Made by a program: the position numbers and the translations under genes. From Alphaproteobacteria bacterium (GTDB lineage: Bacteria; Pseudomonadota; Alphaproteobacteria; UBA828), in the NCBI GenBank assembly GCA_965220745.1, contig CBDCQT010000012.1, positions 288,001 through 352,000 of the forward strand: a stretch of DNA of 64,000 bases. Reading direction: 5' to 3'. Of this stretch, positions 1 through 64,000 are shown piece by piece (position 1 is the first letter of the stretch; each line of letters starts with the position of its first letter). The notes under the pieces are model-generated. The model was not told the DNA's origin. It did not search any database and worked only from the letters and a program-made list of their open reading frames with translations.

Positions 1-1
1 C

Positions 2-778
2 GTCAAGATCATGAGCGTGCTGAAGGTGCGCAACATCATGATCAGGAGCCAGGACAACGGAGAGATCGATTACGACGACCTCCACGAGACGCTTCGCATT
101 AACCGGGACGTGCCCGCAATCGTGATGGCGAACATCGGCACGACGATGAAGGGCGCGATCGACGACGTAGGTAAGATCCGCGGCATCCTGGACGACCTCG
201 CGGTGACAAGGTCCTACCTGCACGCGGACGCTGCCCTGAGCGGCATGATACTTCCGTTCGTGGACGACCCGCAGCCCTACGGGTTCGACGCAGGCTTCGA
301 CAGCGTTGCGATCAGCGGGCACAAGATGGTGGGTTGTCCTCTGCCCTGCGGCGTCGCGCTGACCCGGCGCGAATACGTCTCACGCATCGCGCGCGCCGTC
401 GAGTACGTGGGCGTGCTGGACACCACGCTCACGGGCTCGCGCAACGCGCTGACGCCGCTGATGATGTGGTACGCGTTCGAGCAGAAGGGGCTGGACGGCT
501 TCAGGCGCATCGTGAACGGATGCCTCGAGACGGCTGACTACGCGGTCAGGCGCTTCAACGACGGCGGCATCCCCGCGTGGCGCAACAGGAACTCGGTCAC
601 CGTCGTGTTTCCCAGGCCACCAGCGGATGTCGTGCGCAAGTGGCAGCTAGCGCCCTACGAGGACATCGCGCATCTCATCGCGATGCCGCACGTGACCCGC
701 GAGACCATCGACGCCGTGGTGGACGACTGCATGCGTGGAGCAACGGCACCAGGAGACGAAACGGGGACAACCGCATGA
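2..778 (+). CDS. hdc: PLP-dependent histidine (or serine) decarboxylase, 5'-truncated by window edge
   Basis: Group II decarboxylase motifs ANIGTTMKGAIDD, HADAALSG, PLP-lysine SGHKMVGCPLPCG, DTTLTGSRN. Confidence 0.8.
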   Translation, partial: VKIMSVLKVRNIMIRSQDNGEIDYDDLHETLRINRDVPAIVMANIGTTMKGAIDDVGKIRGILDDLAVTRSYLHADAALSGMILPFVDDPQPYGFDAGFDSVAISGHKMVGCPLPCGVALTRREYVSRIARAVEYVGVLDTTLTGSRNALTPLMMWYAFEQKGLDGFRRIVNGCLETADYAVRRFNDGGIPAWRNRNSVTVVFPRPPADVVRKWQLAPYEDIAHLIAMPHVTRETIDAVVDDCMRGATAPGDETGTTA

Positions 779-1167
779 CCAGGATCGTCGTCATCGCCAA
801 CAACGAGGCGGGCGTCATCGCCGACATCGCCGGAGCCTTGGCCGAGCGCAACATCAATATCGAAACCATCAGCGCAGAGGCGCTGGGGGAGAAGGGCGCG
901 ATAACGCTCACCGCGGACGATCACGACGGCGCCCTGCGCGCGCTGACGGACGCGGGATTCAAGACTGTATCCGACGAATCGCTGGTCCTGAGACTGCGCG
1001 ACGAGCCGGGCGCGCTGGCCAGGCTGGCGGAGAAGTTCAAGCAGGCCGGCGTGAATATTCGGAGCCTGCACTTTCTGGACCGCCGAAACGGCTACGCCAC
1101 GGTCGCCATATCCGCCGACGACCGCGCCAAGGTGGAGTCGCTGGTGGAGCCGGAGGCGGCGGTATGA
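775..1167 (+). CDS. Tandem ACT-domain protein
   Basis: ATG at 775 overlaps decarboxylase stop (ATGA); two ACT-like units (NEAGVIADIAGALAERNINI; DEPGALARLAEKFKQAGVNI). Confidence 0.8.
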   Translation: MTRIVVIANNEAGVIADIAGALAERNINIETISAEALGEKGAITLTADDHDGALRALTDAGFKTVSDESLVLRLRDEPGALARLAEKFKQAGVNIRSLHFLDRRNGYATVAISADDRAKVESLVEPEAAV

Positions 1168-1673
1168 GGAGGACACGGGACACACAATGTATGGCAGTGC
1201 AAATGCAGCAATCCGCCCTACCACTATGCTCTCGGATCGCTGCACGATTCGGCGGCGTCGTTCGATCCTTCCGAATCGAGGTACATCGATGGGTAGCTGC
1301 AGCGACCGGCGCCCGCTGTGCGCGCCGAATAACTGCTCGTTCCGAGGCCTATCCAACACGGCACGACCTTGGTCAGGAGCAGCCGGTGCGAAACGGCGGA
1401 AGCCATGGCCGCAGACACAGGCCGCGGGCTTCCGGAAGAGGCTGTCGGGCAGAAGGCCGGGATCGCCTCGGCTGGCGGTTACACGCCGACCCGCGACCGC
1501 GGTCTCTCGGTCTGCGCCGCCAGCTCCCTGCCGTGGCTCGCCCCCGGCGCGGCGGCGAACGCCTTACCCCGGCCGGGCACCGCGCGTCAGGCCAAGCCCG
1601 ATAGTGGCTCGGACACAGAAGGGAATGTTGAGCGGGACAAGAGCCATGTTCGGCCCGCACGGAAACGGGGTAG

Positions 1674-3968
<2,295 letters not shown>

Positions 3969-4239
3969 CTGCAGGGCCGGAGCCGGCTTCCCCGCTCCAA
4001 AGCCTCCGAAAGACGGTCCAGAGGCAAACGGCGGCAACGAGAGTGTCGTCATTTCCTGCCGTTGCCCGCGTACCTCGCTATACGCCTCCGGTACGACCGG
4101 GCGAGGATGCCGCTTTGCGGCGAGCCCCCGAAGCTGTTGCTCGGCGTGCAATTTTGACCTCCCAGTATCGAGCCACTTCAATAGCTTATCGCGCCGATCG
4201 GCGCGCAACCGACGTGCCGATCAACATGTTGCGCGGCGG

Positions 4240-4529
4240 GCATGCCGCGAAGGGCGCCGGAAACGCGGATTGGCGCATGCCCCGGACGCGCAGTCGGGTC
4301 CTCGATTTGAGCCGCACCGCGAAATCCCTTCTGAATCTAGTGCTCGGCCAAGTCGGCGACGGTCGGGCCGCCGTTCAGCATAGTGGCAAGCAGTAGCCTT
4401 CGGGTCTGTTCGGCTCTTCCTCTCCGCATCGCGCAACGCGGCACCGAGACAACGGTGCTTGTCGTCCGAGAGGGAATCCGCTCGTGCCTGTGCCTGGGGT
4501 ACTTCTTGACGTGCCGGTGCGGGGCGCGT
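4240..4529 (-). pseudogene. Heavily decayed tyrosine-recombinase (integrase) fragments
   Basis: Frame-broken remnants [12 protein letters not shown]...AVRLKSRT and [14 protein letters not shown] resemble integrase core-binding/linker segments; recognised from memory only. Confidence 0.4.
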
Positions 4530-4954
4530 CTACCCCTCGAGGACGCTGCGCTGCACCCTCGCGACCGTCTCCACCATGTGCACGGGGATGCGGATCGTGG
4601 GACCGGTCTCGGAGATCGCCCGCGCCAACGACTGCCGGATCCACCAGGTCGCATAGGTCGAGAACTTGAAGCCCGGTGACAGTCGAACTTGTCCACCGCC
4701 CTCATCAGGCGGGCGTTGCCCTCCTGGATCAGGTCGGGGAGAGCCAGGCCCCTATTCCGGTACTTCTTCGTGATCGAGACCACGAGGCGCAAGTTGGCCC
4801 CGATTATCTCGTCGGTGGCTTGCTGCGCCTCGCGCTCGCCGCCTAGAAGCATCTCCGCGGTCCGCCTGAGTTCCGCGGGCTCCGTCGCCGTCTCTCGGGC
4901 AAGCGCCAGGATCTCGCGGCGCAGCTCGAGAACCTCGGTGCGGTTCTCCCTGCG
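4530..4954 (-). pseudogene. Truncated, frameshifted RpoD (sigma70) paralogue fragment, region 2
   Basis: [42 protein letters not shown], then a 1-nt deletion near 4673, then [35 protein letters not shown]; aligns by eye with rpoD at 32865. Confidence 0.85.
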
Positions 4955-5421
4955 CTACGTGTTCTGACCTCGAATCCGTCTTGGCGGACCCGGTAAGGTG
5001 AGAGGCTCAGAGCATGCGCCATGCAGGCTTCGGATGAGCCGCCATTTTGTTGGGAGCCCTGAACAGGCAGCAACCGACTACTGGCGAAGTGACCGGTTTT
5101 CTGTTGCCATTGCCGATGGCGATGGGGGCCGGCTGCTTGTGCGATGACGATCGCGCCCCTGCGGACAGAGGCCCACCAAGACATTGCGGTGTGATGGCGG
5201 GCGACCCTGTCACGGTCATCGTGTGCGCGCAGCCGACCGTGACAAGAAGTGAGCCGAGGATGTTCGACAGCGATGTCCCGAGGCACGGTGACGGAAACGG
5301 ACGCGGACGCACCGGGGTGCAGCAGCCGGAAGCCCGCCGCGAGTTCGTGTCCGATTGACTGCCGACGCTCAAGGATTGACGGTACGGCAGCCAGGACCAC
5401 TCGGGTAGCCTCGATACGGCC

Positions 5422-8298
5422 ATGAAGCCCTCGGCACCGCCGGCCGACGATGCGGAAGCCGACCATTCGGCCCATCTGCTTCGCCTGATTGAGAGCCTGT
5501 ACCGGGAGGTCCACCCCGGACGCGCTCCGCCGCCAGTCTCTCTCGAGAGCAGGCTGACCGAGGATCTGGGCTTCGACAGCCTGGGACGCACGGAATTGCT
5601 GCTGCGCGTCGAACGGGAGTTTTCTGTCTCGCTGCCCGCAGAGACGCTGGCCGGGGTGGAGACCGCGGCCGATCTCTGGCGCGCCATCGAGGCGGCCGCT
5701 CCCCGGCGCGAACGCCGGACCGCACAATCTGCAGCCGCCGCGCTTCCGGATCCGGTCGAATCGATACCGCGAGACGCCGGGACCCTGACCGAGACGCTCG
5801 ACTGGCAGGCGGCGGTCCACCCGGATCGTACCCACGTCTGGCTGATGGAACGGGAAGGCGACTGCGAGACCATCAGCTACGCGCAGCTTCGCGAGCGGGC
5901 ACTCGCCGTCGCGGGCGGGCTTCTGGAAGCCGGACTGATGCCGGGCGCCCGCGTTGCCCTGATGCTGCCCACGTGCGCCGGATTCCTCCATGCCTTCATC
6001 GGGATTCTCTATGCCGGGTGCGTCCCGGTTCCGATCTATCCGCCTGCACGGCTGTCGCAGCTCGAAGATCATCTGCGCCGTCAGGCTGCGATCCTCGCGA
6101 ATGCAGAGGCCGAACTGCTGATCACGGTGCGCGAGGGCCTCGCGCTGGCGCATTTCCTGCGCTCGACGGTCGAGAGCATGCGGTCGATCGAGACCGTGGA
6201 CAGCCTGGTGGCCGCCGGCGGTTCGGAACGGGGTCCGACCCGCACAGCGGAGGACGTGGCCCTTGTTCAATACACCTCCGGCAGCACGGGGGATCCCAAA
6301 GGCGTGGTGCTCAGCCACGCCAACCTGCTCGCCAATATCCGCGCCATGGGCCAGGCCATGGCCGTCGAGCCCGACCGCGACGTCTTCGTCAGCTGGCTGC
6401 CGCTCTACCACGACATGGGACTGATCGGCGCGTGGCTCGGCAGCCTCTATTTCGCGGTTCCGGTGTCGATCATGTCGCCATTGTTGTTTCTGGCCCGGCC
6501 GGAGAGCTGGCTGTGGGAGATACATGCGCGCCGGGGAACCCTGTCGGGAGCGCCGAACTTCGCCTATGACCTCTGCGCCCACCGCATCGACGACCGAGCG
6601 ATCGAGGGTCTCGATCTGAGTTCGGCGCGGATGGTGGTGAACGGCGCGGAGCCCGTGCGGGCCTCTTCGGTTCGTGCCTTCTGCGAACGCTTCGCCGCCT
6701 ACGGATTCGACCCCGGGGCGCTGTCCCCGGTCTACGGCCTGGCCGAGAACAGCGTGGGTCTGGCGTTTCCGCCGCCCGGCCGGGGGCTGCTGTGCGACCG
6801 CATCGATCGAAGCGCGCTGGCGGCGCGCTCCGAAGCGGTGCCGGTGCCGGCCGGTCACGGCGATGCGCTGGAAGTGGTGGCGTGCGGCTCCCCGATCCCC
6901 GGACATCAGTTCCGGGTCGTCGACGAGAGCGGCCGCGAAGTGGCGGAACGTCGCCAGGGGCGGCTGCAATTCATGGGTCCCTCCGCGACCCGCGGCTACC
7001 GGCTCAACGAGAGGGCGACGCGGGAGCTGTTCGACGGGGAGTGGCTGGAGACCGGCGATCTGGCCTACGTCGCCGGGGGCGACGTCTATCTCACGGGCAG
7101 GATCAAGGACGTCATCATTCGGGGCGGCCGCAACATCCACCCGCACGAGGTGGAGGCCGCCGTCGGGGACCTCACGGGCGTTCGGCGGGGATGCGTCGCG
7201 GTGTTCGCTGCCTCTGTTGCGGACGAGGCCGAAAAGCTGGTGGTGGTCGCGGAGACGCGCGAGGAGTCCGGCGAGACCCGTGCGCGGCTGCGACGCGACG
7301 TCGAGGCGGCGGCCTTGGACGTTGCGGGAGTGGCGCCGGACGAGGTCGTGCTGGCGCCGCCGCGTTCCGTGCTCAAGACCTCGAGCGGCAAGGTGAGGCG
7401 CGGCGCCACCCGCGCGTGCTACCTGGAAGGGCGTCTGGAGCGACCCGGTGCCGCACTGTGGTGGCAGCTCGTTCGCCTGGCGCTGTCGGGGGTGATGGCC
7501 AGGGTTTCCGCGGCGCACCGCGCGACCTTGGACCGTGCGTTCGCCGCCTACTGGTGGGCGGTGCTGGCCGCGCTGGCGCTGGTCGTGTGGCCTTCGGCGG
7601 TCGCATTGCCGCGGCGCGCCTGGCGCTGGTGGGCGCTCCGCGTCGCCGCTCACCTGATGTTGACGCTCACGGGCACGCGCTTGACGGTGGATGGCGCGAT
7701 CGTGGCGGAGCGAGGCGTGATCGTCGTGGCCAATCACAGCAGCTACTTCGACAGTCTGGCGCTGGTGGCGGCCCTGCCCGGCGAGACCGCGTTCGTCGCC
7801 AAGGCGGAGCTCGCGCCGCAGCTCTTTGCGGGGACGCTGCTACGGCGCATCGGCACGCTGTTCGTGGAGCGGTTCGACGAGGCGCGCGGGGTCAGCGATC
7901 TGGACGTCGTGGTCGAGGCGGCCCGCGCGGGGCGGCGGGTGGCGGTCTACCCGGAAGGGACCCTGACCCGACGCCCCGGCCTCCTCGCTTTCAAGCTCGG
8001 CGCGTTCGCTGCAGCAGCAGCCGCAGACGTTCCCGTGGTGCCGGTGACGCTGCGCGGTACCCGGTCGATACTGCGGGGCGGGCAATGGTTTCCCCGCCCC
8101 GGAAACGTGCATGTGACGATCGGCCCTCCGGTCGCTGCGAGGGGATCCGGCTTCGACGCGGCGATCCGGCTGCGGGACGAGGCGCGGGCGGCGATCCTGC
8201 CCAGCTGCGGAGAGCCGGATCTCGCCGAGGAAGCGACCCTGCTGGCGGATCGCAGGAAGAGGCGGCCATCGCCGGCCGGCGGTGCCGCCCCGTCCTGA
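5422..8298 (+). CDS. Tri-domain acyl carrier protein / fatty acyl-AMP ligase-like / PlsC-type acyltransferase
   Basis: LGFDSLG phosphopantetheine site; QYTSGSTGDPKG, SWLPLYHDMGLIG, YGLAE, KTSSGK; C-terminal NHSSYFD and YPEGT. Confidence 0.88.
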   Translation: MKPSAPPADDAEADHSAHLLRLIESLYREVHPGRAPPPVSLESRLTEDLGFDSLGRTELLLRVEREFSVSLPAETLAGVETAADLWRAIEAAAPRRERRTAQSAAAALPDPVESIPRDAGTLTETLDWQAAVHPDRTHVWLMEREGDCETISYAQLRERALAVAGGLLEAGLMPGARVALMLPTCAGFLHAFIGILYAGCVPVPIYPPARLSQLEDHLRRQAAILANAEAELLITVREGLALAHFLRSTVESMRSIETVDSLVAAGGSERGPTRTAEDVALVQYTSGSTGDPKGVVLSHANLLANIRAMGQAMAVEPDRDVFVSWLPLYHDMGLIGAWLGSLYFAVPVSIMSPLLFLARPESWLWEIHARRGTLSGAPNFAYDLCAHRIDDRAIEGLDLSSARMVVNGAEPVRASSVRAFCERFAAYGFDPGALSPVYGLAENSVGLAFPPPGRGLLCDRIDRSALAARSEAVPVPAGHGDALEVVACGSPIPGHQFRVVDESGREVAERRQGRLQFMGPSATRGYRLNERATRELFDGEWLETGDLAYVAGGDVYLTGRIKDVIIRGGRNIHPHEVEAAVGDLTGVRRGCVAVFAASVADEAEKLVVVAETREESGETRARLRRDVEAAALDVAGVAPDEVVLAPPRSVLKTSSGKVRRGATRACYLEGRLERPGAALWWQLVRLALSGVMARVSAAHRATLDRAFAAYWWAVLAALALVVWPSAVALPRRAWRWWALRVAAHLMLTLTGTRLTVDGAIVAERGVIVVANHSSYFDSLALVAALPGETAFVAKAELAPQLFAGTLLRRIGTLFVERFDEARGVSDLDVVVEAARAGRRVAVYPEGTLTRRPGLLAFKLGAFAAAAAADVPVVPVTLRGTRSILRGGQWFPRPGNVHVTIGPPVAARGSGFDAAIRLRDEARAAILPSCGEPDLAEEATLLADRRKRRPSPAGGAAPS

Positions 8299-8396
8299 CG
8301 GCGCGGTTTGCCGCGAGTGGAGCTGCCGGCAGATCGACACCCAGACCGCGTGTCCCTACAGTGTCGTGGACAGGGCGGGCTGCCGGGGGGAACGGC

Positions 8397-9752
8397 ATGC
8401 CGGGCAAGCGCAAGGCCATTTGGGGGTGGATGTTCTTCGACTGGGCGGCCCAGCCCTTCTACACGCTCGTCCTCACGTTCGTCTTCGGTCCCTATTTCGT
8501 GTCCGAAGTGGTTGCCGATCCAGCGCAGGGCCAGGCCTTGTGGGGTCTTGCGATCGCGGTGGGCTCGATCGTCGTCGCGCTGACGGCTCCGTTGCTGGGC
8601 GCCGTCGCTGACGCGAGAGGACCGCGCAAGCCGTGGATCGTCGGTTTTTCCGTCCTCTATGTCGTCGGCGCCGCCGGGCTTTGGGGAGCAGTGCCGGGAT
8701 CGGCCGATCTCACGGCGATCCTGGCCTTCCTCGTTCTCGCCCTGATCGGGGCCGAGTTCACGGGAGTGTTCACCAACGCTGCCTTGCCGTCGCTCGGCGG
8801 CAGGAACGAAATCGGCCGCATTTCCGGCTCCGGCTGGGCGCTGGGATACTGGGGAGGGTTGGCGAGCCTCGTGATCGTGCTCGGTCTGATGGCGCCGGTG
8901 CCGGGATCGGAGAGAACCGTGACCGGCCTCGTCCCGATCTTCGGCCTCGACCCCGCGCTAGGCGAGGGCGCTCGCGCCGCCGGCCCGCTGTCGGCCGTCT
9001 GGTACATCGTCTTCATCGTCCCGTTCTTTCTCTGGACCCCCGACGCGAAGCGCGAGGCCCCGGCCACGAACACCGTCATTCGGGGGCTGAAGGACCTGAA
9101 GGACACCCTGGCTTCCCTGCCCTCGCGGGGCAGCTTCCTCGCCTATCTCGCCTCCTCGATGTTCTACCGCGACGCGCTCGGCGGGCTCTTCATCTTCGGC
9201 GGCATCTACGCGGCGGGCGTTCTGGAATGGGGCATGTTCGAGCTCGGCGTGTTCGGGGTGGTCGGCCTCGTCGCCGGCGCGGCGGGAGCCTGGATCGGTG
9301 GCCGTGCCGACGTGCGGTTCGGACCGAAACCCGTGATCGTCGCCACCATCCTCGCCTTGATGATCTTCTCCTTCATCATCATCACCACCGGCCCGGACGA
9401 GGTTCTGTTCATCGGCGTCGGCACCGCCGAGGCGCCATCGAGCCTGCCGACCATCGTGTTCTACATCTGCGGTGCGGTCATCGGGGCGGCCGGAGGGCCG
9501 CTCCAGGCGGCGTCGCGAACCATGCTCGTGCGGCAGGCCGGAGAGGAGAGAATGACGGAGGCGTTCGGGCTCTACGCGCTGGCCGGCAAGGTGACCTCTT
9601 TCGTGGCCCCCCTTCTGGTCGCATTCGCCACCGACGCAAGCGGCAGCCAGCGCGTCGGCGTCACGCCGATACTGGCCCTCTTCCTCGTCGGCCTGGTCCT
9701 CATGGTCTGGGTGCACGCCGACGGCGCGGAAGGCCGCCGCCAGCAGGCTTGA
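8397..9752 (+). CDS. MFS transporter (UMF1/ATG22-like)
   Basis: WGWMFFDWAAQPF start, many hydrophobic helices, GRISGSGWALGYWGG, QAASRTML, EAFGLYALAGK. Confidence 0.85.
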   Translation: MPGKRKAIWGWMFFDWAAQPFYTLVLTFVFGPYFVSEVVADPAQGQALWGLAIAVGSIVVALTAPLLGAVADARGPRKPWIVGFSVLYVVGAAGLWGAVPGSADLTAILAFLVLALIGAEFTGVFTNAALPSLGGRNEIGRISGSGWALGYWGGLASLVIVLGLMAPVPGSERTVTGLVPIFGLDPALGEGARAAGPLSAVWYIVFIVPFFLWTPDAKREAPATNTVIRGLKDLKDTLASLPSRGSFLAYLASSMFYRDALGGLFIFGGIYAAGVLEWGMFELGVFGVVGLVAGAAGAWIGGRADVRFGPKPVIVATILALMIFSFIIITTGPDEVLFIGVGTAEAPSSLPTIVFYICGAVIGAAGGPLQAASRTMLVRQAGEERMTEAFGLYALAGKVTSFVAPLLVAFATDASGSQRVGVTPILALFLVGLVLMVWVHADGAEGRRQQA

Positions 9753-10344
9753 ATGAAGAGAATCCAATGGGCGATGACGGCAACGGTTTCGGACAGAGTT
9801 GAGCGCAAGGTGATGTCCGCAGGACCTCCTGCAGCTCGACGTCCACCTCGAGCACAGTCTTGGTCGCCGGCGGTGTCCCGCAGGTCGGGCACGCGGGCTT
9901 GCGGGCGGGGTAGACCGTGGCGCTGTTGCGAGCGCCGCGGGTGCGAGCTAAGTTATTTGCGGTCTCGTGCCGATTTTGAGATCCGCCGCGCCCGTCCCGG
10001 ACCCTGCATCCAGGCGGGCGCGTTCCTTTTCGAACCATAGGATCATGACTTGCCCGCGTGCTGGCGCTTCGCGTCGGGGAGATCTGCCAGCCACCTCTGG
10101 ATGTCGGAGAGACGCCACGCGACGGCGCCGTTTGACCCAGGCCCGATACGCTTTGGCAGCGGAAAGCGCCCCTCTCGCATTGCGGCGTAGAGTCGCGAGG
10201 TGCTCATGCAGGTTATCTCCTAGACCTCGGGCCGGCGTAGCAGCCTGTCCGACATCAGGTCGATTTCTGGTGTGCCATTTGTGGCCATGATCCTCCCCCA
10301 TCGAGTTGGTCCACCCTTAGGTTATGGAAAGAGGAGGACCGACG

Positions 10345-10623
10345 ATGGCAAGGAAGCGTTACAAGCCCGAGGAGATCGTGAGCCTGCTGCGGCGGGCTGA
10401 GGTTCTGAACGGCCAGGGCATGTCGATGGCGGACGCGATCCGCGAGCTTGGGATCAGCGAGGTTACCTTCTACCGCTGGCGCAAGGAGTATGCCGGGATG
10501 AGCGGCGATCAGCTCCGCCGTTTGAAGGAGCTCGAGAAGGAGAACGAGCGGCTGCGCCGTGCGGTCTCCGATCTGACGCTGGACAAGCAGATTCTCAAAG
10601 AGGCCGCAGGGGGAAACTTCTAA
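10345..10623 (+). CDS. IS3 transposase OrfA
   Basis: HTH GISEVTFYRWRKEY plus leucine zipper; slippery G GGA AAC at 10611-10617. Confidence 0.93.
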   Translation: MARKRYKPEEIVSLLRRAEVLNGQGMSMADAIRELGISEVTFYRWRKEYAGMSGDQLRRLKELEKENERLRRAVSDLTLDKQILKEAAGGNF

Positions 10624-11516
10624 GCCCCTCGCGCCGGCGCCAGTGCATCGATCATGTCTGTGACCGGCTCGGGGTCTCGGAACGCCGCGCTTGCCGGGTG
10701 CTGGGGCAGCACCGCTCGACCCAGCGCCGCATCCCGCGCGGCCGCGACGACGAGGACCGCCTGGTCGCGTACATGATCGAGCTGGCCCGCCAGTACGGCC
10801 GTTACGGCTATCGCCGCATCGCGGCCCTGCTTCGCGATGCCGGCTGGCAGGTCAACGACAAGCGGATCGAGCGCTTGTGGCGGCGCGAGGGGCTGAAGGT
10901 GCCCGGCAAGCAACCGAAGCGGGGCCGGCTTTGGCTCAATGACGGCTCCTGCATCCGGCTGCGCGCCGAGAGGGCGGATCACGTCTGGTCCTACGACTTC
11001 GTCCATCACCGGACGTATGACGGCAGGGCCTTCCGCATGCTCAACGTCCTGGACGAGTTCACCCGCGAGAGCCTGGTCATCCGGGTGCGCAGGAGGCTTT
11101 CCTCGATCGACGTCATCGATGTGCTGACCGACCTGTTCATCCTGCGCGGCATTCCGACCTGGATCCGTTCCGACAACGGTCCGGAGTTCGTCGCCGAGGC
11201 CGTCAGGCGGTGGATCGCTGCGGTCAGCGCCCGCACCGCCTTCATCGAGCCGGGCTCACCCTGGGAGAACGGCTACATCGAGAGCTTCAATGCGCGGCTG
11301 CGCGACGAGCTCCTGAACGGGGAGATCTTCTACACCCTGAAGGAAGCCCAGGTTCTCATCGAATCGTGGCGGTGCCATTACAACGCGATCCGCCCACACG
11401 GCAGCCTGGGATACCGGCCGCCCGCCCCGGAGACGATCATCATGCCAAGCTGGCCGCCCGGCTCCGCTACGCTCCGCCGGCCACCCAGCTTGGCCGAGGA
11501 ACCCGCGATGCACTAA
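10620..11516 (+). CDS. IS3 transposase OrfB (DDE), reached by -1 frameshift
   Basis: YGYRRI, WSYDF, RSDNGPEF, SPWENGYIESFN. Confidence 0.93.
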   Translation, partial: LSPSRRRQCIDHVCDRLGVSERRACRVLGQHRSTQRRIPRGRDDEDRLVAYMIELARQYGRYGYRRIAALLRDAGWQVNDKRIERLWRREGLKVPGKQPKRGRLWLNDGSCIRLRAERADHVWSYDFVHHRTYDGRAFRMLNVLDEFTRESLVIRVRRRLSSIDVIDVLTDLFILRGIPTWIRSDNGPEFVAEAVRRWIAAVSARTAFIEPGSPWENGYIESFNARLRDELLNGEIFYTLKEAQVLIESWRCHYNAIRPHGSLGYRPPAPETIIMPSWPPGSATLRRPPSLAEEPAMH

Positions 11517-11642
11517 CATTCGACCTGGACCAGTCGACGGGGGCAGGTCAGCCATGGGGCTACTCCTGTCATCGGAATTGCCCAGGAATAGGTAATAATT
11601 GCTGCCCACACGAGAGACAGAATTCGCGGAATTGTGTCCCTG

Positions 11643-12383
11643 TTAGGAGACCGCGTCTGCCTTCGCCTCCCTCTTCTTCGCCTTCTTCCTCACCCGGTCC
11701 CGTATTTTCTTGATGGTCTCCGGGTCCGCATCGATGAGGCCTTCCTTTCGACACGCCTCTGCAACTATCTCCAGCGCATCCTTCAGTTTCGAGTTTGTCA
11801 GATTGGTCAAGATATCGATTGCCAAAGTAATCTTCTGGTCGCGCCTCCACTTCATCGGTTTCGGTCCCCGTCGGCGCTCCAGACGATCAGTGAACAGTGC
11901 GGCACTCGCCCAATTTCGTAGACTGGGCGGAATCGGCTCCCCCAAACTGACAATCAGAGCCACGAGATGACGCAATAAACTGTCGGCTCGCGGGTCGGTC
12001 TTGGCCTGTTCCACCCACTTTCGGCATCGCAGACATGCACCAAACCGGTAGTAGACATCGAGCATGCCGAAAGCCTTGTAGCGCACAATGGCGTCTTGGT
12101 AGGTCAATCCGGCTAGCGTTCCGTCCTCGACATTCAAGATGTGCCTGGCCATCAACTCGCGCCGAGAGTCGATCTTCTCCGCTGCCTCTCTATCTCTCGA
12201 CGCAGGCTCCAAGAATGGACTAAAGCGCTTCTCTTCAGTGGCCGCTACATTCCAGCCCCGATCAAACTCTGGATCATCATCCCCTCCGTCATCAGGTTTT
12301 GGATTATCAACGACCAAGCTTTGGCACGCTTTGAAGTGGTCGATCCGATCTTTCTCACTCAGATATTTCTTCAGGTCCGCCAA
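11643..12383 (-). CDS. Hypothetical island protein between integrase and alpA (start uncertain)
   Basis: Lower-GC open frame; basic helical C-terminus RRGPKPMKWRRDQKITLAID...ALEIVAEAC; TTG start guessed. Confidence 0.55.
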   Translation of the reverse strand: MADLKKYLSEKDRIDHFKACQSLVVDNPKPDDGGDDDPEFDRGWNVAATEEKRFSPFLEPASRDREAAEKIDSRRELMARHILNVEDGTLAGLTYQDAIVRYKAFGMLDVYYRFGACLRCRKWVEQAKTDPRADSLLRHLVALIVSLGEPIPPSLRNWASAALFTDRLERRRGPKPMKWRRDQKITLAIDILTNLTNSKLKDALEIVAEACRKEGLIDADPETIKKIRDRVRKKAKKREAKADAVS

Positions 12384-12480
12384 GCTGTGTTCGATCAGGA
12401 AGGGGCCATCCTGATCGACGAGGGCGTGGAGGCTAGGAGGGACAGGGGGCGAGCGCCCTTCCAGGCAGGGGCAACGTAGC

Positions 12481-13674
12481 CTATCCAAGGTGGTGCACCA
12501 TCGGCACGACGCGTCCTTCCTCGCTCTCCAGGTAGGCCGCCCATTGCTCCATAAGCGCGCGGCGCTTCTCGAGCAGCGTAGACCGCGCGTAGGCCGCCTC
12601 GACGGCACTGCCCACCGCGTGGGCCAGGCAGAGTTCCATGACCGCGTGCGGCGCGTTCGTGCACTCGCCTGCCCAGTCCCGGAAGCTCGACCGGAAGCCG
12701 TGGACGGTGGTGCGATCGGCGAACTCGAGGTCCCGCAACAGCTTGGTCAGGGTCATGTCGCTCATCGGCTTGCCCGGCCGCAGAGGCGACGGGAACACGA
12801 GGTCGCTCGCCAAATGGTGGATGGACTTGGCCTCCGCCAGGACCGCCACGGCGCGAGGCGAGAGCGGCACACGGTGCTCGACCTTGGCCTTCATGCGCTC
12901 GGCCGGGACGGTCCAAGTGGCGGTGTCCGTATCCATCTCTGACCAGCCAGCGCCGCGCGCCTCGCCTGACCGCGCGGCTGTCAGGATCAGGAACTCGAGA
13001 CACCACTTTGACGCCAGGGAGGCTCTCGATCCCCTTACGGCCTCGATCACCTCATGCACCTCGCCGTAAGGCATCGCTCGAAAATGGTTCTTGACCCTCG
13101 GCATGGTCGGTAACGCGCCGTCGATCGTCTCGCCCGCGACGTTGTTCTCGACATATCCGTGAGCCATGGCCCACTTGAGGATCGTGCGGATGCGCTGCCT
13201 GACGCGCCGCGCGGTCTCCATGCGTACATGCCAAATTGGTGTAAGGATGCGCAGCACGTCCTCTCGGCCGATCTGGTCAACGGGCAAGTCGCCGATGACC
13301 GGGAAGGCGTGCCGCTCCAGTGACTGCCACCAGCCCACCGTGTGCTTGCCGTTTCGCCAGCGCGGCTTGTTCGCTTCGAACGTCCGTTCCGCGGCCTCGC
13401 GAAACGTGGGTGTAGCGACCTTGCGTCTCTCGGCGAGCGGGTCGCCGCCGGCCGCGATCAACCTGCGGTCGTGGGCTACAGCCTCGCGAGCCTGGGCAAG
13501 TCCGACATCTGGGAACCGCCCCAGACCGATATCTCGCCGCTTGCCTGCGACCACCACGCGCTGGATCCAAGACCGTGCGCCGGTGCGTGAGATCTTGAGG
13601 TAGAGTCCGGCTCCGTCGCCGTGCATGCTGGGCGTCTTCAGGCTCCGTATCCCCGCTGCTGTCAGTTTCGGCAT
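12481..13674 (-). CDS. P4-like tyrosine integrase with arm-DNA-binding domain
   Basis: HGDGAGLYL N-terminus; catalytic LTAARSGE, HGFRSSFRDW, LAH, AYAR; immediately downstream of tRNA-Ser 3' end. Confidence 0.95.
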   Translation of the reverse strand: MPKLTAAGIRSLKTPSMHGDGAGLYLKISRTGARSWIQRVVVAGKRRDIGLGRFPDVGLAQAREAVAHDRRLIAAGGDPLAERRKVATPTFREAAERTFEANKPRWRNGKHTVGWWQSLERHAFPVIGDLPVDQIGREDVLRILTPIWHVRMETARRVRQRIRTILKWAMAHGYVENNVAGETIDGALPTMPRVKNHFRAMPYGEVHEVIEAVRGSRASLASKWCLEFLILTAARSGEARGAGWSEMDTDTATWTVPAERMKAKVEHRVPLSPRAVAVLAEAKSIHHLASDLVFPSPLRPGKPMSDMTLTKLLRDLEFADRTTVHGFRSSFRDWAGECTNAPHAVMELCLAHAVGSAVEAAYARSTLLEKRRALMEQWAAYLESEEGRVVPMVHHLG

Positions 13675-13813
13675 TTCCCATCCCCACATTCGTGCCAACA
13701 TCAATGTTGGGAATATATGTAAAGCGCTGAGAACACGCGGGAGAGATTGTCTCTATAAGATACTAAAGTAGGGGAGTTTTTAGTACTTCCTGAAAGCACT
13801 TGGGGAAGGAGAC

Positions 13814-13901
13814 TGGCGGAGGGACGGGGATTCGAACCCCGGACACCTCTCGGTGAACACGCTTTCCAGGCGTGCGCCTTAAACCACTCGGCCATCCCTC
13901 C
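13814..13901 (-). tRNA. tRNA-Ser(GGA)
   Basis: GGAGGGATGGCCGAGTGGTTTAAGGCGCACGCCT-GGA-AAGCGTG, long variable arm, GGTTCGAATCC, encoded CCA. Confidence 0.97.
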
Positions 13902-13977
13902 GCGGGGGCGGAACAATAGCAACAACCCCTGGCGCTGCAATATCGGAGACACCATATAGGCCGAAAGGAGGCGTCAT

Positions 13978-14280
13978 ATGGTGATCCTTCGGCTTGTCGG
14001 GGTCGTGCTCTGCCTGGTGTTCCTCGCGGTGCTCGGCCATGAGATCTACGGCTGGGCAACGGGCAGTGGCTATCGCCTGATTTCGGGTGGTGAGCTGTGG
14101 TTCCGCTTCGACGGGAACAGCCTCGTCGGCTTCCAGGCCCTGATCGAGAAGAATATCGCCCCCTGGCTCTGGTCGGACATCGTGCTGCCGGTGCTGCGCG
14201 GGCCGGCCTGGGCGATTCCCCTGGTGCCGGCGGCGCTGATGCTCGTGTTCGCGAGGCTCCGGCGCCGTCAATACGCCTGA
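13978..14280 (+). CDS. Small hypothetical membrane protein
   Basis: AAAGGAGG RBS; two hydrophobic segments; fills the gap between tRNA and lepA. Confidence 0.75.
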   Translation: MVILRLVGVVLCLVFLAVLGHEIYGWATGSGYRLISGGELWFRFDGNSLVGFQALIEKNIAPWLWSDIVLPVLRGPAWAIPLVPAALMLVFARLRRRQYA

Positions 14281-14292
14281 TCCGGCAGCGGC

Positions 14293-16095
14293 CTATGACT
14301 CGCCCATCTTGAGCGCGGCGAGAAAGGCTTCCTGTGGAATCTCGACGTTGCCGATCTGGCGCATTCGCTTCTTGCCCCTCTTTTGCTTCTCCAGAAGCTT
14401 GCGCTTGCGCGTCACGTCGCCGCCGTAACACTTCGCCAACACGTCCTTGCGCAAGGGGCTCACGGTCTCGCGCGCGATGATCTTGCCGCCGATGGCGGCC
14501 TGGATCGCGATCTTGAAGAGCTGGCGCGGAATCAGCTCCTTGAGGCGGACGCAGAGCGCCCGGCCGCGCCGCTCGGCCTGGCTCCGGTGGGCGATGAGCG
14601 CCAAAGCGTCCACGGGCTCGCCATTGATCATGATGGCGAGCTTGACCAGGTCGCTCTCCAGGTAGTCCTCGAGCCGGTAGTCGAAGCTCGCATAGCCGCG
14701 CGAGACCGACTTGAGACGGTCGTAGAAGTCGAAGACGACCTCGTTGAGCGGTAGCCGGTAGATCACCATCGCCCGGTTGCCCGCGTAGGTGAGGTCGAGC
14801 TGCTCGCCGCGCTTCTCCTCGCAGAGCGCGAGCACGCCGCCGAGATGCTCGTCGGGCACCAGAATCGTGGCGTGAATCCAGGGCTCGTCGATCCGCTTGA
14901 TCCGCGAGGGGTCGGGCATGTCCGCCGGGTTGTGGAGCGAAAGTTCCTGCCCGTCGGTGAGCGTCACGCGGTAGACCACGCTCGGCGCCGTCGCCACGAG
15001 GTCGAGGCCGAACTCGCGCTCCAGCCGCTCCTGCACGATCTCCAGATGGAGCAGGCCGAGAAAGCCGCAGCGGAAGCCGAAACCCAGAGCCGGCGAGCTC
15101 TCGGCGTCGTAATGAAAACTCGAATCGTTGAGGCGGAGCTTGGCGAGGCTCTCGCGCAGCCGCTCGTAGTCGTTCGAATCGACCGGGAAGAGGCCGCAGA
15201 AGACCACGGGCACGCTGGGGCGAAAGCCCGGCAGCGCCTCCGCCGCAGGCCGTCTCACCGCCGTGATCGTGTCGCCCACCTCGCAGTCGGCCACGTCCTT
15301 GATGGCGGCTGTGATGAAGCCGATCTCGCCGGGACCGAGGCTCTGCACCAGCGTCTTCTTCGGCGTGAATACGCCGACTCGCTCGACCTCGTGCTCCGCG
15401 CCCGAGGCCATCATCCTGATCTTCGTGCGCGGCGTGAGGCGGCCGTGCACCACGCGCACCAGGATCACCACGCCGAGATAGGGATCGTACCAGCTATCGA
15501 CCAGCAGGGCCGTGAGCGGCGTGTCGGCGTCGCCTGCGGGCGGCGGCAGTCGGGCGATGAGCGCGTCGAGGACAGTCTCGATGCCCTGGCCGGTCTTGGC
15601 GGAGACCTCCAGCGCGCCTGACGCGTCGATGCCGATGACGTCCTCGATCTGCTGCTTCACGCGCTCCGGTTCGGCTGACGCGAGGTCCATCTTGTTGAGC
15701 ACAGGAACGATTTCGTGATCGTGGTCCACCGCCTGGTAGGCGTTGGCGAGAGTTTGCGCCTCCACGCCCTGGGTGGCATCGACCACCAGCAGCGAGCCTT
15801 CGCAGGCCGCGAGCGAGCGGCTCACCTCGTAGGAGAAATCCACGTGGCCGGGGGTGTCCACGAGATTGACCACGTGCTCGGCACCGTCGGCGCCGCGGTG
15901 GGCGAGGCGCACGGTCTGCGCCTTGATCGTGATGCCGCGCTCGCGCTCGAGCTCCATCGAGTCGAGCACCTGGCTGGTCATCTCGCGCTTCTGCAGGCCG
16001 CCGCAGCGCTCGATCAGCCGGTCGGCGAGGGTCGACTTGCCGTGGTCGATGTGGGCGATAATCGCGACGTTGCGGATGCGCGCGAGATCGGTCAT
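14293..16095 (-). CDS. lepA: Elongation factor 4
   Basis: [41 protein letters not shown]. Confidence 0.98.
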
Positions 16096-16132
16096 GGCCG
16101 CGTCTCCACGCGTCGGCCGGCGCTCGGGCGGG

Positions 16133-18541
16133 TCAGCCGCGCAGCACGCCGCCGGTCATCTTCGCCACGTTGGCGACGATCTTCGCGGCCGCCGCGTCGA
16201 TTTCCGGGTCGGTCAACGTGCGGTTCGGCGCCTCCAGGCGAACGGTGATCGCGAGGGACTTCTTGTCCGCCTCGATGCCGGGGCCGGCGTAGACATCGAA
16301 CACCGTTACCGCCTTGATCAGCGCCTTCTCGGCATTGCGGGCCGCGCGCTCGACCTCCGACGCGGGCACGCCGCCATCGAGGATGAACGCGAAGTCGCGC
16401 TCGGCCGCCGGATAGTCAGAGGCCGCGAGCGAGGGCTTGGCGCGTGTGGCTTTCGCCTTGGGCCGGGGCAGGGCGTCGATCATCACCTCAAAGCCCACCA
16501 TCGGCCCTTCGGCCCCAAGCTCCGCGAGGACGCCGGGATGCAGCTCGCCGAAGGTGGCGAGCACGTTGCGGCCGAGGCCGAGCGTGCCGACCCGGCCGGG
16601 GTGGTACCAAGACGGACCTTCCGCCCTGGTCTGAAGGTTGCCGAGCGAGACGCCGGCTGCGCTGAGCGCGGCGAGCGCATCGGCCTTGGCATCGAAGGGG
16701 TCCACCGGCCGCGCCGGCCCGTGCCAATTGCGCGGCACTGCCGCTACGGCCCGAACGCCTGCCACCACCGTCTGTTGCTCCTCCGGCGCCGTGCCAGCGT
16801 AGACCGGCCCGGTCTCGAACAGCGCCGCGTCGGCGAAGCCGCGATCCGCGTTGCGCCGGCAGGCCTCGATCAGATTGGGCAGGATCGAGGGGCGCATGGC
16901 ATCGAGCTCGGCATTGATCGGGTTCGCCAGCACCAGCGCGTCGGGCGCATCGCCGAAAAGCGCGGCGTGCTGTCTCGGTATGAACGACCAGGTCACCGCC
17001 TCGAACATGCCGCGCGCCGTGAGCGAGCGGCGTACCGCGCCGAGCTTCCGGCGTGTGGGCGAGAGCGCCGGCCGCGCCCGCTCAACTGCCGTCGGGTTGA
17101 GGGAGACTGCGGGGATCTGGTCGAAACCCGCAATCCGCAGCACTTCCTCGACAAGGTCCGCCTCGCCGAGGATGTCGCCCCGCCAGGGCGGTGGCTCGAC
17201 CGAAACCGCGTCATTGCCTTGTTCCTCGCAAGCGAAGCCCAGAGCCGAGAGGATGCCGAGCGACTCCTCCCGCTCGCAGTCGACGCCGCCGAGCGCCTTG
17301 ACCCTGGAGGGGCGGAAGGCGATCTCGCGCCGCCACGCGGGCTCCGCGCCGGCGACCACGACCTCGCTCGCCTCACCGCCGCAGAGTTCCATCACGAGCC
17401 GCGTCATCAGCTCCATGCCCGGTCCCGCGAAAGCGGGATCGACCCCGCGCTCGAAGCGGTAGCGCGCGTCGCTTTCCAGGTTGAAGGTGCGCCCGGTTGC
17501 GGCGGTGCGGACGGGATCGAAGAGCGCGATCTCGATGAAGACATCGGTCGTTTCCATCGTGCATCCCGTGGGCTCGCCGCCCATCACGCCGGCGAGACTG
17601 ATGACGCCGCTCTCGTCGCCGATCCCGGTCATGCTGTCGTCGAGCACGTACTCCTTGCCGTTGAGCGCGGCGAATTTCGCGCCGCCTTGACCCAGCCTCA
17701 GCCAGATGTCGCCCTTCACCTTGCCGGCGTCGAAGACGTGCACGGGGCGGTTGCGGTCGATGGTTAGGAAGTTGGTGAGGTCGACCAGCGCAGAGATCGG
17801 GCGCAGGCCGACCGAGGCGAGCCTCTCCTTGAGCCAGCGCGGGCTCTCGCAGTTGCGCACGCCTCGGATATAGCGGCCGAGAAACAGCGGGCAGGGGCTC
17901 GGCCCGTCTCCAGGAAAGTCCAGCACCACGTTGATGGGGCTCGTGAACGTGCCGGCGACGGGCTCGATGTCGGCGCTCTTGAGGCGGCCGAGGCCGGCTG
18001 CCGCAAGGTCGCGGGCGATACCGTAAACGCCGAGGCAATCGGCGCGGTTGGGCGTGATCGCAATGTCGAACAACGGGTCGTCCAGGCCCATCACTTCGGC
18101 GAAGGGCGCGCCTACCGGGGCCTCCGGGTCGAGCTCGATGATTCCCTCGTGCTCGTCGCTCAGGCCCATCTCGCGCTCGGAGCAGAGCATGCCGCAGCTC
18201 TCGATGCCCCTGATCTTCGCCTTCTTGAGCACGACGCCGGTGCCGGGGATGGTGGTGCCGGGCGGAGCGAAGACGCCCTTCATTCCCGTTCGCGCATTGG
18301 GCGCGCCGCACACCACCTCGACCCGTTCGGTGCCGGTATCGACCGTGCAAAGCCTCAGCTTGTCGGCGTTGGGATGCTGACGCGCCTCGACCACGTAGGC
18401 GACGGTGAAGGGCGCGAGCTCGTCGCCGGGCCGGCGGACCTCCTCCACCTCGAGCCCGACGGCGGTGAGCTTGGCCGCGATGTCGTCCAGCGACGCATCG
18501 GTCTCCAGATGCGTCTTCAGCCAGGAGAAAGTGAACTTCAC
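16133..18541 (-). CDS. pheT: Phenylalanine--tRNA ligase beta subunit
   Basis: [39 protein letters not shown]; GTG start overlaps pheS stop. Confidence 0.98.
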
Positions 18542-19614
18542 GCGCTCAGCCCCGCGGCCAGGCTCGGCACGTCGAAGGGCGCGAAGCCGTAGTGGCGCAG
18601 CCAGCGCAGGTCGGCGTCGAAGAAGCTGCGCAGGTCGGGAATGCCGTACTTCAGCATGGCCGGGCGCTCGACCCCGAGGCCGAAGGCAAAGCCCTGGTAG
18701 CGCGCAGGATCAAGCCCCACGATCTCCAGCACCTTCGGGTGCACCATGCCGCAGCCCAGAATCTCCATCCAGTCGGCGCCATGGCCGATACGAAGGCCTC
18801 CGCCTTCCCGCGAGCAGCCGATGTCCATCTCGGCGGACGGCTCGGTGAAGGGAAAGTAGCTCGGCCGGAAGCGCACCGGCAGGTCTTCGACCTCGAAGAA
18901 CGCCCGCGCCAGATCGATCAGGCAACCCTTGAGATGGCCCATGTGGGTGCTCTCGTCGATCACCAGCCCCTCGATCTGATGGAACATGGGCGTGTGGGTC
19001 ATGTCGTAGTCGCAGCGGTAGGTGCGACCCGGTGCGATGATGCGGTGCGGCGGCGGCTCGGCCTGCATGTGGCGGATCTGCACCGGCGAGGTGTGGGTCC
19101 TGAGCAGCATGCGTTCGCCCGCCTCGTCGGCGCCGAAATAGAAGGTGTCGTGCATCTGGCGCGCCGGGTGTTCCGGCGGGATGTTGAGCGCGGTGAAATT
19201 GTGGAAGTCGTCCTCGATGTCGGGCCCCTCGACAACCCGGAAGCCCATGTCGGCGAGGATCGCGATCAGCTCGTCCAGCACCTGGCTGATGGGATGAACC
19301 GTGCCCTCCGCCTCAGGCCGGGTCGGCAGGGTGACGTCCACACGCTCCGTCGCGAGGCGCTGGTCCAGGGCGGCGCGCTCTAGCGCCGCGCGGCGCACGT
19401 CGACGGCGTCGGCGAGCTTGCGCTTGATCTGGTTGAGCCTGACTCCCGCTTCCTTGCGGGCGTCAATATCGAGCACGCCCAGGCCCTTCATCGCCTGACT
19501 GAGCGGCGACTTCTTGCCGAGCGCGGCGACGCGCGCCTGCTCCAGTGCGGGCAGGTCGCCGGCCGCCTCGATCCCGGCCAGCATCTGCTCTTCCAGGGCG
19601 TGAAGGTCTTCCAA
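18538..19614 (-). CDS. pheS: Phenylalanine--tRNA ligase alpha subunit
   Basis: HPARQMHDTFY, LRTHTSPVQIR, FRPSYFPFTEPS; TTG start after GGAG. Confidence 0.97.
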   Translation of the reverse strand: MEDLHALEEQMLAGIEAAGDLPALEQARVAALGKKSPLSQAMKGLGVLDIDARKEAGVRLNQIKRKLADAVDVRRAALERAALDQRLATERVDVTLPTRPEAEGTVHPISQVLDELIAILADMGFRVVEGPDIEDDFHNFTALNIPPEHPARQMHDTFYFGADEAGERMLLRTHTSPVQIRHMQAEPPPHRIIAPGRTYRCDYDMTHTPMFHQIEGLVIDESTHMGHLKGCLIDLARAFFEVEDLPVRFRPSYFPFTEPSAEMDIGCSREGGGLRIGHGADWMEILGCGMVHPKVLEIVGLDPARYQGFAFGLGVERPAMLKYGIPDLRSFFDADLRWLRHYGFAPFDVPSLAAGLSA

Positions 19615-19657
19615 GGACCCTACTCCGACGGCCGTGCCGCGATGGCCCGGCGGCCGA

Positions 19658-20023
19658 TCAGCCGGTCGCGCCGTGCGCGCTCCGCGCCTGCTCCACGACG
19701 GCCGCGAACGCTGCCGGCTCACGGACGGCGAGGTCCGCCAGCACCTTGCGGTCGATATCCACCTTGGCGAGTGCGAGTCCGTGCATCAGCTGCGAATAGG
19801 TGAGCCCGTGCTCGCGGGCCGCGGCGTTGATCCGCTGGATCCAGAGCGCGCGGAAGCGGCGCTTGCGGGTGCGGCGATCGCGGTAGGCGTATTGCAGCGC
19901 CTTCTCGACCCGCCCGAGGGCCACCCGGTAGCTGGAATGGCCGCGCCCGCGATAGCCGCGGGCCAGCTTCAGCACCTTCTTGTGCCGGGCGTGGTTGGTC
20001 ACGCCCCGCTTTACCCGTGCCAT
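19658..20023 (-). CDS. rplT: 50S ribosomal protein L20
   Basis: [25 protein letters not shown]. Confidence 0.98.
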
Positions 20024-20044
20024 GGGGATGTTCCTCCGACGCGC

Positions 20045-20242
20045 TCAGAGATAAGGCAGAAACTGCCGCACGATCGCCGCATCCGGCGCGGAAAGCACCT
20101 GGGCGCCGCGCTGGTTGCGCTTCACCTTCTTCTCGCGCTTGGTCAGATTGTGGCGGTGGTAGGCGGCACGCCGGCGCAGCTTGCCGCGCCCCGTGGCGGA
20201 GAACCGCTTCTTCGCGCTGCTCTTGGTCTTGAGCTTGGACAT
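20045..20242 (-). CDS. rpmI: 50S ribosomal protein L35
   Basis: [14 protein letters not shown]...FLPYL. Confidence 0.97.
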
Positions 20243-20423
20243 AAGCGTCTCGCGATCGTCGTCGTTTCTCGAAAGGGTGGGGCACGCCGGGCGCGCGCCC
20301 TTGTACTCGCAGTGCTGGCCGGATTCAAGAGTAGATGCGCTGGCGCGGCGTTCACGCCAGGGCGTTGCAAAATGGAGGCAGTCGCTGTGCTCGGCTACGA
20401 GGCGCCGGTGCAGTGCCCGGCGG

Positions 20424-20960
20424 CTACTTGCAGGTCATCACCATGGTCATCTGGCGGCCCTCCATCTTCGGCATCTGCTCCACCTTCGCCAAATCCTCGA
20501 GATCGTCGCGCACGCGCATCAGCACGTTCATGCCGATGTTCTGGTGCACCATCTCGCGTCCCCGGAAGCGCATGGTCACCTTGACCTTGTCGCCTTCGTC
20601 GAGGAAACGGCGAATGTTGCGCAGCTTCACGTCGTAGTCAGCCGCGTCGATGCCGGGCCGGAATTTGACCTCTTTGATATCGATCGTTTTTTGCTTCTTG
20701 CGGGCTTCGCTGGCCTTCTTCTGGGCCTCGTACTTGTACTTGCCGAAGTCGAGGAGCTTGCACACCGGCGGCTCCGCGTCCGGCGCAACCTCGACCAGGT
20801 CGAGCCCCGTCTCGTCCGCGAGCTCTAGAGCCCGCTCCACGGCGACGACGCCGACCTGTCCTCCGTTTTGATCGATGAGGCGGACACTTGCCGCCTGAAT
20901 GTCATCATTGACGCGCGGTCCTTCACGCGTCGGTGGTGCCGCGACCGGATGTCTCGCTAT
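20424..20960 (-). CDS. infC: Translation initiation factor IF-3 (probable ATA start)
   Basis: [28 protein letters not shown]; frame extends upstream through GPRVNDDI to ATA after GGGAG. Confidence 0.95.
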
Positions 20961-21025
20961 CCCCCGTCTCCCTTCATCGTGGCGCTAGACGGGCCGACGG
21001 CATCGTCATGGATAGTGTCGCTTCG

Positions 21026-22966
21026 TCAACCCGTTCCCTCCTGGGCGGCTCGCCGGCTGAGCGGACTGGCCGCTTGGTGGCAAAGTGTAGTGACGGCCTC
21101 GTCCAGCGCAAGAATTTCTTGATCCCTGGAGCCCAGGCGGCGCAGGGAGACTGTGCCCTGCTCGGCCTCCCGCGCGCCGACGGCGAGGATCAGTGGGATC
21201 TTGGCCGCGCTGTGCTCGCGTACCTTGTAGCCGATCTTCTCGTTGCGCAGGTCGGCGTCGACGCGCAGCCCGGCGCCCTGCAGGCGTGCCGCCACTGTCT
21301 TTGCGTAAGCAGCGTGCTGATCGGTGATGCTCGCCACCACGGCATGCGTGGGCGAGAGCCAGAGCGGCAGGTGGCCGCTGTAATGCTCCAGCAGGATGCC
21401 GATGAAGCGCTCCAGCGAGCCGAACAGCGCCCGGTGCAGCATCACCGGCCGATGCCGCGCGCCGTCCTCGCCGATGTAGCCGGCGTCGAGGCGCTCGGGC
21501 AGGTTCAGGTCGACCTGGAGCGTACCGCACTGCCACTCCCGTCCGATAGCGTCGCGCAGCACGAACTCGAGCTTCGGTCCGTAGAACGCGCCCTCGCCGG
21601 GATTGTGGCTGTAGTCGATCCCCATGCTCTCCAGCGCACCCTGGAGCGCAGCTTCCAGCTGGTCCCAGACCTCGTCGGAGCCGATCCGCTTGGGCGGCCG
21701 GTCGGCGAACTTGATCTCCACGTCGTCGAAGCCGAAGTCGCGATAGATATCGAGGCAGAGCTCGGTCACGCCCCGGCATTCCTCCTCGGTCTGCTCCGGC
21801 GTGCAGAAGATGTGGGCATCGTCCTGGCTGAAGGCGCGCACTCTGAGCAGGCCGTGCAACGCGCCCGACGGCTCGTAGCGGTGGACCTTGCCGAACTCCG
21901 AGATTCTGAGCGGCAGGTCGCGGTAGCTCTTGATGCCGCGCTTGTAGACCTGCACGTGCCCCGGGCAGTTCATCGGCTTGATGGCATAGTGCCGGCCGTC
22001 CTCGGTCTGGGAAACGAACATGTGCTCGCGGAAGGTCTGCCAGTGGCCGGAGGCCTCCCAGAGCACGCTGTCCATCATGTCGGGCGTGCTGACCTCGTGG
22101 TAGCCGGCGGCGTCCTGCCGCGCGCGCATGTAGTCGACGAGGGAGCGGAAGAGCGTCCAGCCCTTGGGGTGCCAGAACGCCGCGCCCGGCGCCTCCTCCT
22201 GAAAGTGGAAGAGGCCCATCTCGCGCCCGAGCCGCCGGTGGTCGCGCTTCTCGGCCTCCTCGAGCCGGTGCAGGTAGGCCTTGAGCTGCTTGTCGTCCGG
22301 CCAGGCGGTGCCGTAGATGCGCTGGAGCATCTCGTTCCGCGCATCGCCCCGCCAGTAGGCGCCGGCGACCTTGAGCAGCTTGAAGGCGCCGACCCTGCCG
22401 GTGGACGGCAGGTGCGGCCCGCGGCAGAGATCGACGAAGTCTCCCTGCCGGTAGAGGGTGATGGCCTCGCCCTCCGGGATCGCGGCGATCAGCTCCGCCT
22501 TGTAGAGCTCGCCCATGTCCTGAAACATCTCGACCGCATCGTCGCGCGACCAGACCTCGCGCTTCACCGTCTCGTCCCGGCTCTTGATCTCGGCCATGCG
22601 CGCCTCGATCTTCTCGAGGTCGGCGGGCGTGAAGGGCTCGTTGCGGGCGAAGTCGTAATAGAACCCGTCCTCGATGGCGGGGCCGATGGTCACCTGGACG
22701 TCGGGATAGAGCTCCTTGACCGCCTCCGCCAGAAGGTGCGCCGCGTCATGGCGGATGACCTCGAGCGCGTCCTCATCGCGCGCGGTGACCACGCGCACCG
22801 CCGCATCGTCTTCGATAGGCCGGGAGAGGTCACGCAGCTCGCCGTCGACCTCGACCAGAAGGGCCGCCTTGGCGAGTCCGGGTCCGATCGACGCCGCGAG
22901 GTCGGCGCCTGTCACAGGGGCGTCGAACGAGCGCGCCGCGCCGTCCGGCAACGAGAGTGTCGGCAT
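21026..22966 (-). CDS. thrS: Threonine--tRNA ligase
   Basis: [40 protein letters not shown]. Confidence 0.98.
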
Positions 22967-23062
22967 GGCGGCGGCGTCGAATCCCTGCTTGCTCGGTGAA
23001 AGTCGCGGCACTCTATCCGCGGCGCTTCGCCTGTCAAGGAAGGCTTGTTGATGCTGTATCTT

Positions 23063-23138
23063 GTTTTCCCACAGGCGCCGCGCGCTTGTTCCGCTCGATC
23101 GCGCGACGCTACGCGCCTTGCGGCGCTCTGGCGCTCGA
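23063..23138 (-). repeat. Structured intergenic repeat, copy R1 (diverged)
   Basis: TTTCCCACAGGCGCCGCGCGCTTGTTCCGCTCGATCG...GCTACGCGCC matches the reverse complement of R2/R4. Confidence 0.6.
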
Positions 23139-23280
23139 CAAGGCTTTCCGTTGGGGACTATATCCTTAGTTGATGGCGCGATGGTGCTGGAGTTGGGGCG
23201 CTGGAGCTGGGTGTGAGCGAGACTGATCCTCCCCCATCGAGTTGGTCCACCCTTAGGTTATGGAAAGAGGAGGACCGACG

Positions 23281-23559
23281 ATGGCAAGGAAGCGTTACAA
23301 GCCCGAGGAGATCGTGAGCCTGCTGCGGCGGGCTGAGGTTCTGAACGGCCAGGGCATGTCGATGGCGGACGCGATCCGCGAGCTTGGGATCAGCGAGGTT
23401 ACCTTCTACCGCTGGCGCAAGGAGTATGCCGGGATGAGCGGCGATCAGCTCCGCCGTTTGAAGGAGCTCGAGAAGGAGAACGAGCGGCTGCGCCGTGCGG
23501 TCTCCGATCTGACGCTGGACAAGCAGATTCTCAAAGAGGCCGCAGGGGGAAACTTCTAA
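23281..23559 (+). CDS. IS3 transposase OrfA
   Basis: Identical translation to copy 1. Confidence 0.93.
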   Translation: MARKRYKPEEIVSLLRRAEVLNGQGMSMADAIRELGISEVTFYRWRKEYAGMSGDQLRRLKELEKENERLRRAVSDLTLDKQILKEAAGGNF

Positions 23560-24452
23560 GCCCCTCGCGCCGGCGCCAGTGCATCGATCATGTCTGTGAC
23601 CGGCTCGGGGTCTCGGAACGCCGCGCTTGCCGGGTGCTGGGGCAGCACCGCTCGACCCAGCGCCGCATCCCGCGCGGCCGCGACGACGAGGACCGCCTGG
23701 TCGCGTACATGATCGAGCTGGCCCGCCAGTACGGCCGTTACGGCTATCGCCGCATCGCGGCCCTGCTTCGCGATGCCGGCTGGCAGGTCAACGACAAGCG
23801 GATCGAGCGCTTGTGGCGGCGCGAGGGGCTGAAGGTGCCCGGCAAGCAACCGAAGCGGGGCCGGCTTTGGCTCAATGACGGCTCCTGCATCCGGCTGCGC
23901 GCCGAGAGGGCGGATCACGTCTGGTCCTACGACTTCGTCCATCACCGGACGTATGACGGCAGGGCCTTCCGCATGCTCAACGTCCTGGACGAGTTCACCC
24001 GCGAGAGCCTGGTCATCCGGGTGCGCAGGAGGCTTTCCTCGATCGACGTCATCGATGTGCTGACCGACCTGTTCATCCTGCGCGGCATTCCGACCTGGAT
24101 CCGTTCCGACAACGGTCCGGAGTTCGTCGCCGAGGCCGTCAGGCGGTGGATCGCTGCGGTCAGCGCCCGCACCGCCTTCATCGAGCCGGGCTCACCCTGG
24201 GAGAACGGCTACATCGAGAGCTTCAATGCGCGGCTGCGCGACGAGCTCCTGAACGGGGAGATCTTCTACACCCTGAAGGAAGCCCAGGTTCTCATCGAAT
24301 CGTGGCGGTGCCATTACAACGCGATCCGCCCACACGGCAGCCTGGGATACCGGCCGCCCGCCCCGGAGACGATCATCATGCCAAGCTGGCCGCCCGGCTC
24401 CGCTACGCTCCGCCGGCCACCCAGCTTGGCCGAGGAACCCGCGATGCACTAA
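23556..24452 (+). CDS. IS3 transposase OrfB
   Basis: Identical translation to copy 1. Confidence 0.93.
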   Translation, partial: LSPSRRRQCIDHVCDRLGVSERRACRVLGQHRSTQRRIPRGRDDEDRLVAYMIELARQYGRYGYRRIAALLRDAGWQVNDKRIERLWRREGLKVPGKQPKRGRLWLNDGSCIRLRAERADHVWSYDFVHHRTYDGRAFRMLNVLDEFTRESLVIRVRRRLSSIDVIDVLTDLFILRGIPTWIRSDNGPEFVAEAVRRWIAAVSARTAFIEPGSPWENGYIESFNARLRDELLNGEIFYTLKEAQVLIESWRCHYNAIRPHGSLGYRPPAPETIIMPSWPPGSATLRRPPSLAEEPAMH

Positions 24453-24720
24453 CATTCGACCTGGACCAGTCGACGGGGGCAGGTCAACATCGCCCTCTCG
24501 GTTGACGCCCCATCGAATCCGGGCTTAACGCGTGAGAGGATGGAGACCGTACACACCAAGATACGGGCGGCTGCAATCCCCCTGACGGCGGAATCCCACG
24601 CCAGACATGTCGAGTTTGTCCAGTCTGCAAAAGAGAAGCGCGCGACGCGACGCTAACGGTTGCCTGACTCTGCCCGGTCGGATGAGAGACGGGGCACTTG
24701 GGAATGGGGCGGAAAGCACG

Positions 24721-24800
24721 ATGTCAGACAGCTACAGAGCACTCGTCGTCGACAAGCAGGAGGACGGCGTCGGCGCCGAGATCAGGACACTCACCGAGGT
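24721..24800 (+). pseudogene. N-terminal stub of AcuI/YhdH-type MDR oxidoreductase
   Basis: MSDSYRALVVDKQEDGVGAEIRTLTE resembles the AcuI N-terminus, then the frame runs into repeat R2. Confidence 0.45.
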
Positions 24801-24828
24801 CGCGTCGTCGTCGACGTCAACGCCTGAC

Positions 24829-24953
24829 CCCGACGTAAGGGCGAGAAGTGGGCCGGGCCGCAGCGCGGCCCGGAGCGCGCGACTGCGCGCCGCGCCATTG
24901 GCGCGTAGCCAAGCGAACGGAGTGAGCGCCCGGCGCCTGAGGGAAACTGAAAG
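24829..24953 (+). repeat. Structured intergenic repeat, copy R2
   Basis: Hairpins CCGGGCCGC/GCGGCCCGG, GCGCGC/GCGCGC, CGCGCCA/TGGCGCG, then CGAACGGAGTGAGCGCCCGGCGCCTGAGGGAAACTGAAA. Confidence 0.75.
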
Positions 24954-25424
24954 TTAACCGTAAAGGACGGCGGTGATCTCGTAAGTGTGGCGGCCGCCGG
25001 GGGTTTCGAGCTCGACGGAATCCCCAGTCGAGCGGCCGACCAGCGCCCGCGCCAACGGTGAGGTTATGGAGAGCCGGCCCTCGCTCGCGTCGGCCTCGTC
25101 AGCGCCGACGAGCTGGTAGGTGCTCTCGGCCTCGGTGTCCTCATCGACGATGGAGACCGTCGCGCCGAACTGCACGCGATCGCCGGAAAGCGTGCTGGTG
25201 TCGATCACCTCCGCGCCGCCGAGCTTCGCTTCCAGCTCTAGGATGCGCGCTTCGGTGAGGCCCTGGCGGTCCTTCGCGGCATGATACTCGGCGTTTTCCG
25301 ACAGATCGCCGTGCTCGCGGGCCGCAGCGATCTCGCGCACGATACGGGGACGCTCGGCCTTCAGCCGGCTAAGCTCCTCCTTGAGGCGCTTGTGCCCCTC
25401 GGGCGTCATCAAATGTCTGTCCAT
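24954..25424 (-). CDS. greA: Transcription elongation factor GreA
   Basis: AREHGDLSENAEYHAAK, SITSPLARAL. Confidence 0.97.
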   Translation of the reverse strand: MDRHLMTPEGHKRLKEELSRLKAERPRIVREIAAAREHGDLSENAEYHAAKDRQGLTEARILELEAKLGGAEVIDTSTLSGDRVQFGATVSIVDEDTEAESTYQLVGADEADASEGRLSITSPLARALVGRSTGDSVELETPGGRHTYEITAVLYG

Positions 25425-25498
25425 CGTCGGACTGCCGCGCACCCGCGTTCGGGGCCGCGTCCCCTCCCGAGCCTTTCGATGATCTCCCGCTGCCGGCG

Positions 25499-28765
<3,267 letters not shown>

Positions 28766-28782
28766 GACGCGGGAGCCGGCCG

Positions 28783-29934
28783 TCAGTCCATCAGCGCGAC
28801 GAACCGGTCGAAGAGATGCTGGGCATCCTGCGGGCCGGGCGACGCTTCCGGGTGGTACTGGACAGAGAAGATGGGACGATCGTCGACGGCGAGGCCTTCG
28901 AGCGTGCCGTCGAAGAGAGAGACGTGGGTGGCGGTGACGCCGGCAGGCAGCGAATCCGCCATGACCTCGAAGCCGTGGTTCTGGCTCGTGATCTCGACTC
29001 GCCCCGTCGCCAGCTCTTTGACTGGATGGTTGGCGCCGCGATGGCCGAAGGGCATCTTCTTGGTCTCGGCGCCGAGAGCCAAGGCGAGCAGCTGATGGCC
29101 GAGGCAGATGCCGAAGATGGGCAGTCCGCTCTCGATCAGCGACTGGATCACGGGCACCGCATATTCGCCTGTCGCGGCCGGGTCGCCCGGCCCGTTCGAG
29201 AGGAAGATGCCATCCGGCTCGTGGGCGAGAATCGTGTCTGCGTCCGCCGTGGCGGGCACGACGGTCACGTCACAGCCGGCGGCGGCGAGCGAGCGCAGGA
29301 TGTTGCGCTTGGCGCCATAATCGACCGCGACCACGCGGTGGCGCGGCGCATCGAGAGAGCCGTAGGCGCCGGTCTCGACATCCCAGGTGGTCTCGGTCCA
29401 GCCGTAGGCCTGACGGCAGCAGACCTCCTTGGCGAGGTCCATGCCCTCGAGCCCCGGCCATGCGCGGGCCTTGGCGGTGAGCGCGGCCTCGTCGATGGCC
29501 GCGGGCTCGGATGTGTGGATCAGCGCGCCGTCCTGCGCACCGCCGGTACGGAGCAGGCGGGTCAGCCGCCGGGTATCGATACCGGCGATGCCGATGAGGC
29601 CGCGCCGTTCAAGCCAGCTTTCGAGGTGCTGGACCGCGCGCCAGTTCGAGGGCTCGGAGACATCCGCGCGCAGCACCAGCCCGAGCGCAGCCGGCGTTCC
29701 CGCCTCCAGGTCGTCCTCGTTGGTCCCGACATTGCCGATATGGGGGAAAGTGAAGGTGATGATCTGCCCGGCATATGACGGATCGGTAAGAATTTCCTGA
29801 TAGCCGCTCATCGCGGTGTTGAAGCAGATTTCGCCCACGGCCTCGCCCCGCGCGCCGAGGCCGCGGCCGCGAAAAACCGTTCCGTCGGCGAGCGCGAGCG
29901 CCGCAGTTGCGGTAGGCGATCCAGACCCTGACAT
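28783..29934 (-). CDS. carA: Carbamoyl-phosphate synthase small subunit
   Basis: [36 protein letters not shown]. Confidence 0.98.
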
Positions 29935-30028
29935 CGAAGTTCCTGCGGACGGGCCACGCGTCCTCGCCGCCCGGTCCGACTCGTGGTGCGCGCGGAGTCG
30001 AAGGTGCGCGCAGTGTAGTCGGGGCCAT

Positions 30029-30070
30029 GTCGCGGTCAAGCATCGACCCGTCGCGGTCGAGCATCGACGA
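30029..30070. repeat. 21-bp tandem duplication in the carA/yqeY divergent region
   Basis: GTCGCGGTCAAGCATCGACCC / GTCGCGGTCGAGCATCGACGA. Confidence 0.7.
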
Positions 30071-30213
30071 CAATTGCCAAGTGCAAGGTACGCAAAGCGC
30101 CCAATTCCATCGCCGGAAGGCCCCGTCCGGAAACGAGATTCTTGTCAAGGGAGAATCGTCGTTGATCGGCGTTGCCGGGCCTCTATAGTCCTCGGCATTC
30201 CAAATGACGGGGG

Positions 30214-30678
30214 ATGCCCATGCTGCGACCGCAGCTGGAGGAGGCGCTCAAGCGTGCCATGAAGGCGCGCGAGCAGTGCCGGGTGGCGACCATCAGGCTT
30301 ATTCTTGCGGCGCTCAAGGATCGCGACATTGCAGAGCGCGGCAAGGGCAACGGCGAATTGGATGACAACCAGATTCTGGCTCTGTTGCAGACGATGATTC
30401 GCCAACGGCGCGAGAGTATCGAGCAGTATGAACGGGGCGGCCGCATCGACCTCGCGGAGCGGGAAGCAGAAGAAATCGCCGTGATACAGACCTTCCTGCC
30501 GCCGGCGATCGAAGGCGACGATCTGGTCTCGGCCGTGCGCGGCGTCGTGAACGACTTAAATGCGAGCACAATCAAGGATATGGGCCGCACGATGGCGTGC
30601 CTGAAGCAAAAGTATTCGGGCCGCATGGACTTCGCCAAGGCGAGCGGGCTGGTGAGGGAGCTGCTCGCTTCCGGTTGA
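30214..30678 (+). CDS. GatB/YqeY domain protein
   Basis: LKRAMKAR, TIRLILAALKD, QRRESIEQYERGGRIDLA, KDMGRTM. Confidence 0.92.
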   Translation: MPMLRPQLEEALKRAMKAREQCRVATIRLILAALKDRDIAERGKGNGELDDNQILALLQTMIRQRRESIEQYERGGRIDLAEREAEEIAVIQTFLPPAIEGDDLVSAVRGVVNDLNASTIKDMGRTMACLKQKYSGRMDFAKASGLVRELLASG

Positions 30679-30799
30679 TCCGCCGGGATCACCCGCTGCG
30701 GCGACGGCAGGCGGGGAGGGACCCGCCCTGAGAGGTCTACAAGGGCTGGGAAACGGGCGCTGACCGCGCCATGATGAGCGCTCAGCCGGGCGTGAGAGG

Positions 30800-32629
30800 A
30801 TGACGTTCCCACCGAGTTTTCTGGACGAGATTCGCGCGCGTGTTCCGCTGGAAGGCGTGATCGGCAAGCGCGTGCGGCTGGTGCGCCGCGGGCGCGAAAT
30901 GATCGGCCTCTGCCCCTTCCACAAGGAGAAGACGCCCTCCTTCACCGTGAACGAGGAGAAGGGCTTCTTCCACTGCTTCGGCTGCGGCGCCCACGGCGAC
31001 GTCATCGGCTTCCTCATGCGCGACGAGGGCCTCCCCTTCCCGGAGGCGGTGGAGCGCCTGGCAGGCGATGCGGGCCTGGCACTGCCCGCGCGCGACCCGC
31101 GCGCCGAGGCGCGGGAGAAGGAGCGGCACTCGCTCTACGGTGTGACCGAGGCTGCGGCCGCCTGGTTTGAGTCCGAGCTGGCGGGGCAGCGCGGCGCGGC
31201 GGCGCGGCGCTATCTCGACGCCCGCGGCGTGGATGAGGAAACCCGCGCGCACTTCCGTATCGGCTTCGCGCCCGATAGCCGCACCGCACTCCGCACCAAG
31301 CTGGAGGGCGACGGCGTGCCCGAAGCCATGATGCTGTCGGCCGGTCTCGTCATCGCGCCGGAGGATGGCGGCACGCCCTACGATCGCTTTCGGGGTCGGA
31401 TCATCTTCCCCATCTGCGACCGGCGCGGCCGGGTCATTGCCTTCGGCGGCCGGGCGTTGGGCGAGCGCCAGCCCAAGTATCTCAACTCGCCGGAGACGCC
31501 GCTCTTCGCCAAGGGCAGCCTGCTGTATGGCCACCATCTCGCCGCGCCTGCCGCCCGCAAGGCGAACCGGGTGATCGCGGTCGAGGGCTACATGGACGTG
31601 ATCGCGCTGCACCAGGCGGGCATCGCCGAGGCCGTGGCGCCGCTCGGCACCGCGCTTACCGAACAGCAGCTGGAAGCACTCTGGCGGCTCGCGGAGGATC
31701 CGGTGCTCTGCTTCGACGGCGACGAGGCCGGCGCCCGTGCCGCGGCACGTGCCGTCGAGCGGGCCTTGCCTCAGCTCAGCGCAAAGCGCTCGCTGCGGTT
31801 CGCGACGCTTCCCACCGGCCAGGACCCCGACACGATGGTGCGCGATCGCGGCCGCCGGGCGATGGCCGAGATCGTCGCAGCTGCGATCCCGCTCTCCGAC
31901 CAGCTCTGGAAGATGGCGGCGGGCGGACGCACGCTCGAAACGCCCGAGGCGCGGGCCCGGGTCAACAAGCAGCTCCAGGACCAGGTCGCGCGAATTCCCG
32001 ACCGCGACCTCGGTTTTCGATATATGGAGGATTATCGGCAGCGCCTGCGGCTGCCGTGGCAGGGGCGGCGGCAGGGCGGCGCGCCATCGTTCGTTGCCCC
32101 CGAGCCGCCGGTGCGACGTGGCGAGGCGCTCGGCGCCGGCGGGCAAGGCATCGCGCAGCCCCGCGAGCGCGCCTTGCTCCAGATCCTGCTCAGCTTCCCC
32201 GCATTGGCGCTGGAGCAGCACGAGGCGCTGGCTGGGCTCCACCTGGAAACGCCCCGATTCGCGGCCGTCGTCGCCGCGCTGATCGACTGGGCCGAGTCCG
32301 GGCCCGAGCCAGAGGGCGCGGAACTGCGCGCAACCCTCGCCGATCAGGGTCTGGACGGCGTGGTCGAGGAGCTGGTGGGGAAGGACGCCCAATTTCTCGA
32401 CAGGCCGACCGGTATCGACCACGCGCGTGATCTGTTCGTGGATGCCCTGAAGAGGCAGCACCAGCGCCTCGAAGAGCAGGCGGCGCGGGCCGAGGCTGAA
32501 GATGCCCACACCGATGAAGAGGCATGGGAGCAAACTCGCGAGCGGATTCTGCGTCTTCAGGAGACCGCGAAGGCGGAAACGGACATACCCGATTTGGGCG
32601 CCACGCCGAGGGCAAGCGGGGCGCAGTGA
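30800..32629 (+). CDS. dnaG: DNA primase
   Basis: CPFHKEKTPSF...HCFGC zinc finger, KYLNSPET, EGYMDV, CFDGDEAG. Confidence 0.98.
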   Translation: MTFPPSFLDEIRARVPLEGVIGKRVRLVRRGREMIGLCPFHKEKTPSFTVNEEKGFFHCFGCGAHGDVIGFLMRDEGLPFPEAVERLAGDAGLALPARDPRAEAREKERHSLYGVTEAAAAWFESELAGQRGAAARRYLDARGVDEETRAHFRIGFAPDSRTALRTKLEGDGVPEAMMLSAGLVIAPEDGGTPYDRFRGRIIFPICDRRGRVIAFGGRALGERQPKYLNSPETPLFAKGSLLYGHHLAAPAARKANRVIAVEGYMDVIALHQAGIAEAVAPLGTALTEQQLEALWRLAEDPVLCFDGDEAGARAAARAVERALPQLSAKRSLRFATLPTGQDPDTMVRDRGRRAMAEIVAAAIPLSDQLWKMAAGGRTLETPEARARVNKQLQDQVARIPDRDLGFRYMEDYRQRLRLPWQGRRQGGAPSFVAPEPPVRRGEALGAGGQGIAQPRERALLQILLSFPALALEQHEALAGLHLETPRFAAVVAALIDWAESGPEPEGAELRATLADQGLDGVVEELVGKDAQFLDRPTGIDHARDLFVDALKRQHQRLEEQAARAEAEDAHTDEEAWEQTRERILRLQETAKAETDIPDLGATPRASGAQ

Positions 32630-32675
32630 CACGCGCGGCTCCATCGACCTTGCTATGCCGCCAGTCAAGGTGCGC

Positions 32676-32704
32676 TTGACACTCGCTCGCGGGTTTTTCA
32701 GACT
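32676..32704 (+). promoter_or_regulatory. Putative sigma70 promoter of rpoD
   Basis: TTGACA-N17-CAGACT. Confidence 0.55.
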
Positions 32705-32864
32705 GGTTGGCGTAGGGGAGGCTTGACCCGGAGGCCTCCGACCCCACATCACCCCAATCGGGCGCGAGCGGCGCAGGAGCGCCCCGAACCGTCCGCTGGG
32801 TCCAGCGCGTGCGCGAGCCCGAGCGGTGCCCGCCCGATCCCGAGGTCTGGAAAGGAAGAGCCGC

Positions 32865-34853
<1,989 letters not shown>

Positions 34854-35012
34854 GCCCTGGGGTCGAAGGGGCGCCACGACAATACAAATTTGCAAAACGA
34901 ACCCAATTTATCATAATCCATTGATATGATTGTATAATAGGGCGGACGGTAGCGCTACGGACTGGCGTTCGGGCCGTCTCCCGGCCGCGTGCTATGGTCT
35001 CTCGGCAACGGC

Positions 35013-35960
35013 ATGGTGAGCGACATGGCGCCCGGTGAAGCGACGACCGCACCAGAATCGCCGCCGTCGCGTCGTCATCAGCTCGTCTCCTTCGCGCTCC
35101 TCATCGTCTGCGGCGGCACCTTCGGGCTGATCTTCTCGGCCAACAAGATCGCCGTCACCGGGGGCATTCCGTTCTTCGCCTATGTCTTCTGGCAGACGCT
35201 CGGCGGCGGCCTCGTCCTGTTACTGCTTGCCGGCGCGTTCCGCCGGCGCCCGCGCCTGAGCTGGCCCCATATAAGGGCCTATTTCGTGATCGGCTTCTTC
35301 ACGCTGGCCTTTCCCTTCGTTCTCCTGGCCTTCATCGCGCCCAAGCTGCCGGCCGGGGTGATCAGCCTGGGCGGCACGCTCAGCCCGACCATCACCTACA
35401 TCCTGGCGCTGGCGCTCGCGATGGATCGCTTCCGCTGGCTCCGGATCGGCGGAATCTCGCTCGGGCTCGCTGGCGTTCTGCTGGTGGTGCTGCCGGAGAC
35501 GAGCCTGCCCGAACCCGGCATGGCCGGCTGGGTGCTGCTCAGCCTCCTGGTCCCGGTCAGCTACGCCTCGGGCACGATCGCGGCCGCCCGCCTCGCGCCG
35601 GCCGACGGCGATTCGCTCACCACGGGGAGCGGACTGCTCTTCGCCTCGTCGATCATGGTCTTCCCCTTCATGGCGGGGAGTGGGCAATGGTGGTTCTTCT
35701 CCGGCCCGATGAGCGACGCCGACTGGGCACAGATCGGCGCCGTTCTGATCAACGCCGCGTTCTTCTATCTGCTCCTGGAGATCGTTAGGCGCGCCGGGCC
35801 GGTCTTCTTCTCGACACAGAACTATGTCGCCACGCTGGCGGGGATCGGCTGGGGAATCTTGATTCTGGCCGAGAGCCACAGCGTCTACATCTGGGGCGCG
35901 CTCGCGCTGCTCTTCGCCGGTCTCTTTCTGGTGACCCGCCGCGGGCCGCGGGCCGCTTAG
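35013..35960 (+). CDS. DMT/EamA family transporter
   Basis: About 10 hydrophobic helices with EamA-like repeats (GISLGLAGVLLVVLP; RRAGPVF); start uncertain. Confidence 0.85.
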   Translation: MVSDMAPGEATTAPESPPSRRHQLVSFALLIVCGGTFGLIFSANKIAVTGGIPFFAYVFWQTLGGGLVLLLLAGAFRRRPRLSWPHIRAYFVIGFFTLAFPFVLLAFIAPKLPAGVISLGGTLSPTITYILALALAMDRFRWLRIGGISLGLAGVLLVVLPETSLPEPGMAGWVLLSLLVPVSYASGTIAAARLAPADGDSLTTGSGLLFASSIMVFPFMAGSGQWWFFSGPMSDADWAQIGAVLINAAFFYLLLEIVRRAGPVFFSTQNYVATLAGIGWGILILAESHSVYIWGALALLFAGLFLVTRRGPRAA

Positions 35961-35990
35961 TGCGGGCGCGATCGTTGTGAGGAGTCGGGC

Positions 35991-36749
35991 CTAGGGCTCC
36001 GCGACGAGGTCCAGCAGGCGCTGGGTCAGGAGCTCGCCCTCGGGCCAATCCAGGCCCCGGTCGGCGAGATAGCGGCGCACGGCGCTGTGAGTCTGTTCGC
36101 CGGGAATGCCGTCCGCCGGCCCAGGATCGTAGCCGTGGGCGGCAAGGCGCCGCTGCAAGGTCTCGACCTGGCGCTCGGAGAGAATCAGGGTGACCGCCGC
36201 CGACCGGATCGGCGCTTCCTCCGGGCTCGGCGTGAAGGCGTTGGCGCGGGCTTGCGCGGCCTCGAGCTCGTCTTCCTCGAGCAGCGGCGTCAGTTGGGCG
36301 GCGGCGTCGGCCGCTTGCTCCCGCTCCGTACCCTCGCCGAGGCGCGCCGCGACTTCGAGCCAGAAGAGCGCCTGCGCCACGTCCTGCGCCACGCCGCGCC
36401 CAACCTGGTGAAGCAGCGCCAGATTGTACTGCGCCCGAACCATGCCCTGCCTAGCGGCCCGTTCGTACCAGCCGGCAGCCTCGGCAGGGTCCTCGGTCAC
36501 GCCCCGGCCGGTCTCGTGGAGGAGGCCCAGGTTGAACTGCGCCAGCGCGTCGCCGTCCTCGGCGAGTGGGCGCCAAATGTTGGCCGCCTCGGAATAGTCG
36601 CCGGCCGCGAAGGCTGCGGCGCCTTCGGCCAGCAGGTCGGCCGCCGTCGCCGGCCCCGCCGCCGATGCCCACAGAGCCGCGGCCGCGAGGAGCGGAGCGA
36701 CCGACGCGAACGCGCGCCTAACGACTCGGATTGCAGGATTTGGTGTCAC
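35991..36749 (-). CDS. Secreted SEL1-repeat protein with peptidoglycan-binding domain
   Basis: Signal peptide; AQFNLGLLHETGRGV, AQYNLALLHQVGRGV; LQRRLAAHGYDPGPADGIPGEQT. Confidence 0.88.
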   Translation of the reverse strand: MTPNPAIRVVRRAFASVAPLLAAAALWASAAGPATAADLLAEGAAAFAAGDYSEAANIWRPLAEDGDALAQFNLGLLHETGRGVTEDPAEAAGWYERAARQGMVRAQYNLALLHQVGRGVAQDVAQALFWLEVAARLGEGTEREQAADAAAQLTPLLEEDELEAAQARANAFTPSPEEAPIRSAAVTLILSERQVETLQRRLAAHGYDPGPADGIPGEQTHSAVRRYLADRGLDWPEGELLTQRLLDLVAEP

Positions 36750-36924
36750 GGCGCCGCAACATTATCCCGATTCTCGCGGCGGGCAATAGAAAGCAGCCCT
36801 CCGCCATGCTTACCCGGTCTTATGCCACACCCGTCGAACCATGACCCCGAAGAAGGGTCCGGGCTAGAATGCGGCGCGCCGTTCGGGCACCGCCCAGCGG
36901 CCTTGGGAAGCAAGGGAGAGCAGA

Positions 36925-38496
36925 ATGCCGACAGGTCCAGTACCGCCGAGCGCGAAGAAGGTTCAGGAGTTGGCCGAGTCGTTCGGCTTCACGATGAGCG
37001 ATGCCGACGCCGACCTCTACAGCGAGATGATGGCGGGCACGCTGCAGAGCTACCGCCGTCTCGACGCGATGCAGGAGACCAAGCCGCCGGTTAAGTATCC
37101 ACGCGCTGGCTCCTATCGGCCGGGGCCGGAAGAGGACCCGTACAACGCCTGGTACGTGAAGGGCGAGATCAAGGGCGCGGCGGACGGTGTGCTTGCCGGC
37201 AAGCGGGTCGGCATCAAGGATGCGATCTGCGTCGCGGGCTTCCCCATGATCAACGGCGCCAAGGGGATGGAGGGCTACATCCCCGACATCGACGCCACGG
37301 TGGTGACGCGCGTGCTCGACGCCGGCGGGACCATCCTCGGCAAGACCAACAGCGAGGACTGCTCGTTCTCCGGTGGCAGCCACACCTCCGCCTACGGTCC
37401 CGTGCGCAACCCGCACAAGCCGACCCATTCGACCGGCGCGTCCTCCAACGGCAACGGCGCCGCCGTCGCGGCCGGCGATGTCGACGCGACCATCGGCGGC
37501 GACCAAGGCGGCTCGATCCGCATCCCGGCGAGCTGGAGCGGCATCGTTGGGCTGAAGCCCACCTACGGCCTCGTGCCCTATACGGGTGCCATGATGATCG
37601 AGATGACCATGGACCACCTCGGCCCCATGGCCGACACGGTGGAGAATGCCGCCCGAATGCTCACCGCCATCGCCGGCGAGGATCCGCTGGATCCGCGCCA
37701 GCGGGGGATGATCCCGGCGGGGCTGGACACGGATTACGTCACCGGCCTCGACAAGGGTTGCAAGGGTATCAAGATCGGCGTGCTGAAGGAGGGCTTAGAC
37801 CAAGGCGCCGGCGAGGAGACCTGGGGCGATACCGGACTGCCGCCGGGCGACAAGGTGGTCTCGGACAGCGTCCGTGCCGCCGTTGACCGTCTTGCGGGAG
37901 CCGGTGCCGAGGTGACCGAGGTCTCCAACCCGCGCCACGAGGATGCCTATCACGTCTGGGTGCCGATGTGCGTGGAGGGCGCGCAGGCGGTCATGTTGAA
38001 GGGCAACAACACCGGCACCAACTGGCGGGGCTTCTACAACACGCAGCTGCTCGACAACGTGGCGAAGGGCTCACGCGCCCGGCCCAACGACATGGGCGTG
38101 ATGGTGAAGTACGTGCTGCTCTTCGGCGAGTACATGCAGTCGGACTATTACGGCCGCTACTACGCCAAGGCGCAGAACATCCGGGGCCAGATCGTGCAGA
38201 GCTACGACGACCTGCTGGAATCCTGCGATGTGCTGGTGATGCCGTCCACGGCGATCCTGCCGACGCCGATTCCCGACAACGATGCGCCGCTCAAGGAGCG
38301 CATCATTCGCACGCTCGACATGATCCACAACACCTGCCAGTTCGACGTGACCGGGCATCCGGCGATCTCGGTGCCGTGCGGCGTCCACGACGACCTGCCC
38401 ATCGGCTGCATGATCGTCGGCCGCCACTTCGAGGATGCGAAGGTGCTGCAAGTCGCCGCAGCGCTGGAGGCTACGAAAGACTGGAAGACCTGCTGA
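36925..38496 (+). CDS. Amidase-signature family amidase
   Basis: GIKD, GASSNG, GGDQGGSIRIPASWSGIVGLKPT. Confidence 0.93.
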   Translation: MPTGPVPPSAKKVQELAESFGFTMSDADADLYSEMMAGTLQSYRRLDAMQETKPPVKYPRAGSYRPGPEEDPYNAWYVKGEIKGAADGVLAGKRVGIKDAICVAGFPMINGAKGMEGYIPDIDATVVTRVLDAGGTILGKTNSEDCSFSGGSHTSAYGPVRNPHKPTHSTGASSNGNGAAVAAGDVDATIGGDQGGSIRIPASWSGIVGLKPTYGLVPYTGAMMIEMTMDHLGPMADTVENAARMLTAIAGEDPLDPRQRGMIPAGLDTDYVTGLDKGCKGIKIGVLKEGLDQGAGEETWGDTGLPPGDKVVSDSVRAAVDRLAGAGAEVTEVSNPRHEDAYHVWVPMCVEGAQAVMLKGNNTGTNWRGFYNTQLLDNVAKGSRARPNDMGVMVKYVLLFGEYMQSDYYGRYYAKAQNIRGQIVQSYDDLLESCDVLVMPSTAILPTPIPDNDAPLKERIIRTLDMIHNTCQFDVTGHPAISVPCGVHDDLPIGCMIVGRHFEDAKVLQVAAALEATKDWKTC

Positions 38497-38533
38497 TCGG
38501 GGTTGGCTGACAGGCTGTCCCCCACCTTAACCA

Positions 38534-38604
38534 GACCCTCTCCGCCAACCTTTTCGTATCTCTCAAGCGCCGGGCGCTCGCTTGGCTCGGGGGCGGAGAG
38601 GGTC
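38534..38604 (-). repeat. Short copy R3 of the structured repeat, enclosed by a 13-bp inverted repeat
   Basis: CTCTCAAGCGCCGGGCGCTCGCTTGG inside GACCCTCTCCGCC...GGCGGAGAGGGTC. Confidence 0.6.
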
Positions 38605-38838
38605 ACAAGGTTGGTTGCGTCTTCGTTGTACGCGGCCCAAGCCGGGTCGTAGCGACCAACAACGCATCGCCGGCCTGGTCGGGTTTCGCCGCAGCCCATT
38701 TCATCCTGACCGGCTGGAGGAAGAGAAGTGGGTAAGGGTTCGGCCAGCATGGGCTGGCCCAAGCCGAAACGCGCGCCACACCAGCGGCCTGTTGCCAGCT
38801 TATTGCAGGACGGCTCACGCGCCTCAGCAGAAAGGTAG

Positions 38839-40331
38839 ATGACGATGTCGCAGCTTGAGAAATACCAGATGTACATTGGCGGCAAGTGGGTCGATCCGCT
38901 CTCGGCCGCGTGGCTCGAGTCCGACAATCCCTACGACGGCAAGCCGTGGGCGCTTATCCCGCGCGGCAATAAGGAGGACGCGAACCGCGCAGTGGCTGCG
39001 GCCAAGGCGGCATTCACGAGCGGCGACTGGCCCGGCATGAACGCGACGAGCCGGGGCGCTCTCTTGCGCCGCCTCGGCGATCTGGTGGCGCGGGATGCGG
39101 AGCGCCTTGCGGCCGTCGAGGTGCGCGACAACGGCAAACTCATCAACGAGATGAGCGTGCAGCTCAAGTACGTCCCGCAGTGGTACTACTATTTCGGCGG
39201 CCTGGCGGACAAGGTCGAAGGCGCCGTCATCCCCACCGACAAGGCCAACATGTTCAACTACACCCGCCATGAGCCGCTCGGCGTGGTGGTGGCGATCACG
39301 GCATGGAATTCCCCGCTTCTCCTGGCAGCCTACAAGCTGGCGCCGGCGCTTGCCGCCGGCAACACCGTCGTGCTCAAGCCGTCTGAATTCACCTCGCGTC
39401 TGCGCTGGAGTTTGCCAAGCTCGTCGAAGAGGCCGGCTTCCCGCCGGGCGTCGTCAACGTGGCCACGGGTTATGGCCGAGAAGTCGGCGAAGCGCTGATC
39501 TCGCACCCCGACGTGGCCAAGGTCGCCTTCACTGGCGGCAGCGCAACCGGCAAGCACATCTACGAGACGGCAGCGTCCAGTCTCAAACGGGTCACCCTCG
39601 AGCTCGGCGGCAAGTCTCCCAACATCGTGTTCGAGGATGCGGACCTCGAAGATGCGGTGAAGGGGGCGATCTCCGGCATCTTCGCAGCGACGGGGCAGAC
39701 CTGCGTCGCGGGCTCACGCCTGCTGTTGCACGAGCGTGTTCACGACGAGTTTGTCGACAGGCTCCTGGAGACCGCCAAGACGGCACGTATGGGCGATCCG
39801 ATGGACGTGGAGACCCAGGTGGGTCCGGTGACGACCCCGCCACAGTACGAGAAGGTGTTGAACTACATCGATATCGCCAAGGACGAGGGCGCCACCTGCG
39901 TGCTCGGGGGGCACGCCGCCCAGCGGCCGGAGTGCGGCAACGGCTGGTTCGTCGAACCGACGATCTTCGACGACGTGACCAACGACATGCGCATAGCGCA
40001 GGAGGAGGTTTTCGGCCCGGTGCTCTCGGTTATCCGCTTCGGCGACGAGGACGAAGCGGTCGAGATCGCCAACGATGTGATGTACGGCCTTGCCGCAGGC
40101 GTGTGGACGCAGAACGTGCGCCGGGCAATCACCATGGCCGACCGCCTCCAGGCCGGCACCGTGTGGGTCAATACCTACCGGGCGATCAGCTTCATGTCGC
40201 CCTTCGGTGGCTACAAGATGAGCGGATTGGGTCGGGAGAACGGCGCCGACGCAATCCGCGAGTACCTGCAGACGAAGAGCGTCTGGATCAGCACCGCGAG
40301 CGAAGTGCCCAACCCGTTCGTGCTGCGCTGA
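38839..40331 (+). pseudogene. Aldehyde dehydrogenase with a single frameshift near 39396
   Basis: [15 protein letters not shown] | ASALEFAKL in another frame, FTGGS, LELGGKSP, GQTCVAG, EEVFGP. Confidence 0.9.
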
Positions 40332-40398
40332 GGGCGATTGCGGCGCTTAGCCTTGGGGCCCGCATGCCCGACCCTGCAACGCTCAGTGGCCTCCTGCC

Positions 40399-41334
40399 TT
40401 ACTCGGCGGCCGCGCCACGTGCCGGCGACAGTTCCAGCAGGTCGGCAACAGCGGTTGTGTACCAGCCCTCGGCGCGCTTCTGCCAATAGAGATCGCGGAG
40501 CTGGCTCGTGGTGATGCCGGGCGCGCCGTTGCCGATGGGCTTGTCGTTGAGACGGGTGACGGGCATCAGCCCGCCGGCCGACGAGCAAATGAGCATCTCG
40601 TCGGCATCGTCGAGATCGGCTGGCGTGAGGTCGGCGGCCTTCGCCGCCAGACCCGCCTCGGTGCAGAGCTCGAATACCGTCTTGCGTGTGATGCCCTCGA
40701 GAAGATTGTCTCTCGGCGTCAATGCCTCACGCCCCCGCAGGAGCCAGAGATTGAAGCCCGGCCCCTCCGCAATGTAGCCCTCGGTCGAGCAAAGCAGCGG
40801 AGCATCGGCGCCCGCGTTCAATGCCTCGAACTGGGCGCGCGTCAGGTCCATGCGGTTGAAGTTCTTCGCCCGTTGGTCGATGGCGGCGTTGGGCGCGCGG
40901 CGTGTTTCCGCGACCCAGAGGTGAACGCCGTTCTGCGCGCAGGATTCCGGCACGGTCGTGTAGTAGGGCACCGCGTAGGCGATGAACTCGTTCTCGCAGA
41001 GGCGCGGATCGCCCTTGGCGCGGCCATCGCTGAAGCGGCCGCGGGTGCAGAGCGCGAGGACGAGCGCATCCGAGAGACCCGCGCGATCCACGCACTGCGC
41101 CATGATGTGCATCATCTCGGCGTCGGAGTAGGGCGAGGTCATGTAGACGTGGTCGCAGGACGCGCGGAAGCGGGCCATGTGATCGTCGAGGCGGAAGAAG
41201 GCGCCGTCCGTTACCGACACGGCGTCGAAGACGACATCGCTGCAGCTGAAGGTCGGATCGAGAACGGAAATCGAAAGGTCCTCGACCGGAAGATAAGCGC
41301 CCTCGCGAAACGCGATTCCAGTGTGCTCGCTCAT
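40399..41334 (-). CDS. Fold-type IV PLP aminotransferase, (R)-amine transaminase-like
   Basis: FFRLDDH, catalytic Lys in AKNFN, EGPGFN, LEGITR, CSSAGG. Confidence 0.88.
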   Translation of the reverse strand: MSEHTGIAFREGAYLPVEDLSISVLDPTFSCSDVVFDAVSVTDGAFFRLDDHMARFRASCDHVYMTSPYSDAEMMHIMAQCVDRAGLSDALVLALCTRGRFSDGRAKGDPRLCENEFIAYAVPYYTTVPESCAQNGVHLWVAETRRAPNAAIDQRAKNFNRMDLTRAQFEALNAGADAPLLCSTEGYIAEGPGFNLWLLRGREALTPRDNLLEGITRKTVFELCTEAGLAAKAADLTPADLDDADEMLICSSAGGLMPVTRLNDKPIGNGAPGITTSQLRDLYWQKRAEGWYTTAVADLLELSPARGAAAE

Positions 41335-41348
41335 CGTGCGACTCCTCT

Positions 41349-43172
41349 CTATTCGGCCGCCGCCGCTCTCATCTCCCGGCGGGCCGCTTGCGTCGCATCG
41401 AGGTCGAGCTCGTACTCAAGCGCCTCCCAGTCGATCTCGCGAACGACCACGCCGTAGTCGCGATGCGCGCCGTCGATGCTCACATAGCCGTCCTTCACGT
41501 CTTCCATGACGGCGGCAGGGTCTCGTTCCAGCGGATCGCCGTAGCCGCCGCCGCCGCCTGACCACAGGTCGATCTTGTCGCCCTGGCGGACCTTGGCGCC
41601 TGATCGGAACATCCCGATATTGAACTCCTCGGCGCTTCCCATGTTGCGGACCAGCCGCTGGCCGTGGCCGGCCTTGCCGCCAAACAGCCCCCAACCGGCA
41701 TTGCGCTCGCCATCGCCCATGACCGAGGCCGTGCCGATCTCGCCATCCATGTGGATGACGCGCTCGATTCCGAGCCCGCCCCGATATTTTCCCGGTCCGC
41801 CCGAGTCCGCGGCGAGCTCGTACTTCTCCCAGCTGATGGGGAATTGCTGCTCGAACATCTCGACCGGCTGATTGCGCGTGCCCGACGCATAGAGAGCGAT
41901 GAAGGACTTGTTGTCGCGCGTGGCGCGGGCGCCGTAGCCGCCCTCGGTCCAGCAGTAGAACACGTAAGGCGTGCCCTTAATGGGCGAGTTCTCCCTGGTA
42001 TCGACACCGCCGATCACGACATTGATCAAGCTGGGCGAGGAGGCGATCACCCGCTCCGGCGTTATCTGGGAGAAGCAGCCGAACACGCAGTTGACGATCT
42101 TTTGGTAGGCCCCCGACTGGCAGCCGACTACCGGCGCCGGGTAGCGGCAGTTCACGACGCTGCCCTCCGGCGCGATGATGTCGATGGCGTCGTAGACGCC
42201 CTCATTGACCGGAATCTCGGGAAAGATCGCCTTGGTGGCGATGAAGCATGCCGACATCGTCATCGAGATCGGCGCATTGACGCCGCCTGCGGTCTGCGGG
42301 TCCGACTCGCTGAAATCGTAGATCAGCCGGCCGTCCTTGATCCTGATCGTGAGCTGAACCTTGATCATCTTCTTGTCGGCGTCGGCGATACCGGGGTCCT
42401 CGTCGATATAGTCGGTCCAGGTAAAGCTGCCCTCGGGCAACGCGCGAATGGCGGAGCGCAGCAGTCGCTCCGAATATCTGATGTATTCCTGCATGACCGC
42501 GGAGACGGTTTCCTTGCCGTATCGCGCATACAGCTCGTGCAGCCGCTTCTCGCCGGTCTGAAGCGAGGAAATCATCGCCCGGATGTCGCCGCGCGACGAT
42601 ATCGGCAGACGCAGGTTGGCGAGGATCAGCTTTTCGACGTCCTCGACGACGGCATCGTCCGCGGCGATCTTGATAGGCGGGATGCAGAGGCCTTCCGCGA
42701 TCGAGTCGCAGGCGTCCACCGGGAAGCTCCCCGGTGTCTGCCCGCCCACGTCCGGCCAATGGCCCGAGTTGCTGACGAAGGCCACGATCTCGCCCTCCCA
42801 GAACACCGGCCGGAGCATCCGCACGTCCGGCTTGTGCGTGCCCCCGCGGTACGGATCGTTGCAGATGTAAACGTCGCCGGGACGCATGTCCTCCTTCGGG
42901 CATTCCTTCAGAAAGGCCTTGGTCGACGGCGACATCATGGTGATGAAGCAGGGGAAGTCCTCCTCACCCTGCATCACCAGACCGCCGTCCGGCGTCAGCA
43001 CTGCGGCGCTGAAGTCCTGCCCCTGATTGATGACCATCGACATGGCGCCCTTCATGAGGACGATGCCGGCCTCGTTGCACACCGCCTGCAGGGCGCCGCG
43101 AATCACCTCGAACGTGATCTGGTCGACGCCGGCGGCGGCGTTCTCGCCCGTGAACTGGATTTGCTCTTGCAT
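41349..43172 (-). CDS. Hydantoinase B / oxoprolinase family subunit
   Basis: PGDVYICNDPYRGGTHKPD, HWPDVGG, EGLCIPP, DSGGPGKYRGG, GGGGGYGDPLER. Confidence 0.92.
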   Translation of the reverse strand: MQEQIQFTGENAAAGVDQITFEVIRGALQAVCNEAGIVLMKGAMSMVINQGQDFSAAVLTPDGGLVMQGEEDFPCFITMMSPSTKAFLKECPKEDMRPGDVYICNDPYRGGTHKPDVRMLRPVFWEGEIVAFVSNSGHWPDVGGQTPGSFPVDACDSIAEGLCIPPIKIAADDAVVEDVEKLILANLRLPISSRGDIRAMISSLQTGEKRLHELYARYGKETVSAVMQEYIRYSERLLRSAIRALPEGSFTWTDYIDEDPGIADADKKMIKVQLTIRIKDGRLIYDFSESDPQTAGGVNAPISMTMSACFIATKAIFPEIPVNEGVYDAIDIIAPEGSVVNCRYPAPVVGCQSGAYQKIVNCVFGCFSQITPERVIASSPSLINVVIGGVDTRENSPIKGTPYVFYCWTEGGYGARATRDNKSFIALYASGTRNQPVEMFEQQFPISWEKYELAADSGGPGKYRGGLGIERVIHMDGEIGTASVMGDGERNAGWGLFGGKAGHGQRLVRNMGSAEEFNIGMFRSGAKVRQGDKIDLWSGGGGGYGDPLERDPAAVMEDVKDGYVSIDGAHRDYGVVVREIDWEALEYELDLDATQAARREMRAAAAE

Positions 43173-43204
43173 CTCGGCCCTCCGTGAAGGGGTTGGGCGC
43201 CCTA

Positions 43205-45265
43205 CTAGGCTGCGCCCGTCTCCAGGATGAGGTTGAAGTAGTGGTCAACGTCCGCGCTCATGCCAGGCCTGATCAGCACGGTCGAATCCATCTGTTCGAC
43301 GATAGCGGGCCCGACAAGCTGCGCGCCTGGCAGCAACCTGTTGCGGTCATATACCTTGGTCGGGACGAAGCCGTTCTCCTCCTCGAAGTAGACATCCCGC
43401 GCGCCGGTCTCCGCCGCGTCGGCCGTCCCGGTGTGGTCGCTCTGCCTCATGGACGGCCGATCGATCAGACCGTGGGCGACGAGCCGGATGAGCTGGAGCT
43501 CCACCGGAATCTCGTCGAGCACGTAGTTGTATTCCCGCTCGTGCTCAGAGGCGAAGCGGGCAAGCGCCGTGTCGAGGGCGGCCTGATCGAAGCGCCGTCC
43601 CTCGATCGCGACGGAAAGCGGCACCGCCTCGAAGCCGCCGTAGTACTTGAAGTTCGCGATCCGCTGCAGAAGCATGCGTTCGTCGTCAAAGCCCGATGCC
43701 CGCAGCATGTCACGGGCCGTCGCCTCCATCTCCGCGAACTCCGCTTCGATCTCGGCGCAATCCAGCTGATCGGCGCGGCAAATCCGCGTCCGCGAGAAGT
43801 CGTAGCGGACGTCCGCAAAGAGCAGGCCGAGCGCCGAGGTGAGCCCCGGGTTCGGCGGCACGATGACCTTGGGAATGCTCATTTGCAGGGCAAGCTCGGC
43901 GCAGTGCAGGGGCCCCGCGCCCCCGAATGCAACCAACGCGAACTCGCGCGGATCATAGCCCCGCTCGGTGGTCACCTGACGCATGGCCTGGACCATGTTG
44001 GCGTTGGAGACCGTGATAATACCATTGGCAGCCTTGGTGACATCCATGCCGAGGCGCTCGGCGATCCGCTGCACGGCCTCTTGTGCGAGCGCGGGCCGAA
44101 GCTGCATGGCGCCGCCGGCCAGCCCTTCCGGTTTCAGCGCGCCGAGGACCATGTTGGCATCGGTGTTGGTCGCTTCAGTCCCTCCGGCGCCGTAGCAGGC
44201 GGGCCCCGGCGCCGACCCCGCGCTGGCAGGCCCGCTCTTCAGTACGCCGCCCTCGTCGATCCAGGCAATCGTGCCGCCACCGGCGCCGATGGTGATGAGA
44301 TCGATCGAGGGAAAGACCACGGGAATGCCGAAATCGATCTTCGACTCCTCGGTCGTGCGGATCTCCCCCTCGAAGATCGTCGCGATGTCGGCGCTCGTGC
44401 CGCCCATGTCGAGGCTGATAATGTTGCGGACGCCGGCGAGCTGACCCAGCGCCTTGGCGGCGATGACGCCGGCGGCCGGGCCCGACATGATCGTCCGCGC
44501 CGCGTTGCGCCCTGCGCCCTCGGGCGTGGTCACACCGCCCGAGGACTGCATGACGAGAATTTCGCCGCCATAGTGCTTGTCGTGGAACTCTCTGCTGAGC
44601 TGATCCATGTAGCGCCGAACGATCGGCTCGAGATAGGCGTTGACCACCGCCGTCGAGGTGCGCTCGAACTCGAAAATCACGGGGATCAGCTCCGACGACA
44701 GCGTGATCGACGCGTCCGGGCATTCTTCCCGAAGGATCCGCCCCATCGCGCGCTCGTTCTCCGGGTTCAGAAAGGCGTTGAGGAAGCTGACCGCGATGGA
44801 CTCGATGCCGCGCTTCCGAAAGGCCCTTCCCGCGGCCCGCGCTTCGCTCTCGTCCACGGGTGTAAGGACGTTCCCGAGATAGTCGACCCGTTCGCTGACG
44901 GTGAGGCGATCCCGGCGCGGCACCAGTGGCGGCGACGGTTCCCACGATACGTCGTACATGCCTTCGCGGGGACGGTTGGCCCGCCTGATCTCGATGAGAT
45001 CGCGAAACCCCTTGGTGCCGACCAGGCCCGTTCTCGCGCCGGTGCGTGCGACCACGGCGTTCGTCGCGATCGTCAGACCGTGAAGGAAGATCTCCATATC
45101 CTCGAAGGAGACATCGGCCGCGCGCACGGCATCGACCACGCCCCGCTGGTAGTCGGGATAAGTGGTCGGTACCTTGGTGAAACGAAAATTGCCGTCCGCG
45201 TCCACCGCCACGAGATCCGTGAAGGTTCCGCCTACGTCAACGGCCACTCGATGTCGCGTGCTCAT
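43205..45265 (-). CDS. Hydantoinase A / oxoprolinase family ATP-binding subunit
   Basis: VDVGGTFTD, EFERTST, SGPAAG, DMGGTS, GAGGG, AFGGAGPLH. Confidence 0.93.
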   Translation of the reverse strand: MSTRHRVAVDVGGTFTDLVAVDADGNFRFTKVPTTYPDYQRGVVDAVRAADVSFEDMEIFLHGLTIATNAVVARTGARTGLVGTKGFRDLIEIRRANRPREGMYDVSWEPSPPLVPRRDRLTVSERVDYLGNVLTPVDESEARAAGRAFRKRGIESIAVSFLNAFLNPENERAMGRILREECPDASITLSSELIPVIFEFERTSTAVVNAYLEPIVRRYMDQLSREFHDKHYGGEILVMQSSGGVTTPEGAGRNAARTIMSGPAAGVIAAKALGQLAGVRNIISLDMGGTSADIATIFEGEIRTTEESKIDFGIPVVFPSIDLITIGAGGGTIAWIDEGGVLKSGPASAGSAPGPACYGAGGTEATNTDANMVLGALKPEGLAGGAMQLRPALAQEAVQRIAERLGMDVTKAANGIITVSNANMVQAMRQVTTERGYDPREFALVAFGGAGPLHCAELALQMSIPKVIVPPNPGLTSALGLLFADVRYDFSRTRICRADQLDCAEIEAEFAEMEATARDMLRASGFDDERMLLQRIANFKYYGGFEAVPLSVAIEGRRFDQAALDTALARFASEHEREYNYVLDEIPVELQLIRLVAHGLIDRPSMRQSDHTGTADAAETGARDVYFEEENGFVPTKVYDRNRLLPGAQLVGPAIVEQMDSTVLIRPGMSADVDHYFNLILETGAA

Positions 45266-46335
45266 CAGCGCTTCCCCGGCTTCATGGGGTGAGACCCTGC
45301 CGGCAGCCCTCTTACGAAGCGCCAACCGACCCACTCTTTCACCCGATACCATTCTAGCTCCAGCCCGCTCGTGATGCCGCGGGGCCTGAGAATCAGGATC
45401 GCCAGCATGACGAGCGCAAGCCCCACCTCGCGGAGGTTGAGCACGCCGCTCGCGAGCTCGATGCGGAGCAGGAGCTCCCCAATCGTGGTGACGACAAGCG
45501 TGCCGATGACCGCCCCCCACAGGCTGTTCATGCCGCCGACCACGAGCATGGCGAGCGTCATGAACGTGATCCCGAGGTAGAAGCTCTCCGGGCTGCCGAT
45601 CCCGAGAAAGTGAATGTGCAGGCCGCCGCCTGCGCCGACGATGAAGGCGCTGAGGCAGAAGGCGAAGACCCGGTGCCAGACCACGTTCACGCCGATCGAC
45701 GCGGCGGCACCCTGGTCTTCCCGCGCCGCCCGGAGCCGCAGTCCGAAGCGCGAAATCTGGAAGAGGTAGGCGACTGCGATGGCCGCCAGCGCCCAAACCA
45801 GCGTTGACCAGAGATCGGTCGTGCGCGGCACGCCGGGCATCGAGGCCGCCCCGCCCGTCATGTCGTTCCAATTGCTGGCAACGACGTAGGTGATCTGCAG
45901 CACCGCGAGCGAGGCGATGCCGGCAGCGAGGCCCGAAAGCTGCATCAACGGAATGGCGACGATGAAGGCGACGACGGCTGCGACCGCCGCCCCCAATATG
46001 ATCGCCGGCACGGTGGGCAGAAGCTCGGTGCCGAGGGGCCCCGGCAGGTTGGGCAGCAGCACGTTCCGCATGGTGAGCGGGATGGTCAGCGCGCCCGAGA
46101 TGTAAGCGCCGACTGCCATGAAGCTCATCTGCCCGAAGGACAAGATGCCCGAGTTGCCCACGAAGGTGTAAAGGCCGACCACCAGAATCAGATTGACCAG
46201 ACCGAGCGTGGCAATGCGGTTGAGACCGGAGTCGCCTACACCGGCCACGATGGCCACGACGACGATAACCAACAGGCTCGGACCCGCCACGGGCGTGAGC
46301 CCCGCCATTATCTGGTCGTGCCTGCGGGCGGACAT
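45265..46335 (-). CDS. HAAT ABC transporter permease (LivM-like)
   Basis: SGILSFGQ, SRFGLRLRAARED, VVGGMNSLWG; TGATG couplings at both ends. Confidence 0.9.
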   Translation of the reverse strand: MSARRHDQIMAGLTPVAGPSLLVIVVVAIVAGVGDSGLNRIATLGLVNLILVVGLYTFVGNSGILSFGQMSFMAVGAYISGALTIPLTMRNVLLPNLPGPLGTELLPTVPAIILGAAVAAVVAFIVAIPLMQLSGLAAGIASLAVLQITYVVASNWNDMTGGAASMPGVPRTTDLWSTLVWALAAIAVAYLFQISRFGLRLRAAREDQGAAASIGVNVVWHRVFAFCLSAFIVGAGGGLHIHFLGIGSPESFYLGITFMTLAMLVVGGMNSLWGAVIGTLVVTTIGELLLRIELASGVLNLREVGLALVMLAILILRPRGITSGLELEWYRVKEWVGWRFVRGLPAGSHPMKPGKR

Positions 46336-47213
46336 CAGAGAATCTGCCGTCGGCTGTGGCGCTGCAGAAGGCCCTGCGGGCGGAGCAGCAGGATCGCGAT
46401 GACGATGGTGAACACGAAAGCATCCCGGAACGGCGAGAGTTCCAGGGGCAACGCGATCTGGAAAACGACCGTCATGACACCCAGGAGGAAGCCGCCGGCG
46501 GTCGCCGCCGACAGGTTGCCCATGCCGCCCACGACAGTGCCGACGAAGGCCACGAGCGTGATGCTGATCCCCGTCGTCGGCACCACCGCGCCGACCTGCG
46601 ACAGGAAGATGAGCGACACCGTGCCTGCGAGGAATCCACTGATCGCGAAGGAGACGGCGATCACCCGGTTCGCGCGAACGCCGAGCAGCCGGGCCATACG
46701 AAAGTCCTCGGCCGCCGAGCGCATGTGAAGCCCGATCGAGGTCCATTTCAGACCCATCGCCAGGGCCGCAACGAGCAGGATCGTCACCGCAACGGTGACC
46801 ACGCCGAGCTTCTGAATCCGCACGTCGCCGATCTTGAACAGCTCGAGCACGAACATCGGCATCATCACCGGCCGCGCGTTCGAGGTGAGTGTTGCCGACA
46901 TGATGTTTTGCAGGAGATAGCTCACGGTGAAGGACGTGATCAGCAGGGTGGCTGCGCTTGCGCCGCGCACGGGGCGAAACGCCGTGCGCTCCATCAGCAG
47001 CGCGAGCAGGGTCGTGGTTGCGAGCGTGCCGAGAATGAGCAGCGGCCACGGGTAGGGGCTGAGGGCCGCCATCGAATAGCCGCCGACCATGATCAAGTCG
47101 CCGTGGGCGAAGTTGATCAGCTTCATCACACCGAGGATCAGGGCGATGCCGAGCACGGCGAGCGCATAGAGGCTGCCAAGGCTGATCGCATCGACGAAGT
47201 GCTGAGCGATCAT
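46335..47213 (-). CDS. HAAT ABC transporter permease (LivH-like)
   Basis: GSLYAL, LINFAHG, VVGGMG, LLLRPQGL. Confidence 0.92.
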   Translation of the reverse strand: MIAQHFVDAISLGSLYALAVLGIALILGVMKLINFAHGDLIMVGGYSMAALSPYPWPLLILGTLATTTLLALLMERTAFRPVRGASAATLLITSFTVSYLLQNIMSATLTSNARPVMMPMFVLELFKIGDVRIQKLGVVTVAVTILLVAALAMGLKWTSIGLHMRSAAEDFRMARLLGVRANRVIAVSFAISGFLAGTVSLIFLSQVGAVVPTTGISITLVAFVGTVVGGMGNLSAATAGGFLLGVMTVVFQIALPLELSPFRDAFVFTIVIAILLLRPQGLLQRHSRRQIL

Positions 47214-47233
47214 CGTGCGACGCCTTGGGGCAC

Positions 47234-48751
47234 CTAAGCTGCCGACGTGGTCTGCACGTCGAGACCGAGTTGATCGATGTAGGACTTGACGATATCGGCC
47301 CTGATCGTGGCGTCGGTGCCCTCACCTTCCAGCGCGATCTCGCCGCGCCGGAGCACATAGATTCGGTCGCTCATCTCGATGGTCGCCAGCGCATTCTGCT
47401 CGACGAGGAGGATGGAGACGCCTTCGTCACGCAACGCCGCGAGGGAATCGAATACGCGCTCGACCAGTATCGGCGCGAGGCCGAGGGAGGGCTCGTCCAC
47501 CAGCAGGAGTTGCGGGCGGGTGAGCAGGGCGCGGGCGATCGCAAGCTGCTGCTGCTGGCCGCCGGAGAGATTCCCGCCGCGCGAGGCGCGGCGCTCACCG
47601 AGAATGGGAAACCGCTCGTAGAGCTCCTCCAGATCGCGCGTCGTTTGCTGCTTTTCGGTTCGGGTAGCGGCCGCCACCTTGAGATTCTCTTCGACTGTAA
47701 GCTGCGCGAAGATGTGCCGCCGCTCGGGCACCAGGGAAACGCCCTTGCGTACGATGTCCTCCGGCGCCTGACGCACCAGCGCCTCGTCGCCGAGCTGCAC
47801 GCCTCCCTGTGTCGGCCGCAGCACACCTGCGATCGTGAGCAACAGGGTGGACTTGCCGGCGCCGTTGGGCCCGACGACGCCGACCATCTCACCCCGCCGG
47901 ACCTTGAGCGATACGCCTCTGAGCGCCGGCACCCGGCCATAACTGACATGCAAGTCCTCGACCGAGAGAAGCTCAGGGGCCTCTTCACGCTCGCTCGGCA
48001 CTGGAGCGGGGGTCTGATCTGTGACCTGCGCGCCGAGTTTTCTGGTGCCCAGATACGCGGTGATGACCGCGTCATTCTTTTGAACCTCGTCCGGCGAGCC
48101 GGTGGCGATGGTTAGCCCATTGTCCAGCACGTGAATGCTGTCGCAGAGATTCATCACGAGCCGCATGTCGTGCTCGATGATCAGAACGCCGCAGCCCTCG
48201 CTCTCCCTGATCCGCGAGATCAGGGCCACCAGTTCGTCGCCCTCCGCTTCGTTCAGGCCCGCCGCCGGTTCATCGAGGAGGAGAAACTGCGGGCGCGTCG
48301 CGATGGCGCGGGCGATGCCGACACGCTGCTCCTCCCCGAAGGAGAGCTTCTCGGTGGGCAGATGCGCTCTCGGCAGGAGACCGACCCACTCGAGCACCTC
48401 GGATGCCCGGCGCTTAGCCTCGCGCCGCCCGAGGCCAACACCGACGGCTGCGACCTCGACGTTCTCGGAGACGGTCAGGCCGCGAAACAGACGGACATTC
48501 TGGAACGTCCGCGCCAATCCGCTCTTCGCCAGCCGATTGGGCGACCATATCGTCACCGTCTCTTCGCCGAGCGTGACCGTTCCGCTCCTGAGTGGCACGA
48601 AGCCGCTCAGCGCGTTCATGAGTGTTGTTTTTCCCGCGCCGTTCGGGCCGATCAGGCCGAGGATTTCGCCGGGGTCGAGCTTGATATCAACGCCGTCTAC
48701 GGCCTTGACGCCCTCGAAGTAGACTCGAAGGTCCTCGCCTTTCAGGCTCAT
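47234..48751 (-). CDS. Fused LivG-LivF double ABC ATPase
   Basis: Two Walker A (GPNGAGKT, GPNGAGKS) and two Walker B (LLLDEP, LLVDEP) in one frame. Confidence 0.92.
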   Translation of the reverse strand: MSLKGEDLRVYFEGVKAVDGVDIKLDPGEILGLIGPNGAGKTTLMNALSGFVPLRSGTVTLGEETVTIWSPNRLAKSGLARTFQNVRLFRGLTVSENVEVAAVGVGLGRREAKRRASEVLEWVGLLPRAHLPTEKLSFGEEQRVGIARAIATRPQFLLLDEPAAGLNEAEGDELVALISRIRESEGCGVLIIEHDMRLVMNLCDSIHVLDNGLTIATGSPDEVQKNDAVITAYLGTRKLGAQVTDQTPAPVPSEREEAPELLSVEDLHVSYGRVPALRGVSLKVRRGEMVGVVGPNGAGKSTLLLTIAGVLRPTQGGVQLGDEALVRQAPEDIVRKGVSLVPERRHIFAQLTVEENLKVAAATRTEKQQTTRDLEELYERFPILGERRASRGGNLSGGQQQQLAIARALLTRPQLLLVDEPSLGLAPILVERVFDSLAALRDEGVSILLVEQNALATIEMSDRIYVLRRGEIALEGEGTDATIRADIVKSYIDQLGLDVQTTSAA

Positions 48752-48864
48752 GTGTTCCCGCAGTTCCGGGTTGATTGGCGTTCCGCGTGGTCGACCGCTC
48801 GATCGTTACGCGCGTAGACGCCGGCTGCGCGAACGGCAGCCGGCATCAATCGCAAGCCCGAAAC

Positions 48865-50052
48865 CTAGAACACCACTGGCGGAGGCTTCTGGATCTTCCA
48901 CCGCTCGACGAACCGGTGCTTCCCGTCCTTCACTTCGACGATCACCATGGGCCGCCAGATGTCGCCATGGCGCTCGCTCGTGAACGTGGTCGGACCCACC
49001 AGCAGAGGCACCTCGTTGAAGTTCTCGAGCGCTTCGCGAACCGCATCCGTGTCGAAGCTGCCAGCCCTGTTCACGGCCTCGGCGTAGGCCTGAATCTCGC
49101 TGTAACCGATCACCGCGAACGCGCGTTGGGTGATGTCAGGGTCCGCCTCGATTTGCCGCCGGACGAACGCGTTCACATCCTCCCAGGGATCATCGAGATA
49201 GGTCGAGATGTAGGCCGCGTTATAGAAGTTGTCCAAGCCCGGCACGGACTCGAGCCAATAGTCGCCATCACCGCACACGCCGGTCACGATCGGCGTCTCG
49301 ATGCCGGCCGCCCTGATCTGACGCGCCGCGACGGAGAGTCCCGGATTGCAGCTCGGCACGAACAGGAAATCGGGCGCAGTCTCAAGCCCCCTGATGCGGC
49401 TGACCTGTGAAGCAATGCTGGTATCGGTCAGCAGGAAGGTATCCCGTCCGACGACGCTGTCTTCGCCTTCGAGTTCGACCCAGCGCGTCTCGAAATACTG
49501 TGAGCACGTCTTGGTGTAGTCGATGAAGGTGTCGGTCAGCAGGTAGACCGTCTTCCACCCCTTGCTCATCGACGACCACTCGGCGAGCGAGCCGCACTCA
49601 TCTGGCGTCTGCGTGTCAAGGCTGAAGGCGTTCGGGCCGACACCCTGCTTGCCGAAGCGCGGCGAGCCGGCACAGCCGAGCGCGATCATGCCGTTTTCCT
49701 GAGCGACCGAGGCGGACGGGCCGCCATAGTCGAAGTCGCAGCTGACGCTCAGGATGTCCGCGCCTTCGTCGATCAGCTCCTGCGCGGCGATCACCGCCTG
49801 AGCCTTGTCGGTCTTGGTATCGCGCCAGATCGACGTCAGTTTGCGGCCGAGCAACCCGCCTTCGGCATTGATGTCGTCAATGGCGAATTCGATACCCAGC
49901 TTGGCCGGCATGTCATAGGCCGACATGAACCCTGTGCTGGATTTCGCAATGCCGATGACGAGCGGGTCTTCCTCGGCGTTTGCCTGCGTTCCGGCGCACA
50001 CGACCAGTGCCGCGGCCCCGGCGGCGAGCACCACATTTCGAAGCAATCGCAT
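48865..50052 (-). CDS. HAAT ABC transporter substrate-binding protein
   Basis: Signal peptide; AIDDINAEGGLLGRKL; heads the liv-like operon. Confidence 0.9.
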   Translation of the reverse strand: MRLLRNVVLAAGAAALVVCAGTQANAEEDPLVIGIAKSSTGFMSAYDMPAKLGIEFAIDDINAEGGLLGRKLTSIWRDTKTDKAQAVIAAQELIDEGADILSVSCDFDYGGPSASVAQENGMIALGCAGSPRFGKQGVGPNAFSLDTQTPDECGSLAEWSSMSKGWKTVYLLTDTFIDYTKTCSQYFETRWVELEGEDSVVGRDTFLLTDTSIASQVSRIRGLETAPDFLFVPSCNPGLSVAARQIRAAGIETPIVTGVCGDGDYWLESVPGLDNFYNAAYISTYLDDPWEDVNAFVRRQIEADPDITQRAFAVIGYSEIQAYAEAVNRAGSFDTDAVREALENFNEVPLLVGPTTFTSERHGDIWRPMVIVEVKDGKHRFVERWKIQKPPPVVF

Positions 50053-50297
50053 CCCAGAACCTCCCTCTCGTTATGATTTCATTGGGCCAGCCCAAGGCGG
50101 AGTGCAGCCTTCGGGCAGGGCCGCAAGAATGCTACTTGAGCGCCTGAACCGAAACAACCAGCCCGTCACAGCGCAGGCCTGCGCCGTTCTCACGCTGGCC
50201 CGCGCCCCCACTTAGGAGCGTGCAGGAGACAGGGGGAGGTGGGGATGGTGGGCGGGAGACGCCTCCCGAAGAGAGGAGCGACAGACTTCCCTTCGTC

Positions 50298-52385
50298 CTA
50301 GTTCGCCGGTCTCGCCCAGATGGCGGTGTCGTGGAACACCGCGCCGCCGTTGGGATAGCCCGGATCGGCCGAGGTCAGTGTGTTGATCCCGAGCCCTTCC
50401 TCGAACGCGGTATTGGGCCAGATGCTCTCGACGATGACGGTGCCGCGCTGCTGGCCATGCGTGGTGCCGTTGGCCCTGCCGTTGCCATTCGCGATGCGCG
50501 CGTGAAGCAGGATCGAGCCGCGCCGGTTGCCGATGCGGACGCGGTCGCCGTCCTCGAAGCCGAGGTCGCGGGCATCGCCGGGGTGGAAGAGGGCGGAGGG
50601 CCTGGTCTCCTTGGCTATGCTGGTGGGCGTCTCCGTAAAGCTCGAGTTGAGGTAGTTGTGCGCGGGTGCGGTGACGAGGCGGAAGGGATGCTCCGCGTCC
50701 GGCGCCTCGGTCACTGCCATGTGGTCGGGGAAGGCGGGCATCTCAGCCCCGCGCGGGTTCATCCTGGTCCAGTCCGGCTTGAAGCGGAACCGCCCGTCCG
50801 GCCAGCCGAAGCCGTTCAGGTGATGGGCGCTCTCGAAGTCCGGCATGCAATCCTTCCAGCGCTCGGCCTTGAGCGTCGCCGCATCGGGGTGGCCTGAGCG
50901 CTTGAGCGTCGCGTCGATCAGCTCCCATGCTGTCATGTCGAAGCCCGGATGCTCGGCGCCGAGCCGCTTGGCGAGCGCGCGGATCATATCGTGGTTGGAG
51001 CGCGTCTCGGCATAAGGCTCGATCACCTTGGCGCCCATCAGCAGGTAGCTGTGGCCGCCGCCCACGTAGATGTCGTCATGCTCCAGGAAGGTGGTCGCCG
51101 GCAGCACGATGTCGGCATAACGCGCGGTGTCGGTCATGAACTGCTCGTGCACAGCGAGGAACAGGTCCTCGCGTAGCAGGCCCTCGCGCACTTTGGCCGA
51201 TTCCGGTGCCACCGCCGCCGGGTTGACGTTCTGCATGACGATGGCGGTGACCGGCGGGCCGTCGCCGAGGTCGTTCGGATCGCCTGTGAGCACCGGGCCG
51301 ATGCGCGACATGTCGAGGAGCCGCACCGAGCGGTCTCTGGCGTCGAGCCCCTCGATCAACGTGGCGTCGACGCCGTAGACGCTCTTGTTGGTGTGCATCG
51401 CGCCGCCGCCCTCGTACTGCCAAGCCCCGGTGACCGCGGCGATAGAAGTCGCGGCGTGCATGTTTGCGGCTCCGTTGCGCGAGCGGGTGAAGCCGTAGCC
51501 CAGGCGGATGTAGGTGCGCTTGATGCGCCCGATCATGCGGGCGAGCGCCACGATCTCGGCGGCCGGAATTCCGGTGATGGCGCTGGCCCACGCGGGGTCG
51601 CGGCTCGCGAGATGGACCTCGAACTCGTCCGGACAGTCGGTGTAGCGGGTGAGGTAGTCGCGGTCGGCGAAGTCTTCGGCGAAGAGCACGTGCATGATGC
51701 CGCAGGCGAGCGCGCCGTCGGTGCCGGGTCTGAGCGCCACGTGATGATCGGCGACCTTGGCGGTACGCGTCTCGTAGGGGTCGACCACCACGAGCGCTGC
51801 GTCCCGCGACTTCCGCGCCTTCGCGATGTGGGTCATCACGTTGACCTGGGTGGAGGCCGGATTGCAGCCCCAGACGACGATCAGGTCCGCCTTCGCCATC
51901 TCGCGCGGGTCGGAGCCCACGTATGTGCCGACTCCGGCCCACCAGCCGTCGCTGGAAAGCCGCGAGCAGATGGTCTCGTCCTGCCTTGAGTATTTCTTGA
52001 CATGGCGTAGGCGGTTGATGCCGTCGCGCTGCACCAGACCCATGGTGCCGGCGTAGTAGTAGGGCCAGACCGCCTCGGGACCGTGCTTCTGCTCGGCGCG
52101 GACGAAGGCGTCGGCGATCTGGTCCAGCGCGTCGTCCCAGCCGATGGGGCGGAACGCGCCGGCGCCCTTCTCGCCGGTGCGCTGCAGCGGCTGAGCGAGG
52201 CGCCCCGGATGGTGCACGCGCTCGGCGTAGCGCGCGACCTTGGCGCAGATGACTCCCGAGGTGTAGTCGTTCTCCCGCGCGCCCCTCACCGCGCCGATCC
52301 TGTCCGGCGCGAGCCGCTCGACCTCCAGCGCACAGGTCGACGGGCAGTCGTGGGGGCAGGCGGTGGCAACGAACTCGCTCGACAC
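50298..52385 (-). CDS. Molybdopterin (DMSO reductase family) oxidoreductase
   Basis: CPHDCPSTC...ICAK Fe-S site, RPGTDGALA, ADIVLPATTFLE. Confidence 0.9.
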   Translation of the reverse strand: MSSEFVATACPHDCPSTCALEVERLAPDRIGAVRGARENDYTSGVICAKVARYAERVHHPGRLAQPLQRTGEKGAGAFRPIGWDDALDQIADAFVRAEQKHGPEAVWPYYYAGTMGLVQRDGINRLRHVKKYSRQDETICSRLSSDGWWAGVGTYVGSDPREMAKADLIVVWGCNPASTQVNVMTHIAKARKSRDAALVVVDPYETRTAKVADHHVALRPGTDGALACGIMHVLFAEDFADRDYLTRYTDCPDEFEVHLASRDPAWASAITGIPAAEIVALARMIGRIKRTYIRLGYGFTRSRNGAANMHAATSIAAVTGAWQYEGGGAMHTNKSVYGVDATLIEGLDARDRSVRLLDMSRIGPVLTGDPNDLGDGPPVTAIVMQNVNPAAVAPESAKVREGLLREDLFLAVHEQFMTDTARYADIVLPATTFLEHDDIYVGGGHSYLLMGAKVIEPYAETRSNHDMIRALAKRLGAEHPGFDMTAWELIDATLKRSGHPDAATLKAERWKDCMPDFESAHHLNGFGWPDGRFRFKPDWTRMNPRGAEMPAFPDHMAVTEAPDAEHPFRLVTAPAHNYLNSSFTETPTSIAKETRPSALFHPGDARDLGFEDGDRVRIGNRRGSILLHARIANGNGRANGTTHGQQRGTVIVESIWPNTAFEEGLGINTLTSADPGYPNGGAVFHDTAIWARPAN

Positions 52386-52729
52386 GGTGCGTCCTCCTCG
52401 GGGCTGATGCCGGCCGCATCGCCGGCCCGGTGCCGGCGGGCGGCGGTCCTCCCGATCCGAGTCCGCATCTTAGCCTGGAATTATCAGCACGGTCATGGTT
52501 CGCCCACGCGAGTCGCTAAGGTGGAAGCCGGTCCCGAATGGCCGCCGATCAGACCACTGTAGGCCGGCTCGGCCTTCGGGCGACGTTCGGCAGTTGACCG
52601 ATTGTAGGTGAGGCAGGTCCGAACCATACTTTGCGGGCTGCGACGTTCTCTTGCCGAAACTCCATGTGCAGGTTCGTCGGTATTTCGGCGATTGTCGGCG
52701 TCAGGCGACGCATGCGGAGACCGCAATCG

Positions 52730-53695
52730 ATGAACAACACCGCCAGATTTTTCTGCATTGCACTTGCTCTTGCGCTGGCCGCTTGTTCCAGCGGGTCGAT
52801 GGAAAAAGTCGAATCCGGACATAGCACCAGCTTCGACGGCGAGGTGCTGCGCATCGAATTCGAACGCGAGGACGGCGGCAAGGAACGGTTCAGCGCACTC
52901 AGGGACCGCTGGTACGCCTGGTCCTGGGTGCCCTTCCTGCCCAACCATTCGGGGCGGCGCTGGGTAATGGGAAAGACCGACCGGGAGGGCACCTCGGTCG
53001 CCTATGCCCTGGTAAGCTGGGACAATGACGAGCCCACCGACTACCTGGCCGCTGGGTACTGGATGCGCTTCGACGGATTCCGTCGCGACTACGACCTTCC
53101 CATCGCAGCCGCCGACCTCGTCATGTTCATCGACGGATCGGAGATCGACCCTGCAACTCCGCCCGAACTCCCGGTCTCGGGGACAGCGCGCTACACCGGC
53201 CAGGCAGGCGGAATCTACACCTACAGCTACGGCGGCGGCTGGAACGGGTACGATGGGCCCGACGCGGGGGAGGAGTTCTACGGCCCGATGACCGTCGATG
53301 CGAATTTCGACGACATGACCATCGCCGGCTGCATCGGCTGCGTCGGCGACCTCTGGATCGAGCGCGAGCACCTCTACTCGGTTCTTGGTCGGAGAGTCGC
53401 CGAGCCGCTCGCCATGCCCACCGACTACGAAATTCAGTTCGCCCCGACGAAGATCGAGTCCGAAGGCAATTTCCTGGGAGAAGACGTGACGGTCGCCCAT
53501 CCGACGCGGACCGTCACGCGGTCGGGTGGGGAATGGGGCGGCAGCCTTTCCAACCGCCCGGCGTCCGACGGCAATCCGCGCTTCGTTGCCGGCATCGCGA
53601 GTGCCGAGTTCATGGAGGCCGATGGCAGCGAGGGCGCGTTCAAGTCGATCTTCATCACGGTCCACCCGTCGCTGCTGCCCCCCGAGCAGCCCTGA
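52730..53695 (+). CDS. Lipoprotein with TbpB/HpuA-like C-terminal beta-barrel
   Basis: Lipobox LAAC; ELPVSGTARYTGQAGG and MTVDANFDDMTIAG, GEWGG barrel pattern. Confidence 0.65.
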   Translation: MNNTARFFCIALALALAACSSGSMEKVESGHSTSFDGEVLRIEFEREDGGKERFSALRDRWYAWSWVPFLPNHSGRRWVMGKTDREGTSVAYALVSWDNDEPTDYLAAGYWMRFDGFRRDYDLPIAAADLVMFIDGSEIDPATPPELPVSGTARYTGQAGGIYTYSYGGGWNGYDGPDAGEEFYGPMTVDANFDDMTIAGCIGCVGDLWIEREHLYSVLGRRVAEPLAMPTDYEIQFAPTKIESEGNFLGEDVTVAHPTRTVTRSGGEWGGSLSNRPASDGNPRFVAGIASAEFMEADGSEGAFKSIFITVHPSLLPPEQP

Positions 53696-53824
53696 AGGCG
53701 GGCCTCTACGACCGTCACCCCAGTAGCCGCGCGGGGGCGGGGTGCGTGCGCGCCGCTGCGGTCGGCAAGGAAATTCGCGCGAATTTGTGGTATTGAGACG
53801 CAATATCGGAGGCCGGGGCTCCAG

Positions 53825-54286
53825 ATGACGGCACTGCCTGAGAGCGACGCTGTGGCACGCCTGCGCGAAGCCGGGCTTAGGCCCACGCGCCAGCGCATCG
53901 TCCTCGCTCGCCGGCTCTTCAGCGGGCCGCACAGGCATGTCACCGCCGCCGAGCTTCATGCCGAGGTGCTGCGGGAGGAGGCGGGAGTCTCCCTCGCCAC
54001 GGTCTACAACACCCTGCACCAGTTCACGAAGGCAGGTCTCCTGCGCGAGCTGGTGGTGGACGCGGGGCCCTCCTTCTTCGACACCAACACCACGCATCAC
54101 CAGCACTTCTTCCTGGAGGAGACCGGCCGCCTGGTCGATGTGCCGGGCGATCGCGTCGCGGTGAGCGACCTGCCGCCTGCGCCGCCAGGGACCAAAGTTT
54201 CGCGCATCGACGTGATCATCCGCGTGACCGGCGACGGGGCAGACGAGAGCTCGAAGGCCCCGCCCGGCGCTCGCACCCTGGAATGA
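53825..54286 (+). CDS. irr: Fur-family iron response regulator Irr
   Basis: GLRPTRQR, SLATVYNTLHQF, FFDTNTTHHQHFF, RIDVIIR. Confidence 0.88.
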   Translation: MTALPESDAVARLREAGLRPTRQRIVLARRLFSGPHRHVTAAELHAEVLREEAGVSLATVYNTLHQFTKAGLLRELVVDAGPSFFDTNTTHHQHFFLEETGRLVDVPGDRVAVSDLPPAPPGTKVSRIDVIIRVTGDGADESSKAPPGARTLE

Positions 54287-54325
54287 TTCCAATCCGTTGA
54301 CGGCGGCCGTGCACTGCGTCATATA
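54277..54325 (+). promoter_or_regulatory. ICE-like (Irr) box and adjacent promoter of rubrerythrin
   Basis: CCTGGAATGATTCCAAT versus ICE consensus TTTRGAAYNRTTCYAAA, followed by GTTGAC...CATAT. Confidence 0.55.
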
Positions 54326-54408
54326 GAGTGCCGAATGCACCGGCCGTACTCGCGTCCTGCGATGCGGCGATCAAGCATCTCGAACCATGAGTTAGGGGGA
54401 ACAAGACC

Positions 54409-54828
54409 ATGCCAGCATTGGGTGGAAGCAAGACCGAGCAGAATCTGAAGGACGCCTTCGCCGGCGAGTCACAGGCCAACCGCCGCTACCTCTACTTCGC
54501 CCGCAAGGCGGACGTGGAGGGCCACAACGACGTCTCGGCGCTCTTCCGCTCGACCGCCGAGGGCGAGACCGGCCATGCGCACGGCCATCTCGACTACCTG
54601 GTGGAGACCGGCGATCCGGCCACCGGCCTGCCGATCGGCCAGACCAGCGAAAATCTGGCGGCTGCCGTCGCCGGTGAGACCCACGAATACACCGACATGT
54701 ATCCGGGCATGGCGCGCACCGCCCGCGACGAGGGCTTCGACGAGATCGCGGACTGGTTCGAGACCCTGGCGAAGGCGGAAAAATCCCACGCCGGGCGCTT
54801 CCAGAAGGCGCTCGACGGCCTCGACTGA
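54409..54828 (+). CDS. Short-chain rubrerythrin
   Basis: [36 protein letters not shown]. Confidence 0.93.
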
Positions 54829-54876
54829 GCGCCCCTCAAGAATGACCGCCGGCGTCGCCTGGGCGCGCTCACGCGC

Positions 54877-55902
54877 TCAGGCGGGCGCCGGTGCGCGCAT
54901 GTATCGGCTCGTCTCGCCGGGCGGGGTCGCGAGCCGGATCACGCCGCTGTCGTGCAGCTCCCGCAGATAGCGAAAGCCCTTGGCGTACTCCGAGAGAATG
55001 TGCTCGCCCGAGCGGAACCCGCGATAGCGCACGGGCCGCTCGGCCGTGACGAAGGGCGCAAGCGGCTCGACCCAGGCGTCGAAGTTCGCGGCGAAAAAGA
55101 GCGGTAGCGAGTAGCGCTCCTCGTCGATTCCCATCACCCGGTGCGGGCCCGAGGTGAAGAGCCCGTTGGTCCAGGTTTCCAGCGTGTCTCCCACGTTGAC
55201 GACGAGGCTGCCCGGCAGGGGCCGCACGTCGATCCACTCGCCGTCCACGCTCATCACCTGCAGCCCCGGCTTGGTCTGGTGCAGGATGGTGAAGCACTCC
55301 GAATCGGTGTGCGAGCCGATCCCGAGACGAAGCCGTTCCGATCCGGTGCCCGGCTCCGGCGCCGGGTAGTGGAGCAGCCGCAGGTTCGACGTGGGCTTCG
55401 TGAACATCGGCGCGAACGCATCTTCCGGCAGGTCGAGGGCACGGGCGAAGGCAGGGAGAAGCCGGCGCCCGAAGGCCATGACCGCCTCGTAGTAGCCGCC
55501 GACGGTCTCGCGAAAGCTGGGCAGGTCGGGCCAGACGTTGGGGCCGAGGAAGCGATAGCCCGCGACGTAGTCCGGGTCGTCGTCGGGCAGGTCGGCGGCG
55601 AGGTCGAAGGATGCCTTCCGGCCCACGCCCGGCTCGTCGCCATAGTCCTCTTCGCCCGGCGGCACATAGCCCCGGTGGTTGCGCGACTTCGCGATGTGGT
55701 AGCGCCGCTTCTCCTCGTCCGGCAGCGCATGGAAGCGCGCGGCCTGCTCGTAGGTGGCAGCGATCAGCGACTCCGGCACGCCGTGGCCGGTGACGTGGAA
55801 AAACCCGGTTCCCCGGCAGGCCTCGCCGATCGCGCCGCAGAGCGCGCGTCGGGCGGCGCTCTCGCCCGCGTCGAGAGCGTTCGCGTCGATGACCGGAATC
55901 AC
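54877..55902 (-). CDS. 2-oxoglutarate/Fe(II) oxygenase (IPNS-like family)
   Basis: [13 protein letters not shown]...PHRV, RYS. Confidence 0.9.
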
Positions 55903-56957
55903 GCGCCGGCCAGGCGGAACACCTCAGCAAACGCCGGGTGGATGCCCGCTGCGCCAAACGCCTCAAGGTCGCTCGAGCACGAGTTCTGGCTGAGCACGGC
56001 GGTGATCCCGCTGGGCTCGTGATGGCCGGCCATGGTGACGTGCCCGCGCAGCTGGCCGAGGTGGCCCTCGATCACAAGCTCGCCGAATCGGGAGACCAGG
56101 ACCCCGTGGCCGCAATGGGTGATGTTCGTGCCTGGGAATGAGGCCGGTAGCAGCGGGCCGCGCAGCATGGCGAGGGCGTCGTTCTCCAACACCTGCCCGG
56201 TGAAGAGCGCGTGAATGCCCCGCGCGAGGTCGCGCGGTGTCGTGACCAGATCGCCCGCCGCCCCGATGCCGGAGAGCGGAAACCAGTCGGAGGAATCCTC
56301 CGGCGGTGCCTCGGGCTCGGTGGAATCGAAGACGTATTGACGGGCCAGGTGTTCGCGCGGGAAGGCCTCGTCGCCGCCGCTCCAGGTCTCGGCCATGCCC
56401 GCCGGCTCGAAGACCGCGCGCCCGAGCCATTGGGAGAGCACCTCGCCCCGCTCGCTGGCGACGATCTCGCCCGCCAGCACGTAGCCGGGATTGGAATAGA
56501 TGAAGGCCTCACCGGGCGTGATCTGCGTTCCGTTGGCGAGCGCGAAGTCGATGATTCTCTCGGGCGTCCAGTCGTCGGCCGCGCCCTTGGGCATGAACGC
56601 CTCGTACTCGGGCAGGCCGCTGCGGTGACTGAGCAGGTGACGCACGCGGATCTCGTCCGCGCGCGGCAGGTGCGGGAGCCACCCCTCGATGGTCTGGTCG
56701 AGGCCGATCCGCCCCTCGCTCACCAGCGCGAGCACGGCAACGGCGGTCCAGGTCTTCTTGGTGCTCGCGGTCTTGAACAGGTGGTCGGGGGTGAGCGGCG
56801 CTCCCGTCTCGCGATTGGCGCAGCCGGCGGCGAGAGTCAGCACCCCTTCGCCCGGCCGGATGAGGGCGAGCGAAGCGCCGACGATGCCCTGCACCACGTG
56901 GTCGCTCAGCACCCGGTCGAGCTGGGATACCAGAACGTCGGTCTCCGGCTTCAGCAT
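55899..56957 (-). CDS. Serine hydrolase, beta-lactamase fold
   Basis: SxxK (STKK), LLSHRSGL, YSN, GHLG; overlaps the oxygenase start. Confidence 0.88.
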   Translation of the reverse strand: MLKPETDVLVSQLDRVLSDHVVQGIVGASLALIRPGEGVLTLAAGCANRETGAPLTPDHLFKTASTKKTWTAVAVLALVSEGRIGLDQTIEGWLPHLPRADEIRVRHLLSHRSGLPEYEAFMPKGAADDWTPERIIDFALANGTQITPGEAFIYSNPGYVLAGEIVASERGEVLSQWLGRAVFEPAGMAETWSGGDEAFPREHLARQYVFDSTEPEAPPEDSSDWFPLSGIGAAGDLVTTPRDLARGIHALFTGQVLENDALAMLRGPLLPASFPGTNITHCGHGVLVSRFGELVIEGHLGQLRGHVTMAGHHEPSGITAVLSQNSCSSDLEAFGAAGIHPAFAEVFRLAGA

Positions 56958-57106
56958 CGTCGCCCCCGTTCCGCTGTGCCCGCGCTCACCATAGCACGGG
57001 CCCGCCGCGCCGGCGGAAGGCGGGACCGGGCGGCACGACGTAGGGTTCCGTAGCCCAGACCATGGCCGTGTTGAGCAACGGCGGGGTGTGCGCTTGCTCT
57101 TGCACT

Positions 57107-57164
57107 TCATGGCGCGATACTGCCCCGAGCGGCACGCGCCCTGCACCCCACCATGGTCCGGGGC
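57107..57164 (-). promoter_or_regulatory. Second copy of the DUF3486 upstream block (dyad plus ATG)
   Basis: About 46/59 identical by hand count to 62028-62086, last 23 nt 22/23; dyad CCCACCATGGTCCG centred 43.5 nt before ATG at 57110. Confidence 0.6.
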
Positions 57165-57195
57165 GTTAGCACGCTGCAGCGAAGGGGGAGCACGC

Positions 57196-59556
57196 ATGGC
57201 GCACGTCGGCGCGGCGCACACACGCCTTGAAGACGATCGCTTTCTGACCGGCCGGGGCCGGTTCGTGGACGACATCCGCCTGCCGGGGGAGGCGTATGCC
57301 GCCTTCGTCCGCAGTCCCCACGCCCGCGCCCGCATCGGAGCGATCGCCACGGAGCGCGCACGTGCCATGCCGGGCGTGCTGGCCGTGCTTACCGGCGAGG
57401 ACTGGCGCCGCGACGGCGGCGGCGAGACCGACGTGCTGTGGGACATCAACTCCCACGACGGCACGCCGATGAACATCGCCCGCCGGCCGATCTTCGCCTC
57501 CGGCGAGGCCCGTCACGTGGGCGACACGGTGGCCCTCGTCGTCGCGGACGACCCGCATACCGCCGCCGACGCTGCGGCCGCCGTCGAGGTCGCGTGGGAG
57601 CCACTCCCCTCGATCACCGATCTCGCCGCGTCGGTCGAGGCGGATGCGCCGCTGGTGCACGAGGAGTTCGGCAGCAACGTCGCCTACGACTGGCGGCTCG
57701 GCGATGCCGAGGCGACGGAAGCCGCGTTCGCCGCTGCCGCCCACTCCACCGCGCTCTCGCTGAACAACAACCGCCTCGCGCCGAGTGCCATGGAGCCGCG
57801 CGCGGCCATCGGCGCGTACGGTCGCGGCGATGGGCGCTACACCCTCTGGTCCACCACGCAGAACCCGCATCTGGTCCGCCAGTGGCTCTCGCGCGACACG
57901 CTGCGCGCGCCCGAGCACACGATCAGGGTGGTGGCGCCCGATGTGGGCGGCGGCTTCGGCCAGAAGACCTATCACTACCCGGAGGAGGCGAGCCTGCCCT
58001 GGGCCGCGCGAATAGTGGGCCGGCCGGTGCGCTGGACCGCGACCCGTACCGAGACGCTCGCAGTGGATATCCACGCCCGCGACCACGTGACCGAGGCGCG
58101 CATGGCCTTCGATGAAGACGGGCGCATCGCCGCCGTCGAGGCCAACATCATCGCCAATCTCGGCGCCTATCAGAGTCAATTCGCCGCCTGCATCCCGACG
58201 CTCTTCTGCGTCACCATGTTCTCCGGCCAGTATGCGATCCCCGCTCTGCACTGCCGGGTGCTCGGCGTCTACACCAACACCACGCCGATCGACGCCTATC
58301 GCGGCGCCGGCAATCCCGAGATCACCTACGTCATCGAGCGCTTGATCGAGAACGGCGCGCGGGAGATGGCCGCCGAATCGGTCGAGGCCCGCGCGCGCAA
58401 CCTCGTGCCTGCCGCCGCCATGCCCTATGCGAGCGCGACCGGCGTCACCTACGACGTGGGCGACTTCCCGGCGGTGCTCGACAAGGCCCGCGCGCTCGCC
58501 GATCTCGACGCGCTCAAGGCCGAGCAGGCGAGGCTCCGGGAGGACGGCGTGCTGATGGGGATTGGCATGGCGGCCTTCATCCGTTCCGGCGGCGCGGGGC
58601 CCAGCCGGCTTGCCGCGGCCCTCGGCAGCCGCATGGGGCTCTGGGATGTGGCCACCGTCCGCGTCCATCCCAGCGGCAAGATCACCGTGCTCTGCGGCAG
58701 CCACAACCACGGCCAGTCCCACGCCACGACCTACGCACAGATCGTCGCGGACCGCTTCGGCTGCGACATGGCCGACATCGACGTCGTCGAAGGCGATACG
58801 GACCGGATCCCTCACGGCCTCGGCACCTGGGCCTCGCGCTCGATCACGGTGGTGGGCTCGGCGCTCGCCGTCGCCTCCGATCGCATCATCGACAAGGGCC
58901 GCCGTCTCGCCGCCCACCTCATGGAATGCGCCGTGGAGGACATCGACTTCGGGGCCGGCGCCTATTCCGTGCGCGGCACCGACCGGCGGATGACCTTCGT
59001 CGAGATCGCCGACATGGCCTATCGCGGCGCCGACTACCCCGAGGGCTTCGAGCTCGGGCTGGAAGAGGCGGCGTTCTTCGACCCGGACGACTTCAACTAT
59101 CCCTACGGCACCCACGTCGCCACGGTCACCGTCGATCCCGAGACCGGCGCGGTGCGGCTCACCGGCTACTACTCGGTGGAGGACATGGGCCTCGTGATCA
59201 ACCCGCTGGTGGTGGACGGCCAGCGCCACGGCGCCGCCGCCCAGGGCATCGGCCAGGCGCTGCTGGAGGACGTGCGCTACGAGCCGGACTCGGGCCAGCT
59301 GCTCACCGGCTCCTTCATGGACTACACGATCCCCCGCGCCGACGACATGCCGGACTTCGCGCTCGACAGCCACGTGACGCTGACCGAGACCAACCCGCTC
59401 GGCGTCAAGGGCGTGGGCGAGCTCGGCACTGCCGGGCCGCCGGCCGCGATCGGCAACGCCATCCTCGACGCGCTCTGGCACCTCGGCGTGCGCCAGATGG
59501 AGATGCCGTTCACGGCCGAGCGGGTCTGGCGCGCGATGCGCGACGCCTCCGCGTAG
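57196..59556 (+). CDS. Xanthine dehydrogenase / CoxL-like molybdopterin-binding subunit
   Basis: EDDRFLTGRGRFVDD, PDVGGGFGQK, AYRGAGN, HGQSHATT, GVKGVGE. Confidence 0.92.
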   Translation: MAHVGAAHTRLEDDRFLTGRGRFVDDIRLPGEAYAAFVRSPHARARIGAIATERARAMPGVLAVLTGEDWRRDGGGETDVLWDINSHDGTPMNIARRPIFASGEARHVGDTVALVVADDPHTAADAAAAVEVAWEPLPSITDLAASVEADAPLVHEEFGSNVAYDWRLGDAEATEAAFAAAAHSTALSLNNNRLAPSAMEPRAAIGAYGRGDGRYTLWSTTQNPHLVRQWLSRDTLRAPEHTIRVVAPDVGGGFGQKTYHYPEEASLPWAARIVGRPVRWTATRTETLAVDIHARDHVTEARMAFDEDGRIAAVEANIIANLGAYQSQFAACIPTLFCVTMFSGQYAIPALHCRVLGVYTNTTPIDAYRGAGNPEITYVIERLIENGAREMAAESVEARARNLVPAAAMPYASATGVTYDVGDFPAVLDKARALADLDALKAEQARLREDGVLMGIGMAAFIRSGGAGPSRLAAALGSRMGLWDVATVRVHPSGKITVLCGSHNHGQSHATTYAQIVADRFGCDMADIDVVEGDTDRIPHGLGTWASRSITVVGSALAVASDRIIDKGRRLAAHLMECAVEDIDFGAGAYSVRGTDRRMTFVEIADMAYRGADYPEGFELGLEEAAFFDPDDFNYPYGTHVATVTVDPETGAVRLTGYYSVEDMGLVINPLVVDGQRHGAAAQGIGQALLEDVRYEPDSGQLLTGSFMDYTIPRADDMPDFALDSHVTLTETNPLGVKGVGELGTAGPPAAIGNAILDALWHLGVRQMEMPFTAERVWRAMRDASA

Positions 59557-59581
59557 CCCCGGCGCTGCCCGCCGCGCCCCG

Positions 59582-61102
59582 TTACCGCAGGAACAGGCGG
59601 TAGGCGGGATTGTCGGTCTCCTCCCGGTAGTCGTACCCCACCTGCGCGAGGAACGACTGGAAGTCCGCGCGCTCGGCTTGCGGCACCTGCAGGCCGATCA
59701 GGACCCGGCCGTAGTCCGAGCCGTGGTTGCGGTAGTGGAACATGCTGATGTTCCACGGCCGGCGGCCCATCTGCGTGAGAAAGTGCATGAGCGCGCCCGG
59801 CCGCTCGGGAAAGTCGAAGCGATAGAGCACCTCGTCCAGCTCGCCCGGCGCGTGGCCGCCCACCATGTGGCGCACGTGGAGCTTGGCCATCTCGTTGTCG
59901 GTCAGGTCCAGGACGGGATAGCCGTCGCGCTCCAGCGCATCGACGAGTGACTGCTTGTCGGCACCGGCATCGCTGATCTCCACGCCGACGAAGATGTGCG
60001 CCTCCGCCCCGTCGGCATAGCGGTAGTTGAACTCGGTGATCGAGCGGTTGCCGATCAGCTCGCAGAAACGCAGCAGGCTTCCGGGCCGCTCGGGGATGGT
60101 CACCGCGAGCAGGCTCTCCCGCTGCTCGCCGAGCTGCGCCCGCTGGGCGATGTGGCGGAGGCGGTCGAAGTTGACGTTGGCGCCGCTCACCACTGCCGCG
60201 AAGCGATGGCCGTCCGCGGCGCCTTCCCGCTCGACGTAGCGCTTGAGCCCCGCCACCGCGAGCGCGCCCGCCGGCTCCGCGATCGAGCGCGTATCCTCGA
60301 AGATGTCCTTGATCGCCGCGCAGATTTCGTCGGTGGAGACCAGCACGACCTCGTCCACGCGCTCGCGCGCGATACGGAAGGGCTCGGCCCCGATCTGCTT
60401 CACCGCGACGCCGTCGGCGAAGATGCCGACGCTCTCCAGCACCACCCGCTCGCCCGCCGCGAGCGCCGCGTGCAGGGTCGGCGTCTCCTGCGGCTCGACG
60501 CCCACGATGCGCGTCTCCGGCCACAGCGCCTTGATGTAGGCGGCGATGCCGGCGATGAGTCCGCCGCCGCCGACGCTGACGAAGATGGCATCGAAGGGCT
60601 CGCCCTGCTGGCGCACGATCTCCATCCCCACCGTGCCCTGGCCTGCGATGACGTGCTCGTCGTCGTAGGGCGGAATCAGGACCATGCCGCGCTCGGCGGC
60701 GAGGGCTTCCGCTCTCTCCTTCGCCTCGTCGTAGGAGGAGCCGGAGAGCAGCACCTCGGCGCCGAGCCGCTCGACCGCGTCCACCTTGATGCGGGGCGCG
60801 GTCTCCGGCATGACGATGAGCGCCTGGACGCGCAGCCTGCGCGCCGCCAACGCGACCCCCTGCGCATGATTGCCGGCGGACGACGCGATCACCCCCCGCG
60901 CCCGCTCCTCGGGCGCGAGCGAGGTGAGTTTGTTGTAGGCGCCTCGGAGCTTGAACGAGAAGACCGGCTGCAGGTCCTCCCGCTTGAGCCAGACCTCGCA
61001 GCCGAGCCGCGAGGAGAGCTTTGGGGCACGCTCCAGGGGCGTCTCGCGCGCCACGTCGTAGACGCGCGCCTTCAGGATTTTCGTCACGTAGTCTCGGGAC
61101 AT
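59582..61102 (-). CDS. ilvA: Threonine ammonia-lyase, biosynthetic, long form
   Basis: KREDLQPVFSFKLRGA, SAGNHAQG, two regulatory repeats (PERPGS, PERPGA), FHYRNHG. Confidence 0.96.
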   Translation of the reverse strand: MSRDYVTKILKARVYDVARETPLERAPKLSSRLGCEVWLKREDLQPVFSFKLRGAYNKLTSLAPEERARGVIASSAGNHAQGVALAARRLRVQALIVMPETAPRIKVDAVERLGAEVLLSGSSYDEAKERAEALAAERGMVLIPPYDDEHVIAGQGTVGMEIVRQQGEPFDAIFVSVGGGGLIAGIAAYIKALWPETRIVGVEPQETPTLHAALAAGERVVLESVGIFADGVAVKQIGAEPFRIARERVDEVVLVSTDEICAAIKDIFEDTRSIAEPAGALAVAGLKRYVEREGAADGHRFAAVVSGANVNFDRLRHIAQRAQLGEQRESLLAVTIPERPGSLLRFCELIGNRSITEFNYRYADGAEAHIFVGVEISDAGADKQSLVDALERDGYPVLDLTDNEMAKLHVRHMVGGHAPGELDEVLYRFDFPERPGALMHFLTQMGRRPWNISMFHYRNHGSDYGRVLIGLQVPQAERADFQSFLAQVGYDYREETDNPAYRLFLR

Positions 61103-61215
61103 GGGGCGGGCTCATTCGCATGGGTGCTGCCGCGGCAGCCGGTACTCCACCGGCGTCCGCGCCGCGACGCATTCACATGGGAACGCGGCGGAATCAAATC
61201 AATCCACAGTCTCCA

Positions 61216-62031
61216 TCATGCCCGGATCTGCCCGGCGCTGCCCGGACTTGATCCGGGTATCCGGGTTTCCCGGCATCTTTCTCCGCCGGGGCTTCGCTCT
61301 GACATGCCAGGAGACGGGAACGATTTATTCAGGCGGGACTCGCCGGGATCAGCTGGGATTGATGGGTATAGGCGGGCTTCGGCGGGGTTCCACGGGTCCA
61401 CCGGCACCGATGTGACGGTGCGGGGAGCAGGCGGCGGCGGGGGTGGCGGGGGCCTGCCCTCCACCTCCGCGCGGATGATGGCGACCGCCTCCGGCGAGAG
61501 CCCGCCCTGGCCCTTGGCCCGGCCGGCGCCCTGCGCCGCCTTCTTTGCCGCCTGCTCCCGGTCTGTGCGGAGCTTGTCGGTGCCCTCGATGCGCTTGAGG
61601 GTGAGGGCGAGGCGGGCGAGCTCCTCCGTCGACACGGGCTCTTCCCGCGCGCTGAGACGAGCCATGGTGGAGAGCACCATCGTCCGCAGGGTCTCGATCA
61701 GCACGAGCCCCGCCTGGCCCTCTGGGCGCTCGCCCAGCGCATCCACCCACGCCTTGATGGTGCGGTCGGTTTCCTGCTGCTGGCGGATCATGTCGCGCAT
61801 GTTCTTGGCGTAGCGGCCGACGGCCGAGCGCGAGCATGTCTCGCCTTCGGCCCGGATGCGGGCGGTGATCTGGTCGATGGTGTCGCCGTCCGCGATGGCC
61901 TGATCGACGGCCTCGCGCAGCTTGGCCGGCAGGCGCTTGATGGAGGAGCGGCTGAACGCCGCCGCCGGCGTGGTCTGTCGGGTTTCGTTCTGCATGGCGT
62001 GGCTGTTCTCGCGGGATGGTTCCTGGCTCAT
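61216..62031 (-). CDS. Solitary Mu gp27-like (DUF3486) protein with proline-rich tail
   Basis: RSSIKRLP...TIDQI...SRSAVGRY and GLSPEAVAIIR pattern typical of gp27/DUF3486; start may be 62031 or 61995. Confidence 0.75.
   Translation of the reverse strand: MSQEPSRENSHAMQNETRQTTPAAAFSRSSIKRLPAKLREAVDQAIADGDTIDQITARIRAEGETCSRSAVGRYAKNMRDMIRQQQETDRTIKAWVDALGERPEGQAGLVLIETLRTMVLSTMARLSAREEPVSTEELARLALTLKRIEGTDKLRTDREQAAKKAAQGAGRAKGQGGLSPEAVAIIRAEVEGRPPPPPPPPAPRTVTSVPVDPWNPAEARLYPSIPADPGESRLNKSFPSPGMSERSPGGERCRETRIPGSSPGSAGQIRA
61219..61400. repeat. Two opposed 10-bp-phased degenerate repeat arrays
   Basis: TGCCCGG at 61219/61229/61239 on +; GGG cores at 61335, 45, 55, 64, 74, 84, 94 (CCC on -). 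Confidence 0.7.
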
Positions 62032-62086
62032 CCCGCGATGCTCCCCCGCGCCGCCCCTCCCTGTGCACCGCACCATGGTCCGGGGC
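62028..62086 (-). promoter_or_regulatory. Putative activator-dependent promoter of the DUF3486 gene
   Basis: Dyad CGCACCATGGTCCG (62069-62082) centred 44.5 nt upstream of ATG; weak -10-like GAGCAT 6 nt before ATG; no -35. Confidence 0.55.
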
Positions 62087-62099
62087 ATGCTACCGGCAA

Positions 62100-62252
62100 C
62101 CGACGAAGCGTTTGCCCTGATGGGACCGGGCTGCGGAGCAGCCCGGACGGCGCGAATGCGCCGCGCGCGAAGCGCGAAGCGTCGCGCGTTCACGCGCGCG
62201 GAGCGCACGATCGAACGGAGTTCGCGCCCGGCGATTGAGGGAACTGAAAAAA
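62100..62252 (+). repeat. Structured intergenic repeat, copy R4
   Basis: CCGGGCTGC/GCAGCCCGG hairpin, further hairpins, then CGAACGGAGTTCGCGCCCGGCGATTGAGGGAACTGAAA. Confidence 0.75.
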
Positions 62253-62265
62253 GCGAGCGTATGGC

Positions 62266-63309
62266 CTAACCGTAGATCGGGCGCAGCTGGTCGGCCATCG
62301 TCGCGAGCGGTTCGGGCGCGACGATGACGCCGTCTTCGAGAATCTGCTGCCCCTCGATCCACATCGACTGCATCGAGATCACGCAGTCAGGGTGGTTCTC
62401 GCCGCCGCCCGGCACCCAGAACGGCAGCCCGAGCCCGATGGCGTTGTAGCCCGCCACGCGCTGGTCCTCGATGAAGCACTTGCCGGTGTAGCGCGCCGCC
62501 GGATGGAAGCCGCATGTGAAGTGGACGACGTAGCCGAACTCGCCGTTTCCGGCCCGCGTCAGGGCGCGGCGCATGACCTTGTTCTCCGGCCCGCCGCCGA
62601 TGACCTCCCTGACCTTGCCGTCGATCTTCAGCGTCATCGGCTCGGCAAGCTCGGTGTAGTACTCGTGGAACATGTTGCTGGTGACGACCGAGCCCACCAC
62701 CGACTCCAGCTCCGGCAGGATCATCACGGTGCCGGGCACGAAATAGCCGCCGGGCTCGGTCGCGCGGGCGAAGGCGAAGCCCTCCGGCTTGCCCAGCGTG
62801 AAGCCGACGTCGGTACCGTGCGCGTTGGTGATGCGGCACTCCTTGCCGGCGGATTGCGTGAGCAGGCCGCCGAACGCGTCACCGAGCTGAAACATCCCGT
62901 CGAGATCGGCGCCACCCATCAGGCGCACCATCTCGTCGGCGCCGACGTCGGCGCCCAAAAAATAGCGGGTGCGGTTCTTCTCCATCGCGTCGTCGAAGGC
63001 CTTGGAGCCGGCCAGATAGGGCATGCAGAGATCGATCCAGACGTCGCAGGCGCCGGTGGCCGCCTTGACGTGATCCGGCAGATACTCGTCCGCCAGCCCA
63101 CCCTGGAAGGGCACCGGCGGCGCCAGCGTGATCGAGGCGACCTTGGCGCCGAGCCGGTAGGCGGCGTCCTGGATCGCCTGGACGCCGACGACATCGGTCC
63201 CCGTGTCGGTCGTGATGAGGACGCTCTCGCCCGCCTCGATGCACATCATGTCCCGCGTGAGGACATCGGCGGCGCGCGCCAGCTTCGGTCCGATCCCTGC
63301 ATCGGGCAT
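62266..63309 (-). CDS. M29 leucyl aminopeptidase-like / NicX-like metalloprotein
   Basis: IEAGESVLITTD, ITNAHGTDV, C-terminal HPDCVISMQSMWIEGQQILEDG. Confidence 0.6.
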   Translation of the reverse strand: MPDAGIGPKLARAADVLTRDMMCIEAGESVLITTDTGTDVVGVQAIQDAAYRLGAKVASITLAPPVPFQGGLADEYLPDHVKAATGACDVWIDLCMPYLAGSKAFDDAMEKNRTRYFLGADVGADEMVRLMGGADLDGMFQLGDAFGGLLTQSAGKECRITNAHGTDVGFTLGKPEGFAFARATEPGGYFVPGTVMILPELESVVGSVVTSNMFHEYYTELAEPMTLKIDGKVREVIGGGPENKVMRRALTRAGNGEFGYVVHFTCGFHPAARYTGKCFIEDQRVAGYNAIGLGLPFWVPGGGENHPDCVISMQSMWIEGQQILEDGVIVAPEPLATMADQLRPIYG

Positions 63310-63444
63310 GGCTCTTCCCCTCGGTCTGGAGGTTGAGACTTCGCAGGACCCAACGAATGTCTGCTGGCCGGCAGTATACCGTAGTGGGAATTCCTGGCGC
63401 CCCCTAAGCTGCGAGCGACGAAATGGGAGGCGGAGTTCGGGCCT

Positions 63445-64000
63445 ATGACGAAGCGCTCAGGCGCGGAGGTGCTTGCGGAGATGCTGCAGGGCTACGGCGT
63501 CACGCATGTCTTCATGGTGCCGTCGATCCTGCGGCGGGCCCTGGTCGAGATGGAACGGCGGACCACGATCCGGCGCATCCAGGTCCACGCGGAAAAATCA
63601 GCCGCCTACATGGCCGACGGCTACGCGCGGGCGTGCGGCCGGCCCGGCATCTGCATGGCGCAGGTGGTCGGCGCGCTCAACCTCGCCGCCGGCCTGCGCG
63701 ACGCCCATCTCGCCAATGCGCCGGTGATCGCGATGACCGGCGGGCGCGACCCGCACACCAAGTTTCGCAAGGCGTATCAGGACCTGGACGACGTGCCGGC
63801 CTTCGAGCCGGTGACGAAATTCAACGTGACCGTGGACGAGGTCACGCGCATCCCGGACCTGGTGCGCCAGGCCTTCCGGGTCGCCGTCTCCGGCAAGCCC
63901 GGCCCGGTGCACCTGCAATTCCGGGGCAACGAGGGGCAGATCGACTACGAGGAAGCGGAGATGGAGGCCCTCGCGGAGGAGCTGTTCGCGCGGGTGCCGC
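63445..64000 (+). CDS. Thiamine pyrophosphate-binding enzyme (acetolactate synthase-like), 3'-truncated
   Basis: MTKRSGAEVLAEMLQGYGVTHVFMVP, EKSAAYMADGYARACGRPG, GKPGPVHL. Confidence 0.9.
   Translation, partial: MTKRSGAEVLAEMLQGYGVTHVFMVPSILRRALVEMERRTTIRRIQVHAEKSAAYMADGYARACGRPGICMAQVVGALNLAAGLRDAHLANAPVIAMTGGRDPHTKFRKAYQDLDDVPAFEPVTKFNVTVDEVTRIPDLVRQAFRVAVSGKPGPVHLQFRGNEGQIDYEEAEMEALAEELFARVP

Follow-up and report, generated by a model that had tools for sequence, protein, structure and literature searches.

The stretch of DNA analysed here (the window, 64,000 nucleotides) contains an intact open reading frame (ORF) of the gp27/DUF3486 type, located between ilvA and a 347-aa gene. The sequence-only reading had described the latter as peptidase-like; the arrangement stood, whereas this label is unconfirmed because the 347-aa gene belongs to no Pfam family. 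Apart from the gp27 ORF itself, no phage families were found among the genes called at 55.9-63.3 kb of the window, in agreement with the earlier statement that no phage gene lies nearby. The features of the locus are as follows.

57141..57157, minus strand: second LE 17-mer of the window, with 2 mismatches and an ATG 43.5 nt from the centre of its dyad
59582-61102: ilvA, neighbour of the gp27 ORF, with PALP and Thr_dehydrat_C domains
61204..62269, no strand assigned: whole polymorphic insert between ilvA and the 347-aa gene, from comparison with relatives and a metagenome
61204..61330, no strand assigned: 3' flank that differs from copy to copy and carries REP-like hairpins; the only translated part is the non-conserved ORF tail
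61216..62031, minus strand: gp27/DUF3486-like ORF, intact, 271 aa, ATG at 62031, with a fixed and conserved distance from ATG to dyad
61334..61359, minus strand: RE, three phased [A/T/G]TCCC[A/G] units, 8-12 bp apart, from a motif scan
61384..61404, minus strand: P-V-D-P-W-x-P motif, residues 210-216, invariant and C-terminal, from homolog columns
61453..61509, minus strand: conserved helix and predicted TerL contact, residues 175-193, from homolog columns and a complex model
61456..61941, minus strand: PF11985 domain, residues 31-192 (Pfam)
62032..62085, minus strand: LE, a promoter-like unit of 17-mer, dyad, GC-rich spacer and -10-like element, from comparison of copies
62038-62043, minus strand: -10-like GAGCAT within LE
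62063-62079, minus strand: LE 17-mer of the window gp27 copy
62068-62083, in gene sense: dyad CCGGACCATGGTGCGG, symmetric at 14 of 16 positions
62090..62265, no strand assigned: REP-like dispersed short repeats upstream of the LE-gene unit
62266-63309: 347-aa gene without Pfam family, the other neighbour of the gp27 ORF

An HMM search upheld the proposed family. PF11985 (Phage_Mu_Gp27) matched residues 31-192 of the ORF (E=1.3e-26, 94.4 bits against a curated cut-off of 28), covering positions 1-171 of the 173 in the profile, and PHROG 426, 'terminase small subunit', matched at E=5.9e-32; the likeness to Mu gp27/DUF3486 is a clear match to both families. Among 40 homologs, residues G177, L178, S179, E181, A184, I186, V190, E191 and G192 of the helix at 175-193 are invariant, and the P-V-D-P-W-x-P motif sits behind a poly-proline linker. 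The orthologous copy in the relative G006 stops earlier, and the final ~35 codons of the ORF therefore probably represent read-through into the flanking repeats. A C-terminal extension common to four of the six close gp27 copies is lost from the window copy. Parts of the gp27 gene are matched at 90-100% likeness by contigs of two RNA libraries (X19 and X20); these contigs were rejected as evidence of transcription or of a start site for the window copy, the gene being multi-copy and DNA carry-over being possible.

The gene is part of an insertion polymorphism. At the orthologous site, 155 bp (G008) or 39 bp (G005) stand in for the insert, and a DNA metagenome contig (X4) skips it with a joint from 61203 to 62270. 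The REP-like repeats of 62090..62265 recur at many sites without a gp27 gene, and on the other side of the unit REP-like hairpins are found at 61216-61300, beyond the phased repeats. An Rfam scan of 56800-62500 at E<=5 returned nothing, and in the whole window a tRNA only.

Upstream of the gene, the dyad that the sequence-only reading had seen about 44 nt before the ATG was recovered with 16 positions and its centre 44.5 nt upstream of the A. The lack of a -35 box and the poor ribosome-binding site noted there were likewise borne out: a promoter scan of 61100-62300 gave 0 sigma-70-type promoters, and by eye no Shine-Dalgarno-like run was seen before the gp27 ATG. The 5' boundary of LE is sharp, at ~62085, and metagenome contigs part ways at 62083-62085. 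The second LE of the window lies in identical orientation upstream of a beta-lactamase-family gene. Throughout the genome, the LE 17-mer occurs 48 times at <=2 mismatches; at <=1 mismatch there are 39 copies versus 0 for the reversed word. The distance from dyad centre to ATG is 43-43.5 nt in 37 of the 48 copies and 44-44.5 nt in another 6, so that the activator-type geometry proposed for the window promoter is kept in 43/48. The common plan is a 16-bp dyad followed by a CAnnAT element 7-12 nt before the ATG, with no -35. This fixed spacing and the CAnnAT element suggest that a leaderless transcript may start near the LE ATG.

LE is not simply the promoter of a regulon, because ~30 copies have no phage gene behind them and the downstream gene is co-oriented in only 25/48. 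By gene context, 16 LE sites are convergent, 19 tandem and co-oriented, 7 tandem and anti-oriented, and 6 divergent; for scale, the genome has 2117 tandem, 466 convergent and 462 divergent gene pairs. The dyad was also considered as an RNA element and rejected as such: RNAalifold found no consensus structure in 39 ungapped LE copies, in which no variable column pairs reached 75% pairing, and the idea of an RNA switch was dropped because spacer hairpins drawn by eye shift register between copies. The Mor-family gene that the promoter geometry had led one to expect was not found: in this genome, which is 99.96% complete, none of 10 scored candidates matched PF08765 (Mor/C family), while the control genomes matched once. 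A MuA search (PF02914, DDE_2) gave no match in the genome either, but the controls were equally silent and the result is uninformative.

The phased repeats reported at the 3' end of the gene were confirmed as three units at 61334-61359. This RE marks the 3' end of the conserved part of the LE-gene unit and is a candidate protein-binding (pac-like) array, judging from its sequence. Genome-wide there are 28 such arrays versus 1 for the reversed word, and 22 of the 28 follow an LE on the matching strand at a distance of no more than 1300 nt, a linkage of LE and RE. The best reading is that the LE-gene-RE unit was copied to new intergenic sites, giving ~30 miniature LE...RE derivatives. The short units retain the first ~15-25 codons of gp27 together with the C-terminal/RE part, and a clear internal-deletion derivative of gp27 copy 7 is located at C10:695262-695509. 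Two short units, L084 and L085, were compared with five relatives each. L084 is matched in full in G011 and G005, its ends being altered or rearranged in the other three; L085 has a full match only in G006, differs just past RE in G008 and is altered or rearranged in the others. Neither unit had a clean empty site in the five relatives, hence no target duplication could be read. As they are found at orthologous sites without an empty site, these two short units are old and not recently mobile.

The gene had been described as solitary. Locally this is correct; genome-wide it is not, as the genome holds nine PF11985 genes as well as, on a contig other than that of the window, a TerL+portal pair and a head-tail operon. 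Within +-6 kb of all nine gp27 copies, no phage families were found among the called genes, which comprise housekeeping genes, IS transposases and toxin-antitoxin parts; this range also contains no TerL or portal and no integrase, replication or helper-interference genes. Elsewhere in the genome lie a Mu-type head-tail operon, a lone TerL+portal pair, which is the only one of the genome and is located on contig C10, and a lysis-like gene, and these late-gene loci are flanked by housekeeping genes. The late-gene families are of Mu type (Portal_Mu, Mu gp36, Phage_tail_S, DUF3486). The presence of the dyad upstream of Mu-type late genes, which the sequence-only reading had proposed as a check, was observed at all of these loci. 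LE lies 100 nt upstream of portal, via a 17-codon uORF whose stop overlaps the portal ATG, and 173 nt upstream of the protease of the head-tail operon; at both, the LE ATG starts a short uORF and not the gene. The lysis-like gene (DUF5675) starts at the LE ATG, and the LE ahead of TerL is degenerate, with 4 mismatches but unchanged spacing. A gene of the S24/CI-like type adjoins the lysis-like genes. The tape measure is short (269 aa), which is only suggestive regarding a gene transfer agent (GTA); the head-tail operon is covered as far as a contig edge, where its known extent ends. A REP-like repeat is inserted within the head protease gene. A PF03354 match was set aside as having no relation to the gp27/LE system: it belongs to an ordinary prophage-like region where contig C12 ends.

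To follow the system among relatives, we used a comparison set of 41 genomes, with 20 of the genus and 20 of other genera. The set of species with the 17-mer is identical to the set with gp27 relatives (>30% identity): 17 species, all of one genus. These 17 LE-bearing genomes are kin and do not count as independent cases. In the 17 of 20 genus genomes with gp27 matches, the 17-mer is present in 9-65 copies per genome and is nearly invariant across the species; it has 0 copies in the other 3 genus genomes (G012, G016 and G017) and in all 20 other-genus genomes, and the reversed word has 0 everywhere. Near-identical portal and TerL genes are likewise confined, among the 41 genomes, to the 17 LE/gp27 species. 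Portal is single-copy and 84-96% identical in 16/17, G013 having only a 93% fragment and copies of 51-52%. TerL is 75-97% identical in 15/17, with a best match of 68% in G013 and none found in G007 (67% complete), and the capsid is 92-100% identical and single-copy in 16/17 species. With IlvA at 90-97% for scale, capsid and portal track housekeeping divergence. The sequences thus point to phage-derived structural genes that are vertically inherited under purifying selection, as is expected of a GTA. Gene order is also preserved: LE lies upstream of portal in all five relatives with full motif coordinates (G002, G006, G010, G015 and G018), and the head-tail operon adjoins hisD in four of the five relatives tested. 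TerL/portal and capsid are far apart also in G004, G005, G009, G011 and G014, and the dispersal of the late loci is therefore old. The system can decay with LE persisting, since G018 keeps 30 LE copies but has no capsid match and a TGA inside TerL.

All six close gp27 copies keep the whole domain open, and dN/dS of the core is 0.17-0.51 across 15 paralog pairs. Between the window gene and its G006 ortholog, dN/dS is 0.33-0.41. The flanking genes give lower values (ilvA 0.09, the gene on the other side 0.08), and gp27 is thus the fastest-evolving of the three. The dN/dS analysis suggested at the outset therefore reveals purifying selection and not neutral drift.

An AlphaFold2 model of gp27 had a mean pLDDT of 67.5, with core blocks at 77-92. 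In it, residues 36-61 form two short helices, and longer ones span 68-99, 106-128 and 135-171. The short pair can be read as a helix-turn-helix (HTH), although neither family nor fold searches returned an HTH. With Foldseek, nothing reached E<=0.001, the G20C small terminase appearing at rank 30 with E=2.6, VIA-align returned generic helical hairpins only (Z<8) and no terminase match, and a PDB sequence search gave no meaningful match. The absence of fold matches says nothing either way on the identity of gp27 as a small terminase (TerS). A complex model was calculated for TerL (from M36) and gp27 residues 175-240, using our own alignment. It scored 0.83, versus 0.04 for the best of 3 controls; in calibration, the score mark was reached by 116/157 solved complexes and by 2/215 mismatched pairs. 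Runs agreed in at least 37% of contacts, with a partner pLDDT of at least 44. The model supports docking of residues 175-193 on the resident TerL, as a predicted contact and not as demonstrated binding, and a TerS-TerL model may pass through likeness to known pairs.

We consider it reasonably probable that the gp27 gene is one of nine paralogous small terminase genes of a vertically inherited, dispersed, Mu-derived late regulon under the LE activator-type promoter. A dimeric activator would bind the LE dyad and turn on all loci together, transcripts beginning at or near the LE ATG. The gp27 protein would contact DNA via its putative HTH, oligomerise via its long helices and recruit the single resident TerL via the conserved helix 175-193; its likeliest DNA site would be the phased ATCCCR repeats (RE) that close each unit on its 3' side. 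The scattered, LE-sharing set of late genes suggests a phage tamed by its host, perhaps for moving host DNA between cells. The 'GTA-like' option mentioned in the sequence-only reading fits the conservation of the late gene set. A further step, which we put forward tentatively and with considerable doubt, is that the system is a Mu-like GTA of independent origin in a genus of uncultured Alphaproteobacteria, whose TerS and array have been copied chromosome-wide as nine genes and ~30 gene-less units.

Several observations on the units would also suit a selfish, MITE-like family, in which a small duplicative element is bounded by LE and RE. Its full-length master would be the gp27 form (~0.8 kb), from which the ~30 short LE...RE units would have arisen by internal deletion. 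The gp27 protein would then serve the element's own spread or upkeep, perhaps by recruiting a nuclease such as TerL, and not a packaging that benefits the host. The unit boundaries are sharp and common to copies, the short units keep both the start of gp27 and its C-terminal/RE part, the deletion derivative of copy 7 is a case in point, and the window copy is polymorphic, being empty in G008 and G005 and skipped by the metagenome contig. Moreover, in fragmented assemblies gp27 copies are located at the ends of contigs, G011 and G015 have rearrangement breakpoints at LE, and LE placement is biased to gene 3' ends. However, there is no transposase or recombinase in or beside the unit, the two ends, LE with its dyad and spacer and RE with its phased direct repeats, do not form an inverted pair, and no target-site duplication is definable at the empty sites, which is a weak test as the flanks are repeat-rich. 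The two tested short units are old, being full at the orthologous site in two of five relatives (counting L085 in G008, which differs past RE), and LE also heads single-copy, vertically inherited structural loci, unlike a transposon end. We regard this explanation as unlikely; it is compatible with the small-terminase regulon and does not exclude it.

The original proposal, a minimal cassette awaiting an infecting phage, did not survive the finding of nine paralogs that are co-distributed with a resident, inherited TerL/portal/capsid set. In its general form, a Mu-like phage, infecting or resident, would supply the late activator that turns on a stand-alone cassette, and the cassette would redirect that phage's terminase to host DNA or poison it. 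The activator-type promoter in a genome where no activator gene was found would fit such a cassette, and many gp27 copies could titrate a terminase. The genus does contain related phage genes, since divergent Mu-type TerL/portal sets are present in G013 (portal 51-52%) and G002 (portal 69%). Of the three divergent TerL+portal loci in G013, one was inspected across 40 kb and proved to be an isolated pair surrounded by housekeeping genes; neither LE (at <=3 mismatches) nor a Mor gene was present there. In IMG/VR the exact 17-mer had one match, which lacks the downstream rest of the unit and is taken as chance. With the strict co-distribution with resident genes that bear the same LE unit, and the conserved helix modelled onto the resident TerL, we hold the cassette to be very improbable, and nothing favours a decoy or poison role of the gp27 gene. 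Least probable, and already disfavoured, is that the copies and scattered structural genes are inert debris, the decaying remnants of an old Mu-like prophage. The scatter of the loci, the REP-like repeat inside the head protease gene, the lost capsid and interrupted TerL of G018 and the variable gp27 tails are what decay might leave. Against this stand the six open domains with their low dN/dS, the capsid and portal identities at the level of IlvA, the preserved synteny and the near-invariant 17-mer in 17 species.

Among cultured phages, the closest relatives of the window gene belong to DUF3486; they have 30-38% identity and come from 39 phage records (Pseudomonas 24, Vibrio 12, Microcystis 1, Chromohalobacter 1 and Shewanella 1). 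In Chromohalobacter phage YPCBV-1, the only one for which the accessible literature yielded a description of DUF3486, the gene (180 aa) lies directly upstream of a large-terminase-sized gene and a DUF935 portal. In contrast to such Mu-like phages, none of the nine copies here adjoins TerL or portal, and gp27 is multi-copy and has gained a poly-proline linker, the PVDPWxP motif and a 3' phased array.

In phage Mu, the middle and late promoters that respond to Mor and C have a dyad centred near -43.5 and no -35. LE resembles them in its dyad 43.5-44.5 nt before the presumed start, its -10-like element without a -35 and its presence at several late loci. It differs in that the reference point is an ATG and not a mapped transcription start, in that no Mor/C-family gene was found and in the ~30 units without a phage gene. 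Small terminases of SaPI/PICI satellites redirect the packaging of a helper phage. As in these, a TerS-like gene is found here apart from the large terminase and beside a candidate recognition array; however, no integrase, replication or interference gene lies beside any copy, and the partner TerL is a conserved resident gene that does not come from a helper phage. MITEs and REP-like elements share with the units the dozens of short intergenic copies, conserved ends and internal deletion of a longer coding form, but here no terminal inverted repeats, target duplication or transposase could be demonstrated.

Only a handful of independently evolved gene transfer agents are known, and how GTAs choose the DNA they package is an open question. 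The GTA of Rhodobacter capsulatus (RcGTA) is a vertically inherited, conserved, multi-locus and co-regulated gene set of HK97 type. Its small terminase and GTA packaging are the subjects of PMC6854486 and PMC7947584, respectively. The present system is similar to RcGTA in that a phage-derived head-tail and packaging set is inherited vertically, is strongly conserved, occupies several loci and is apparently co-regulated. The families are Mu-type here and HK97-type in RcGTA, the small terminase is nine-fold with a repeat array at each copy, and particles carrying random host DNA are, for the present system, a prediction. A search for Defluviicoccus together with gene transfer agents found nothing, and the accessible parts of the literature held no Mu-like or transposable-phage GTA and no multi-copy small terminases. 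A multiplied small terminase, each copy tied to a phased array that also occurs gene-less, is unusual.

If the system is a Mu-like GTA, induced packaging would start at dozens of chromosomal sites, headful packaging and hence gene transfer would be spread over the whole genome, and the LE-RE units themselves could be over-transmitted. If particles are made, packaging starts should map to the RE arrays and all loci should fire from LE; such a system would illustrate how packaging initiation could be spread along a host chromosome by a domesticated phage. Even without particles, the strict co-occurrence of the 17-mer with the phage genes provides a clean case for a new activator-operator pair and for studying the spread of promoter-bearing mini-elements.

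The ORF at 61216–62031 of the window, previously taken from the sequence alone for a gp27/DUF3486-like gene of Mu type, that is, a candidate small terminase (TerS), was matched to Pfam PF11985 (Phage_Mu_Gp27/DUF3486) over residues 31–192 with 94.4 bits (cut-off 28) and to PHROG 426, 'terminase small subunit', with E=5.9e-32. The following features were located:

61216–62031, minus strand: gp27-like ORF, 271 aa, ATG at 62031
61334–61359: phased array (RE) at the 3' end of gp27, three [A/T/G]TCCC[A/G] units
59582–61102, minus strand: ilvA, downstream of the gp27 ORF on the same strand
62266–63309, minus strand: 347-aa gene, upstream of the gp27 ORF

The sequence-only reading had placed this gene apart from any other phage gene and had seen phased repeats at its 3' end. 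Both observations are confirmed at the locus: the three array units are present, followed by REP-like hairpins, and no phage family was found among the called genes between 55.9 and 63.3 kb. The label 'peptidase-like' for the 347-aa neighbour was not upheld, as no Pfam family was found for it at E<=0.01; despite this, the neighbour is strongly conserved (dN/dS 0.08 against the relative G006). The G006 ortholog of gp27 stops earlier, so that read-through probably accounts for the final ~35 codons of the window ORF.

The genome holding the window (G000, window at C12:288001–352000; 4.82 Mb, 13 contigs, 99.96% complete) yielded nine PF11985 matches in a profile search, so that the term 'solitary' applies to the surroundings of the gene and not to its number. 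Within ±6 kb of all nine copies the called genes are housekeeping genes, joined by IS transposases at two sites and toxin-antitoxin parts at two; no phage family was found in these intervals. Six close copies share 86–93% nucleotide identity with the window copy over ~0.75–0.87 kb, while the other three are divergent. In an alignment of the six, a common unit has its abrupt start ~55 bp before the ATG and its end in the phased array, between mutually unrelated flanks. A further ~100-bp 3' extension past the array is common to copies c2, c3, c5 and c6 (sub-regions L011, L012, L013 and L014); with a putative translation ...ESWTEIAPRVYRTSPTSILSLGPE, it is also present in most of 40 homologs and missing from the window copy.

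The window copy is an insertion polymorphism. The gap between ilvA and the 347-aa gene measures 1061 bp in the window, 155 bp in G008 and 39 bp in G005, an orthologous gp27 insert is present in G006, and a contig of the DNA metagenome run X4 joins window position 61203 to 62270. The PF11985 domain is open in all six close copies, and core dN/dS values range from 0.17 to 0.51 in their 15 pairs (dS 0.07–0.19). Against the G006 ortholog the window copy gave 0.33–0.41, compared with 0.09 for the flanking ilvA and 0.08 for the other neighbour. On this evidence the gp27 copies are maintained.

A dyad, CCGGACCATGGTGCGG (window 62068–62083, gene sense), shows symmetry at 14 of its 16 positions, and its centre falls 44.5 nt ahead of the first base of the gp27 ATG, in agreement with the sequence-only reading, which had also noted the missing -35 box; a simple scan of 61100–62300 found no sigma-70-type promoter. 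Overlapping the dyad is a 17-mer, ACCATGGTGCGGTGCAC, that contains 12 of the 16 dyad bases. At <=2 mismatches it occurs 48 times in G000 after removal of two palindrome echoes, and the reversed word used as a control does not occur. Aligned copies open with a sharp 5' edge (ccCCGG) and run through the 17-mer, a GC-rich spacer, CAnnAT and six GC-rich bases to an ATG; this constant order is designated here as LE. The distance from dyad centre to ATG is 43 nt in 37 of the 48 copies and 44 nt in another 6. In Mu, promoters activated by Mor or C carry a dyad centred near -43.5. Assuming that transcription begins at the first base of the ATG, the dyad centre would lie at -43.5 or -44.5 and CAnnAT at -12 to -7, and the proposed Mor/C-like geometry would hold on that condition. 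The dyad was also considered as an RNA element. Rfam gave no match, and 39 ungapped LE copies showed neither a consensus structure nor a covarying pair; this reading therefore found no support. A second 17-mer unit in the window (57141–57157, minus strand, 2 mismatches, 43-nt spacing to ATG) sits between a molybdopterin-oxidoreductase-family gene (57088–59556, plus strand) and a beta-lactamase-family gene (55899–57476, minus strand), its ATG sharing the reading frame of the latter ORF's long form.

Many LE copies belong to miniature units. G000 contains 28 phased arrays, against one for the reversed control word; 22 of the 28 lie <=1300 nt downstream of a same-strand LE. LE and array are 702–726 nt apart in four of the close gp27 copies and 575 nt apart in the divergent copy 9; for 17 arrays of short units the distance is 107–275 nt. 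The short units retain the LE, the first ~15–25 codons and the C-terminal/array end of gp27. One clear internal-deletion derivative of gp27 copy 7 was identified, and the 17-mer is nearly invariant even in units with no gene behind it. LE copies were found between tandem genes (19 sites co-oriented with the neighbours, 7 anti-oriented), convergent genes (16 sites) and divergent genes (6 sites); compared with all gene pairs of G000 in a rough gene call (2117 tandem, 466 convergent, 462 divergent), the units thus favour gene 3' ends. Two short units were tested, and each was present in full at the orthologous site in 2 of 5 relatives, with breakpoints at the LE in G011 and G015. LE, gene and RE have evidently been copied together, both at full length and in miniature. 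A transposase, inverted ends and a target duplication were looked for, and none was found for the unit.

The same LE also heads Mu-type late genes, a positive outcome for the check that the sequence-only reading had proposed for the dyad. In G000 all such loci are on contig C10:

C10 1–9787, minus strand: head-tail operon, running off the contig start; genes for head maturation protease, scaffold/cement protein, major head protein, Mu gp36 adaptor, Phage_tail_S, tail terminator, major tail protein, chaperone and a 269-aa tape measure
C10 97381–97890: lysis-like DUF5675 gene, starting exactly at the LE ATG
C10 115808–118663: TerL + portal pair, Terminase_6C large terminase (TerL) and Mu-type portal PF06074

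The head-tail operon, whose further tail proteins run off the contig start, has an LE 173 nt upstream of the protease, with hisD beyond it. In the linker of this protease a ~100-bp REP-like repeat is carried in frame (L074, G000:C10, 9150–9262); repeats of this kind also lie upstream of the window gp27 copy, and in relatives similar sequence adjoins gp27 copies. The TerL + portal pair stands alone among housekeeping genes. The portal is preceded, at a distance of 100 nt, by an LE with an ATG that opens a 17-codon uORF; the TGA of this uORF and the ATG of the portal overlap (TGATG; L032, G000:C10, 17328–17430), which suggests translational coupling. For TerL, a degenerate LE (4 mismatches, 43-nt spacing kept) precedes the internal Met M36 of the frame. 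Most relatives' TerL alignments begin at query residues 7–47, and those of G006 and G011 at residues 1–2; a start near M36 would be compatible. The Mor-family gene that the sequence-only reading had also proposed to look for was not recovered, a search for PF08765 in G000 finding none. Adjoining the DUF5675 locus, two genes upstream, is a 317-aa S24-peptidase/CI-like repressor gene (L075, G000:C10:90001–100000, 8483–9433), a candidate regulator of the system.

Across 40 homologs of gp27, invariant residues are scattered over the PF11985 domain, including two short N-terminal helices, and occur in the helix G-L-S-x-E-x-x-A-x-I-x-x-x-V-E-G (residues 177–192) and in the C-terminal motif P-V-D-P-W-x-P. 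The AlphaFold2 model (mean pLDDT 67.5, core blocks 77–92) has two short helices (36–61) and three long ones; we read helices 36–61 as a putative HTH, although neither family nor fold searches matched one. When the resident TerL (from M36) was modelled in complex with gp27 residues 175–240, using a custom alignment, the score was 0.83, against 0.04 for the best of three controls; contact agreement between runs is at least 37%, and partner pLDDT is at least 44. In the calibration of the tool, 116 of 157 solved complexes attained its mark, as did 2 of 215 mismatched pairs. The modelled interface joins gp27 residues 175–193 to TerL residues 12–112 and supports a predicted gp27–TerL binding, a kind of pass that TerS–TerL likeness could help. 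The closest cultured-phage relatives of gp27 are DUF3486 genes (30–38% identity); in phage YPCBV-1 such a gene directly precedes a terminase-sized gene and a DUF935 portal.

To place the set in its lineage, 41 genomes were searched (G000, 20 of the same genus, 20 of other genera). Of the 20 genus genomes, 17 contain relatives of gp27 (1–17 matches each), and the 20 genomes of other genera gave one weak match (28% identity). The 17-mer (<=1 mismatch) has 9–65 copies in exactly these 17 genomes and none in the gp27-less G012, G016 and G017 or in any of the 20 outsiders, counts that are not independent as the genus genomes are kin. The portal is single-copy at 84–96% identity in 16 of the 17, G013 having only a 93% fragment (residues 319–408) and 51–52% copies; in G016 the match is limited to a partial one of 45%. 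TerL reaches 75–97% in 15 of the 17 (best 68% in G013; not found in G007, 67% complete), and the major head protein 92–100% in 16 (not found in G018). For scale, IlvA shows 90–97% identity in the same species, which rank similarly. The head-tail operon adjoins hisD in 4 of 5 relatives tested, and an LE lies upstream of the portal in all five relatives with fully listed motif coordinates. TerL/portal and capsid genes are far apart in G004, G005, G009, G011 and G014 too, and hence the scattering of the late genes is old. An ordinary prophage or debris does not fit this conservation and co-distribution; the genomic comparison shows the pattern of a phage-derived system that is dispersed, inherited vertically and under selection.

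Other phage-like loci were encountered. G013 has three copies of a divergent TerL + portal pair (TerL 65–68%, portal 51–52% identity); the one examined (L106/L107, G013:C9:165001–205000) stands alone among housekeeping genes with no LE nearby, 20 kb from an IS21-type element (IstB and a transposase whose C-terminal domain is of the Mu-transposase type). At a contig end of G000 lies a separate prophage-like region of ordinary type (L035, G000:C12:918001–932740, 5573–13510), which carries an integrase, a large terminase (PHROG 9), an HNH endonuclease and a fragment of head protease/capsid; it has no relation to the Mu-type set.

We lean, with moderate confidence, towards reading the window gene as one small-terminase paralog within a dispersed Mu-type late regulon that has been domesticated and is driven by a shared activator-type promoter unit, and in which the gene-plus-array unit has been multiplied. 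Our searches found no published description of such a multiplied-small-terminase, dispersed Mu-type system in the part of the literature that they reached. The window gp27 gene is a real finding, of more interest than a stray gene. The set may constitute a Mu-derived GTA, with particles carrying host DNA, for which the arrays may be candidate packaging start sites.
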